Origin: a virus | Taxonomy: Duplodnaviria; Caudoviricetes | Reading direction: 5' to 3' (one strand) | Virus record (IMG/VR): IMGVR_UViG_3300020045_005736 | Coordinates: 1 to 49,861 of that record | DNA length: 49,861 nt | In this document: piece by piece, positions 1 to 49,861 of the stretch | Position numbering within the stretch: the first letter of the stretch is position 1 | Layout of the letters: each line of letters opens with the position of its first letter | The notes under the pieces: model-generated | The model's input: only the letters and a program-made list of their open reading frames with translations | Databases searched by the model: none | What the model was told of the DNA's origin: nothing | Position numbers and translations under genes: made by a program

Positions 1-2
1 AG

Positions 3-1745
3 AACAGGGATAATCGTTATAAGGATTTGGATATTAAGCAACTTCAGCAAGATGGGACGATTGCGAAGGATCAGTATATGTGTCCAGTGCGGGCAATAAA
101 TAGTAACATTATGAGAGAGCATCCGCTCTATGTGAACTATTTTAGACAATCGCGAAGGCTAGTGATCTTTGACAGTATTAAAAATAAGATGTTTGACCCG
201 GAGCAAATAGAAGCGGAGTTTACACGGGGAATGCAGTATAGTGGATGGGAGACGCCACTCTTTAAGGTAGTGGATGGGGCTTGCACGCATGGGTGGGATA
301 GTGTGGAAGTAACGCTTGATGAGTCAAAACCGTTTGATGTGGCGATTGAACATATAGGGAATGACAAGTTGATCTTTCCTAAAACCTCTCAGAACATTCA
401 ATTTAATGAATGTATTATGAGAAAGTTCACGGTATATAATAAGCAGCTTCAAACACTAGGGAAGAAGTTTGGATTTAATTTGGCGGAATTAGACCGGATT
501 GGAAAAGAGATTGTAAAGGATGATGTGGAGAAGACGCTGGATATTTATAAGGTATTTTATCGGGAAAATGGAATTGTATATGTGGCGTGGTCTGCGGGAG
601 AGAAAGGAGCGGACTGGCTTAAAGCTCCCCAAAAATTAAACCTTGGGAAGAAAAAACTAATTACGACTAAAGTCCCGGTCACTGATGAACTTACTGGGAT
701 GCAACTTGGCTTTAGAGAGGAAAGTCAACTTGTAGATGCGGAGGAGTATATGTTTCCCATCTTTCTCCTTCCTTACTACGAGACGGAGCAACAGCTTATT
801 TTTAACCATGTGGGACGTGTCTTTCTTGATAAGCATAAGCAAGAGGCGAAAACAGCGAATCTTTCTCAATTTCTTAATGGATGCCAAAGGGCAAGTAACT
901 TTTATCCTTCGGTAAAAGAAGAAACAGGGAAGACGGCGAAAGAACTACAAGGTCTTACGATTACATCTGGTAAGTTGCTCCCGTTCCCAATTACATATTG
1001 GTCTCCGGCCTATCCAGACCAGACGATGCTGAACCTACAGAACTATCTGGATGTGATGGATAGTAATGAGGCGGGACAGATAAATTTTTCCGTGGCAAAT
1101 AGGAAAGATAGTCGAAAGACGGCGACAGAAATTCAAGCGGCGCAAAATGAGAACAGTCAATTGAATTCTGTACAAGTAGTTCTTTTCTCTACATTTCTGC
1201 GTGAGGTCTACACTTTTGTGTGGGGAATAGTAAAGAGCAAAGCGATTAATGGAGAAATTACATTTCTGTGGGATGAAGCGACACAATCGAATAAGATTGA
1301 GGATATTGACCAAGAATTTGATATAAAGGCGGCAGGAGATATAGATGTGATTAAGCGGAGCGAACAACTGGCGCAGTATAAGGAGCTTTGGGGTTTAGTT
1401 GCTACGACTCCAATCGCTATGCCATTTTTGGCGGATATGTTAAAGTTGTCTTTGCCTATGGACGGGAAAGGAGAGATGTATGCGAAGATGCTTATGAGCG
1501 GCGACCCGGCAATACTTATTCAGCAATTACTACAATTACTTCAAGTGGTGACAGATGAGGAAGATATTGCGCTTATGACGCCAGAAAGTAAAATGGTATT
1601 TCAAAATCTACAGATGCAAGCGACACAATATCTTTCCGCACAACCCAGTATGCAGCAAGGAGCTAATCAGTCTCCGCAAAGCGGTAGCAACTCTGTAGCT
1701 TCTCAGCAACCACAACCGCCCCAGATGGCAACAGCTCAACAATAA
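3..1745 (+). CDS. Portal (head-tail connector) protein, 5'-truncated by window edge
   Basis: Frame open from base 3; 'RKTATEI' motif typical of T7/P22-type portals; Q-rich C-terminus; position before scaffold and capsid. Confidence 0.8.
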   Translation, partial: NRDNRYKDLDIKQLQQDGTIAKDQYMCPVRAINSNIMREHPLYVNYFRQSRRLVIFDSIKNKMFDPEQIEAEFTRGMQYSGWETPLFKVVDGACTHGWDSVEVTLDESKPFDVAIEHIGNDKLIFPKTSQNIQFNECIMRKFTVYNKQLQTLGKKFGFNLAELDRIGKEIVKDDVEKTLDIYKVFYRENGIVYVAWSAGEKGADWLKAPQKLNLGKKKLITTKVPVTDELTGMQLGFREESQLVDAEEYMFPIFLLPYYETEQQLIFNHVGRVFLDKHKQEAKTANLSQFLNGCQRASNFYPSVKEETGKTAKELQGLTITSGKLLPFPITYWSPAYPDQTMLNLQNYLDVMDSNEAGQINFSVANRKDSRKTATEIQAAQNENSQLNSVQVVLFSTFLREVYTFVWGIVKSKAINGEITFLWDEATQSNKIEDIDQEFDIKAAGDIDVIKRSEQLAQYKELWGLVATTPIAMPFLADMLKLSLPMDGKGEMYAKMLMSGDPAILIQQLLQLLQVVTDEEDIALMTPESKMVFQNLQMQATQYLSAQPSMQQGANQSPQSGSNSVASQQPQPPQMATAQQ

Positions 1746-1757
1746 GGAACTATTGCT

Positions 1758-2057
1758 ATGGACAACGAGGCGACAGATAATATTGAATCAACATCAGTTG
1801 AGCAACATCGGCTTTACGAGGAACGACTTGCGAGAGATGATTGGAAGAAGAATAATATTACGAGAGAGTTTAGAAAGGAGTTAACTGAAAAGTACGATAA
1901 TCTTCTTCTTAATGCGATAGTGTCACGGAGACTTAATGATAATGATAGAGCACTTGGATTACTTTCTTCTGCGGACGGGATTAAGAGCGCGATAGATTTA
2001 TTTGATGATTTCGGAAGTAGTAATAGTGTCGGTGTCAATCAACAACAACAACGATAG
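1758..2057 (+). CDS. Small hypothetical protein between portal and scaffold
   Basis: 99-aa ORF, AAGGA upstream, position commonly occupied by a small gene in podovirus head modules. Confidence 0.6.
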   Translation: MDNEATDNIESTSVEQHRLYEERLARDDWKKNNITREFRKELTEKYDNLLLNAIVSRRLNDNDRALGLLSSADGIKSAIDLFDDFGSSNSVGVNQQQQR

Positions 2058-2082
2058 TCAACAATCAAGATAAAATAATATT

Positions 2083-3384
2083 ATGCCAGCAGACAACACA
2101 GTAACGACGAATGGTGAGGGAACAAACTCGATGAATAAAGAGGTTGAGGATTTGATGAAACCTTTTGAGTTCTCGGATAATAGTGGAGAAGTTCCACCGG
2201 GAGGGGAAGGAGAGACGGTACCTATTAGTGAGGCTGAACAACAAGCAACTAGGGCGGAGAACCTCGCAAAAGCCGCGGAGACCGCCAAAGCTCCGGAAGG
2301 TGAGAAGGCGAAAACCGAAGTGAAGGCCGCCGCGGACAAGAAGGAGGGGGAGGATAAAACAGCGACTAAGGGAAAGTTGTCGGGGAAAGAACTATTGGAT
2401 AACATTAATAATTTGACTGAAAGTGGAAAAGTAACCACAGCGAAAGCTCCGGAAAAATCCAAAGAGCAAACTACTGAAGAACCCAAAGGTGCTCCTCCCG
2501 CTCGTGACGTCTCGATGTTTGGAGAGCAAGAGCAAGTATGGCTTAAAAGGATGCCGTATGAGGCATATGAATACTTTAAGAAAGAGCTACTTGAGAAGCG
2601 AGAATCTACGACAAAAACCACGGAGCAGCTAAAGAAGTATGAAGAAGAAGTAAAGCAGCTCAAGACGGGAAAAGTGGCTATACCTGAATCCTATTACGAT
2701 AATCCTGATTCAGTGATTCTTACGCCCGAGTTTAATGAAGCTCAAACACGTTATCAAACAACACAGAATATTGAATCGCATTGGGCGCAACAGCTAGAGC
2801 TTATCGAGAAGGGAGAGAATTGGACAGATTTGGTTGCAGATAAGGATGGGAATATTGTTCTGGGTAAGAGTTATGAACCTGGAGTTAATGCGAAGATTGC
2901 GGTTCAAAAACAACTTCAAAAAGCTATAAGCCAAACACAAAAGTATCAAGAGGAGCTTGAAGGATATGTGAAGAACTTTAAGACTCGGAGTGAGGAACAT
3001 CGGGGAAAGTTAATTTCCTATGAAAAGCAACTCTTTCCACTCTTTGAGGATAAGGAGAATGGAGCTGAAGCGATTAAATATCTTGAGACAGAAATAGTTC
3101 CTAATCTTGAGAAAGCAGGGGTGCGGCGCGATAATCCTATTTTTACCGCATATGCTAAATCGCTTGCGATGAATTATCTCTTTCGCGACCAGCTTATTGC
3201 ACTACAAAATAACACACTTGAGGAGGAGAAGAAAAAAGAAGCGGAGAAGAAGGCACTAGAGGAAAAAGCTAAACGGGGGCCAAACGGTTCGGACTTAGCG
3301 GGGGCATCGGCGGATACGGGAAAACCCTCAGCCAAAGCTAAACCGTCGTTTAGTCAAATGGATAGTTTGATTAGGGGAGTGTAA
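2083..3384 (+). CDS. Putative capsid scaffolding protein
   Basis: Acidic/K-rich low-complexity N-terminus, helical/coiled-coil body, located between portal and capsid. Confidence 0.65.
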   Translation: MPADNTVTTNGEGTNSMNKEVEDLMKPFEFSDNSGEVPPGGEGETVPISEAEQQATRAENLAKAAETAKAPEGEKAKTEVKAAADKKEGEDKTATKGKLSGKELLDNINNLTESGKVTTAKAPEKSKEQTTEEPKGAPPARDVSMFGEQEQVWLKRMPYEAYEYFKKELLEKRESTTKTTEQLKKYEEEVKQLKTGKVAIPESYYDNPDSVILTPEFNEAQTRYQTTQNIESHWAQQLELIEKGENWTDLVADKDGNIVLGKSYEPGVNAKIAVQKQLQKAISQTQKYQEELEGYVKNFKTRSEEHRGKLISYEKQLFPLFEDKENGAEAIKYLETEIVPNLEKAGVRRDNPIFTAYAKSLAMNYLFRDQLIALQNNTLEEEKKKEAEKKALEEKAKRGPNGSDLAGASADTGKPSAKAKPSFSQMDSLIRGV

Positions 3385-3388
3385 AGAT

Positions 3389-3676
3389 ATGATTAAAATT
3401 ATTATCGATCTATTTTGGCTTGCAATCATAGCAAGTGGGATAGTATTCTTTGGCATAGTCGTCGTAGGTATGTGTGTCGCACTTAGACCGTGGGGATGGT
3501 TACTTGAACGTTATGCGAAGAAGAAAAAACTTCTTTGTTTTTCATGTGCGGACAAACTTGAGCGACAAGAAATGTTTAAGATTATTTATCATCGTAAACC
3601 TGGTCATTACACATGTACAGAGTGTAAGACTTATTTTTGTGTCGAACGAGAAATACTTCCGACAGCGAGTTGTTAA
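3389..3676 (+). CDS. Small membrane protein with Zn-ribbon
   Basis: N-terminal hydrophobic helix followed by CFSC...CTEC. Confidence 0.55.
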   Translation: MIKIIIDLFWLAIIASGIVFFGIVVVGMCVALRPWGWLLERYAKKKKLLCFSCADKLERQEMFKIIYHRKPGHYTCTECKTYFCVEREILPTASC

Positions 3677-3737
3677 AGATACTTTTCGGGGAATCGCATC
3701 CGAAGTTTAGAAAACACGATAAAAGATATATTGCAAC

Positions 3738-3754
3738 TTGGCACAGAACTTGCA
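3738..3754 (+). promoter_or_regulatory. sigma54 (-24/-12) promoter upstream of major capsid gene
   Basis: TTGGCACAGAACTTGCA matches YTGGCAC-N5-TTGCW; intergenic; correct orientation. Confidence 0.8.
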
Positions 3755-3893
3755 GTATAACTTCCGTAAGTCTTCGCTACTATTGGGCTTGAGCAACCCG
3801 CGCTTCTAAGGACGTGAGCACTCCATTCCGAGATACATATCGTTTGTAATCTCACATAAAGTTTTAATAACTTAGTAGAAAGATAATAATCAA

Positions 3894-5207
3894 ATGCCTA
3901 CAATAATGCCGGCAGTCGATCAAGGTATCATTTCTGCGTGGAATGAAGTTGAACAATCCACGTATAATTCGTATCCTTTTTGGCTCGCCAAATATACAGT
4001 TCAACGGCGAAAGACATATGCGACCCACTCGCGTCTTTTCGGTAAACAGAAGTGGACTTCAAACATGGGGCCGGTTATGCGTGGTGTACGTAAGGAACCT
4101 TCGCCTCATCTTCGTCAGGAGTTTGCTCCTGCGGAAATGTCTGGTGTTCCTCGCAAAGATATTGTTGATGTGCAGGAAATGACTGTGGAGGCTACGCTCA
4201 AACGTCATCGTTTTGAGTCGCGAGTCTTCCCATTCTATCCGTTCTTTAACGATTTCATGCGGGACCATCTTGTTGCTACGACTACTGATCTTAGTGATAA
4301 GATTATGCGAGCCGAAGACATCTTCTGCCGCACTGGGCATTTTCATATGTCTCCGCACGTGTTCATTGCTAACAGGGCCGGAGGAGAAGTTCTTACGAAT
4401 GTTCCTTTCTGGGATGGTAAGGACATGAGTGGTGTATATGGAGGTACGGTGGGTAAGACCCTCGGTTGGCGTCAATCGGTTATTCCTCAAGTTGGTAATC
4501 CTGGAAACCTCTCTATCGTAAATGTCTTCCAAGCAGATAGCTATTTGCGTGAAGACGTTCGTGCGGTTTGTTGGACGGATGGTTCTCAAGGCGGTGCGCC
4601 GAAAGACGACTCGCCTATGAGCGGTAAGAACGTACTTGTATGTTCTAACGAAGCGTATAATCAATTCCGCTTCGACCCATTCCTTCTTGATAATCGGCGC
4701 ATTGATCTTGATATTGTCCAGCATGGATTTAAGGGCAGTATTGGGGATAATGTTGTTTGTAAGATTGAGGACTTGCCACTTAGGATGGCGGCGGATGGAA
4801 CATTCCCTGCGCCTGAAACTCGTGTAGTTGCGGGGGCAGGAGTCTTTAATCTTAACGAGTCTGTGCTTAATCCCGCTTATCGGGATGCGCCTTATGAATG
4901 GGCGTGGCTCTATGCGGCTGATGCGTATAAGTCTCTAGAGGTTGGTCCTCCTCCTGGTGAGTTTACTGGGGACACGGAACCTAAAGGTTTCGCGAACATG
5001 TTCTGGAACGGGGAAGTTAAAGTGACGAAGCTCTTTAATATTCCTTACATGGACCCTGAAAATGCGAACCAAACGTATTATGAATTTAATACGTATGGCG
5101 AACATCTTAAGGCGATCAGCCAGTCATACTTTGGTATGCTTGGGACACAACGGCGGAATGCGATTCCGATTCTGTTTAAGCGTCTGCGGGGTGTCGCGGG
5201 GTACTAA
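3894..5207 (+). CDS. Major capsid protein
   Basis: 437 aa, follows scaffold, has its own promoter and long leader; inferred mainly from synteny and size. Confidence 0.7.
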   Translation: MPTIMPAVDQGIISAWNEVEQSTYNSYPFWLAKYTVQRRKTYATHSRLFGKQKWTSNMGPVMRGVRKEPSPHLRQEFAPAEMSGVPRKDIVDVQEMTVEATLKRHRFESRVFPFYPFFNDFMRDHLVATTTDLSDKIMRAEDIFCRTGHFHMSPHVFIANRAGGEVLTNVPFWDGKDMSGVYGGTVGKTLGWRQSVIPQVGNPGNLSIVNVFQADSYLREDVRAVCWTDGSQGGAPKDDSPMSGKNVLVCSNEAYNQFRFDPFLLDNRRIDLDIVQHGFKGSIGDNVVCKIEDLPLRMAADGTFPAPETRVVAGAGVFNLNESVLNPAYRDAPYEWAWLYAADAYKSLEVGPPPGEFTGDTEPKGFANMFWNGEVKVTKLFNIPYMDPENANQTYYEFNTYGEHLKAISQSYFGMLGTQRRNAIPILFKRLRGVAGY

Positions 5208-5234
5208 GTTAACTTACTTAAACAAAGAAATAAT

Positions 5235-5753
5235 ATGAATAAATTCATTCTTACATCATTAGCGATGATTGGGCTTTCGCTCAGTCTCGTAGCTCAAACA
5301 GTCACTATCGCTACTATTGGTGCTTCCTCTGGTACTAATGCGATTGCGGTTGGGGTAGATAACACTAATTTCATGGTGACTCGCGTCACGGTGATTAGTG
5401 CTACCGCTAACATTGTGCGTTTTTACGACGCATATACTAATGCGGGAGTTGCGGCGAACGTGGGTATTACGGCACTTAGTTATACGAATGGCGCTTATAC
5501 TAATTGGTTGAGTGCGTCATTTACGAATATTGTCACATTTACTAACTCGCTCGGACGCACGCAGCAAAATAGTTACATTGGTCTTAGCAACTACGCCGCA
5601 ATTGTCGCGGCAGGTAGTAATAGCTATCCGATCATTGGCACTATCGCGGTTGCGGCCGGAACTCCGTACAGTTTGCCAGTGAACTGGAATGTTACACGAC
5701 AGCTCTGGATTGCTGGCACTAATGCGGCGACGGTAGCTATTGAATACCAGTAA
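5235..5753 (+). CDS. TN-rich beta protein with N-terminal signal peptide (possible capsid decoration protein)
   Basis: MNKFILTSLAMIGLSLSLVA|Q; directly after capsid gene. Confidence 0.55.
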   Translation: MNKFILTSLAMIGLSLSLVAQTVTIATIGASSGTNAIAVGVDNTNFMVTRVTVISATANIVRFYDAYTNAGVAANVGITALSYTNGAYTNWLSASFTNIVTFTNSLGRTQQNSYIGLSNYAAIVAAGSNSYPIIGTIAVAAGTPYSLPVNWNVTRQLWIAGTNAATVAIEYQ

Positions 5754-5829
5754 TCGGTACATGTTAAGAAGTCGAGAGCTTACTTGTATGAGATTATTGG
5801 TTGAAATGGTTGCTGGTTGTTGATGCGAC

Positions 5830-5874
5830 GGGGAGAAGGTTGAGATGGACGTAAGTCTTCTTGACCTTCTCCCC
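5830..5874 (+). terminator. Long stem-loop after capsid transcript (terminator, attenuator or processing site)
   Basis: GGGGAGAAGGTTGAGA...TCTTGACCTTCTCCCC inverted repeat; no U-tract, so termination is uncertain. Confidence 0.5.
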
Positions 5875-5894
5875 AAGGATAAAGTAAAATAGAA

Positions 5895-6518
5895 ATGAAT
5901 TCAGTTCTCCCAAACAAAAAGAAATTTCAACGCTTCGGAGTCGTATATCGAGACCCGATTCCGAGATTTCATGTGGGAGCGAGACAGAGGTCGTTACTTA
6001 CCGATAATGATTTAAGTGTTGTTGAGGATTCTGTAGTTTTAACTCCTGGAGATATAGACCCAGACCAAGGAGTAGAGTCGAATTACATGTTCGTTGAGTA
6101 TGTCGATGCGTCAGACAACAGATTCGCTTTACGTAAGCCAGGAGATGCAGAAGAGTATGTTATTTTTATCCAAGGTGGTTCAGGAGCGGAATATATTCTA
6201 ATCGAAGCGGGAGTTAATCAAACTCCGGGAACTGACCCGGTAGCTGTGGAAAGCTTTGGGTTTCAATTTTCTAGTGATGGCTACTTTAGACTTAAAAATG
6301 TTGACACAGGTTTGTGGCACGCTATTACTGTGGATGCCGGTGTTTTAGTCATAGCGGCTGGTATTATTTCAGCGGCGGCTTCTTTTACATATAATCCGGG
6401 ACTTAATTTTAGAATTACAGGCAATAAGTTCGACTTCAAAGATATTGTGACAGGTGATTGGTATAGACCCACTATCACTGGCTTAGTTAATCCTCAGATT
6501 CAATTAACATTACAATAA
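5895..6518 (+). CDS. Putative virion structural protein (fibre adaptor-like)
   Basis: 207 aa with two internal repeats (DGYFRLKNVDTGLWH / GNKFDFKDIVTGDWY); stop overlaps next start. Confidence 0.5.
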   Translation: MNSVLPNKKKFQRFGVVYRDPIPRFHVGARQRSLLTDNDLSVVEDSVVLTPGDIDPDQGVESNYMFVEYVDASDNRFALRKPGDAEEYVIFIQGGSGAEYILIEAGVNQTPGTDPVAVESFGFQFSSDGYFRLKNVDTGLWHAITVDAGVLVIAAGIISAAASFTYNPGLNFRITGNKFDFKDIVTGDWYRPTITGLVNPQIQLTLQ

Positions 6519-8314
6519 TGAAACGATTTCTCCTTTTAACTTTCAGTTTGTTACCTACACTACTTGTAGCTCAAACTCGCACAGTGGTAACATCAGATTC
6601 TGGAGTATTAGCTGCGCCCTCCAATTTTAAGGGAACTAACTTTCAAGTGGCTAATACAGTATTCGTTGACCCTGTTAATGGCTCCGATACGACGGGTCAA
6701 TTTGGGACTATCAATGCTTATCAGACGTTTGGGGCAGGTGTTAGTAATTTAGTGAACAATAGTCGTCTAGTCTTTCTTCCAGGGACTTCAACTGTGACGC
6801 CGAGGGTAGTTAGTAGTAATTACTTTGGGGGAATTAACTTGTTCAGTAAGACTAACATTCTCATCGAAGGCTCACCGGGCGCATCCATACTTGATGGGTC
6901 ATCTACGTATGGCGAGTTACTCTTTATAAGTAATTGCTTTGGAGTAACTCTTAGGGGCATCTCATTCATGGGTCATGTCAAGACGAATTGGACGGCAGCA
7001 GCTAATGATGGTGGATATGTAGGTGATTACTTATGGGCTGGTATTAGTATTTATCGTTGTGGCAGCATTTTATTTGAGAACAATCGAGTCGAAAATCATC
7101 ACGACCACGGTATTTGGGATTTGGCAGGCTATCAGAATTATGTAGACCTTAGTACTAACAATATAGTTGTTCGCAACAATTATTTTTACAATATCGGAAG
7201 TGCTCGCACTAATTTGTCGATTGATATAGATGGAACGGCCATTAGTCCAAGTGGATGGACAGTAGAGGGTAACTTTATCACTGATTGTTTGCGTGGTATT
7301 GAACCATTCGATGACAACACAGGAGGTTATGCTTTCTATAATTGTTTTATCCGCAACAACCTTATTCGCAACAGTATAGCTCGCGGCATCTTTAGTGCGG
7401 GCAGTACGAATGGACAGAATGTAGTGGTTGAGGGTAACTACATCTACTGGGATACTGGATACACACGCAGAGGTTCTAATGTTCTTGTTGATGCTCACGG
7501 TATTGAATTAGGCGGTGGCGGCGACGGATGGACTATTCGTAACAATAGATTCAAACATGTCCCCGGTAATTCTATCTCTTTAGCAAGTGTTCAGTTTGTG
7601 CGAAATGTTAAGATATACGACAACATATTTGAGTATCCTACTAACTGGATTAATGGCACTATCTCGTCTGCTATTGGTGTAGGTAATGGAAGTGGGACGA
7701 CTCCAAGCGGACAGAATTGTTTTATCATGCGAAACTTCTTTGACCGCTGCGGAGTGGGTATTCAAATCTATTCGTCAGGTAATGCTGAGATTACAGGGAA
7801 TAGATTCATTGACCCTATCGCTGGAGCTACTGCTTGTCTCTATGTGCAAGCGTTTCCATTTAACTCCAACCTAGTAGCTAGTGGTAATTCGTTCATTGAT
7901 ACTAAGGCTGCTGGTGTGCCGGGGATTTCCATTACATCAGGCAACATCAATTGCATGTTTGTCGATAATACGTTCGCAGGCTTTACGACTAAGTATGCGA
8001 ACAGTTCGGGAGATAATGCCACGATATTGGGTTCACCTAAGACATTCTCAGCGACAATTGATTTTCCATCTATTGGTGCTCCGGGGCAATTTACTACTAA
8101 TTTCACTGCAACTGGAGTTAAGACTAATGATGCAGTTCTACTGTCTTGGCCCGCCCAAGTTTATGCATCTGGTAACGTAACTAATCTTGTGTTTCAAGGC
8201 TGGTGCTCCAATGATGTGATTTATATTAGGGCGATGAATAATGACGCTGTTACTGCTGCTAATCCACCTTCGGTTACATTCAGAGGTATCGTTCGTCAAG
8301 TGGAAGCATACTAA
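6518..8314 (+). CDS. Right-handed beta-helix tailspike/depolymerase-like protein with signal peptide
   Basis: 'VFVDPVNGSDTTG' cap motif, many I/V-x-N-N-x-F repeats (pectin-lyase-like fold); N-terminal MKRFLLLTFSLLPTLLVA|Q. Confidence 0.75.
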   Translation: MKRFLLLTFSLLPTLLVAQTRTVVTSDSGVLAAPSNFKGTNFQVANTVFVDPVNGSDTTGQFGTINAYQTFGAGVSNLVNNSRLVFLPGTSTVTPRVVSSNYFGGINLFSKTNILIEGSPGASILDGSSTYGELLFISNCFGVTLRGISFMGHVKTNWTAAANDGGYVGDYLWAGISIYRCGSILFENNRVENHHDHGIWDLAGYQNYVDLSTNNIVVRNNYFYNIGSARTNLSIDIDGTAISPSGWTVEGNFITDCLRGIEPFDDNTGGYAFYNCFIRNNLIRNSIARGIFSAGSTNGQNVVVEGNYIYWDTGYTRRGSNVLVDAHGIELGGGGDGWTIRNNRFKHVPGNSISLASVQFVRNVKIYDNIFEYPTNWINGTISSAIGVGNGSGTTPSGQNCFIMRNFFDRCGVGIQIYSSGNAEITGNRFIDPIAGATACLYVQAFPFNSNLVASGNSFIDTKAAGVPGISITSGNINCMFVDNTFAGFTTKYANSSGDNATILGSPKTFSATIDFPSIGAPGQFTTNFTATGVKTNDAVLLSWPAQVYASGNVTNLVFQGWCSNDVIYIRAMNNDAVTAANPPSVTFRGIVRQVEAY

Positions 8315-8334
8315 TTTGTATTTATAGTTGTCTA

Positions 8335-8679
8335 ATGGACCATCCACTCTATAGCGGTTTTATATCTTCTACCTCTCCGGTGCTTTTTGCAAATACGGGG
8401 ACGCAAAAAGTAGAACTTAAAACAATAAGACTACTTAATCAAGATAGTTCTACACGAACATATTCGATTAGTCTTTTTTGTCGTGGGGTAGTGGTTCAAA
8501 TAAGTAATGGTGTGGGACAGACAAATCTTGACGCGGGTGAATCTATAGAACTTCTTGACCCAAGTCAAGGCTTTATTATCGACCCAGGTTGTATTTTACT
8601 TGGGACGAGTGACTTAAACAACAAGATTAGTGTAGTGATCGACGGGAAAGAATACTTTGAGGCGCGGTCGAGCAATTAG
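8335..8679 (+). CDS. Hypothetical structural protein
   Basis: 114-aa beta-rich ORF in structural module. Confidence 0.55.
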   Translation: MDHPLYSGFISSTSPVLFANTGTQKVELKTIRLLNQDSSTRTYSISLFCRGVVVQISNGVGQTNLDAGESIELLDPSQGFIIDPGCILLGTSDLNNKISVVIDGKEYFEARSSN

Positions 8680-8684
8680 AGCTT

Positions 8685-8882
8685 ATGTTACGCGACAATC
8701 TTGGACGGCAAAAACTAAACATAAGTGACTCAAACATTGGTGATGTGGGTGACAATGCGATATATCGAAATGGAAAATGGTACTTTAAGAATAACGTTGA
8801 TGGACTCTATTATGAACAACTTTGCACGACGGCAGATGGTACTGTTGTCTTTGCTCCTTCTGACACTGGGATTAGCTTCTAA
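8685..8882 (+). CDS. Small protein sharing the repeat of 5895-6518
   Basis: NGKWYFKNNVDGLYY resembles the repeats in the 207-aa protein. Confidence 0.55.
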   Translation: MLRDNLGRQKLNISDSNIGDVGDNAIYRNGKWYFKNNVDGLYYEQLCTTADGTVVFAPSDTGISF

Positions 8883-10278
8883 TTATACAGTAGTGGGGCA
8901 GACAAAGTTGCCGCTGATGTATAATAGTGCTACTGGTGGATTTGAAAGTGGGACAAATCTAGGTTTACGCTATTTTCCCGGAACTAACGTGGTTTTAGTT
9001 CCGACGAATTTTGGTGGAAATAGTTGGGGTCTAATTATTAATGCTGCGACAAGTGGTGGCTCAGGGGATGCGGGCGGGACTAATGCTAGACAGTTTGGCA
9101 GTCTCAATCTAACCAATTGGTCTAACATAGCGACTGGGGATATGGCGAATATCCCGTCGGTTACATTTCTTACTAATTGGGCAAATGCGATTAGCAATCT
9201 AGCTTATATGATAGCGATGGCAAACAGCAATCTATCTTGGAGTATAGGGACCGATGCGACAAATTATACTTTAACTGCGTCCAATAACGTTAGACTTGTT
9301 GCTGGTCTTGCTGCAACTAATCATGCTGAGGCAATTTTACAGTCAGCGACAAATTATGCAAATGGTGTTACAAATAGTTCTATAGTAAGACAAGCAGAGC
9401 TAACTACTGCTTCCAATGTGCTCAGCTCAGCAACAGCTTCTAAACAACACGGAAGTATATTGCTAAGTAATCTGCTTAACATGGGCATTAGTAATATCCT
9501 AGCTGCAGATGGTATTGCACTAGCGACTAATGGGGGAGTCTTGTGGATTACTAATACAGCTAGTGCAGGTGCAGGAGGGACTGTAACTTCGACGTGGGGG
9601 ATTGAAGTGCAGACTAATGGTACAGTCTATATTGTAGGTCAACATCCGATGCAGCGTTATCAATCTGCGATGGATAATCCTAATGCCTCGTCAGGGTTCT
9701 ACACCGCATTAGATGCTTGGAATCTGCAAGGCTCTGCTGTGAATGTAGGAACAGCAACAACACACTCACGAAAACGATTCTATACTGCCGCGACTGACAC
9801 TACTTCTAATGGAGTTTATCAAACTATTTCTACATATAAGTTATTCAAAAACTCAAAGCATGAATTTCTAGTTATTGTTACTAACGTATCAAATGTCCGG
9901 GTGTGGTGCGGACTGTCCAGCGGCAACATTGCTCAATTAGTATTAGATGGACAGACACCGGGGCGAGATTTTGCGGGCTTTCGCTTGAGTACTAATTCTG
10001 CTAATCTGTTCTTCGTAACGAGTGCTGGCGGAGCTAACACAGCTACAGACACAGGTTTTACACCTGCTGCAGATGCTACATTACGTTTAGGCGTGGAATT
10101 AATTAGTAATGGTAGTGTCTATACATCAGCGATTGGTTACACTAACGGTGTAGCTTGTGTTACAAACACTACGAATCTGCCTGATGAAGCAATGCGTCGC
10201 CTCATCACCGTGCAGACATTAGAGGCTTTAGCTAAAGGTGTAGATATGATTCAAGTGCATGGATGGACAGATTTATGA
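8812..10278 (+). CDS. TN-rich fibre-like protein with signal peptide
   Basis: Likely start ATG 8812 or 8836 rather than 8725; hydrophobic leader ending VVG|Q; helical stalk then beta-rich C-terminal domain. Confidence 0.6.
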   Translation: MNNFARRQMVLLSLLLLTLGLASNYTVVGQTKLPLMYNSATGGFESGTNLGLRYFPGTNVVLVPTNFGGNSWGLIINAATSGGSGDAGGTNARQFGSLNLTNWSNIATGDMANIPSVTFLTNWANAISNLAYMIAMANSNLSWSIGTDATNYTLTASNNVRLVAGLAATNHAEAILQSATNYANGVTNSSIVRQAELTTASNVLSSATASKQHGSILLSNLLNMGISNILAADGIALATNGGVLWITNTASAGAGGTVTSTWGIEVQTNGTVYIVGQHPMQRYQSAMDNPNASSGFYTALDAWNLQGSAVNVGTATTHSRKRFYTAATDTTSNGVYQTISTYKLFKNSKHEFLVIVTNVSNVRVWCGLSSGNIAQLVLDGQTPGRDFAGFRLSTNSANLFFVTSAGGANTATDTGFTPAADATLRLGVELISNGSVYTSAIGYTNGVACVTNTTNLPDEAMRRLITVQTLEALAKGVDMIQVHGWTDL

Positions 10279-10718
10279 AAACAATCATACTCTCGTTACT
10301 CCTCAGTATCTCGTCACTCATCGCCCAGCCTCACATCGTGGGCATCTCTCCAGTTAATTGTGAGCCTTTCTTTGGTTGCTATGTGTATGTGTTCGCGCAA
10401 CAATTAGCGAATAAGTCATGCACTATTGAAGGAGCTGTGGCTGCTAACTTCCAATCATCCTATGTGGCTGCCTACTACGATTGTTTCCACGAAGCGCAAA
10501 CAGTAGTAGCTACGTTTCCTGCGTTAGCAGGATGGACATTCTTTCGTGCTAGGAATGACCCTTGCAATATGTTTATTGTGGGTAATCAAGTTATTAGCGA
10601 GACATATCATATTGTGACCAATCCTATTGATGGTTTGGAGTACAAGTTGTTTGAGATAATTGACGATCAACCTAATTTGGACGGCAGCAAACGATACCTC
10701 GCCTATCCTCTTATTTAA
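10275..10718 (+). CDS. Small secreted protein
   Basis: MKTIILSLLLSISSLIA|Q; ATG overlaps upstream stop (ATGA). Confidence 0.55.
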   Translation: MKTIILSLLLSISSLIAQPHIVGISPVNCEPFFGCYVYVFAQQLANKSCTIEGAVAANFQSSYVAAYYDCFHEAQTVVATFPALAGWTFFRARNDPCNMFIVGNQVISETYHIVTNPIDGLEYKLFEIIDDQPNLDGSKRYLAYPLI

Positions 10719-10727
10719 TGTACGATA

Positions 10728-10958
10728 ATGTCTAACACCGGGACAAACTCTATGGGAAGAGAAGATTATAATATGCAAACAAGACTAGCTATAGTTGAGA
10801 ATCGTGTTGACGAAACTATTGAAATGCTTAAAGAGACTATAGTCTCGCTACGAGACCGTGTTGCAACACTTGAGAAACTTGTTTTTATAGGATTTGGAAT
10901 TGTTGTAACGCTTCAAGTAGCTGTGCCGATTATGATTAAAGCTTTAACTAAACAATAA
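10728..10958 (+). CDS. Coiled-coil plus C-terminal TM protein (possible lysis accessory)
   Basis: RLAIVENRVD...RVATLEK followed by a hydrophobic helix. Confidence 0.5.
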   Translation: MSNTGTNSMGREDYNMQTRLAIVENRVDETIEMLKETIVSLRDRVATLEKLVFIGFGIVVTLQVAVPIMIKALTKQ

Positions 10959-10962
10959 CTTT

Positions 10963-11268
10963 ATGCCTGACGAACCTATTCCTACGAACAACACACAGAT
11001 AACTACACAAACGAGTGTAGAGACGACAGGTAACTTGCCTCCTGATTCTTCATTCCTCGGTATCTCTATCCGAGCTTGGGTGGTGATGATGCTGGTGGGG
11101 ACTATCTGTTTGTCGCATCTGTCTGTAACGAGTGCGGTTCTTATTGATGCAATCTTTTTCTCCAAAGATTGGAGTCGCGTGGGGACATATGCTAATATCA
11201 GCGAGCCTCTCTACGGTGCGGTGATGATTGGTATTGGTTTTTTCTTTGGGCAAAAACCTAACAAATAA
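10963..11268 (+). CDS. Putative holin
   Basis: 101 aa, two hydrophobic segments, C-terminal 'IGFFFGQK'. Confidence 0.5.
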   Translation: MPDEPIPTNNTQITTQTSVETTGNLPPDSSFLGISIRAWVVMMLVGTICLSHLSVTSAVLIDAIFFSKDWSRVGTYANISEPLYGAVMIGIGFFFGQKPNK

Positions 11269-11272
11269 TTTT

Positions 11273-12475
11273 ATGCCCCCCATCCTTAACTTTAATCAAA
11301 TTAGACCCGCAGCAGAATGTGGATATATCGGTGCATATATATCTATCCCTACGTTCTCCTATGTCGGGCCGATTTGGAAAGGGGTAAGCGAGATAGTTTG
11401 TCAGTTTAACTATAGTGCGACGCGCAATTTTGTTCTTCGTGGCAGACCTCTAGCTCCGGTCGCGGCAAACTATGCAGCTGTAATTAAATATCGAATCGGC
11501 TACACAGTTTATAGATATAAACTCTGGGAAGGAATAGGAGAAGTGACGCCAAACGTCGAACTTTACCGGGGGCAAGTGATTAAGAAGAACTTTGTAATAG
11601 AGATATGGAATGTCGCGTCATCTAATGCGGTGAATGGGGATGCGATGAATGTTCAATTGGGAAGCAGGAAGATTCCAGATAATAACTATTCGTCTCTCGC
11701 TGATTATGAAGATGGCGACCCCGGCGAACTTGTCAGTCCCGATGAGCTTGTGATTAACAGTGCGACGCAAACTACTCCAGATACGACTGGACTTGCTGCA
11801 TGGTATAAGGGTGATGTGGCTGACCCTCTTGCAGACCAATCGGGAAATGGAAAGAATCTTGCGGGGGCTACTTTTAACGCGAATCTTACATTTGGCTCTA
11901 ACGCGATTCAAGGAGGTTGGTGGACTGGACATACAGGGTTTGGGGCAAATATTACACCGATTAAGAATGTGTGGTTTGTGCTTAAGCAAGATGTTTGGAA
12001 TCTTGGCGGAATACCAATGATGGGCTGGTATAATCTAGCGGCGAGTACAGGGACATATCTTATTACTGATAATATCACACCCGAAGTTCGCGCGGAACAA
12101 GGTATCGATGCTAGTGCAGCTCCAAATGTCAATATGGTGCTCGGGACTGATTATATTGTTGAGTTCTTTGCAAATTCTAATCCAGGGGGTTTTGGAGACA
12201 CACGAGGATTTAGACTCTATGATCTTTATGGGGGAGGATTAATAGCGACAAAACCTATAGGAACTTTAGTTACAGGTCTGGCAGACTTCAACTCACTTTA
12301 CGATATGCTTGTTTATGTTCAAGCGGCGGAAATGCTTTTCTATACGTCGTATCAAGACGAGACAATTAGACAAACTATGCTCAGATACTTAATGTCTCGC
12401 TACAATAGCGATGTTATTCTTCAAGAAGAACTCACAATAACGGGTGACGCGGCTTGGCTCGATAATGCTCCATAA
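11273..12475 (+). CDS. Virion protein with LamG/concanavalin-like C-terminal domain
   Basis: Likely start ATG 11273; 'GLAAWYKGD...DQSGNGKNL' motif typical of LamG-like modules. Confidence 0.55.
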   Translation: MPPILNFNQIRPAAECGYIGAYISIPTFSYVGPIWKGVSEIVCQFNYSATRNFVLRGRPLAPVAANYAAVIKYRIGYTVYRYKLWEGIGEVTPNVELYRGQVIKKNFVIEIWNVASSNAVNGDAMNVQLGSRKIPDNNYSSLADYEDGDPGELVSPDELVINSATQTTPDTTGLAAWYKGDVADPLADQSGNGKNLAGATFNANLTFGSNAIQGGWWTGHTGFGANITPIKNVWFVLKQDVWNLGGIPMMGWYNLAASTGTYLITDNITPEVRAEQGIDASAAPNVNMVLGTDYIVEFFANSNPGGFGDTRGFRLYDLYGGGLIATKPIGTLVTGLADFNSLYDMLVYVQAAEMLFYTSYQDETIRQTMLRYLMSRYNSDVILQEELTITGDAAWLDNAP

Positions 12476-12499
12476 TTTTATTTTCTTAATTAAATTCCT

Positions 12500-13561
12500 A
12501 TGAAAATGTTCAAATACTTAGCTCTAGTTACATTCACATTCAGTCTCGACGCCGCACAAGAATTCGACCTGCGTAAAGGTGTGGACTTGACCGCAACTAA
12601 TCGTGTTACGTGGTTGCTTATTAATCAGATGATGGATGCTGGGACAATCTCTGCAACGAATAAAGGCGGCGTTATTCGTCAAGCAACGACTCCAGACATG
12701 AGTTTGAATACGCGATATACGAACTTTATTTATGTAAGTAACTCAACTGTTACTTCCCCCACACTCATGTTGTGGAATGGAACTGGATGGGTGCCGGGGC
12801 TGGTGGGAGCGAATACAGTAGGCAGCTCGCAGCTCCAAGATTCTTCTGTAACTGCGGGAAAGCTCGCAGGTTCGTCTGTGTTTGGAACTAATATTGCGGG
12901 AAATACAATTCAAAACACTAATCTCGCTGATGGCTCTGTAAGTGGAAATAAAATAGCAGGTGGCGGAGTCTATTACGGGAAGTTTGCATTTGGAGCGATA
13001 GTCGGTGGAGATATTACGAATAAGACTATTACTGAGACGAATATCGCTGATGGAACCGTGGGAAGTATTCAAATTGGAAGCGGACAACTCAGCAATATTA
13101 ATTATGCGGCATCGTCTATCACTTTTGACAAGATTGCAAATAGTGCAATAAGTCAGTATCATATCAGTAATAGTGCGATTGGAACGCTTCAAATCACGAA
13201 TGGCGCAGTTACGTCGAATCAGATTGCGAGTGGAACAATTAATTATACTCTTATCGACACTAACACACCTGTCATGGTTGGTTTTGGTTCTTATACAAAT
13301 TCGTCTGGTGCTGGAACAGCGACATTACTTAACGGACGGAATGTATCTGTGGCGAGGGTCGCCGCTGGCCGTGTGCTTGTTACGTTTAATACCGCACCGT
13401 CGTCAATAAATTATACTGTTAATGCTAACGCCATTGATCCTGACGACAATTCGGTTTGTATAGTGACGAATAAACTTACAACGACATTTGAAATTCGTAC
13501 TATGAATCTTGCCGGAGCACTTTCCGACGCGAATCAAGTGATGTTCACGATTACACACTAA
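12500..13561 (+). CDS. Tail fibre-like protein with ~10-residue repeats and signal-peptide-like N-terminus
   Basis: Repeats such as IAGNTIQNTN/LADGSVSGNK/IADGTVGSIQ; fibre-tip-like C-terminus. Confidence 0.65.
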   Translation: MKMFKYLALVTFTFSLDAAQEFDLRKGVDLTATNRVTWLLINQMMDAGTISATNKGGVIRQATTPDMSLNTRYTNFIYVSNSTVTSPTLMLWNGTGWVPGLVGANTVGSSQLQDSSVTAGKLAGSSVFGTNIAGNTIQNTNLADGSVSGNKIAGGGVYYGKFAFGAIVGGDITNKTITETNIADGTVGSIQIGSGQLSNINYAASSITFDKIANSAISQYHISNSAIGTLQITNGAVTSNQIASGTINYTLIDTNTPVMVGFGSYTNSSGAGTATLLNGRNVSVARVAAGRVLVTFNTAPSSINYTVNANAIDPDDNSVCIVTNKLTTTFEIRTMNLAGALSDANQVMFTITH

Positions 13562-13567
13562 TATTAT

Positions 13568-14584
13568 ATGTCCCTCAAAAATATCCTTCTCGATGTTTCG
13601 TCGGTTCTTAGTCTTGACATATCTAATGCCGCCGAGAAAGCATATCACATCGCGAAGATTAACGAAGCGGCGGAAGAGCTTTATACGGCAAATGATCTCC
13701 CAGGTTGCCTGAGAGAGCAAATCTTTCAAATAGACGATAGCGACACATTTCAAGTAGCATTACCGTGGTACGTGGATAAAATTCGTGCGGTGAGGTTTTA
13801 TGATAATTGGCTAGGAAAGATTCCTGTAGAAGATATGTCCCCTCGTTATCATTCGACAAAGTGGGGAAACAAAGGTCTAATAAGATTTAGGATTAAAGAT
13901 CTTTCTTCTCCACTCTGTCGTGATTTGCAAGATATTACGCCACTTATTTTCTCGTTATCTGATGTAACAGGTGAGAGCGCAGACGTTACATTTAATATTA
14001 TCGGGCGCACAGAAGAAAAAGAGCGGGTGAACGAGGCACTTACGATTGTTGCGGGGCAATACACAAATACGACACTTAATAATTACAAGTCGATTGAAAA
14101 GATTGAAAAAACTAGCCTCAATCAACTCGATTGCACGGTCACTGACATAAACGCAAATGTAGTATCATTTATCCCTAACAGTCAGCTTAAGGCACAATAT
14201 ACCACAGTGATGATTAGGGATGATGATTTCTCGCCGCTTATTAATAACTCCTATCCCCTCAACACTGTAGAGGTTCTTTACAAGACTCGCTTCACACCGT
14301 TTGTTAATACTTATGACGAGTTTCCTTGTCCCAAGTGTGACAAGATTATTTTCTGGAAATTCCTCGAACACTACTATGCGTATAAACCTGACATGGAACA
14401 AAAAGCATTTCAGGCGCACGGTAAATGTAAACAACTCATTAAACAACTAGGGGAAGACGACGGTCTCGGACTCGAACTCGTTATGGAGTTCGGTAGTAAT
14501 CCTATGTATGAGGCACAAATGATGCCTCGGCGGTGGACGACAGGGGGAACCTTCCCCGACCCACTCATCCAATATACGCCTTAA
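13568..14584 (+). CDS. Tail tubular protein A / head-tail adaptor-like
   Basis: N-terminal 'KINEAAEELY' helix typical of adaptors; synteny. Confidence 0.55.
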   Translation: MSLKNILLDVSSVLSLDISNAAEKAYHIAKINEAAEELYTANDLPGCLREQIFQIDDSDTFQVALPWYVDKIRAVRFYDNWLGKIPVEDMSPRYHSTKWGNKGLIRFRIKDLSSPLCRDLQDITPLIFSLSDVTGESADVTFNIIGRTEEKERVNEALTIVAGQYTNTTLNNYKSIEKIEKTSLNQLDCTVTDINANVVSFIPNSQLKAQYTTVMIRDDDFSPLINNSYPLNTVEVLYKTRFTPFVNTYDEFPCPKCDKIIFWKFLEHYYAYKPDMEQKAFQAHGKCKQLIKQLGEDDGLGLELVMEFGSNPMYEAQMMPRRWTTGGTFPDPLIQYTP

Positions 14585-14587
14585 TTT

Positions 14588-16291
14588 ATGCCCGAAGCTA
14601 AGTTCAATCAAGCCTCATTTTCGGGGGGTATCAATCAACAGATAGACACTACCCGGATAGGAACGAACGAGTATCCACTACTTATTAATGGGCGAAATCG
14701 TTACGATGTGATTGAGCCGATTAATCTTCCTGAACAAGTAATAGACAGTGTTTTTCCACTTAATGCGAAGTTTCAAGGTCTTTATGCGGCGGAAAATATT
14801 CTCATCGTGATTGCTGAGGGCCAAGCATTTTGGAAAGATTGGAATATTCCGAACTCATATTTTACAAAGATACCTGACTTTCAGCTCGCTGCTAGCGCAG
14901 ACATTATTTATGCTGCGTCTGTCCCTGTTTCATTTTTGAACTTCGCACGAGTTCCAGAAGCGACGGATATGACGATTAATACGGATGTAAACTTCTCTTC
15001 TGTAATTGATTCTTCCCCTCAAGGCTTTGTGGTTCAAGATGGACTAAATCAACCGTGGTTTATATCTTCAACAATGACCGCAAGGCCACTACAAAACTAT
15101 GGTCTGTGGAACATAAGTGGTGCGAATCAAGGTCGAGAATATGTCCCCGTAGGTCAACAAATGCTCTTTCATAATGGAGTACTTTATATTGTAGCTCCAG
15201 GTGGACGACAGATATATAGGTCAGTCACGGGTAGGCCGCTGGATTTCATGGTAAATATTTTGCCTAATTCTGGTGATAAATCACCAAATGAAAATCAAGG
15301 CGATGCTGCTACAACGAGTCATTCAGTAGATTACGACCAAATTAGTGCAATAGCACCACTAAATACTGACGACGGGGCATTTTTCGTTGCAACTAAACGC
15401 TCATCGTTCGCAGTCACACCAGACTATGATTCGCCCATATTTGGTGAACCTCAATTCTCTAATAGGTTTCTTTTTTCTGTCGGTTGTGTTTCCCCTTTCG
15501 CGGTAGTGGAGATGTTAGGTGATTATGCACTTACGGATTTTAATGGTCTCCGCTCGTTCAATGCGATTCTTCAGGCGAAAAATGAAGGGCGCAACACGCC
15601 TTTTTCTAAGAAGCTCGGCCCCATTCTCCAAGGTATCCAGCAAGATTATGTGTGTTCGATTAATTTCGATAACTATGCTTTGTTTGCTGTTAATACTATA
15701 TACGGTCGCGCTGTTATCGCTTACGATACTCTTCTTGATTGCTTCGCCGCTGTGGATGTTTATCCTGATGTGGGTCAAATTCGTCAATTCGCAGAGGTTA
15801 AGACGAATAGTGGGAAGATACTTTTCGCTATAACATCAAGTGGACTTTATCAGATGTTCGCGGGAGATAAAGCGAACTGTCAATTATATGTAGGCGAGTG
15901 GTGTTCTAATGATCCAGAAGTTGACCAGAAAATCAGCCTATTAAAGATTGTCTTCATAGACGCAGAATCTAACGGCACAGTAAATGCTACACCTTATGTG
16001 GACAGGAAAGAGCAATCGAGCCAAGACCAGCCGATACAACTAGCGATTTCTACACAACTAACTCCACCCATTAATCCACCTTACGGACAAAACACTACTG
16101 ATACTGTGCAAACACTTACGTTTGATTTTGGTCGAGCACTTCAAGGCTGGAAGGTAGGATTTTGGATAGAATGGGACTTTCAAGCGAAACTTTCCCATAT
16201 AGCACTCATGTCATCGGCTGAAAAGAACATAAATACACTTGAGTCTCAAGCGAAGATGTATGCGCGGAATCTTGCCGCGCTTAACGACTAA
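14588..16291 (+). CDS. Tail tubular protein B / nozzle (P22 gp10-like)
   Basis: N-terminal 'QASFSGGIN', 'VGCVSPFAV' motif, beta-rich; synteny. Confidence 0.7.
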   Translation: MPEAKFNQASFSGGINQQIDTTRIGTNEYPLLINGRNRYDVIEPINLPEQVIDSVFPLNAKFQGLYAAENILIVIAEGQAFWKDWNIPNSYFTKIPDFQLAASADIIYAASVPVSFLNFARVPEATDMTINTDVNFSSVIDSSPQGFVVQDGLNQPWFISSTMTARPLQNYGLWNISGANQGREYVPVGQQMLFHNGVLYIVAPGGRQIYRSVTGRPLDFMVNILPNSGDKSPNENQGDAATTSHSVDYDQISAIAPLNTDDGAFFVATKRSSFAVTPDYDSPIFGEPQFSNRFLFSVGCVSPFAVVEMLGDYALTDFNGLRSFNAILQAKNEGRNTPFSKKLGPILQGIQQDYVCSINFDNYALFAVNTIYGRAVIAYDTLLDCFAAVDVYPDVGQIRQFAEVKTNSGKILFAITSSGLYQMFAGDKANCQLYVGEWCSNDPEVDQKISLLKIVFIDAESNGTVNATPYVDRKEQSSQDQPIQLAISTQLTPPINPPYGQNTTDTVQTLTFDFGRALQGWKVGFWIEWDFQAKLSHIALMSSAEKNINTLESQAKMYARNLAALND

Positions 16292-16297
16292 ATAGTT

Positions 16298-17278
16298 ATG
16301 CCCGAATTACAACCACTTACTCCAGTTGTGCCTAATCCGCAGCCAAACTCAAATCCAGAGGCTACCGCACTTAGACGATTTATGGGTTATCCCGGACCTC
16401 CTCGGCCCCAGGTAAATAGTCCAAATGCAACGGCACCACTTAATTATGATTTAGGGGGTAGGCCCACAGGTAAACATCAGCGAAGGGCGTTTGCAAGTGT
16501 ACTGGGAAGTGCTCAAGCCACACAACGAACTCTTCCGGGGTTAATGAACACACTCTATAATGCGAGTGTTCAAAATGCCCCTATTCTTGCACAAGGTCAA
16601 CTCGATATATTGCGTGGTTTTGGGATGCCTTTTGCACAGGCACAAAATGAAATAGACACATATAACCAACGCCAGACTTCGCAACGAGACCTAGATATAG
16701 CTAGAACAACGGGTCGGCAGATGACGGAGGAACAACTCCAACAAGCGAAGATTGCTGACCCAGAATTCTATAAAGGTCGGGAGGAATACACGAATAGGAT
16801 GCTTGAACTACTCAAGCAATTTGATCCCTCTGGCGCACTCACAGAGGGGGAGATAGCAAATGTAGAACGAACGCAGAATCGAAACAACATTAACCGTGGC
16901 GTGGCAAATAGCGGTTCTAATACTGCTGCGATAGGTAATGCACTAGGGTTTGACGACAGACTGATGCAGAAGCGTGACCAACTTAACAGTATTCTTTCAG
17001 GCTTTGGGGGGACATTGCCAGGATTACGTACGGGATATAATCAGTCACTTACTCTAGGTCGTGATGTGGGTCAGAATCAAATGTTGGGAAGTATTATGCC
17101 TACTTCGGGTCTTGGCGTTGGCCAGAATATGACTGGGGGTAATGCGGGACTATTTGGGGGGACATATGGACAAAGTAAGAATCTTCAAACCGCACAGTTC
17201 AATAATCCTAACTGGATGAAGGGAATACAAGGAGTTTCATCACTCATCTCTTCTGTCGGAAGTATTGTGCCAGGATAA
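16298..17278 (+). CDS. Putative DNA ejection (internal virion) protein
   Basis: G/Q/N-rich, amphipathic C-terminus, follows nozzle gene. Confidence 0.55.
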   Translation: MPELQPLTPVVPNPQPNSNPEATALRRFMGYPGPPRPQVNSPNATAPLNYDLGGRPTGKHQRRAFASVLGSAQATQRTLPGLMNTLYNASVQNAPILAQGQLDILRGFGMPFAQAQNEIDTYNQRQTSQRDLDIARTTGRQMTEEQLQQAKIADPEFYKGREEYTNRMLELLKQFDPSGALTEGEIANVERTQNRNNINRGVANSGSNTAAIGNALGFDDRLMQKRDQLNSILSGFGGTLPGLRTGYNQSLTLGRDVGQNQMLGSIMPTSGLGVGQNMTGGNAGLFGGTYGQSKNLQTAQFNNPNWMKGIQGVSSLISSVGSIVPG

Positions 17279-17296
17279 AATTAATTTATAAATAAT

Positions 17297-18772
17297 ATGC
17301 CAGACTATTCCAACATTCTTCGCCGTAATCAACCTCGTGGAAGTGGTCTTATGGGACTGCTCGCGGCGTTTTCCAAAGCTAAATTAAATCCCGACTACGA
17401 TGAAGCCGCGGCAAATTTCAGCGACCCATCAAAACTAGGGATAAACAGATTTGTAGGTAGTGGCCCATTTGGAGGGATGGCGTCGAGAGGAGCGAATGAT
17501 GACTTTAGACTCGCTCAGCTTGAACAAGACGCGCGAAATAAAGAGTTTCAGAATCGACTTCTTTTCGCAAACGAACAAGGACTCCTCAACGCAGGTAAAA
17601 TGCTCGAACAAGAGCATGGAATAAATAAGAAGTTCTCGGATATTGCTCGTAATGAGGCTCTAGCAGAAGAAGGCCAAGCGATGGGTCAGGTTATAGGTAA
17701 TTTACCTTCTGACGTGTCAAAGAATATTATACCGATGGAGCAAGCTTTTAGAAGTCCCGAAGAACAAGCACGGTATCTTCGAGCTGCGTTCGGTCCCAAT
17801 AAGAGTGTGTCGGCACTAGAATTTGAATCTGAGCCTGGAGCTAGGGCAGCGAAGAAATTCGAGGGAAGTACGACGAAGTTGGGTGAAGGTTATTATAATC
17901 CTTCTACTCAACAAATGTTTAATCCGTCGCGGAATGTGACAGAATTTGAAGAAGTAGAATCGCAAGAAGTGGTTGATGAACCTAATCCACTTGACCCAAC
18001 ACTTTCTAAGAAGACAATTAAGAATGTCAAAAAGCTTGTTCCCAAACAGAAGTTCATTCCTCCTTATATCTCCGCCATGCAAGGTGGAGGGTCGGGAGCC
18101 ACAGCGCAAATTACGCCAGAGTTTGTAGATCAATATGCGGCGAAGAATCTAGGAACGAGTAATGTAAGCAATGTTCCGGCGTCACTTTTGTCTCCTCCAC
18201 CTACAGAGTTTAATCGCGACAAGCAAATTCGTGAAGCACTTCCCTTTCTACAGCAATTTATGCAGGGTGGAGAGCAAGGAAGTAGTCAGGTAGGGGCATT
18301 ACCACTTAATACTAAGTTGCAAGGTATGCGTGAAGTAGAGCCACAATTTGAAGGTGTTTTACCTTCTCTTGGTCGTGGTCTTATGAACGAGGGTCTTCCT
18401 GCGCTTAAATCTGCTTTTATCGACCCATTACAAAATCTGGGTAATGTTCTTTCTTCTGGCGCACAATCCATCGCAGGGCCAACGATAAAAGAAACTGCGA
18501 AGGGAATCGGTGAAACTGCGGGACAAGCTCGACAAGCTCTTATACGTGGTAAGAATGAACAACCGATTAAGTCAACTGCACAAAGTCCACTTGCGATTTA
18601 TCTTGAACTTATTCGCCGAGGAATTGAAATTCCGTTCGACGAGCTTAGGCAAATTCTCGAAGGAGCAACAAGTTACTTGGGTGACAGATATAACGAAGGA
18701 GCGAAGCGAACAGAGCCGTTGCCAATGAAAAAGAAGCAAATGCCCAAGCGCAATTTCAGTGTGAACGACTGA
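17297..18772 (+). CDS. Putative internal virion protein
   Basis: 491 aa, helical/low complexity, lies between ejection-type genes. Confidence 0.5.
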   Translation: MPDYSNILRRNQPRGSGLMGLLAAFSKAKLNPDYDEAAANFSDPSKLGINRFVGSGPFGGMASRGANDDFRLAQLEQDARNKEFQNRLLFANEQGLLNAGKMLEQEHGINKKFSDIARNEALAEEGQAMGQVIGNLPSDVSKNIIPMEQAFRSPEEQARYLRAAFGPNKSVSALEFESEPGARAAKKFEGSTTKLGEGYYNPSTQQMFNPSRNVTEFEEVESQEVVDEPNPLDPTLSKKTIKNVKKLVPKQKFIPPYISAMQGGGSGATAQITPEFVDQYAAKNLGTSNVSNVPASLLSPPPTEFNRDKQIREALPFLQQFMQGGEQGSSQVGALPLNTKLQGMREVEPQFEGVLPSLGRGLMNEGLPALKSAFIDPLQNLGNVLSSGAQSIAGPTIKETAKGIGETAGQARQALIRGKNEQPIKSTAQSPLAIYLELIRRGIEIPFDELRQILEGATSYLGDRYNEGAKRTEPLPMKKKQMPKRNFSVND

Positions 18773-18787
18773 GTAAATAATTTATCT

Positions 18788-21700
18788 ATGCCTCTCTTTA
18801 CATTTGAGAATGAAGACCACCGCCGCCGTGTAGTTACCGCCGCGGGATATGACCCAGAGAAGTTCACATTTAATACCGAGTCTGGTATTGTAGAACCCTA
18901 CATTAAAGAAACTCCTACTATTTCTGCACCCCAAGTAGAAAATAGTGTTCCAGACTTTACACCAGTAGCTACTCCTGAAAAGTATTCTGGACCTGGAACT
19001 TTTATTCGCCACGCAGTTAGGTCTGCTCCCGCTGGTCTAGTTGGTCTTCCCGCCGGTATAGCTACAACACAAGCACTTGCGCCTTTTTTTGCTACCCCTG
19101 CAACAGCTTGGATTCCGCCGGTAGCGGGAATAGGTGTGGGTGTGGGAAGTGCATTACTTGCGGATAAGTTTATAGTCGATCCCGCGGTAAAGAAGTATGC
19201 GCCAGAGTTTCAGAAACAACTTATAGAAAGCCAACAAGAAGACCCTAATCAAGCATTTATAGGTCAACTCGCGGGTGGACTCATAACTGGTAAACCCTCA
19301 CTTACATCTGCTGTTTCCGCTGGACGAACACTTGGGAGACTGGGGCAAAAAGCGATTGGAGCGGAAATCCCCGCTATTGCTAGAGCTGAACTCGCTAATC
19401 TCGCAGATGTAGGTGTTGGTGGAGCTATTCCTGCGGGGCAAGAAACATATAATGCCTTAACGGGTGATGAACCCTTTAGTCTAGGTCAAGCGGCGGTCAA
19501 TGTGGGGAGTGGGCTACTTTTTAATAAGCTCAATCCTCTCGGACGTAAAATTGCTCGTGTTAAAGGACATGACGAGAGCTTTGACAATAGGCGTGTTCAG
19601 GACAAAATTGGTGATACTTTGGGTCGCCGCGTAGCAGGTGAATCGTCATTCGCTGAACTAGCTGCGAAGAAGCGTATCGAAGAAGAACTCCTCAATGCCG
19701 CTAAATATCTTGAAGAAAATCCCCTTGGACAAGACGCTCAACTTGCTAAAGTTTCTAAGAAATATGCCGACAAGCCCGAAGAAAAAGAAAAAGGCTTATT
19801 TGATGTTGCTGCGAGTGACGAAGGGCCACGTGTATATTACTCTCAGAAAGATAGCGGGAATAAGTATAGTGTCGAAGGACGACGATTCATAAATGATCTT
19901 AGGCAAGTATTCCCTGAGTTTGTCACTGAAAAGGGTAAACTCAAGACGGGAGGTATTTATGACGAAGATACACTTAGGGAGTTTCTGGACAAGAAACGCT
20001 ATGGAGAAGAGTTCGACGCGTATCAAGAAGCGAGAAAGGAACTAGCGGAATACAAAGAAAAGAAGAATTATGAAGAAGTTCATAAGCAACTGGGTGAACT
20101 CCTTGATGTTCGCCGCTTTGGAGACTACGAGAAAGAAGTCGCGCTGGTTAAGAAGATAAATGAGGACTTAGAACGCCGAGGATTAGCCGGGAAGAATAAA
20201 GAGAATTTAATTGTTCCCCAAGTCCAGAAACCCGTAGTCACTGAAAGTGTCAAAGCGACAAATGAGGCGACAAAGAAAGAGTCTAACTATCAGCTCTTTC
20301 GTGAGTTGATGAAGAAGGGAGATTTTAAGGCCGCGAGTGACATGGCTGACGAGGGCTTTCTAGCTCGGCTTCAAGCAGAGAGAAGAGGAGAGCCGGATGT
20401 TCCTTTTACAACTAAGACTAAAATAGAAACTGAACTTCCCACTAATCGTAATGCGATTGGGATGAAAGGAAAAACATTCTTTCAACCAGAATCATCCCTC
20501 AAGAAGCAAGCTGCGGTGACCGGAAAAGATAAGCGGCTGCGGCTCACTAAGTCACTTTACAACTTTTTCTCTGAGAATCTAGGACCGATACGAAATGTAA
20601 AACTAGAGCAAGGTGAATTACGAACAGATAGCGGTAAACCCATAAGTGGTATTGCATTTGCTCGCGACGGACTTAAAGCCGCTGTAGCAAAAATCAATCC
20701 AGAAGTCGCCGGGGCTGATACGCCGGGGCATGAGATGATACATTTGTTTTTGGATGACTTAAAGAGTTCGCCCAAAACGAGCGATAAGAAGCTCTGGAAG
20801 AATCTGATTGACAGCACAAATCGAAGTGAAGCACTTGCTAAGTATAACGAAGGACGAGAGACTAAAGTTGATGCGGATGAGTTTCTAGTCGAACGCACAG
20901 GACTAGAGACAGTTAAACAACTCCTTAATATCGACAGTAAGAACGGCACCTTTCGCCGTGGATGGGAGAATTTTATATCTGGCCTCAAAACTAAATGGAG
21001 CAAGAACGCAGATATAAGTGACTTTGAGAGGGTTTTATCTAATAAGTTCCTCAATGACCCATCTTTTGTTGAACGCTATGGCTCTGATAATTTTGTCCCC
21101 AAAACCAAACAAGTTGTCTCTGATGAGACTAAAAAACAGGAAGGAAGTGAGTTAAATGAGAGGATTCCGAATAGGCAAGAAAAAGAAAATGAGACTTCTG
21201 CGAGGGAGATTAGTGAAAGACCCGCAGAAGTTGAACGAGAGCCTTCGAGTGTTAGGCCAACGGACGACAGTATAGTTAAGGCTAAAGCTACGGGCGAAGA
21301 GACTAAGCCCGCTAAGTCTGACTATGACCAATATGTCGAAGTTCAAGGAAAGTTCCGAGAACTTATGAAACAAGGTAAAGGGCTAGAAGACCCTGAGATG
21401 CAGGCGTTGTGGAAAGAGAATGAGACGATTAAGAATAGACACGGGGGGATGCCGCCAGCGGCTCCTAAGCAAGAAGTAAAGACGCAAGAGAAGTCAACTT
21501 TAGTTGGGAAGAAATATCAAGAATCCTCTTCTCTTAGCGACCAAACCAATACACCTGAGTTTAAGAAGTGGTTTGGAGATAGTAAGGTGGTGGATAAGGA
21601 GGGACGACCGCTTAGGGTTTATCATGGGACGACCAAAAACTTTACTGCATTTCGTAAACAACCTAAGCGTGGTAATTTCTTTACTTCTGAGCCTGTAGGT

Positions 21701-24463
21701 GCTGATAGTTACACTCACGGCGATGGTGGTAATATCAAACCTGTTTATCTAAGCTTGAAGAATCCAGCCAAATACGAGGATTTGTCAGAACGAATGCAAT
21801 ATGACTTAAAACATAAGTCTGGCTACGAGAAAACTCAACGTGAAGTTTTTGAGTATCTAAGAGCAAAAGGTTATGATGGTTTTATCTGGGGACGTAACTT
21901 CATAGCTTTTGAACCAACCCAAATCAAATCTGCCACCGGCAATCAAGGAACATTCGACCCGACTAATCCTGATATTCGCTTTCAAGAATCGTCTTCTCTC
22001 GCCCAAGGCAAAACCCCCGAAGAGATACTAGCTAACTTCTCCACCGATAGTGATAATCCTATCTATCGCAAACAAAACATATTTCGCCGGACAATAAGTG
22101 AACTACCACTTAAAGCACCATTATTCTCTAGCGACCTAGATAAAGCCTCGATTCGTCTAGGCAAAAGTGGTGCCGAACTAGCTCCCGCACTCCGCGAAGT
22201 GTTTAACCTTACAGATGAATATTTAGGCAAATATAAGAATCCCACGATGGAAGCACTTAGGAAGTTGACACCGGATGAACGTGACGAATATCAACGTATT
22301 GCCCTAGCCTCTTCTCGCTCTGGCACAGACTATAGTGATCAAGCAAGTCCTAATGTAAAGATTGCTCTCGATGAAATCCGCAAAGTACTCACATCGAAAC
22401 AAAAAGATCAAATCGCCGCCGACCAACCTGTGCAAGAGTTTGTGCCTAATGGGAAAGGTGGATATACACTACAAATGCGTTTACCCAAGGTTAATCCCTT
22501 GTATCATCCTGAGGTCGTAGATGGGAAGAAGCTAGAGATACTTCTAAATGCACCGGGGAGTCAAGCCTTCGCTCAACTTAAGAATGATTTTGTCGAACAT
22601 ATAAAGACAAATTATGATTTATCTTCTAAAGAAGCACTTGAGCTATTTGAAGACCTAGTGGCATCTTACGGTGGTTCTATTCAAGCAAATCAAACACGTT
22701 TCGGTGCTGTAAATAAAGCCGAGGGTATTGGTCTCCCAGATTCTTGGATTGAGAAAGACCCTGTTCTAGCTTTAGACCGTTATTGGAAACGTACTGCTCG
22801 CGCAAGGGCATTTCATGACGCTATTCAAATTGACCCCAAGATGTTGTGGATGTTAGGATATAAAAAAGATGCCTGGGGGCGTCCTATTACTGAAGACCTA
22901 GTGGGGGAAGGATATAATAAAATCGCAGGTAATGAACATATCCGTCGAGTCATGGATATTATTCAAGGCCAAAACGTAAAGACTAATCCCACGCTAGACG
23001 CATATAGTAAAGTCGCGATTAATGCTATTCTCGGCCCACTAACAGGTATCAATGACGCCTTTGCCGCCCCGTTTCTCATGGCTAAATTTGCTCCTTCCAC
23101 TAGCGATGCATTGTTGGGTGCTATGAACGGAATTAAGAGTCTCTCTCAAAATATCCGTAATGCAAAATCCACTGGTCGTATTAAAGACCGGATTGCAGAC
23201 TTCGAGAATGTCTTTAGTGTAGATAATACTCATGTCGAAAATATAAGAAAACTCGGTGACGGACTTTCTAAAATTACAGGAAGAGCCAAGCTTGAAGAAT
23301 TTTCGCGCGGCATCAGCCAAGGCATGAGCGAGTATCTAGTGACTGTTCATCAGAAGCTCGCTGAGAATGGGAATGAAACTTCAGCGAAGTTACTTGACGG
23401 ATTAGCGAATGGCAAGAGTGGCCTAGATGTAAAAACCCTAGCGTCTCGTATGATGGACTTAACCCAGGGAACTTATGATCCACGGGGTCTTCCATCTTGG
23501 GCTATTGATAGTCAAATCGCTCCTATACTTAGGCTCGCTCGTTGGAACATCGAAAGTGCGAATAACTTCTACAAACATGTTCTACTTCCCGCGAAAGCCG
23601 GTAACTATACGCCACTTATCCTAACGATGTTTGGAGCCTCTGCTGGAGGACTTATACTTAAAGAACTCCGAGAAAAACTCTCAGGTAAAAAACTTAATAT
23701 TCCTTCTCTTCAAGAACTAAGTGCAAGTTCCCGCGGACTTGAGGGTAATATCCCCGCCGTCGCATATAACCTAATGGCCGGTCTTTCTTATATCGGCGCA
23801 CTTGGAACATTTGGGGAAATTGGTAAGGCCGGATTCGACATGGCGTTTAAGAATAAACCTCAAGGATATAACTATCCTCTCATTGAACTTCTTGGAGATG
23901 GTGTAGATAATATATCTAAAGCAGCGTCCGCACTTGCTAATGGGGAAGATATACTTAATGTATCTAAAACCTTTGCCGAGCAAACAATCCTCAACCAATT
24001 ACAAGTGGGGCGTATTGCTAAAAATCACTTTGAGAACGCGACGGGAGACATTGAACGGACTGGCCGGGACGAACGTCGAGACTTGAGAATGTATCGCATC
24101 GGAGAGGGGTTGCCATACGCTGCCCAAGCGGGTTCTAGCGGTTTTGACCCTTACACCGGGACAAACGTCCGCGAGTTCAAAAAGACCCCTGATTTCGCCC
24201 GTGCGCGCCAATTAACTCCCGCGCTCATACAAGAGGCCAAAGATAAATCTAAGGGCGATGTAGAAGAATATAGAAGAAAATTGAGTGGATATAAAAGAAA
24301 TGCCGTTCAGACATTCCCTTCGCCAGAATCAAACCCCAAGGGATTTGTGGACTACAAGAATTATCTTGAACGGCTACTAGGTAAGAAAGAAGCGGGAGAA
24401 CGAGTGAAGAAATATGTAAGAGAAAAGCAAATGAATAGAGCAAAGAATTTGCTTATTCCGTAA
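18788..24463 (+). CDS. Large internal virion / polyvalent protein with zincin-like (HEMIH) and ART-like domains
   Basis: 1891 aa; PGHEMIHLF; TPEFKKWFGDSKVVD..PLRVYHGT..PVYLSLKNP..GYDG..FEPTQIKSATGNQGTFD module. Confidence 0.75.
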   Translation: MPLFTFENEDHRRRVVTAAGYDPEKFTFNTESGIVEPYIKETPTISAPQVENSVPDFTPVATPEKYSGPGTFIRHAVRSAPAGLVGLPAGIATTQALAPFFATPATAWIPPVAGIGVGVGSALLADKFIVDPAVKKYAPEFQKQLIESQQEDPNQAFIGQLAGGLITGKPSLTSAVSAGRTLGRLGQKAIGAEIPAIARAELANLADVGVGGAIPAGQETYNALTGDEPFSLGQAAVNVGSGLLFNKLNPLGRKIARVKGHDESFDNRRVQDKIGDTLGRRVAGESSFAELAAKKRIEEELLNAAKYLEENPLGQDAQLAKVSKKYADKPEEKEKGLFDVAASDEGPRVYYSQKDSGNKYSVEGRRFINDLRQVFPEFVTEKGKLKTGGIYDEDTLREFLDKKRYGEEFDAYQEARKELAEYKEKKNYEEVHKQLGELLDVRRFGDYEKEVALVKKINEDLERRGLAGKNKENLIVPQVQKPVVTESVKATNEATKKESNYQLFRELMKKGDFKAASDMADEGFLARLQAERRGEPDVPFTTKTKIETELPTNRNAIGMKGKTFFQPESSLKKQAAVTGKDKRLRLTKSLYNFFSENLGPIRNVKLEQGELRTDSGKPISGIAFARDGLKAAVAKINPEVAGADTPGHEMIHLFLDDLKSSPKTSDKKLWKNLIDSTNRSEALAKYNEGRETKVDADEFLVERTGLETVKQLLNIDSKNGTFRRGWENFISGLKTKWSKNADISDFERVLSNKFLNDPSFVERYGSDNFVPKTKQVVSDETKKQEGSELNERIPNRQEKENETSAREISERPAEVEREPSSVRPTDDSIVKAKATGEETKPAKSDYDQYVEVQGKFRELMKQGKGLEDPEMQALWKENETIKNRHGGMPPAAPKQEVKTQEKSTLVGKKYQESSSLSDQTNTPEFKKWFGDSKVVDKEGRPLRVYHGTTKNFTAFRKQPKRGNFFTSEPVGADSYTHGDGGNIKPVYLSLKNPAKYEDLSERMQYDLKHKSGYEKTQREVFEYLRAKGYDGFIWGRNFIAFEPTQIKSATGNQGTFDPTNPDIRFQESSSLAQGKTPEEILANFSTDSDNPIYRKQNIFRRTISELPLKAPLFSSDLDKASIRLGKSGAELAPALREVFNLTDEYLGKYKNPTMEALRKLTPDERDEYQRIALASSRSGTDYSDQASPNVKIALDEIRKVLTSKQKDQIAADQPVQEFVPNGKGGYTLQMRLPKVNPLYHPEVVDGKKLEILLNAPGSQAFAQLKNDFVEHIKTNYDLSSKEALELFEDLVASYGGSIQANQTRFGAVNKAEGIGLPDSWIEKDPVLALDRYWKRTARARAFHDAIQIDPKMLWMLGYKKDAWGRPITEDLVGEGYNKIAGNEHIRRVMDIIQGQNVKTNPTLDAYSKVAINAILGPLTGINDAFAAPFLMAKFAPSTSDALLGAMNGIKSLSQNIRNAKSTGRIKDRIADFENVFSVDNTHVENIRKLGDGLSKITGRAKLEEFSRGISQGMSEYLVTVHQKLAENGNETSAKLLDGLANGKSGLDVKTLASRMMDLTQGTYDPRGLPSWAIDSQIAPILRLARWNIESANNFYKHVLLPAKAGNYTPLILTMFGASAGGLILKELREKLSGKKLNIPSLQELSASSRGLEGNIPAVAYNLMAGLSYIGALGTFGEIGKAGFDMAFKNKPQGYNYPLIELLGDGVDNISKAASALANGEDILNVSKTFAEQTILNQLQVGRIAKNHFENATGDIERTGRDERRDLRMYRIGEGLPYAAQAGSSGFDPYTGTNVREFKKTPDFARARQLTPALIQEAKDKSKGDVEEYRRKLSGYKRNAVQTFPSPESNPKGFVDYKNYLERLLGKKEAGERVKKYVREKQMNRAKNLLIP
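21517..21999 (+). repeat. 18-bp direct repeats bounding the ART-like domain
   Basis: TCAAGAATCCTCTTCTCT (21517-21534) and TCAAGAATCGTCTTCTCT (21982-21999), one mismatch, same frame (QESSSL). Confidence 0.8.
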
Positions 24464-24466
24464 TGT

Positions 24467-24670
24467 TCACTTAATACTCCAGATTAAGTCTGGCTTCTCT
24501 TCTTTTAGTGCAGAGAGACTATTCTCAATATAGTGTTTTAGTTTTATATCTCGTTTATCTGTCTCGTGATACCACCAGTGTAGGTAAGAGACTGGAACAT
24601 CTTGAAGCATTTCGTTTTTGAACTTGCCAAAGTTCATCAGGTCATCATCATTGTATGCTGGTTGTTTCAC
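24467..24670 (-). CDS. DUF3820-like small protein
   Basis: MNFGKFKNEMLQDVPVSYLHW matches the MxFGKxKG..DVP..YL.W pattern. Confidence 0.7.
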   Translation of the reverse strand: MKQPAYNDDDLMNFGKFKNEMLQDVPVSYLHWWYHETDKRDIKLKHYIENSLSALKEEKPDLIWSIK

Positions 24671-24673
24671 AGC

Positions 24674-24928
24674 TCAATCTCCTGAAGTGCTTGCACTTAG
24701 GTTCGCCTCAGTCTCAAGTCTCTTTATCTCGTCACTTAAATACCATATCGCTTTCTTCAAATCCTCTATCTCTCGGCCCTTTTCCGCAGCTCGCCAAATA
24801 TATTTAATTGCGTTACCACGATTGAAGTTAAAGTGGCGAGTGATAGTTATACATTCCACACCTGATGGATGCGCTTTGTAGTGGGGAGGATGATTAACAA
24901 CGTCGAGTGTATTATTTTCTGTAGTCAT
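24674..24928 (-). CDS. DUF3310 family protein (T7 gp1.7-related)
   Basis: VNHPPHY..ECI..FNRGNAIKYIWRA..K..EDLKKAIWYL. Confidence 0.85.
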   Translation of the reverse strand: MTTENNTLDVVNHPPHYKAHPSGVECITITRHFNFNRGNAIKYIWRAAEKGREIEDLKKAIWYLSDEIKRLETEANLSASTSGD

Positions 24929-24934
24929 AATTAT

Positions 24935-25222
24935 TTATTTCCTTTTTATCGAAAGTCCACTTATCACAAACCCATTTGTCCCAAACTTCTTAAACACCCG
25001 ACTACTCTCAGGCGACGGATAGAAATCTAGCACCCCTATTCCTTCGATTTGGACGTTGAGAATTAACGACTTATCTTGTTGGGGAGCAAGTTGGAGATTA
25101 GGGACGATGAGGAAAATAATAAAAAGTATCGCGCAACCAAGTGCAATGCCTTTACAGAATACTTCTATTTTTTCTTGCTTTAGTTCTTCTTCGGTTTTAT
25201 AGATTGGGATATTCATAATCAC
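24935..25222 (-). CDS. Hypothetical membrane protein
   Basis: Single TM segment. Confidence 0.5.
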   Translation of the reverse strand: MIMNIPIYKTEEELKQEKIEVFCKGIALGCAILFIIFLIVPNLQLAPQQDKSLILNVQIEGIGVLDFYPSPESSRVFKKFGTNGFVISGLSIKRK

Positions 25223-25884
25223 TTACTCATCTCGTCGATGATTGGTTGGAGGTTTGCGTGAGAATAGGAAGGGGATAGATACTTTACAGCTTGCTCTGGA
25301 GTTTCATTTTTGTAGTAAATACGCTTGTAAAGAGTAAAGTAATTTACTTTCATTTTACGAGCTAAGTCTTTTAGATATACTTTACTGCCTTCAAACTCAA
25401 CATACTTAGAATTTCTTCTGTTTCTTATGTTGAGAGTTAGTGTTGTCCACTCACAATTTTCTTTGCAGTAATCTTTGTCGTTATCAATTCTGTTGAGTTC
25501 CATTCCAAATGGTGGTCCTCCCATATCTTCAAGAAAATTTTCAAACGTATTCCATCTCTCGCAGACTTTTATTCCTCTGCCTCCATAATCAGCATATCCT
25601 GCTGTTGATGGATATAAGCATCTAGCCCGCATATTTATCCAGCATTGATAAACTTTAGATTCATTATTTCTTGAAGATTGCCCGTGCGTTTTGTTTCTAG
25701 CTATTGTCAATTCTGAATGTAGACAGCCACAAGATTTAGATAAACCTCTCAGCACATTTCTACCATTAACTTCTGTTTCAGTTCCACAAGAACATCGACA
25801 TAAATAGTAATGCTGACTACCAATTTTACGCACAAATTTAAGTGCTGTCCATCTATTGTATTGCTTGTTAATTTCTAGCTTCAT
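25219..25884 (-). CDS. HNH-type homing endonuclease
   Basis: CRCSCG..SKSCGC..YGGRGIKVCERW..FENFLEDMG..RIDNDKDYCKENC. Confidence 0.8.
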   Translation of the reverse strand: MKLEINKQYNRWTALKFVRKIGSQHYYLCRCSCGTETEVNGRNVLRGLSKSCGCLHSELTIARNKTHGQSSRNNESKVYQCWINMRARCLYPSTAGYADYGGRGIKVCERWNTFENFLEDMGGPPFGMELNRIDNDKDYCKENCEWTTLTLNIRNRRNSKYVEFEGSKVYLKDLARKMKVNYFTLYKRIYYKNETPEQAVKYLSPSYSHANLQPIIDEMSK

Positions 25885-26501
25885 AATTCTTTAATTATTT
25901 TGTCTAGTTGTGGCGGATTGAAACTAGGACTCTTGATTACTTTGCCGTCTTTGTTTTTTACAATATACTTCTGTAAGTGTGTAAATCCAATGGCATCTCT
26001 TGTATGATTATAAATTTCGTAATCATCGTGAACTTCTCCGTTAGGTTTAATTAACTTCTGAGTTTCTTCGTAAGACCACATCTTACTATTATTACTTCTC
26101 ATCACTTCATCGAAGAGGGGGTCATTATTCTGGATACTTAGAGGGCCTTTGTAGTTCTTGTAGTCAATAAGCCCACAAGCCACCAATGTCCCCTCAGTCA
26201 CAACCTTTAAGTCCTCGCAGCCGTCGGCGATTTCGGCTAAAGATATTTTATTATCGACATAGCTGTCACGACTTGTGAAGTCATACGTATCAAAGGCTGG
26301 AACATAGTTCCATTGATAGCCATCTTTCTTTCCTATGAAAGAGATGAAGAAACCTAGAGCGTGTATTGTTTCCATAGCCTCCTCCAATATCAACTTCGCC
26401 CTCAACTTCCTAACTTCTAGTGAGGGTATGCAAGGTTTATCTGGTGTCTCTTGGCCAAATGCAGTCATCCAATCTCGTACTTGTTTTTGATCGTTTGTCA
26501 T
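25881..26501 (-). CDS. MazG-like / PRA-PH nucleoside triphosphate pyrophosphohydrolase
   Basis: LRAKLILEEAMET..EIADGCEDL..FDEVMRSNNSK..DGKVIKS. Confidence 0.8.
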   Translation of the reverse strand: MTNDQKQVRDWMTAFGQETPDKPCIPSLEVRKLRAKLILEEAMETIHALGFFISFIGKKDGYQWNYVPAFDTYDFTSRDSYVDNKISLAEIADGCEDLKVVTEGTLVACGLIDYKNYKGPLSIQNNDPLFDEVMRSNNSKMWSYEETQKLIKPNGEVHDDYEIYNHTRDAIGFTHLQKYIVKNKDGKVIKSPSFNPPQLDKIIKEL

Positions 26502-26695
26502 AGTTTTATTAGTTTATTTCCAAGTTGACACTTAACACACACATATCGTTCTTGTTGCAAACTACTCGTACTTATCTTACTCACGTAGCGTGTCCGTCGC
26601 CCACACGTAAAACATCGCCTTTTCTCAAGCGCGAGATAAACACAGAAGAACCATCCAAAAATCGCCCAAAATCCATAAAGTAAAAATGAGTTCAT
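26498..26695 (-). CDS. Small TM plus Zn-ribbon protein
   Basis: Hydrophobic N-terminus, CFTC...CVKC. Confidence 0.5.
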   Translation of the reverse strand: MNSFLLYGFWAIFGWFFCVYLALEKRRCFTCGRRTRYVSKISTSSLQQERYVCVKCQLGNKLIKL

Positions 26696-28200
26696 TTAAG
26701 TTTATATGCAGCTTTCCCGTCCACATTAGTATTAACTATCATCTCACTTTGTGTCATAAACATAAACACTTTATCTATCTCTTCAATGTCGAGCTCCCCA
26801 ATAAATTCTAACTTGAGCTTCTGTCGCGTCGTTGCTCCGTGTATTTGTAAGTAGTTCTTTATCCCCTCCATCACCGTAGCTTGTGGATTCTCCCCAGACA
26901 AACATAATGCCTTGTGCATATCTATCTCAATTCGCTCAAGTAATATCTTTGCCATTTCAAGGTCACGTACACCTATCACTGGGTTCATATTCTCCGCAAA
27001 GTGTATTGCTATCGCGAGTTTTTGCACATGGGCATTTTTACGCGAGTAATAATCCGCGAGTTTTCCATGCTCATTCTTCTTATCTATATCGAATCGTGGT
27101 GAATGTTTATCTAGCCACGCATTCGCCTCATTCGTAAAGCTCACTTCACAAGCTTTCATTTTACACAAGTCGCGCAAATACTTTTTAAGATGCTCACCCT
27201 CATTCCGTTGCTCGTCACTTTCGACTATACGCGCGCTATATTTCCTCTTTGCCGGGGTATAAAGAAATAAGCAACGTCCTGTAAATCCCGTATCAAACAC
27301 GCGCGTTCGTGTCAAGTCTTTCATCACTTCTGGTGCCGCACAACCTAGAAGATTAACACAGATATTCTTAATCGTAATTACCCCGTGCTTAATCGTATCT
27401 CCTTCAAACTTATCACAATCCCACGCTGTATTTAGAAAGCTCACTACGCGCTTAGTGTTTTCTGTAAATAACATTCCTAATTCGTCAGCAAGACAGAATG
27501 TAGTTGACGAATGTGAATAGTATTTCGGGTACCCCTTTGCAATTGTTTCATCACTGACTAGATTGCTGTTTGAGGACGCCGCCGCACGTAAAACTAGTTT
27601 TTCAAATGTGATAGTGTCGGGACCGAGATTTAGCATGGGGACTTCTTCAAGTTTATCGACTCCATTAATTCGCACTTTCTTAGTCTCGACTAGGCTCTTA
27701 AGAAATGTCCCACTTACTTTCGCCGCTAGACTTTTACCTAGTCCTGGCCCACCTACAAATATCGCAAATTGATTAGGATATAATCTAAATTGTCCTTGTC
27801 CTCCTATCCACACTTTCCGCGCAAGACACGCTGCGATAGTGAAGTAAAATGAATAATCTATAAATCTATCATCTGATGGGAGGTCTTTACAAATATATCT
27901 ATATCGCTCAAGATTTGTGGGAAAAAGCGACGGTGTAAGGGGCGGTTTTCGCTTGAGTAAAATTGCCTCCAATTCATTTTGCTCGTTCTCTTCTGACGGT
28001 TTACTTTCATTTTTAGTAAGTGAAGTTGCAGAGCTTTGGCTGACGCCGGAGCTGGTGCGGAGGGTTAGAGGTGATGGGCGAAGACTTGAGAAATCGAGAG
28101 TCTGATATTGTTCAGTAATCAAATCATTTAGCGCGTCATAATCCTTATTAGAGTCTGACATAGTGGTGGAGGAGCTATTGCTAGATGACAAGGTAAGCAT
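26692..28200 (-). CDS. DUF3987-like P-loop ATPase, putative replicative helicase
   Basis: Walker A GGPGLGKS, Walker B CLADE, 'GFTGRCLF'; true start may be 28161. Confidence 0.7.
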   Translation of the reverse strand: MLTLSSSNSSSTTMSDSNKDYDALNDLITEQYQTLDFSSLRPSPLTLRTSSGVSQSSATSLTKNESKPSEENEQNELEAILLKRKPPLTPSLFPTNLERYRYICKDLPSDDRFIDYSFYFTIAACLARKVWIGGQGQFRLYPNQFAIFVGGPGLGKSLAAKVSGTFLKSLVETKKVRINGVDKLEEVPMLNLGPDTITFEKLVLRAAASSNSNLVSDETIAKGYPKYYSHSSTTFCLADELGMLFTENTKRVVSFLNTAWDCDKFEGDTIKHGVITIKNICVNLLGCAAPEVMKDLTRTRVFDTGFTGRCLFLYTPAKRKYSARIVESDEQRNEGEHLKKYLRDLCKMKACEVSFTNEANAWLDKHSPRFDIDKKNEHGKLADYYSRKNAHVQKLAIAIHFAENMNPVIGVRDLEMAKILLERIEIDMHKALCLSGENPQATVMEGIKNYLQIHGATTRQKLKLEFIGELDIEEIDKVFMFMTQSEMIVNTNVDGKAAYKLK

Positions 28201-28211
28201 GGAGAAAGAGA

Positions 28212-28601
28212 TTAAATTATCGGTGCATCAAGAATAGACTTAGACGAAATAGACGAAAGAGACGGCTCGCTTCTATCGCGAGGTTCATAGCGACCCATTG
28301 AAGCATAAGGTTCAGCCGCATAATCTATTCCTGCGAAATACGTTGCAGGAGATTTTCTGTGCATTTGTCTTGTCATCTGTATTTCTGTTGCTGTTAGTCT
28401 AGTATCTGAAGATCCTTTTACAATCTCTTGCAGACGCCTATATAAAAGATTAATACACCTTTTCGTCGTGTCTTCTTTGTATTTTGGTTCCGGAAACTTC
28501 AGCAGTTCCCCCATCTCAAACGTGACATGAATCGCACCTGCGCTAAACATATCGGTTGTTTCCTTGACCGTGACCATCTTTGCAAAATCTTGTAAACTCA
28601 T
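28212..28601 (-). CDS. Hypothetical protein
   Basis: ORF in tightly packed operon. Confidence 0.5.
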   Translation of the reverse strand: MSLQDFAKMVTVKETTDMFSAGAIHVTFEMGELLKFPEPKYKEDTTKRCINLLYRRLQEIVKGSSDTRLTATEIQMTRQMHRKSPATYFAGIDYAAEPYASMGRYEPRDRSEPSLSSISSKSILDAPII

Positions 28602-28855
28602 TCCACAAACTCCTTTCCGAAGAAATTACTCCAATTAGTATACACTTTAACTTCTGGAATACTCTTCTGTTGCTTTGTTATATTGCCTATTCCTACTCCG
28701 TCTAACTCAGGTGATGTAATAATCCATGCGTCTTTTTGCTCGTTCTTAATCACAAGTCTATCTACCGTGTGACCGTTGTCTTCGAGCTTTTCGACATGGG
28801 GATTGTTAATTCCTTTCTTTGCTTCATCCTCGGTTTCTATTAATATGATGTTCAT
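28598..28855 (-). CDS. Hypothetical protein
   Basis: ORF in tightly packed operon. Confidence 0.5.
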   Translation of the reverse strand: MNIILIETEDEAKKGINNPHVEKLEDNGHTVDRLVIKNEQKDAWIITSPELDGVGIGNITKQQKSIPEVKVYTNWSNFFGKEFVE

Positions 28856-28859
28856 ATAT

Positions 28860-29246
28860 CTACATTAGTTTTACCCATCCGTTTGGTAACTGACAGTTAG
28901 CTGGCAACTCAACAAACATCGGTGCAATCTCTTTATCATCGTAGCCAGCATAGCCACAACCTATACGAGTAATAAGGAAATATCGTTCTGGATTTTCCGC
29001 AGCAAACTTTTTGAATCTATCTACGTAAAATTTTATCAATTTAAGTTCAAGTGTCCTCAACCACTTATCTTTTGTGGGTATTCCATAGGATTGTCCTTGC
29101 AATCCTTCGCCTTGATATAGTTTTGCACCCCAATGCTCAAGTGCAGCTTTGGCCGCTCCGGCTCCATGAAATCCTCCAGTGTTTGAACCAAAAACAAGAA
29201 TATTTTTGCCATCATTAAAGGACTTATCGTAGTATTGTATATTCAT
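28860..29246 (-). CDS. A1S_2505-like phage non-structural protein
   Basis: VFGSNTGGFHGAGAAKAA..GEGLQGQSYGIPTK..TRIGCGYAG. Confidence 0.75.
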   Translation of the reverse strand: MNIQYYDKSFNDGKNILVFGSNTGGFHGAGAAKAALEHWGAKLYQGEGLQGQSYGIPTKDKWLRTLELKLIKFYVDRFKKFAAENPERYFLITRIGCGYAGYDDKEIAPMFVELPANCQLPNGWVKLM

Positions 29247-31714
29247 ATCTTAATTGTCCTAAGTCCATTTGGGTTTTTCTTTTCATCGTATGGTTTCCAA
29301 TTATGTCCAGCTTGAATCTCACTCTTCATCTTAAACTTCACACCCTTATACTCTAAATCCCGTTCAAGTCGCTTCTTAATCTCTGTCCCAACAATCGTTT
29401 CTTTTCCAATTCTCGTCTGGCATAGTATCGAATCATGGCCATTCTGTAGTATATCCAAATCGTATGTCCATTCATCCCGTTGTTCGATGGCTTCATGGGT
29501 TTCACAAATCGCGTAATTTGTGATTTGACCAACGGTGGATTGGGGTTTGAACGCATAGGCTTGTTTGAAAAGGGTGTCTCCCCATTGTTCGTTAAAGTGA
29601 CGAGGATGACCAAATAAATTTGTCAACTTTCGTCCATTGTTCTTTAGCTCGTTTTGTATATCCATGTGCCAAAGACGTATCTCTGGAAACAACATGTGAT
29701 AATGTTCAAGAAATCTCTTTGCCTCGCTATTGTCTAGCACCACTTGTCCCTCGCTCTTATCCAACATATGTTGCTGGAATGTGGGCCACTTAATGTCATA
29801 GTTTGCCGAATGACAAGTCATTTTTGCCATGAAGTAATATCGCTCCTTCGCAGGCCAATCATCAGATGACGCGATAAGATTCTTTACTTCTTCAAAATCT
29901 GGATGGGTCTTAATGTTTCGCGGATTAAGACCACACAACTCATCAATACTAGAAGAACGAACAAATCTACGTTTCCATTCTCCTCTAAAAAGATGCAAGC
30001 CAACAAATACATGAGGCTTGACACCAGAAATAAAGAGATCACGAAATTTACCAGCCCTACATAGGTAGCTAACGATAAGTGCCTCAGCCCCAGCTTGGTC
30101 AACTTGGATAAGTATTTTACCTTCATCAGCTAATATTAAATCTCGGTTTTCTTTAGACCAATTTTGAAAATTACTTCCAAATCCACTACCTTTTTTGTTC
30201 TTCTGTTTACAAAGCTTGCGACTTCCTAATCTATATGTATCTGTCCCCGTAAGTATCCACGCACAAGTCATGCGATTAGCTTCTGCTCCCCATCCATTAA
30301 ACGCAAGTGACGATGCACTTTTACGTGCGGCACGACTCGCAAGTATGAGCTGCAACGACGGGGGATTGTTCTTTAGTTGTAACTTACGTAGTGTGCTTTC
30401 CTTCGTTGGCTCATCCTCGCGTGGACATTTGTATCCTAACCTCCCATATAAATACTTACTGACTTGTTGCGATGATCGAGGATTTAGCTCTTGCCTACAC
30501 ACACTGGATAAACAAAGGTCAATCGCTTTTTGCTTTGTGAGGAGTTCTTTAATTCGAGTGTTCCTTCTTTCAATATCCATCCTTGCCCCGAATAGTGACA
30601 AAGACAAGTAACTTGGTATTTCTCGCATTGCGAGTTGGACACTTTCTTCTGCCCCTGCTTTTTTGATTTCATCCTGAATACGAGTATAGATAGCGGCCGT
30701 CGTAACTATGTCGTCGCTGTTGTAGTTCCAAAGCTGATTATCTTGGGATTGATTTTTAGGCTCAAAGATTCCGTCGCCTTTATGATATGGGAACCAAGTA
30801 AAATAGGAGATAAGATGACCTAATGACTTTTCACATTCTGGTCTAACTCTATGCCACGCAAGCATAGTATCAAACACATTCCGTGGTGGTAATATCTTGT
30901 ATCGCCAAGCGAGAATAAACAAATCAAACATCGCATTATGGAGAACACATTTATTTCGCCCTAAACATAACGTAAGCCACCGCATTAGCTCCCGACAATC
31001 TGTTTCGTTATACGCTAGTTCGTTATTGTATCTTTTCCACGGCACCACATAACATGTTTTTTCCTCAAGACAACCTATACCAAAACATGTCATCGTAAAG
31101 TTACTTGTTGTCTCTATGTCAAGGATGATAGTCTTGTTCTCCCAAGTCCTCAATTTCTCAAGAACCATGTCCGCGCTCGGATAGAGATGTCGTGTCCATT
31201 CGTCTTCAATCGGTAGTATCCCTTTATGTTCTCGCAACAAGCGTCCACACTTTTTTATATCTGTGTAATACCACCATCGCCAATTACGTCGTTTAGTTTT
31301 TCCTTTTCCTTTTGTCTCATTATCACTCTCTGCAACTCCCTCACTCTCATCTTCACTACTCTCGTAGTCCCGTCTATCCATACATTCTTGATGATGAAAT
31401 GTAGGAAGACCTATCACACTCGACGTAAGTTGTAGTGGATAGCCTCGCAGAATAGATATATCGTCATCGTATCCAAATAGTTTGGTCGCTGATTCTCCAA
31501 GGAGAAGCGCACATTTTGTCCCTTCCCTAAATCCACTAAACGCATCACTTGTGATTATATCACAATTAAGCCGCGAAATTGGATTGAGACAAACATCGAA
31601 GTAGTCTCCCGCATTACCACTAATCAGTTTCTTGTTTCCACTCTCTATGTCGAAGCGCGACGGATTAGTGATAATCGTCAACCCATTATACTCCATTATG
31701 GGGGCGTTGTGCAT
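29243..31714 (-). CDS. polA: Family A DNA polymerase with N-terminal UDG-like domain and 3'-5' exonuclease
   Basis: Exo motifs LDIET, HNAMFD, YNSDD; motif A VDQAGAE, motif B AKMTCHSANY, motif C HDSI; N-terminal LLLGE..LRG..PTFH resembles family-4 UDG. Confidence 0.9.
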   Translation of the reverse strand: MHNAPIMEYNGLTIITNPSRFDIESGNKKLISGNAGDYFDVCLNPISRLNCDIITSDAFSGFREGTKCALLLGESATKLFGYDDDISILRGYPLQLTSSVIGLPTFHHQECMDRRDYESSEDESEGVAESDNETKGKGKTKRRNWRWWYYTDIKKCGRLLREHKGILPIEDEWTRHLYPSADMVLEKLRTWENKTIILDIETTSNFTMTCFGIGCLEEKTCYVVPWKRYNNELAYNETDCRELMRWLTLCLGRNKCVLHNAMFDLFILAWRYKILPPRNVFDTMLAWHRVRPECEKSLGHLISYFTWFPYHKGDGIFEPKNQSQDNQLWNYNSDDIVTTAAIYTRIQDEIKKAGAEESVQLAMREIPSYLSLSLFGARMDIERRNTRIKELLTKQKAIDLCLSSVCRQELNPRSSQQVSKYLYGRLGYKCPREDEPTKESTLRKLQLKNNPPSLQLILASRAARKSASSLAFNGWGAEANRMTCAWILTGTDTYRLGSRKLCKQKNKKGSGFGSNFQNWSKENRDLILADEGKILIQVDQAGAEALIVSYLCRAGKFRDLFISGVKPHVFVGLHLFRGEWKRRFVRSSSIDELCGLNPRNIKTHPDFEEVKNLIASSDDWPAKERYYFMAKMTCHSANYDIKWPTFQQHMLDKSEGQVVLDNSEAKRFLEHYHMLFPEIRLWHMDIQNELKNNGRKLTNLFGHPRHFNEQWGDTLFKQAYAFKPQSTVGQITNYAICETHEAIEQRDEWTYDLDILQNGHDSILCQTRIGKETIVGTEIKKRLERDLEYKGVKFKMKSEIQAGHNWKPYDEKKNPNGLRTIKI

Positions 31715-31851
31715 TACTGTGCAGAATAAGTCTTGACAAAATAAACGTAAAAAATATTAAGTCCCAAAACTCGCGCATAGTCTTCAGCTTCATACCTGTT
31801 CTCAAATCCTGCTGCACAAGGTCTCATTCCTGCGTCGTATAATGTAAACAT
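31714..31851 (-). CDS. 45-aa ORF translationally coupled to polA (not in ORF track)
   Basis: MFTLYDAGMRPC...YSAQ*, TAATG overlap with polA start, AAGGA upstream. Confidence 0.5.
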   Translation of the reverse strand: MFTLYDAGMRPCAAGFENRYEAEDYARVLGLNIFYVYFVKTYSAQ

Positions 31852-31862
31852 AATATCCTTTT

Positions 31863-32156
31863 CTAGTTATGTTGTGATAAAACTGGAAACGGACTGCCCC
31901 AGCCTTTAGCTTCCCCATACCAGAACATATCTATATGTTCTTTCCTCATCTCCTCATCCAAGTCACGATTACGTAAATCTCCCCCGTGCTCTTTCTGTCC
32001 TGCGATAAACTTAATCGTCGCTTGTTCAAGAAAAGTGGCGAGAGAATTACTCATATTCACCACCGTCTCTGTATTAAGTGGTTTACCTTCGCTCTCATTC
32101 AATCTGTCTATGTAGTCATGTATCTCTGCGAGAAGTTCTATGGTTGCCGCTTTCAT
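31863..32156 (-). CDS. Hypothetical protein, possible all-alpha NTP-PPase-like
   Basis: KFIAGQKEHGGDL..EEMRKEHIDMFWY pattern. Confidence 0.45.
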   Translation of the reverse strand: MKAATIELLAEIHDYIDRLNESEGKPLNTETVVNMSNSLATFLEQATIKFIAGQKEHGGDLRNRDLDEEMRKEHIDMFWYGEAKGWGSPFPVLSQHN

Positions 32157-32166
32157 GGTTTTTACT

Positions 32167-32403
32167 TTATGATTGTTGTTGAACTATGGTGTTAATATTA
32201 ATTATTTCTAGGTCACTACTACTAATTGAAATTAGCTTTGTCGGTAATCCTGCTTCGTGACAGACAATAAAACAACCGCCGTGGCTAACGACGAGGGGAA
32301 TAACATCTTTCGACTCACCTTCCTTATTCGTATATCTAAATCGTAAGACCCCTTTACTTGTCTTATTGAGACGCTCGAAAAAATCACTCAGTAATTGTGT
32401 CAT
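32167..32403 (-). CDS. Hypothetical protein
   Basis: Likely start ATG 32403 (MTQLLSDF). Confidence 0.5.
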   Translation of the reverse strand: MTQLLSDFFERLNKTSKGVLRFRYTNKEGESKDVIPLVVSHGGCFIVCHEAGLPTKLISISSSDLEIININTIVQQQS

Positions 32404-32675
32404 AAATTTATATTTATACTTAAATGTAAAAACTAGCACCCTCGTTAATTCCTCGCTAGAGGGCTACCAAACACCTTCCGTGGATTGAAGTGAAATACTC
32501 GAAAGTCATATCGCATTTTTAACGAGTAGTTTGTATTTTGCTAGAGTTAAACATAGAACAGCTATGTTTCATTCTACTTGTCCTTATCGGGTATCTCTTG
32601 TCGCTCGTAAGTAGAATGTTCTTGGTTTAGTTCCATAGGGCGGGTAATGACTTTAGTCTACCACCTAAATTTATA

Positions 32676-32715
32676 CTACCCACTAGAACTTGTGCATTAT
32701 TGCCCTAGTGGGTAG
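32676..32715 (-). terminator. Hairpin downstream of SSB-like gene
   Basis: CTACCCACTAG/CTAGTGGGTAG perfect 11-bp stem about 20 nt after the stop codon; weak U-tract. Confidence 0.45.
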
Positions 32716-32734
32716 GATTAACTCAGGCCGTAAT

Positions 32735-33199
32735 CTACTTCTTCTTGGGACGTGGAATCCACTCAACAATCTCCCGACTTGTCTTTGTCATAGGAGTTCC
32801 ATCATAGGGATTAGTCATCTTCTCCCCAGTGATTTCATCCTGAATCTCATCCGTCTTTCCCGAACACACCGCGAATCCCTCACACTTAATGTATTCTTCG
32901 GGCGTAATCCCACTAATCGTATTCGCATCGACTTCAGGTAAATCTAATGCTTGTCGAGTTAGATTTACAAATCGCAGCGCACTCGTAGTGAGGACGGAGC
33001 GAAATGGAAGTGTGAGTCCGTTAATGTCCACCCCGTTAATGGGCTTTGCATCAAATATCTCACACTTTCCCACAATCATCGGATTACCATTTTGTGAGGG
33101 TTTAAGACTTGCCTCAATCACACGAAGTTTATAGTGTGACTTAGGAAGTTTGAGGTCGTATGCGGCTTGGTCTAGTTGCTGTTGTGCTTCGTTACTCAT
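32735..33199 (-). CDS. DUF669-like putative ssDNA-binding protein
   Basis: LPKSHYKLRVIEASLKPSQNGNPMI pattern; near Sak4-like ATPase. Confidence 0.6.
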   Translation of the reverse strand: MSNEAQQQLDQAAYDLKLPKSHYKLRVIEASLKPSQNGNPMIVGKCEIFDAKPINGVDINGLTLPFRSVLTTSALRFVNLTRQALDLPEVDANTISGITPEEYIKCEGFAVCSGKTDEIQDEITGEKMTNPYDGTPMTKTSREIVEWIPRPKKK

Positions 33200-33235
33200 T
33201 TTGTTTTATGTGTTTGTTGTTTTTGTTTTATGGCA

Positions 33236-33547
33236 TTATGCCTTGTGCTGTCCTTCCACGCCGCGAGCCACTCTATTTGCAGTTCGTTTCTCGAACCACA
33301 TTAGAGCTTCTTCCATCTTAGTAATTGCGATGGAATTCTCACGACTAGGAAATTTTTTGTTTAGTTCACCGCAACGATGAATAAGCATCTTAAGAACTTC
33401 CTCATTCGTTGTTCCATCATGAACTGTAACTAAAGTAGTAGAACCTTCTGATTCTGGTTTCTTGTTAATGAACTTGAGTTCTTGCTCAGGTTCAGTAGCT
33501 TCAAAATTACCGAGCCTGTAATGATGATGATCGTCGAGACATTGCAT
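33236..33547 (-). CDS. Acb2/Tad1-like helical hairpin protein (candidate anti-defence sponge)
   Basis: GTTNEEVL..FPSRENSIAITKMEEALMW resembles the Acb2/Tad1 hairpin signature. Confidence 0.6.
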   Translation of the reverse strand: MQCLDDHHHYRLGNFEATEPEQELKFINKKPESEGSTTLVTVHDGTTNEEVLKMLIHRCGELNKKFPSRENSIAITKMEEALMWFEKRTANRVARGVEGQHKA

Positions 33548-33792
33548 ACTTTTATTTTAGTTGTAGTTGTTGGCTAAGGAAAGGAACCTTTAGTTTATTA
33601 TCGACAGTCCATGTCGGTAAGTTATGAAGGCCCAAAACAACTTGGTTTATTATTCAAGTCAAACCAAACTCACCAGCATATTTCTACCCTCGTATGATGC
33701 CGCCGAACAGGCTGACGCAAAATAGAAAGTAGAACATCAGCTAGTTTTATCACGCTGTCTTGTAACAAATCAAAACAGCGAGAAATCATTAG

Positions 33793-34134
33793 CTACTTTT
33801 TCTCCGTCGCTCCCGTGGTCGGTTTGAGATACTTATCCGACACGATACGAGTAGGGATATTAGCATCTTTAACCGCGGGAGTTTCAAGTGTGACCCCTAA
33901 TGCCGCAGTCACTACACTCTTGGGACAATCCTTAACAGCGAGTGCGTTAAGTAGTGGTGTGATTTTCTCCGCAATCCACAAATGAGGATTGTGGCCCTTC
34001 ACGGCTTTGTCCCCACCGAACTTATCAAGTTGGGATTGAGCAAGTTGATTGAGGTGATTCTTTGCTTTAATCAACTCATCATTTGTCGCCGGAAGTTTAG
34101 TCTCGTCAGCTTTTGGTTTAATTTCATCACTCAT
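33793..34134 (-). CDS. Hypothetical protein
   Basis: 113-aa ORF with CAA-rich leader. Confidence 0.55.
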   Translation of the reverse strand: MSDEIKPKADETKLPATNDELIKAKNHLNQLAQSQLDKFGGDKAVKGHNPHLWIAEKITPLLNALAVKDCPKSVVTAALGVTLETPAVKDANIPTRIVSDKYLKPTTGATEKK

Positions 34135-34172
34135 AATAATTACATTTACGTTATTGTTATTGTTGTTTTACT

Positions 34173-34928
34173 TTAGTTTACCGTCGCGTCAAGTATAGAA
34201 GAAGGTGGCCCTTCAAGTTGCGTATAGACACATCGCCAATCGAACTTGTCTGGCCCTCCTTCAAATTCAAACTTCTTCCCTTTTAGATGTTCACACCTAC
34301 TACCGCAAAGAACTGTCTCGTTAGTCTCAAACGTGAGGATTGTTTTTTCACCTTTGCTTCCTCCCCTATAAAGGTATCCTATCGCATCAGCTTTCGCACA
34401 CACTATGCTCTTTATCTTCCCCGTTAAATCCAAGTCCTTCGCACTTACTTCTTTCCCGGCAGATTCTATCATCTTGTCCCGAATATGTCCAATAAGAATT
34501 ACTTGATCCGCGATAGATGCCATGCGATTAAAGTAGTCGTTAAAGGACTGACGTAACCACATGTATCCTCCGCCATTAGGTAAGTTAAGAACACTTGACC
34601 CCGTAAAGCTCTTTCCCTGTAGCGTGGACTTGTACTTCACCGTCGCATCTATCTCTGCCCACTCCTCCACTTTATCTATTGTATCTATTGCGACATATTT
34701 GTATGGACGTTGTGTTTTACAAAGCGTAAGGAATTGGTCAAACTCACCTCTGTTCGCGCATTTAATCTTTATCGCACTCACATAGTCTGACCCATCTTCT
34801 AAGTCCACTATACAGCATCCCGGAAGTTTACTTACTACCGTTGTCTTACCGTGTTTGGGAGGACCGTAGAGAATTAGAACTTTAGGATCTTTACGTGACG
34901 AGATTGTTGGTTGTTTAGGAAGTTCCAT
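34173..34928 (-). CDS. Sak4-like AAA_24 ATPase (recombinase)
   Basis: LILYGPPKHGKTT, VDLEDGS, VAIDTID, ILIGHIRD. Confidence 0.85.
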   Translation of the reverse strand: MELPKQPTISSRKDPKVLILYGPPKHGKTTVVSKLPGCCIVDLEDGSDYVSAIKIKCANRGEFDQFLTLCKTQRPYKYVAIDTIDKVEEWAEIDATVKYKSTLQGKSFTGSSVLNLPNGGGYMWLRQSFNDYFNRMASIADQVILIGHIRDKMIESAGKEVSAKDLDLTGKIKSIVCAKADAIGYLYRGGSKGEKTILTFETNETVLCGSRCEHLKGKKFEFEGGPDKFDWRCVYTQLEGPPSSILDATVN

Positions 34929-34954
34929 AATGTCGAGAGTTATTATTTGCGCCT

Positions 34955-35137
34955 TTACTTAGAAGTAAGTAGCTTAATAAAAATTATTTTACTACTAAAA
35001 AGATTACTCACAACTCGCTTGAGCGTAGCTTCTCTTTTATAACCTTCTCCACTATCACACACAATTCGTCCTTTGCGCTTTGCACGCCAGCGAAACTCAC
35101 CATTTGTGTCCTTGTAGATTTCAATTTTTGTGTCCAT
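34955..35137 (-). CDS. YegP/DUF1508 family protein
   Basis: EIYKDTNGEFRWR..GRIVCDSGEGY. Confidence 0.8.
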   Translation of the reverse strand: MDTKIEIYKDTNGEFRWRAKRKGRIVCDSGEGYKREATLKRVVSNLFSSKIIFIKLLTSK

Positions 35138-35140
35138 AAA

Positions 35141-35353
35141 TTATCCTTGTTGTCCCGGCAACACATCGAGTTGTGCGTCGCTCAGTTTAGTATTAGGCAC
35201 CAGCTCCTTGTATGTTTTTTCTGCCCGTGCAAAGAGTTCGTTCCACTCTGTTTGCGTTGGGTCACGACCGATAGTGAATATCTTTTGAATATCCCTCGCC
35301 ATTTGGGGGCCGTGTTGAAGAAGTGCGAAGATGATTAGTTGTGTAGTGTTCAT
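35141..35353 (-). CDS. Hypothetical protein
   Basis: ORF downstream of lipoprotein gene. Confidence 0.5.
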   Translation of the reverse strand: MNTTQLIIFALLQHGPQMARDIQKIFTIGRDPTQTEWNELFARAEKTYKELVPNTKLSDAQLDVLPGQQG

Positions 35354-35359
35354 ATTGTG

Positions 35360-35551
35360 TTATTTCGTAAGTTCATTCCGAAGATTGTCGATTTGATTCT
35401 GTAAAGATTCCACTTGTGTATTGTGCCACACAGCGAATTGTGTGATAGTTCCGATACCACCAGGCACTACGGAAAAAGAAGCAAGATAACTCTTAATCGC
35501 TGGCTCAATCTCTTTTGCTTTTATATACTGATCTTCAGTTATTTGAATCAT
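35360..35551 (-). CDS. Hypothetical protein
   Basis: 63-aa ORF filling the gap. Confidence 0.45.
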   Translation of the reverse strand: MIQITEDQYIKAKEIEPAIKSYLASFSVVPGGIGTITQFAVWHNTQVESLQNQIDNLRNELTK

Positions 35552-35562
35552 AGAATGTAGTA

Positions 35563-35925
35563 TTATTTCTTCTTGTTGCTAAGATTAAAGATGAGCTGCA
35601 AAAGCTCTCCTCTTGCATCTTCGAGTGCCGCTATCGCCTTCTCAAAATTCGTCGCATTTTCTGGCGTGTCAACACTAATAAGGATTGTTCGCGCGACGTT
35701 AAGTATAAGCTGATACTTCTCGTAAGCTGCCTTTACTTGAAGTTCCTCTCCTACTGTTTGTTTTCCCGTTGCACAATAATCATTCCATCCTTTCATCGCA
35801 TTGTCCACAGTAACTATAGTAGTTCCCGTTGTGCGATAGATCGCTTGCCGTGGCGTCGAACCACAACCGCTTGTAACGAAAAGGAGGCATGTGCTGAGGC
35901 TTAATATAAGTAGATATTTTTTCAT
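35563..35925 (-). CDS. Lipoprotein
   Basis: MKKYLLILSLSTCLLFVTSG|C lipobox. Confidence 0.7.
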   Translation of the reverse strand: MKKYLLILSLSTCLLFVTSGCGSTPRQAIYRTTGTTIVTVDNAMKGWNDYCATGKQTVGEELQVKAAYEKYQLILNVARTILISVDTPENATNFEKAIAALEDARGELLQLIFNLSNKKK

Positions 35926-35953
35926 AGATGTGTGAGGGGTGTCTGTGTCACGA

Positions 35954-36145
35954 TTATCTAGCTAGTTTCGTGCCACTTTTCCGGGGCTTCCTATTCTCAT
36001 ACTCCTTTAATTTTGCTTTTAGTTTTTCCTCCATGTCTTTTATACTTCCTCGTGGAAAGACATAACGACATTCGTCAAATGACAAGTCGCTGTTGATATT
36101 TGTATTCGTGGCGATTCCGTTGGACTTTTTCTTTTGGCGTGGCAT
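35954..36145 (-). CDS. Small basic hypothetical protein
   Basis: 63-aa ORF. Confidence 0.45.
   Translation of the reverse strand: MPRQKKKSNGIATNTNINSDLSFDECRYVFPRGSIKDMEEKLKAKLKEYENRKPRKSGTKLAR
35960..35976 (-). promoter_or_regulatory. sigma54-type promoter upstream of lipoprotein gene
   Basis: GTGGCACGAAACTAGCT (GG-N10-GC), 35 nt upstream of ATG 35925. Confidence 0.6.
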
Positions 36146-36150
36146 AAGAT

Positions 36151-36327
36151 TTAGTTTACATCAAGAGCTTTCATTACACAAGTCATTCCAATAATACCGA
36201 AAATAATACAAGTCATAAAAGTAGGAAATCCTGCCCAACCGTGAAGATGAAAAAGAAAATAAGACGATGCGTAAAGTGAACCAATAATTAGAAGTAAACC
36301 AGTAATAAATAACATCAGTTTTTTCAT
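36151..36327 (-). CDS. 58-aa two-TM membrane protein (not in ORF track)
   Basis: MKKLMLFITGLLLIIGSLYASS...TCIIFGIIGMTCVMKALDVN*. Confidence 0.55.
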   Translation of the reverse strand: MKKLMLFITGLLLIIGSLYASSYFLFHLHGWAGFPTFMTCIIFGIIGMTCVMKALDVN

Positions 36328-36328
36328 A

Positions 36329-37354
36329 TTAGTCTTGAAACATAAGTGGATTGTAATCTTCCACAGTGTAGTTGTTATCTAGTGTCGCGTCCCTAAACTC
36401 TGGCGGTAATTTACACACATCAAAGTATTCACAATCCCCAAATTGTCGATGACACCCAGCGTAATTAAAATCACTTTCTGCCTCCGCGCAATTTTTATCT
36501 AAGTGACCCACAATCCACTCGATACGAGAGCGGAGAAACTTATCAAACTCTACCATTCGACCTTCATCGAAGGGCATGACGGGAGAAGTTACATAGTCAC
36601 ACCCATCAAAGCGTCCCTCCTTCTCCGCCTTTTGTGTGGGCTTCCGAAGGAAAAAGGCATTTATCACGACGGGGGGATAACTACTTAAGTCGTTAAGTTC
36701 CTTAAACACTTTGCTATAAAGCATCGTCTGAATACTTAGCTCGAAGCAGCCTATAAATTCCTCCTTATTCGTCGCACTTGTAGTCTTGTGGTCAATAAGA
36801 CAAATGTCGTGACCACCGTATTTCGCAATCATATCTATTGTTCCCGCAAGAAACAAATTATATTTGTCATTACTCCATACTGGGATTGCGAACTTAAATT
36901 CTAATGTGGGTTTACCTTCTGCACCAATAAGCGGGAGGAAGTCTTCTTCCTGAAGTGTAAAGATTGTATTCTCTTCATTACCAGTTCTCTTGTGAACCGA
37001 CGCATATCCCTTCAACATATACTGTAGATGTTGCATCGTTCTAAATTCTCGCGGATTATCTAGGGGAATAAACTCCGCATACTTGTCATAGTAGTCTGTG
37101 GCAGACTTGATACAAGCAGAGAAAGGTAAACCACTGTAGAAGTTCTGGAGAAACTTGTGTGCTGCGGTTCCGTATGCTTGCTTATAGTTTCCCCCACTAC
37201 TCCGTCGGACAAGTCCTCGTATTGCTCGTCGAAAGTAATATCTAAAACAGTTCATATCCTTTAGGATAGAAGCATTGAGAAACACATTCTTCTTCCCTTG
37301 AGATAAGCGATTAAATTCTTCTACACTATAGATTGCTTTGGGATTGATTGTCAT
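36329..37354 (-). CDS. PD-(D/E)XK exonuclease (RecB/Cas4-like, probable Fe-S cluster)
   Basis: YGTAAH, GTIDMI..LIDHKTT, QTMLYS, C-terminal C..C..C; likely start 37354. Confidence 0.8.
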   Translation of the reverse strand: MTINPKAIYSVEEFNRLSQGKKNVFLNASILKDMNCFRYYFRRAIRGLVRRSSGGNYKQAYGTAAHKFLQNFYSGLPFSACIKSATDYYDKYAEFIPLDNPREFRTMQHLQYMLKGYASVHKRTGNEENTIFTLQEEDFLPLIGAEGKPTLEFKFAIPVWSNDKYNLFLAGTIDMIAKYGGHDICLIDHKTTSATNKEEFIGCFELSIQTMLYSKVFKELNDLSSYPPVVINAFFLRKPTQKAEKEGRFDGCDYVTSPVMPFDEGRMVEFDKFLRSRIEWIVGHLDKNCAEAESDFNYAGCHRQFGDCEYFDVCKLPPEFRDATLDNNYTVEDYNPLMFQD

Positions 37355-37358
37355 AATC

Positions 37359-37736
37359 TTATTGTTGTGTTGAGCCAGCATCCCATTGTTGGGGCTGATC
37401 TCTCTTAAATATCTTAGCATTCCAGGCTTTCCACATAGACATAGCCTTATCTCCTGTAAAGATGACTCCCGCATTAGCAGTCACCTTGAAGAATACTTCG
37501 GGAGTCCACTGTTCAAGGAGACCTAGTCGTTTAGCTCTCTCATACATTGTCTCTGCTGGATAGTCAGGATGAGGATAAGCACTAGCAGTCTTAAATATGA
37601 CAGAGCCTCTTACTGACATGTAAGCTGGCGCGGGCAAAGTATCCCTTGTATCACCATGCTGATTCCTATAATAGAATCGCGCCCATTGGCAAGAATTCAA
37701 ATTAAGAATTATTTTGTTATCACGTTTAGTCTTCAT
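37359..37736 (-). CDS. Hypothetical protein
   Basis: ORF with ATGA overlap. Confidence 0.55.
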   Translation of the reverse strand: MKTKRDNKIILNLNSCQWARFYYRNQHGDTRDTLPAPAYMSVRGSVIFKTASAYPHPDYPAETMYERAKRLGLLEQWTPEVFFKVTANAGVIFTGDKAMSMWKAWNAKIFKRDQPQQWDAGSTQQ

Positions 37737-38173
37737 ATTATATTTAGTAAAGCAAATTCTCCGTGCAATTTAATAGCAGCTTGGTTATATCTAATAGCAG
37801 CTTCTTTAGCTGTATCAAATGTTCCTAAATCTGTACGTTTGCCATTGACAGCTATTCTTACATTCCATTTACCTTTGGATGTAAGTCTAACTCCTTTATA
37901 GCCAGATGGGCCTCTTTTGCTGTCTCTATTTGAATTGTTTTGTGAATATGTGCAGCCTCTTAAGTTAAGTCTTTGATTGTTGTGCCTATCTCTATCTTGA
38001 TGATCATAAAGATCATCATTGAAATCTAAAATATAATAGACAATAGATTTCATCGAGGTTGTATCGTGAACAGGTTTATTATGTCCACAGCCAAAGCTTC
38101 TATGTCTAAGTTTCAGATAGTCTCCATCATCAACATAGATAGGTTTGCCGCAATTGCATTGAAGTATTTTCAT
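37733..38173 (-). CDS. HNH-AP2 homing endonuclease
   Basis: DHQDRDRHNNQRLNLR..N, then SGYKGV..KWNVRI..LGTFDTAKEAAIRYN..LHGEFA. Confidence 0.85.
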   Translation of the reverse strand: MKILQCNCGKPIYVDDGDYLKLRHRSFGCGHNKPVHDTTSMKSIVYYILDFNDDLYDHQDRDRHNNQRLNLRGCTYSQNNSNRDSKRGPSGYKGVRLTSKGKWNVRIAVNGKRTDLGTFDTAKEAAIRYNQAAIKLHGEFALLNII

Positions 38174-38637
38174 TGTTTGCTGTATAGTATCCTGAATGTG
38201 GGTCTGTTAGTGGGAATCCAATTAACATCTACCCCTATGTTACGAGGGTCACTATCCTTGTACTCGTATTCAAGGAGAGGAATCCATGCTAGATATGGTT
38301 CATGATGTAGTGCTTCAATGAGCAATTGTCTAGCACCCAAGGGAACTTCAAACGTGAGAAAGTTAAGCCATTGCTCACCATTGGGACGTTGCTTGAGAGT
38401 GAAGATGGGTATCTTGTTAGTAAAGCCGGGACGGCAAGACATGTATTGGTATCTCTCAGTAGGATACCAGATAGGGCCAGCATCAAATAGAAAGCCAGTA
38501 GGTCTAACTATTGTATTTGACCTTACTGTAACCCAACTATAGTCTGGACCTTTACTTAGTTGAACTACACTATAGATACCACCTACAACAAGGGCTATTG
38601 CTCCGGCGGCGGTTCCTACTTTAGCTTTGGTATCCAT
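38170..38637 (-). CDS. Hypothetical protein with N-terminal TM anchor
   Basis: Hydrophobic N-terminus. Confidence 0.5.
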   Translation of the reverse strand: MDTKAKVGTAAGAIALVVGGIYSVVQLSKGPDYSWVTVRSNTIVRPTGFLFDAGPIWYPTERYQYMSCRPGFTNKIPIFTLKQRPNGEQWLNFLTFEVPLGARQLLIEALHHEPYLAWIPLLEYEYKDSDPRNIGVDVNWIPTNRPTFRILYSKQ

Positions 38638-38843
38638 AATGATTGTCCGCTGAGTGCATGATGCTTGTTGTAGATAGCCCTACATTGGTCACACCAAGGT
38701 TGGCTATCGTCGGGCTTGTAGTTAGGCTCAATAGAGAGTTGCTCACGTAGTGCAACTAGCGACCAATCATCTTCTGGATTACTGTCACGGCCACATAGAC
38801 GCATTGAGTGTCCACCTAAGTTAATGTGTGTTCTTGTTGACAT
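38616..38843 (-). CDS. Hypothetical protein
   Basis: 75 aa, H/C-rich (LCG..CDQC). Confidence 0.45.
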   Translation of the reverse strand: MSTRTHINLGGHSMRLCGRDSNPEDDWSLVALREQLSIEPNYKPDDSQPWCDQCRAIYNKHHALSGQSLWIPKLK

Positions 38844-38998
38844 AATGTTGAATGTTGTCTCTCCCTCACCCCTCCATCTAACAAGGATGATAGTCCATCA
38901 TAGTTAATGATACACATCAAATACAATTGTCCCTGCATCAAACAAAGATAATCGTCATGGATGGTCTAAGGTGAGGAGAGAGACTAAAGTGTTATGGG

Positions 38999-39427
38999 TT
39001 ATTCTAATACTCCACAAGGTTGCCATGTATTGCCGCCGTCGTATGAGATTTCTACATCACTAAAAGCAGTCTTTAAGTCTGACCACTTGACTTGAGCGTC
39101 TAAGATTGTGTAAAAGCCGTCTGGCATAGATGTTATTACTAGTAGAGTAACTTTAGGTTCAAAAATACTTCTCAGCAAACTACCAACTGGAGGATTTTCA
39201 CCACGTATCCAAGCTCTCCACTTCTTAGGTTGTGGTGGATTCAAGTCATCCGGATGGATACGATATTGCATCTTTTGAAAGTCAAAGAAATATCTACAAA
39301 TAGGGGCACAATTATTATGCCAAAGATCATTGTCATCTGTTCTTATCTGAAATCGACCGTATTTGAGTGCCGCCTGCATCACTGCAATCTTACCCTTTAA
39401 TGTTGATGTGTCTGGTTGTTGATTCAT
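38999..39427 (-). CDS. Hypothetical phage protein
   Basis: 142-aa ORF with QYRI and WQPCG motifs. Confidence 0.55.
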   Translation of the reverse strand: MNQQPDTSTLKGKIAVMQAALKYGRFQIRTDDNDLWHNNCAPICRYFFDFQKMQYRIHPDDLNPPQPKKWRAWIRGENPPVGSLLRSIFEPKVTLLVITSMPDGFYTILDAQVKWSDLKTAFSDVEISYDGGNTWQPCGVLE

Positions 39428-39445
39428 AAGTGGTTGTATTATTTG

Positions 39446-39598
39446 TTACTGCGTTAAGACTTCGTGCTCACTACTGATGATGACTTCATCTGCCATCAAC
39501 ACATCAGTAGCTAAAGCATTAACGAATTGTCCAGACTTAATGTCTGCCAGCAACTCTCCATCGGGAGTCTCGATGATTAGTGTGATTTTGATTTTCAT
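39446..39598 (-). CDS. Small hypothetical protein
   Basis: Likely start 39598 (MKIKITL). Confidence 0.45.
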   Translation of the reverse strand: MKIKITLIIETPDGELLADIKSGQFVNALATDVLMADEVIISSEHEVLTQ

Positions 39599-39602
39599 GG
39601 TG

Positions 39603-39767
39603 TTACTTGGATTGACCTTTGCGATTGATGAGTCCAGCCCTAATCTTATCACGTCGAGACATGGGCTTATTGACGATGAGTGTTCCATACTTGTTGGAAT
39701 CATATACTCGTATCTTACGACCTACAGTCAAAGACTTGCGAAGGGCTAATATGTTGGGGGAGGACAT
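39603..39767 (-). CDS. 54-aa basic protein (not in ORF track)
   Basis: MSSPNILALRKS...RKGQSK* fills the gap between neighbours. Confidence 0.4.
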   Translation of the reverse strand: MSSPNILALRKSLTVGRKIRVYDSNKYGTLIVNKPMSRRDKIRAGLINRKGQSK

Positions 39768-39781
39768 AGATATGCTATGTG

Positions 39782-40180
39782 TTATTTGTTGAGTTGATTG
39801 AACTTGGAAATTAGTGCATCTATCTGACAGTCTTGTACATCTTCTTTACTTCCTTCTTCTGTTACTGTTGGACGTAAAGTTCTAATGAGAGCTATTGCTT
39901 CTGTAGCACAGAGCTTCCAGTTGTCACGATCTTTGAAGACTTGCCCCCATTCATCTCTTTCTTTTCTCGCCTCATCCCTCTCCCGCTCAAGTTTGCGGGC
40001 GAAGTCGAGAAGCACAATCTCGTTGGAATCGTTAAGGCAATATTTTTTCAAGTAAGCATCCGTTTCCGGCGTTGGTGTGTTGAATTCAAGTGGTTGTCCA
40101 TCTGGCGTGCTAAGATGACACTTAGGACAAGTCAAAAGGACTCCGTGTAATTCCATTGGTGTAAGACAAAGACAATTCAT
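39782..40180 (-). CDS. Hypothetical phage protein
   Basis: TPETDA..FARKLERERDEA motif. Confidence 0.55.
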   Translation of the reverse strand: MNCLCLTPMELHGVLLTCPKCHLSTPDGQPLEFNTPTPETDAYLKKYCLNDSNEIVLLDFARKLERERDEARKERDEWGQVFKDRDNWKLCATEAIALIRTLRPTVTEEGSKEDVQDCQIDALISKFNQLNK

Positions 40181-40446
40181 TCCGGTATCTCCTTTAGGTT
40201 TTTGGCGGCGGAGCGTATGTCTGTGCCAATTCCACCGTTAGAGTATTCGCTTCTATCGCACATCCCCGCCGCCCATCTTGCTCCTGCTTTGAAGGCGTCG
40301 AGTTGGATTTCCTTTATCCACCATTTAGTAGCAGAATCAGACATGGTGAATTGTTGATTAGCCATGTTGATTCCTTGAATGTAGGCAATCTCTTTAGACC
40401 ACTCCTCCGCGCTTTTCATCTTGGGTTGTTGTTCGTTGTTTGTCAT
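40177..40446 (-). CDS. Hypothetical protein
   Basis: 89-aa ORF, ATGA overlap. Confidence 0.5.
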   Translation of the reverse strand: MTNNEQQPKMKSAEEWSKEIAYIQGINMANQQFTMSDSATKWWIKEIQLDAFKAGARWAAGMCDRSEYSNGGIGTDIRSAAKNLKEIPE

Positions 40447-40583
40447 AGTTTAATTATCGCCCCGTTAGTTACTTCCGGGGCATTGCTGGCTGTTACTTGG
40501 AGTTAGTTTCTGTTTGCACTCTGGGCAATAAGCGAAAACTATTCCGTGTTCACAATACATTTAGCATCACCTTCCTTTCTTTG

Positions 40584-40811
40584 TTAATCATTGATTGAGA
40601 AATAATCCAACTCTAAGTTGAGAGCTGACGCCAGTTTGCACAAGTTGTGATAGTTGGGACAATTCGTCCCGTGACACCAACAATAAATTGTGTGATATGG
40701 AATCTCAGTTTTACGCGACAAATCAGCTATTGTGTAGCCTAACTCATCTAATGCTGTGCATATGAGGTCAGCAAACTCATTGCGATTGATTATGATTTGT
40801 TTGTGTTTCAT
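40584..40811 (-). CDS. XRE/Cro-CI HTH transcriptional regulator
   Basis: GYTIADLSRKTEIPYHTIYCWCHG..P..LCKLASAL. Confidence 0.8.
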   Translation of the reverse strand: MKHKQIIINRNEFADLICTALDELGYTIADLSRKTEIPYHTIYCWCHGTNCPNYHNLCKLASALNLELDYFSIND

Positions 40812-40852
40812 ATAAGACTAGGACTCGCACACAAAAGGTATCCTAGAATAAA

Positions 40853-41085
40853 TGGATTGAGCGCGGCAGGATTTGAACCTGCATGAGACAGTAAGATGAT
40901 GGGGTATAACCGCCAACCCACCTACCATGCGAGAACTGTTACAGCATCGCACATTAAAGTGCTGACCGGCTTGGAGTCTTGCTTCTGGCCTATCATTCCA
41001 CTCCTTATGGGAGCAGCCAGATTTGTTCTTCGTCTCTCGTCGCATTCGTATCGCTAGCGTCTTTACATTCCGCCACGCGCTCAAT
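40853..41085 (-). ncRNA. tRNA-like RNA with ~174-nt structured insertion replacing anticodon/variable arms
   Basis: Acceptor GAGCGCG (41082-41076)/CGCGCTC (40865-40859); D-arm GCGGAATGTAAAGACGC; T-arm GCAGG-TTCAAAT-CCTGC; CCA at 40855-40853. Confidence 0.7.
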
Positions 41086-41097
41086 TCAAATTCTTCT

Positions 41098-41328
41098 TTA
41101 CTTTATCTCAATTTCTTTCCTCATGTAAAGAACGCGCACAACGTCAAGAAGAATATCCGCCGCACTTCCGCCTTTTCTTCCAAGCGCACTGGATACTTGC
41201 GACATACGAACTTCACCATTGAAATACGCAAGGAGAAGTTCTTTATGCTCTTCAGTGTAATTCTTTACTCCTTTCGCTGTCTTTGTTCCTTTAGCTCTGT
41301 CGAGTAGTGTTTGCTTTATACTTGCCAT
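41098..41328 (-). CDS. Small basic protein, possibly HTH-like
   Basis: EVRMSQVSSALGRKG helix pattern. Confidence 0.5.
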   Translation of the reverse strand: MASIKQTLLDRAKGTKTAKGVKNYTEEHKELLLAYFNGEVRMSQVSSALGRKGGSAADILLDVVRVLYMRKEIEIK

Positions 41329-41362
41329 ATGTTTTGTTGTTGTTGTTGCTTACCACCGTAAA

Positions 41363-41671
41363 TTAAAAATCCTTCGTCATCTTCGTCATCTCATCATCAC
41401 TCGGAAGTGTAAGTTCACTTAGAAGTTTATTAAAATCCGCGTCAAGGAGACTCTTTGCTTTTTTCTCTTTACTCTTACTCGTCTTTGTCTTTGTCTTCTT
41501 CCCATCGTTCTTATCCACCTCTTCCACTTCTATCTCTAGTGATGTAGCACAACCAATCGGTTCGAGAATAGTAATGTCTTTAAGATATTCGCTAAGCTCA
41601 ATCTCCGACATGCCAAGTATCTTCTCATATCCCTCGTTGCTTAGTCCTAGAAGCTCGCTTAGTGTGGGCAT
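41363..41671 (-). CDS. Hypothetical protein
   Basis: 102-aa ORF. Confidence 0.55.
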   Translation of the reverse strand: MPTLSELLGLSNEGYEKILGMSEIELSEYLKDITILEPIGCATSLEIEVEEVDKNDGKKTKTKTSKSKEKKAKSLLDADFNKLLSELTLPSDDEMTKMTKDF

Positions 41672-41683
41672 ATTAGTCTTCTC

Positions 41684-42292
41684 TTAATCTGGCTTCACCG
41701 CCCTAATAAGTTCCCGTTCAACCTCAAATTCTATCCCCACATCCCCAAGTGTCTTGCTTACCCAATTAATAAGTTCATCACTTAGCTCCCGTCCTCCTAA
41801 ATTCTTTTTTCCTTCAAGAATAAGAACCTGTTTAGAGGACTCAAGAAAAGTCGTAATTAAGTCCTTAATAAATTGGTCACTAGTTCCCAAACTTCCACCT
41901 ATTAAAGTAGAAGTTGCACCCAACACATCCCCCAAATTGTTATATTTCTTAAACTCCACAGTTACGTCGTCAAGTTTCGCACATATTTTTGTCTGTGCTT
42001 GCAGTTGAGCATAATCCTCTTTAGTAAATTTCGATGTAGGCGTCGCCGTGGCGTGCATTGCGAGCCATCGCCTTGCTTCCCCCATACGGTTTTGAAGTGT
42101 CCTACTATTTACTCCGAGCTTCGCCGCATTAAGAATAATAGGTTCACGTGTTTCAAGAAGTCTGTCAAAAATTGGTCTGAATTTCTCTGCGTTCTCCTTG
42201 TTAAAGGTTGACCTAACATACGGCGTGCTCTTCATCTCTGTGAAGGCTGGCGTATCTTTACTTTTATATTCTTGCTTGTTGTCGTCACTCAT
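41684..42292 (-). CDS. Hypothetical protein
   Basis: 202-aa ORF. Confidence 0.6.
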   Translation of the reverse strand: MSDDNKQEYKSKDTPAFTEMKSTPYVRSTFNKENAEKFRPIFDRLLETREPIILNAAKLGVNSRTLQNRMGEARRWLAMHATATPTSKFTKEDYAQLQAQTKICAKLDDVTVEFKKYNNLGDVLGATSTLIGGSLGTSDQFIKDLITTFLESSKQVLILEGKKNLGGRELSDELINWVSKTLGDVGIEFEVERELIRAVKPD

Positions 42293-42538
42293 AATGGAGT
42301 AGAGGTCTGCTATTTTTTCTTAAAGTAAATGACAGACTATTACTGGTCTGTCAGCAGCCTCTAGTTTTATCGTCTTAGAGTTGACTATTCATCCTCGCTT
42401 CAAGATGGTCGTCAAGAAGTTTAATGACATTGTTAATTGTTGACAGTTGACATTGTTGGTCCATTATCTACTACATTCGATAATTTCAACCCAACACCGT
42501 AATATAATAATATTAATATATCTAATACCGTAGCCTAA

Positions 42539-43141
42539 TCAAGCCACAAACTCCGCAAGAGCCTCGTCATCCTTAGCCCGTTGCGCTTCAATAAGTGCCT
42601 TAAGTTCTTCACTCTTCTCTTTCCACTTCTTCGCATGTTCTGCCGCAAGACCCAAGTTCCCTTCGCCCTTTGCCTTAAGTGCGGCTTTCTTCAAGTCATT
42701 ACAAACCTTCGTAAGACCACTCACACTTGAAGCCCCATCACGTTCACCCGGAACATAATCAAGCGCATCTTGCTCAGACACAAGAATAGAATTAGTTGAA
42801 CGAAGTTTAGCAACATCTTCATCGCTAATACGTTCAGTAACACCGTCCTCAGTCTTAACAAGTTTACTATTCGCAACAGAACGCATACGTGTTGCAAGTG
42901 CTGCATTAACAATCCCAAGAATGATGCTCTTTCCATCCTTACCATTTTGAGACTTCTTGGAAAGATGTTCAGCAGCTCCATCAAGAGAAAGATATTCGGG
43001 ATACCAGAAATAGAATCCCTCGTTATCACTTCCCTTACGGAATGTTTCCTTGTGGAGCTTAACTTCTCCAAAAGTCTTAGTTTCTGGAGCCACTTCATTC
43101 GTCGGTTGTTCTTCGGTCGCTGTGGTATTTTCGTCACTCAT
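42539..43141 (-). CDS. Hypothetical protein, first gene after a sigma54 promoter
   Basis: 200-aa ORF with CAA-rich leader. Confidence 0.65.
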   Translation of the reverse strand: MSDENTTATEEQPTNEVAPETKTFGEVKLHKETFRKGSDNEGFYFWYPEYLSLDGAAEHLSKKSQNGKDGKSIILGIVNAALATRMRSVANSKLVKTEDGVTERISDEDVAKLRSTNSILVSEQDALDYVPGERDGASSVSGLTKVCNDLKKAALKAKGEGNLGLAAEHAKKWKEKSEELKALIEAQRAKDDEALAEFVA

Positions 43142-43221
43142 AACTATTTAGTTGTTGGTTACTTTGTTGTTTTATGTCGCACGGCCATAGCTATATGTAG
43201 CTCGGTCGCTACCCTACGTAT

Positions 43222-43238
43222 AGCTAGTGCTGTGCCAA
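43222..43238 (-). promoter_or_regulatory. sigma54-type promoter downstream of the activator gene
   Basis: TTGGCACAGCACTAGCT in the 43142-43343 intergenic gap. Confidence 0.7.
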
Positions 43239-43286
43239 TCCGAAAAGGGGAATTACTCTTTGCTCCGGAGTTTTCAAGTGACAGTG

Positions 43287-43300
43287 AGTAGAAATCTACT
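43287..43300. promoter_or_regulatory. Palindrome upstream of sigma54 promoter (candidate UAS/operator)
   Basis: AGTAGA-AA-TCTACT; shares GAGTAGAAATCT with 49218-49229. Confidence 0.5.
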
Positions 43301-43343
43301 AAAGGGCTTTTCTTGTCGTCGTGGCTCGGAGGAAGAATTAAAA

Positions 43344-44144
43344 TCATACGTGAAGTTTGAACGTCTTAAATGCAATAAGTTCTTCACAATAATTAAGAAG
43401 TTCCCTGACGTTTCCCGGCCAATCGTATTGAGGTAAGCACTTATGCGAAGGGAGTTCACCAAACTCACCCTTAGTGAAGTGGTTGTAAATTAAATCTATT
43501 TCTCCTTGTCCTCGTTCGTGTAGTGTCTTGAGTGCGAAGCGTGTTCCCGCAAGACGGTAGTATAAGTCACTTCTGAAGAGTTTCTCGTATTTATTAAGCT
43601 CAGTGAAATTTGTCGCAGAAACTATACGACAATTTATCTTTATGTTCTTCTTCCCTCCGATTCGTCGTATTTCTCGTTCTTGCAACACACGTAGGAGTTT
43701 ACATTGTAGTGTCCTCGGTAGTTCTGCAATCTCATCAAGAAATATCGTCCCATCATTTGCCTCTTCAAAGTATCCTATACGTGTGCTATCACACCCTGTA
43801 TAGCTTCCTCGTTCAGCCCCGAAGAACTCTGCTTCTAGGAGTGTATCAGGTATTCCACCACAATTTATTGCAACAAATTTCCCCGTTCTATTTCCGTGAA
43901 GTATTCGTGCTATTAGTTCTTTTCCCGTTCCTGTTTGTCCTGTGATAAGAACAGGGATATTGTGCGACCATATCCATGAAGCACGCTTAATCGTATTAAG
44001 TGTGTCTTTGTCTTGAGTAACTACATTCTTTATACTTTGTTGAAGAGAAGAGATAGGTGTAGAAGTGGGAACTATTGGTGTGGTTGAGGACAAACATTCT
44101 TCAAGTAGATTGAGATCGAGATCGAGATCGAGGTCGTTGCTCAT
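43344..44144 (-). CDS. sigma54-dependent transcriptional activator (bEBP), AAA+ domain only
   Basis: PVLITGQTGTGKELIAR, FVAINCG, EAEFFG..GSYTG (GAFTGA loop), GTIFLDEI, LLRVLQE, FRSDLYYRL, WPGNVREL; no sensor domain and no C-terminal HTH. Confidence 0.93.
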   Translation of the reverse strand: MSNDLDLDLDLNLLEECLSSTTPIVPTSTPISSLQQSIKNVVTQDKDTLNTIKRASWIWSHNIPVLITGQTGTGKELIARILHGNRTGKFVAINCGGIPDTLLEAEFFGAERGSYTGCDSTRIGYFEEANDGTIFLDEIAELPRTLQCKLLRVLQEREIRRIGGKKNIKINCRIVSATNFTELNKYEKLFRSDLYYRLAGTRFALKTLHERGQGEIDLIYNHFTKGEFGELPSHKCLPQYDWPGNVRELLNYCEELIAFKTFKLHV

Positions 44145-45019
44145 TCGCTGGCTTCCTTTCCTTTGACTTTGTAAAATGCTTCGAGACTTTTTTCTATCGC
44201 GAGATTATTTACACTGGGATTATTACTTATCTGTGAGGAGAGATAAATACTATTTGTTGGATTTTCTCCTTGCGTAAAGATATGGTTAACATGCTTACTA
44301 TTAGTAAAGTTTGGGTCACACGAACAACCATAATTCCCCCACATCGGCTCGCATCTTTCTTGATGGGCAAAAACTATGCGACGCTCTATCGCAGGATTTG
44401 CAAGACAAAAGACAAGAGTATCTAAGTCCATGTTCTCGTCAAATTTCTTTATACAACACGAGAGTTGATAATAAGACGCTGGCCCAAAACATCCTATCGT
44501 GCTTTCAATTAAATACACCGAACATCTTGTTCCCCGTTCTTCTAGTGCATTTATAAGTGCAGCGATATAAGCTCCCCTATCCGCTATCGCTTCGCCACTT
44601 ATATGTCCATTAAAGGAGATATTTACTAGAAATGTCTGGTGTGTGTTCCCTAGTAGTTGGTCACTTCCATGTTCAAATGTCCCAAAACATTCGGGTTCTT
44701 TACGCAGATATGCATCTATGTCGAAGAAATCCCCAGTTACGTCGAGTTTCTTCTCGAGGTTAGTTCCTTGTAGGGGATATTTGTTGTCCCAAAAGTCTTT
44801 GTATTGGGCTTGTTTATCTTTAATCAACTTTATCCCTTCGCTCCAGCCAAACCTTGCTAGATGAATTGCATCTGCGAAAGACTTTGTCCCGCAATCATTC
44901 CCAGTAGTATGCGACATTGATGCACATCTATTTTCTGGATTAGCATCATGTCTATCGTGAGTGGTAATCCAATCAATAAACGAGGAGAATGATGGAAACG
45001 AGTAGAAGTAATTTTTCAT
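44141..45019 (-). CDS. vWA/CobT-like partner of MoxR/CobS-type ATPase
   Basis: Adjacent to AAA gene; 'DVTG.FFDIDAYL..EPEC' and 'RGA..AALINALE..G' patterns. Confidence 0.55.
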   Translation of the reverse strand: MKNYFYSFPSFSSFIDWITTHDRHDANPENRCASMSHTTGNDCGTKSFADAIHLARFGWSEGIKLIKDKQAQYKDFWDNKYPLQGTNLEKKLDVTGDFFDIDAYLRKEPECFGTFEHGSDQLLGNTHQTFLVNISFNGHISGEAIADRGAYIAALINALEERGTRCSVYLIESTIGCFGPASYYQLSCCIKKFDENMDLDTLVFCLANPAIERRIVFAHQERCEPMWGNYGCSCDPNFTNSKHVNHIFTQGENPTNSIYLSSQISNNPSVNNLAIEKSLEAFYKVKGKEASE

Positions 45020-45030
45020 AAATTTACTCT

Positions 45031-46245
45031 TTATTCTTTATCTTTGCTGTCTTGTGGATTTATGATTGTCGCTCCACTGATGAGAAATGAATCTAGCGGC
45101 TTCATCTGGTCATTTTTCATCGCTTCCATCATTTTATTTATCTCATCCACACTTGGCATAAATCCAACATTATCAGATGCGCGTTGAGCTGCTTGTCGTC
45201 TTGCTTCTTGGCGTTTATGCTCTTGCTCTCTTTCACTCCTTGCTTTCACTTCATCTTTTTCTCGTTGTTGTTTTTCTTTTTCGAGCTTTTTCTCAAGCTC
45301 TTCTAGCTCTTTACGCGACTTTTCCTTCTTTTCTTCTTCTTGTCGCTTCTTCTCTCGTTCTTGTTCTTCTTTCTCACGTTTTTCTTGATCGGCATTTTTC
45401 TTAAACTTAGGAAGATTCTCAACTTTAGTTTTTTTGTTCTTCGCAGCTTCAAGAATCTTTTTCTTTCGCTCGTGAGAAAGTCCTTTGAGAATTACACTAT
45501 TAAGTATCTCCCCCAATGTTCTATCCCAAGCAACTTTAATCGCTGCTTGCTTCATAGTGCGGGGAGAGATAATATGTTGGATTTGTAGCTCCTCAATCAC
45601 TTGTTGTATCTTCTCTACGTCCACAAAGAGTTGATTGAGTTCATTTGTCTTGTTCCAAAACTTCTCATTTTCCGTGTCGAATGACCACTTACGCTCAATC
45701 TCGTCAACACTTATCTTGTAAGTTAATTCCTTGTCGTAAGGCCAATACTGAAATACAAACCTATTCAGTAGTGCCACGTCTTGTCGATTACGTCCGACAT
45801 AATTTAAGCTGGGGCCATTGCCTAGCGTGTTGGCTGTTGCGATTAAAACAAATCGCGGGTGACGTTCTCTCATTCCACAAGGAAAGAACACGTTGCCGTC
45901 GCTAAGTCCATTAAGAATCAAATTTGTGTTACTGTTACCATTATCTACTTCGTCAAAGAGCATCACTCCTCCTTCTGTAAAGGGTTTATATGCTACACCC
46001 GGAGCATATTCCCCATTAGGTAACATGTAACCCATAATAGAAGATTCGCTCATAGAACTACCCACTACTTTTTTGTAGAATGGAAGTCCCAATTTATGCG
46101 ATGCAAGTTCACAGCTAAATGTCTTCCCACTTCCTGTGGGTCCATGTTGATAAACATCTAGGCCCATTTCTATATTAGACATCAGCTCATTAAACTTCTC
46201 GTGTTCGTGAGACTTTACTTTGTCGAGATTTTCGATTGGTTGCAT
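45031..46245 (-). CDS. MoxR/CobS-like AAA+ ATPase with charged coiled-coil tail
   Basis: HGPTGSGKT, GGVMLFDEVD, LIATANT.G.G..YVGR..D.ALLNRF. Confidence 0.85.
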   Translation of the reverse strand: MQPIENLDKVKSHEHEKFNELMSNIEMGLDVYQHGPTGSGKTFSCELASHKLGLPFYKKVVGSSMSESSIMGYMLPNGEYAPGVAYKPFTEGGVMLFDEVDNGNSNTNLILNGLSDGNVFFPCGMRERHPRFVLIATANTLGNGPSLNYVGRNRQDVALLNRFVFQYWPYDKELTYKISVDEIERKWSFDTENEKFWNKTNELNQLFVDVEKIQQVIEELQIQHIISPRTMKQAAIKVAWDRTLGEILNSVILKGLSHERKKKILEAAKNKKTKVENLPKFKKNADQEKREKEEQEREKKRQEEEKKEKSRKELEELEKKLEKEKQQREKDEVKARSEREQEHKRQEARRQAAQRASDNVGFMPSVDEINKMMEAMKNDQMKPLDSFLISGATIINPQDSKDKE

Positions 46246-46265
46246 TTGCGTATCCTTTTCTTTCC

Positions 46266-46637
46266 TTAGTTAAGATTAAGATTAATATTTTCTCCCAGAA
46301 TAGATTTTGCTAGGGTTTCTCCCTTGTCGTTTCCTTTTTCTCCTCCATACTTCGCAATCAGTTTTTCAATCTTGTCCAGAAGTAATTTGCCTCTAAGCTC
46401 TGTGATTTCTTTCGTCGCAGCATAACTTTGGACTGTGAAAACGAAGAGAAGTAGATTTTTCTCCTCCTCTGTGAAATTTGCGGGGCTAAGAACTTCAGAG
46501 ATAAAGTAAACGTAAGTAACTTCAACATCTTGTTCTGATTTACTTTTATCTACAAGCTCAATGAACTTGGTTTTTTGTGGGCTATCGCTTAGAAAGCGAT
46601 TGATTAGTTTGATTCCTTCTTGGGTGATGTTTTTCAT
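46266..46637 (-). CDS. Hypothetical protein
   Basis: 123-aa ORF. Confidence 0.55.
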   Translation of the reverse strand: MKNITQEGIKLINRFLSDSPQKTKFIELVDKSKSEQDVEVTYVYFISEVLSPANFTEEEKNLLLFVFTVQSYAATKEITELRGKLLLDKIEKLIAKYGGEKGNDKGETLAKSILGENINLNLN

Positions 46638-46674
46638 AGGAGTATGTTGTTTTGTTGTTACTGTAAATTTAGTT

Positions 46675-48219
46675 CTAGCTCTCTCCGTCCAACATTTCAG
46701 GTGTGACTATGTCAAGTTCTTCTCCTTCTTCGCTGTCTTTCTCTTCACGCGCTTGCATTTGCTCAAGATCTCTATCTACACCCTGCGTGAAGATGTTTTG
46801 GATGAAGTTGTCTGCTCTATCGTAGAGTGTTCTTACACAAGCATACTTGTCTTGAAGTCTCGTTGCTACTTCTTCTTCAATAGTGTCACGATACCACGTA
46901 AGATACATCCGGGCTGGGGAGATATTATCAATCCGTTGCGTCCGGCCAAGAAATTGGAGAAATTCATATACACTCCAGCAGGGTGGCATGATTGAAGTTC
47001 TAGGATAAGAATTAACATCATTGTGTTGAAGATTAAGCCCTGTCCCACCACTCTTAAGCGTTGTGAGAAAGTAGCGTGTCCGTCCTATCGCAAAGTCATC
47101 AATACTCTTTTGCTTATTCTTGTCATTCATCGTTCCATAAAGACGACTTATCTCACTCTCCCTTACTCCCATTTTAAGGAGCCACTTCTCCACACTCTCT
47201 AATGTTGCGATGAAGTTGCTAGGGATAATAACAGATTGACCATGAGTTTCTTTGACGTATTTTGCACAGATAGCTAATTCATCTGCGCGAAGAAGTTCAC
47301 TACACATTTGAAACTCCCTCATTGCGTTCCATTTCTCCACAACTGGATTAGCTATGTCTGGTTTTCCCGCATTACGACGACGTTCGATGAATCTATCGTA
47401 TGCTTTGTTGTAAATTATCTTCTTAGGTGAACTAAGGTCAAACAGCTTGTTTTCTAGTATGGGCTTGAAAGGATAGCGGACATTCTTTACTTGGATATAT
47501 TTGTTCTTCCCTTCAAGAAGTTCCTTTATCCTCTCGCATGCACGGGGAGAATTATCGGTCGGACCCGATGGGGAAACTTGCCAAGCAAAAGATTCAAATT
47601 CACTCGAAGTGTGGATAAGTCCTGCGGAGTAGCAAATATGTTTTGCCTCAGATGCTTTCTGATACGGTGTTGCACTCATGTTCACAACACGTCCAAGTCT
47701 TGCCTTAAGAAACTCTTCTATCACCTTACTTCGTTGTGAGTTTGGATTCTTAAGATATTGAACTTCATCACAAATGATTAGGTCCGGGGCGAAATCAGTG
47801 TTCCATTCTGGGATAATATGTTCGGTTCCAAGGGTGATTACTGTTTTCCAATCAATATACATTTCACCCAAGCTACTCCTTAGTGAGTCATAACTTGTGA
47901 CAAGACAGTTTACTACTCCTTGGCGACGAAGAACTCGCTCGGTTTGAACTATCGCATTACGAGGAACGAGGATAAATACCGGATAAGTTTGGAAGGGTCG
48001 TTCTGGATTACACTCTTTGTATAGACCATCATCTTGAGCACGTTTTAGTGCTTCAGCGAGAATAATAGTCTTTCCACTTCCCGTTCCACCTTGAATAAGG
48101 GGAGCACCGTCATCATAACTTTGCTTCAGATATTTCTCTAGAGAAATTATTGGTTCTAGTTGAAACTTCTTAGGCGTATATGCTAAGATTGGTCGTTGGG
48201 GAATTGTTGAAGTACTCAT
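46675..48219 (-). CDS. Superfamily 2 helicase
   Basis: GGTGSGKT, DEVQ, SATP, GGTGLNL, QFLGRTQR. Confidence 0.85.
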   Translation of the reverse strand: MSTSTIPQRPILAYTPKKFQLEPIISLEKYLKQSYDDGAPLIQGGTGSGKTIILAEALKRAQDDGLYKECNPERPFQTYPVFILVPRNAIVQTERVLRRQGVVNCLVTSYDSLRSSLGEMYIDWKTVITLGTEHIIPEWNTDFAPDLIICDEVQYLKNPNSQRSKVIEEFLKARLGRVVNMSATPYQKASEAKHICYSAGLIHTSSEFESFAWQVSPSGPTDNSPRACERIKELLEGKNKYIQVKNVRYPFKPILENKLFDLSSPKKIIYNKAYDRFIERRRNAGKPDIANPVVEKWNAMREFQMCSELLRADELAICAKYVKETHGQSVIIPSNFIATLESVEKWLLKMGVRESEISRLYGTMNDKNKQKSIDDFAIGRTRYFLTTLKSGGTGLNLQHNDVNSYPRTSIMPPCWSVYEFLQFLGRTQRIDNISPARMYLTWYRDTIEEEVATRLQDKYACVRTLYDRADNFIQNIFTQGVDRDLEQMQAREEKDSEEGEELDIVTPEMLDGES

Positions 48220-48234
48220 AAAGAGTAAGGAAAA

Positions 48235-48351
48235 TTATGTTGCACAAAAGAGAAGCCCAATAAGTCCTAATCCTAAAAGAGCCAAGGCAGCTCCGATTAA
48301 GAATGTAAAGATGAAGTCTTGTGGAGTGGGTCGCCAGTCGTTGTTTTGCAT
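48235..48351 (-). CDS. 38-aa single-TM peptide (not in ORF track)
   Basis: MQNNDWRPTPQDFIFTFLIGAALALLGLGLIGLLFCAT*. Confidence 0.5.
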   Translation of the reverse strand: MQNNDWRPTPQDFIFTFLIGAALALLGLGLIGLLFCAT

Positions 48352-48383
48352 AGATTTACTTTCTTTCTTTCTTTCTTTCTTTG

Positions 48384-48908
48384 TTATTCTCCCTTATCTA
48401 GGAGTAAATCAAATCCAAACGCTTTACGATACTTGAGGTCAATCTCATTTGTTTTACGAGTGATTTTCTCCTCAAGTGTATCAGGGTCAAAGTCACGTAT
48501 TTCTTCAATTCGTGGCGTAATAGCATTTACAACAATCTTTATCGCCTCGCTCTTTTGTTTCCCCTTTGCAATTAACCACTCAATCGCCTTGTTTCTCTTC
48601 TCCTCAAACTCCGTGTGTTTTTGCGTTTCGAGGAAATTCACAAAGGTTTTTTCCGCCGCCTCTTTGTTACGACGTTCAATCACTCCGGCGGAGTTTGCTT
48701 TATATTCTTCAAGTTTCCACAATTGCCAAAGTCCACTAAAGCTATTGTCTAAGTGATTGATTGGTTCGAGCTTTACTATCTCACTCCAACCTTCTTGCCC
48801 CATTATCTCTTTCGCTCGATTGTCATCTATCGTCGCGAACATCACGTTACGACCTTTAAGTGACGAGAAGTATTCTGCGAGAGATATAGTTATTTTAAGT
48901 CTTTCCAT
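48384..48908 (-). CDS. Hypothetical protein, first gene of the leftward operon
   Basis: 174-aa ORF. Confidence 0.6.
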   Translation of the reverse strand: MERLKITISLAEYFSSLKGRNVMFATIDDNRAKEIMGQEGWSEIVKLEPINHLDNSFSGLWQLWKLEEYKANSAGVIERRNKEAAEKTFVNFLETQKHTEFEEKRNKAIEWLIAKGKQKSEAIKIVVNAITPRIEEIRDFDPDTLEEKITRKTNEIDLKYRKAFGFDLLLDKGE

Positions 48909-49065
48909 AGATTTGTTATCTTTATTGAATTGAATTATTTGTGACTACGGTATCGTCCAGCGGCTTCGCCGCCGAGAGGGGAGTTATTCTTTGTTCGCTC
49001 GCCTCGCCTATAGGTGTAGGCGCGCCGCTCCCTAGCGTATCGGGACAGGGTAGGTTCATATCGGG

Positions 49066-49093
49066 AGTCTATACGACCGTTGCGAGCCGTCAA
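49066..49093 (-). promoter_or_regulatory. Candidate sigma70 promoter, leftward
   Basis: TTGACG-N16-TAGACT. Confidence 0.45.
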
Positions 49094-49174
49094 GCGGGAA
49101 TCGTAGCCTAATCGACGACATAAGCGGGGCTGATGGTCTAATGATGAAAATGAGTTGAACTGATAGGGGAAGGG

Positions 49175-49191
49175 AGCAAGTCGCGTGCCAA
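49175..49191 (-). promoter_or_regulatory. sigma54 (-24/-12) promoter heading the leftward operon
   Basis: TTGGCACGCGACTTGCT, essentially consensus, intergenic. Confidence 0.85.
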
Positions 49192-49217
49192 TCGGGACGG
49201 GGGAAGAAACATTTAGG

Positions 49218-49257
49218 GAGTAGAAATCTTCTGCTTTTGTTTGACAGATTTCTACTC
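49218..49257. promoter_or_regulatory. 12-bp perfect inverted repeat (operator/UAS candidate)
   Basis: GAGTAGAAATCT-N16-AGATTTCTACTC, overlapping the rightward sigma70 promoter. Confidence 0.65.
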
Positions 49258-49269
49258 AACATCTATCTT
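49241..49269 (+). promoter_or_regulatory. sigma70 promoter, rightward
   Basis: TTGACA-N17-TATCTT upstream of ATG 49337. Confidence 0.75.
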
Positions 49270-49336
49270 CCTTTCATCGGCCAGCATTAACAAAGGTGCG
49301 ATTCAACATCGACACCGCTGGAAACGAGACAGACAT

Positions 49337-49861
49337 ATGAACACAACAACGACCGAAACGACCGCCGCCAAAAGTGACAACCGGGGCAAGGTCACAAAGA
49401 CAGTAACTCCCTTCGATTCCGCAATTGAGCGCAACGGGGTCACGGTGAAGCTCACCGCAATCCCCTATCTACGCGGTGGCACGAAGGAAGATAGCAACGG
49501 GAAGGAGATATTCGTTGCCGGTTACTTGGGTATTGTCCCTGCCCTTGCGAACGAATCGACTTGTTTCGCTACTCTCGCAAAGCTCGTTGCAAGGGACAAA
49601 GACAAAGAGAAGGGAGAAGAATGGATTGAACTTCTTTTTCGTCAATACATGATTGAGAGTGTGAACCATGAATATTTCCGTCCCGCTTGGATTGAAGCTT
49701 CTAAGGGATTCGCCCCCGATGCGACACTTAGTGAACAAGACAAAAAGCTAATCACCGCGCGATTCAACACTGAATTGCAGAATACGATTGAAAGTGTCAG
49801 AGGCGAGCGGGAGCAAAACTCCGGTCAAATCCAAAAGAAACTTCTCAAAGTTCAAGAAATA
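49337..49861 (+). CDS. Hypothetical early protein, 3'-truncated (not in ORF track)
   Basis: MNTTTTETTAAKSDNRGK... open to the window end. Confidence 0.7.
   Translation, partial: MNTTTTETTAAKSDNRGKVTKTVTPFDSAIERNGVTVKLTAIPYLRGGTKEDSNGKEIFVAGYLGIVPALANESTCFATLAKLVARDKDKEKGEEWIELLFRQYMIESVNHEYFRPAWIEASKGFAPDATLSEQDKKLITARFNTELQNTIESVRGEREQNSGQIQKKLLKVQEI

Follow-up and report, generated by a model that had tools for sequence, protein, structure and literature searches.

A stand-alone phage sigma54 activator and a conserved set of predicted sigma54 promoters in an uncultured phage family

The sigma54 holoenzyme requires an ATPase activator, and the phage genome described here probably supplies one of its own. 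The window, by which we mean the whole stretch of DNA analysed, is one entire virus record from IMG/VR, 49,861 bases long, classed as linear, rated 100% complete by CheckV and 42% in GC content. It encodes a stand-alone sigma54 activator of 266 residues, made of a bacterial enhancer-binding protein (bEBP) AAA+ domain (43344..44144, minus strand), and carries four sites of the -24/-12 type. Sequence comparison across a family of related phages supports well that the two belong to a real and conserved transcription programme. It is quite probable that the bare activator opens sigma54 RNA polymerase at the conserved phage sites and thereby closes a self-amplifying loop. Somewhat less firmly, we favor the broader reading that a family of lytic phages runs nearly its whole programme, activator operon included, on sigma54 by means of its own enhancer-free ATPase, to which one clade would add sigma54 itself. 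The core inference of the first-pass annotation, that phage activator and phage sigma54 promoters form a transcription programme, is thus supported by comparisons comprising a spacer control, positional conservation, co-occurrence, absence from outgroup phages and a sigma54-encoding sister clade.

The activator and the sigma54 sites of the window

The 266-residue ORF matches the Pfam family Sigma54_activat (PF00158) with an E-value of 1.9e-54 and 184 bits against a cut-off of 20.2, and it has no receiver, sensor or HTH_8 match in Pfam; only 19 residues extend beyond the sensor II arginine. Reading of the sequence places Walker A at G69-QTGTGKE76, the switch asparagine at N94, Walker B at FLDE 135-138 and further motifs at SATN 176-179, RSDLYYRL 191-198 and GNVRE 244-248; these elements, with sensor I, the arginine finger and sensor II among them, are all intact. 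The initial description of an NtrC-family AAA+ protein with intact core motifs and neither receiver, sensor nor HTH is therefore correct, as is the statement that the loop retains its threonine. This activator loop 1 (residues 113-118) reads GSYTGC, with no deletion and three changes from GAFTGA. In the available text of Francke et al. (PMC3162934), validated activators are listed both for the A-to-S and for the F-to-Y change, and the last change, from A to C, is entered as putative only. The combination of three changes in one loop counts against the explanation we prefer. The best PDB matches of the protein are the central domains of FleQ, FlrA, NtrC1 and PspF. In being without regulatory and DNA-binding domains, it agrees with the FleT type; it falls outside the canonical three-domain bEBPs (groups 1-3, with sensor or receiver and HTH) and, having no receiver domain, outside group 5.

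The four sites lie at the coordinates and on the strands first proposed for them. The site at 3739..3753 (plus strand, score 19.6) is an exact consensus match, lies 140 nt upstream of the capsid gene and heads the 20-kb run of virion genes, with a predicted start at 3765. Another exact match at 49176..49190 (minus strand, score 18.6, predicted start 49164) heads the operon that runs from the helicase to the activator, i.e., the operon of the activator itself. The highest-scoring site, at 43223..43237 (minus strand, score 21.9, predicted start 43211), lies 106 nt downstream of the activator gene and 82 nt upstream of a gene for a 200-residue protein. A weaker site at 35961..35975 (minus strand, score 16.1, predicted start 35949) is found ahead of the block of Sak4 and DNA polymerase genes, 36 nt upstream of a lipoprotein-like ORF of 120 residues (35563-35925, minus strand), whose lipobox was read from the sequence. 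The claim that every site stands at the head of a gene block needs qualification here, as this site overlaps the final codons of an ORF of 63 codons and lies within a co-oriented run. The lipoprotein-like ORF directly behind this weakest site has no homologue among 23 relatives. Two of the four sites have TAGC instead of TTGC at -12.

The proposed comparison of a sigma54 matrix with shuffled sequence was carried out with a matrix whose 36 training sites all lie upstream of capsid genes in relatives and outside the window. The four flagged sites take its top four ranks, with scores of 21.9, 19.6, 18.6 and 16.1, and the next score is 13.1; 100 shuffles gave 0.63 sites scoring at least 14 (at most 3), a single one of which scored as high as 20.8. 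If up to one mismatch is tolerated, TGGCAC-N5-TTGC has 7 matches in the window versus 2.18 expected, a number reached by one of 100 shuffles; the three matches beyond the four sites fall in coding DNA. The TWGC variant gives 4 matches at the correct spacer and 0-1 at others.

The genes around the activator differ in how widely they are shared. The superfamily 2 helicase (46675..48219, minus strand; Pfam Helicase_C and ResIII) is found upstream of the activator in nearly all family genomes, as judged by gene order. Just upstream of the activator, a CobS-like AAA+ gene (45031-46245) and a DUF7192 gene (44141-45019), both on the minus strand and assigned by Pfam/PHROG, form a pair (44141-46245) that is present in 5 of 24 genomes; this distribution marks it as accessory and outside the core module. 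The 200-residue protein encoded first behind the 43223 site (42539..43141, minus strand) has no Pfam or PHROG family match, and its family occurs in 9 of the 24 genomes. A core protein of 202 residues (41684..42292, minus strand) belongs to a family present in 22/24 genomes, and in 22/24 its gene comes right after the activator. This protein has no match in Pfam or PDB, and its Atlas feature matches to HTH clusters, of 0.89-0.90 only, give a weak HTH-like signal; it is possibly an HTH-like partner or target of the activator.

The gene behind the 3739 site encodes a protein of 437 residues (3894..5207, plus strand) without a match in Pfam or PHROG. Its ESM Atlas model matches clusters of N4-gp56-family major capsid proteins (TM 0.60-0.63 by query and 0.67-0.84 by target), which bears out the label of major capsid protein given at first pass. 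The leader that separates the sigma54 site from the start codon contains two tandem predicted H-type pseudoknots (3776-3800 and 3802-3824, plus strand), which would span roughly nucleotides +11 to +60 of the transcript predicted for the capsid gene. A descriptor search found tandem units in 21 of 46 leaders, versus 0.72 in shuffles and 1 on the antisense strand. For the alignment, 42 of 58 parsed units were used, 16 doubtful, irregular or duplicate parses having been dropped; the helix that makes the pseudoknot is paired in 94% of cells, and the covariation score was reached by 0 of 500 shuffles, a result inflated by the selection of units for pairing. The pseudoknots have no Rfam match. They could serve in mRNA protection, in antitermination of the 20-kb late run or in binding of a regulator.

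The record as a whole consists of two convergent arms, with virion genes on the plus strand (1-24463) and replication genes on the minus strand; the latter comprise, by Pfam and PHROG, DNA polymerase A, a primase-helicase, a Sak4-like protein, a PD-(D/E)XK nuclease and a helicase. Despite the CheckV value of 100%, the record lacks the large terminase and its preceding gene, a gap that coincides with the junction of the record ends; a PHROG match to the large terminase is present in 17 of 24 compared genomes. Judged by gene content, the record is not truly complete in spite of its rating, and statements on absence for this genome are incomplete because the terminase region is missing. The ORF at 49337-49861 runs off the record end and, on comparison with the putative small terminase, showed no resemblance to it. 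Two further genes of the record drew our attention. The last virion gene (18788-24463, plus strand) encodes 1891 residues with an ART-PolyVal ADP-ribosyltransferase domain at 936-1056; the product is probably an ejected protein, which could modify a host target early in infection. The gene at 33236-33547 (minus strand) has an Acb2/Tad1 hairpin domain match above the cut-off (PF24729), and its product is a probable sponge of defence signalling nucleotides.

Conservation of the activator and the sites across the family

In a protein search for activator relatives, in which the 8000 best candidates were scored, the best 28 matches after the protein itself are proteins of 249-281 residues without HTH_8, six of them on contigs of 52-57 kb. 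Queries with the activator or the capsid protein alone drew no matches from IMG/VR, and alignments were needed; with the activator alignment, the best 80 of 241 matches were kept, among which 41 are short and HTH-less and the others mostly full-length bacterial types. Matches in INPHARED are mostly bacterial contigs or unannotated fragments, and the best 80 matches of a metagenome scan include one short protein, cut by the contig end, and none accompanied by family core genes. In a FastTree tree of 199 domains, all 78 phage-type activators and one more short protein share one side of a branch with SH-like 93 (not starred). The loops of these 78 read GAFTG in 30, GSFTG in 21, GAYTG in 14, GSYTG in 6 and otherwise in 7; GAFTGA itself is found in 30, and the threonine is retained in 74. 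Catalytic motifs (Walker A GxxGxGKE, Walker B, sensors and arginine finger) are intact in 72-78 of the 78. Family activators have 44-132 residues before Walker A and, in the 20 proteins measured, 13-38 after sensor II. In view of this N-terminal stretch, and of FleT, the closest natural analogue, which works with a partner, the description of the activator as unregulated given at first pass is no more than a possibility.

The pattern search covered 31 records, one of them for an unclear locus and the other 30 drawn from the 41 loci with a short activator. TGGCAY-N5-TWGC occurs in 27 of the 31, including 15/15 near-complete ones, with 71 matches versus 3 for the reversed pattern, the W having been chosen after seeing the window. 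Twenty-three of the 31 were compared in detail, giving 24 genomes with the window. They constitute one syntenic family with shared genes 21-62% identical, the common genes being those for polymerase, nuclease, helicase, capsid and other virion proteins. The activator is a core gene (24/24, the relatives having been chosen by it), with the nuclease block downstream of it and, in records that extend far enough, the helicase upstream. The DNA polymerase gene, whole in the window, is split into two ORFs in many relatives, often with genes between the halves (G004-G008, G010, G011, G015, G018, G020, G021, G023, G024, G027 and G030).

Enrichment of the sites and a positional bias, both anticipated at first pass, are present. 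In the 23 relatives, TGGCAY-N5-TTGC has 56 matches versus 1-9 at eleven other spacers and 5.97 expected. When up to one mismatch is allowed, 17/18 genomes have a sense site in the 350 nt ahead of the capsid gene (antisense 0/18) and 10/12 have one ahead of the putative small terminase, compared with 76/853 for other genes. Scored with the matrix, 18 of 22 genomes have a site at the head of the helicase-activator operon and 22 of 24 have one behind the activator at a distance of up to 3 kb; a site between the nuclease and polymerase genes, like that at 35961, is present in 5 of 19. ORFs of at least 100 residues cover 84% of the DNA, and 103 of 127 sites lie outside them.

Such a pattern is difficult to reconcile with sites that arise by chance or bind some other phage protein, next to an ATPase whose role is unrelated to sigma54. 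The first -12 base does vary across the family, two window sites carry TAGC there, and the available part of PMC3162934 describes some bEBP homologues as sigma70-dependent. However, the -24/-12 spacing is exact, strand and position are conserved, the loop is free of the deletions that mark sigma54-independent homologues, and one clade encodes sigma54 itself (see below). We regard this reading as highly improbable.

Selection by the capsid protein gives a second view of the family. TGGCAY-N7-GC is found 103-165 nt upstream of the capsid gene in 41/41 loci (26 with TGC and 15 with AGC), of which 10 overlap the activator-selected set and about 14 belong to one close clade, so that the independent number is lower. 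Among the 31 new records of this set, 23 contain PF00158, including 18 of 18 near-complete ones, with one match each. The suggested check on co-occurrence of bEBP genes with sites ahead of capsid genes in related phages thus came out positive (18/18 near-complete records, 41/41 loci). Of the 23 capsid-selected loci with the activator, 8 have a site in the 700 nt that follow it and 15 have none there, which counts against the explanation we favor. The family spans at least 337 capsid-protein clusters; its capsid relatives include no INPHARED match, and it has no cultured member. No family member without the activator was found, and joint loss of activator and sites is consequently testable only on distant phages.

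Distant phages were approached through the polymerase, for which INPHARED gave as best matches PaP2-like phages, Tiera, Kuura, LS06-2018-MD01 and ctMlz233. The podoviruses of Fredfastierviridae (PaP2), together with Tiera, Kuura and LS06-2018-MD01, have a homologous primase, family A polymerase and PD-(D/E)XK nuclease and a similar two-arm layout, but no detectable homology to the window family in capsid, portal or terminase. By its replication module, the window family is placed near these Fredfastierviridae-like podoviruses. Five outgroup phages (L207-L211) share primase, polymerase and nuclease with the family and have no activator. They contain no sites scoring at least 17, versus 1-8 in 24/24 family genomes, the matrix for this comparison being partly trained on the family's capsid sites. 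In none of the five does a site precede the capsid or small terminase gene; three weaker ones in Tiera lie within genes. An unrelated gut phage, MT121960.1, encodes an HTH-less activator of 304 residues (L142:22349-23263) with a GAFTGA loop and an altered Walker A, unannotated in GenBank and located between primase-like and helicase-like genes. No sigma54 site scoring at least 14 is present in that record; activator and sites are hence not always paired outside the family.

A full-length sigma54 is encoded by 9 of 58 family records (2 of 30 and 7 of 28 further ones: G044-G046, G048, G050, G052, G056, G057 and G062), all nine belonging to a close clade with TAGC capsid sites. These proteins (e.g., L293:703-1992, plus strand; L292:1480-2775, minus strand) have 429-431 residues and the RpoN box ARRTIAKYR, and both of the two scanned match PF00309, PF04963 and PF04552 above the cut-off, so that the activator-interacting, core-binding and DNA-binding domains are all represented; at least 120 protein clusters are at least 72% identical to them. 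The gene order is site, rpoN, helicase, activator in all three mapped records of the clade. The placement of sigma54 within the activator operon indicates, at the level of gene arrangement, a genetic tie of activator and sites to sigma54. A sigma54 gene was searched for in the window and none was found, which fits the earlier statement that the phage has no sigma factor of its own; for the family the statement does not stand, given this clade. A sigma70-type factor was found in 0 of 30 family records, as was a T7-type polymerase, although in the latter search the positive control was silent and the result shows little.

The same observations bear on whether host activators drive the phage promoters, with the phage protein serving to fire the host sigma54 regulon or, as an inactive subunit, to block it. 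An HTH-less activator should be unable to distinguish phage from host promoters, and the gut phage MT121960 has an activator without a strong site. According to the available text of PMC7482065, expression of the CtcC ATPase turns on a whole regulon, and in the available part of a preprint on phage YuA (bioRxiv 10.1101/2023.10.13.562163) a sigma54-like promoter is reported and an activator is not. Set against this, the activator gene belongs to the core and keeps its place within the replication arm, the activator-less outgroup phages are without sites, and in one clade sigma54 and activator share one operon behind such a site. Moreover, host sigma54 activators generally need enhancers, and none is conserved here. 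On balance, we consider control by host activators improbable and retain the phage protein as the likely activator of the phage sites.

The sigma54 clade also offers hints at the host. Among the 80 GTDB matches listed for the region I motif of the phage sigma54, a motif chosen partly from recall, 69 are titled Verrucomicrobiota, 64 with an RpoN match, and the best 15 of those listed are only 31-39% identical. A host among the Verrucomicrobiota might tentatively be proposed on this ground. At 40857-41083 (minus strand), the window contains a tRNA-like shell with acceptor, D and T arms, in which about 160 nt replace the anticodon arm; it has no Rfam match and is negative in a default tRNA scan. 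A shell with near-identical ends and a shorter insert is found in a 2.3-kb contig (G529:C132; L439:704-829) of one among 401 genomes from the order of a Limisphaerales genome, which we treat as a host lead only. Two perfect matches of 30-31 nt in G529 were considered as CRISPR spacers and rejected, being halves of this shell; the CRISPR search compared positions 30000-49861 of the window with the 401 genomes and positions 1-40000 with G529 only. GTDB contained no capsid relative and therefore no prophage was seen; none was found in 301 genomes from the class of a Limisphaerales genome either, in a search run without positive control.

Proposed mechanism, priming and possible partners

We propose that the activator likely assembles into an ATP-hydrolysing ring that opens the sigma54 RNA polymerase poised at the phage sites, probably from solution and with no need of an enhancer. 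Action without an enhancer is suggested because the sites share no upstream motif and the IHF consensus is found at 3 of 95 sites; a search for an enhancer-like motif common to the whole family gave none. Sigma54 would be supplied by the host in the lineage of the window and by the phage in one clade. Initially, transcription reading through from a sigma70 promoter further upstream, or an activator of the host, would yield a little of the phage activator, which would then amplify its own operon by positive feedback and turn on the recombination, replication, packaging and capsid genes. The circuit is read as a positive loop because the activator operon usually starts at a sigma54 site (18/22). 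The original proposal that the activator switches on middle and late genes is an oversimplification, as its own operon is usually sigma54-headed. As a side effect, host sigma54 promoters would be switched on.

In the window, a sigma70-like promoter with 10 of 12 matching positions (49241..49269, plus strand) lies divergent from the 49176 site, ahead of the ORF at 49337-49861. Sigma70-like promoters are no commoner in the window than in shuffles (40 versus 41.9), and across the family genomes there is no enrichment (29 versus 19-38 at wrong spacers), which, as regards the priming of the loop, speaks against our preferred explanation. Upstream of the activator, a slight excess is seen (6 versus 1-5 at wrong spacers), and near-consensus sigma70 promoters occur ahead of the activator operon in G013, G023 and G026.

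It also has to be considered that the activator works on phage promoters only together with a partner. This could be an activator of the host, or else a DNA-binding protein of the phage, for instance the 202-residue one, that tethers it, perhaps at a palindrome near two of the sites. The palindrome, AGTAGA-WW-TCTACT, is located at 43286..43300, about 50 nt upstream of the 43223 site, and its half GATTTCTACTC recurs at about 49218-49228 and at 49247-49257, upstream of the 49176 site. The pattern, chosen after it had been seen, has 4 matches versus 1.41 expected; one half also falls inside the divergent sigma70-like promoter, and the palindrome is absent upstream of the 3739 and 35961 sites. It is a possible operator specific to this phage. 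The halves ahead of two window sites, the constant position of the 202-residue gene behind the activator together with its HTH-like Atlas matches, and the N-terminal extension, which could form a docking surface, would all suit a tethered activator, and the requirement of FleT for FleQ is a precedent for a partner. On the other hand, no upstream motif is shared family-wide, none stands before the capsid site, the 202-residue gene lies behind an activator-type site and would thus be unable to prime the loop, and the catalytic motifs are intact in nearly all phage-type proteins. Dependence on a partner is in our estimation unlikely, if the most serious of the alternatives, and an activator acting by itself remains the explanation we prefer.

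Relation to known systems

Several phages redirect host RNA polymerase to middle or late promoters, by SPO1 gp28 and gp33-34, T4 gp55 and MotA, Mu Mor and C, or P2 Ogr. To our knowledge, all these cascades act via holoenzymes of the sigma70 family, and none makes use of ATP-driven opening of a sigma54 closed complex. The parts proposed here are textbook bEBP and sigma54 components, and their use by a virus is without precedent in the literature searched. In this search, which covered few subscription papers, no phage-encoded sigma54 activator programme was found, in line with the earlier remark that this was not known to be a described phage strategy.

If the proposal is correct, it adds a new route beside phage polymerases, sigma70-type factors and antiterminators and, with the clade that also carries sigma54, a portable two-gene viral transcription system. 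Host range would be limited to bacteria with a compatible sigma54, loss of rpoN would confer resistance except against the clade that brings its own sigma54, and the host sigma54 regulon would fire during infection. Natural activators free of sensor and enhancer, along with the cognate phage sigma54, would be candidates for open-complex studies and orthogonal expression systems.

Two phages come near to parts of this system. Pseudomonas phage YuA is reported to depend on sigma70 and sigma54, and the available part of the report describes one mapped sigma54-like promoter only (bioRxiv 10.1101/2023.10.13.562163), in contrast to the set of sites in the window; of the 63 matches that the activator has in INPHARED, 60 were listed, and no YuA record is among these 60. 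The AAA+ protein Htm (Gp204), from E. coli phage AV110, structurally resembles bEBPs and is proposed to touch sigma54 RNA polymerase (bioRxiv 10.64898/2026.10.06.757011). Unlike the activator described here, it has no GAFTGA loop and an altered Walker B, and the accessible text of that preprint describes no phage set of sigma54 promoters.

Among cellular proteins, FlgR of Helicobacter and CtcC of Chlamydia had been named as HTH-less analogues. Both indeed have no HTH, but in the text available of PMC7175178 these group 5 bEBPs keep a receiver and need a kinase, whereas the phage protein is viral and has no receiver; the ATPase domain of CtcC alone hydrolyses ATP and activates sigma54 promoters (PMC7482065, as far as available). 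By analogy, FleT of Rhodobacter (Cereibacter) sphaeroides is the closer natural counterpart. It is given in the same part of PMC7175178 as the only known bEBP without regulatory and DNA-binding domains, and according to the available part of PMC7277832 it forms a heteromer with FleQ and is expressed from a sigma54-dependent operon within a cascade. The need of this only natural precedent for FleQ is a point against an activator that works alone, and in the phage records, with one PF00158 match each, no second activator was seen. As these sources describe it, FleT is cellular, flagellar and works with FleQ, unlike the phage protein; it resembles that protein in the absence of both domains and in having an operon that depends on sigma54, as is predicted for the phage.
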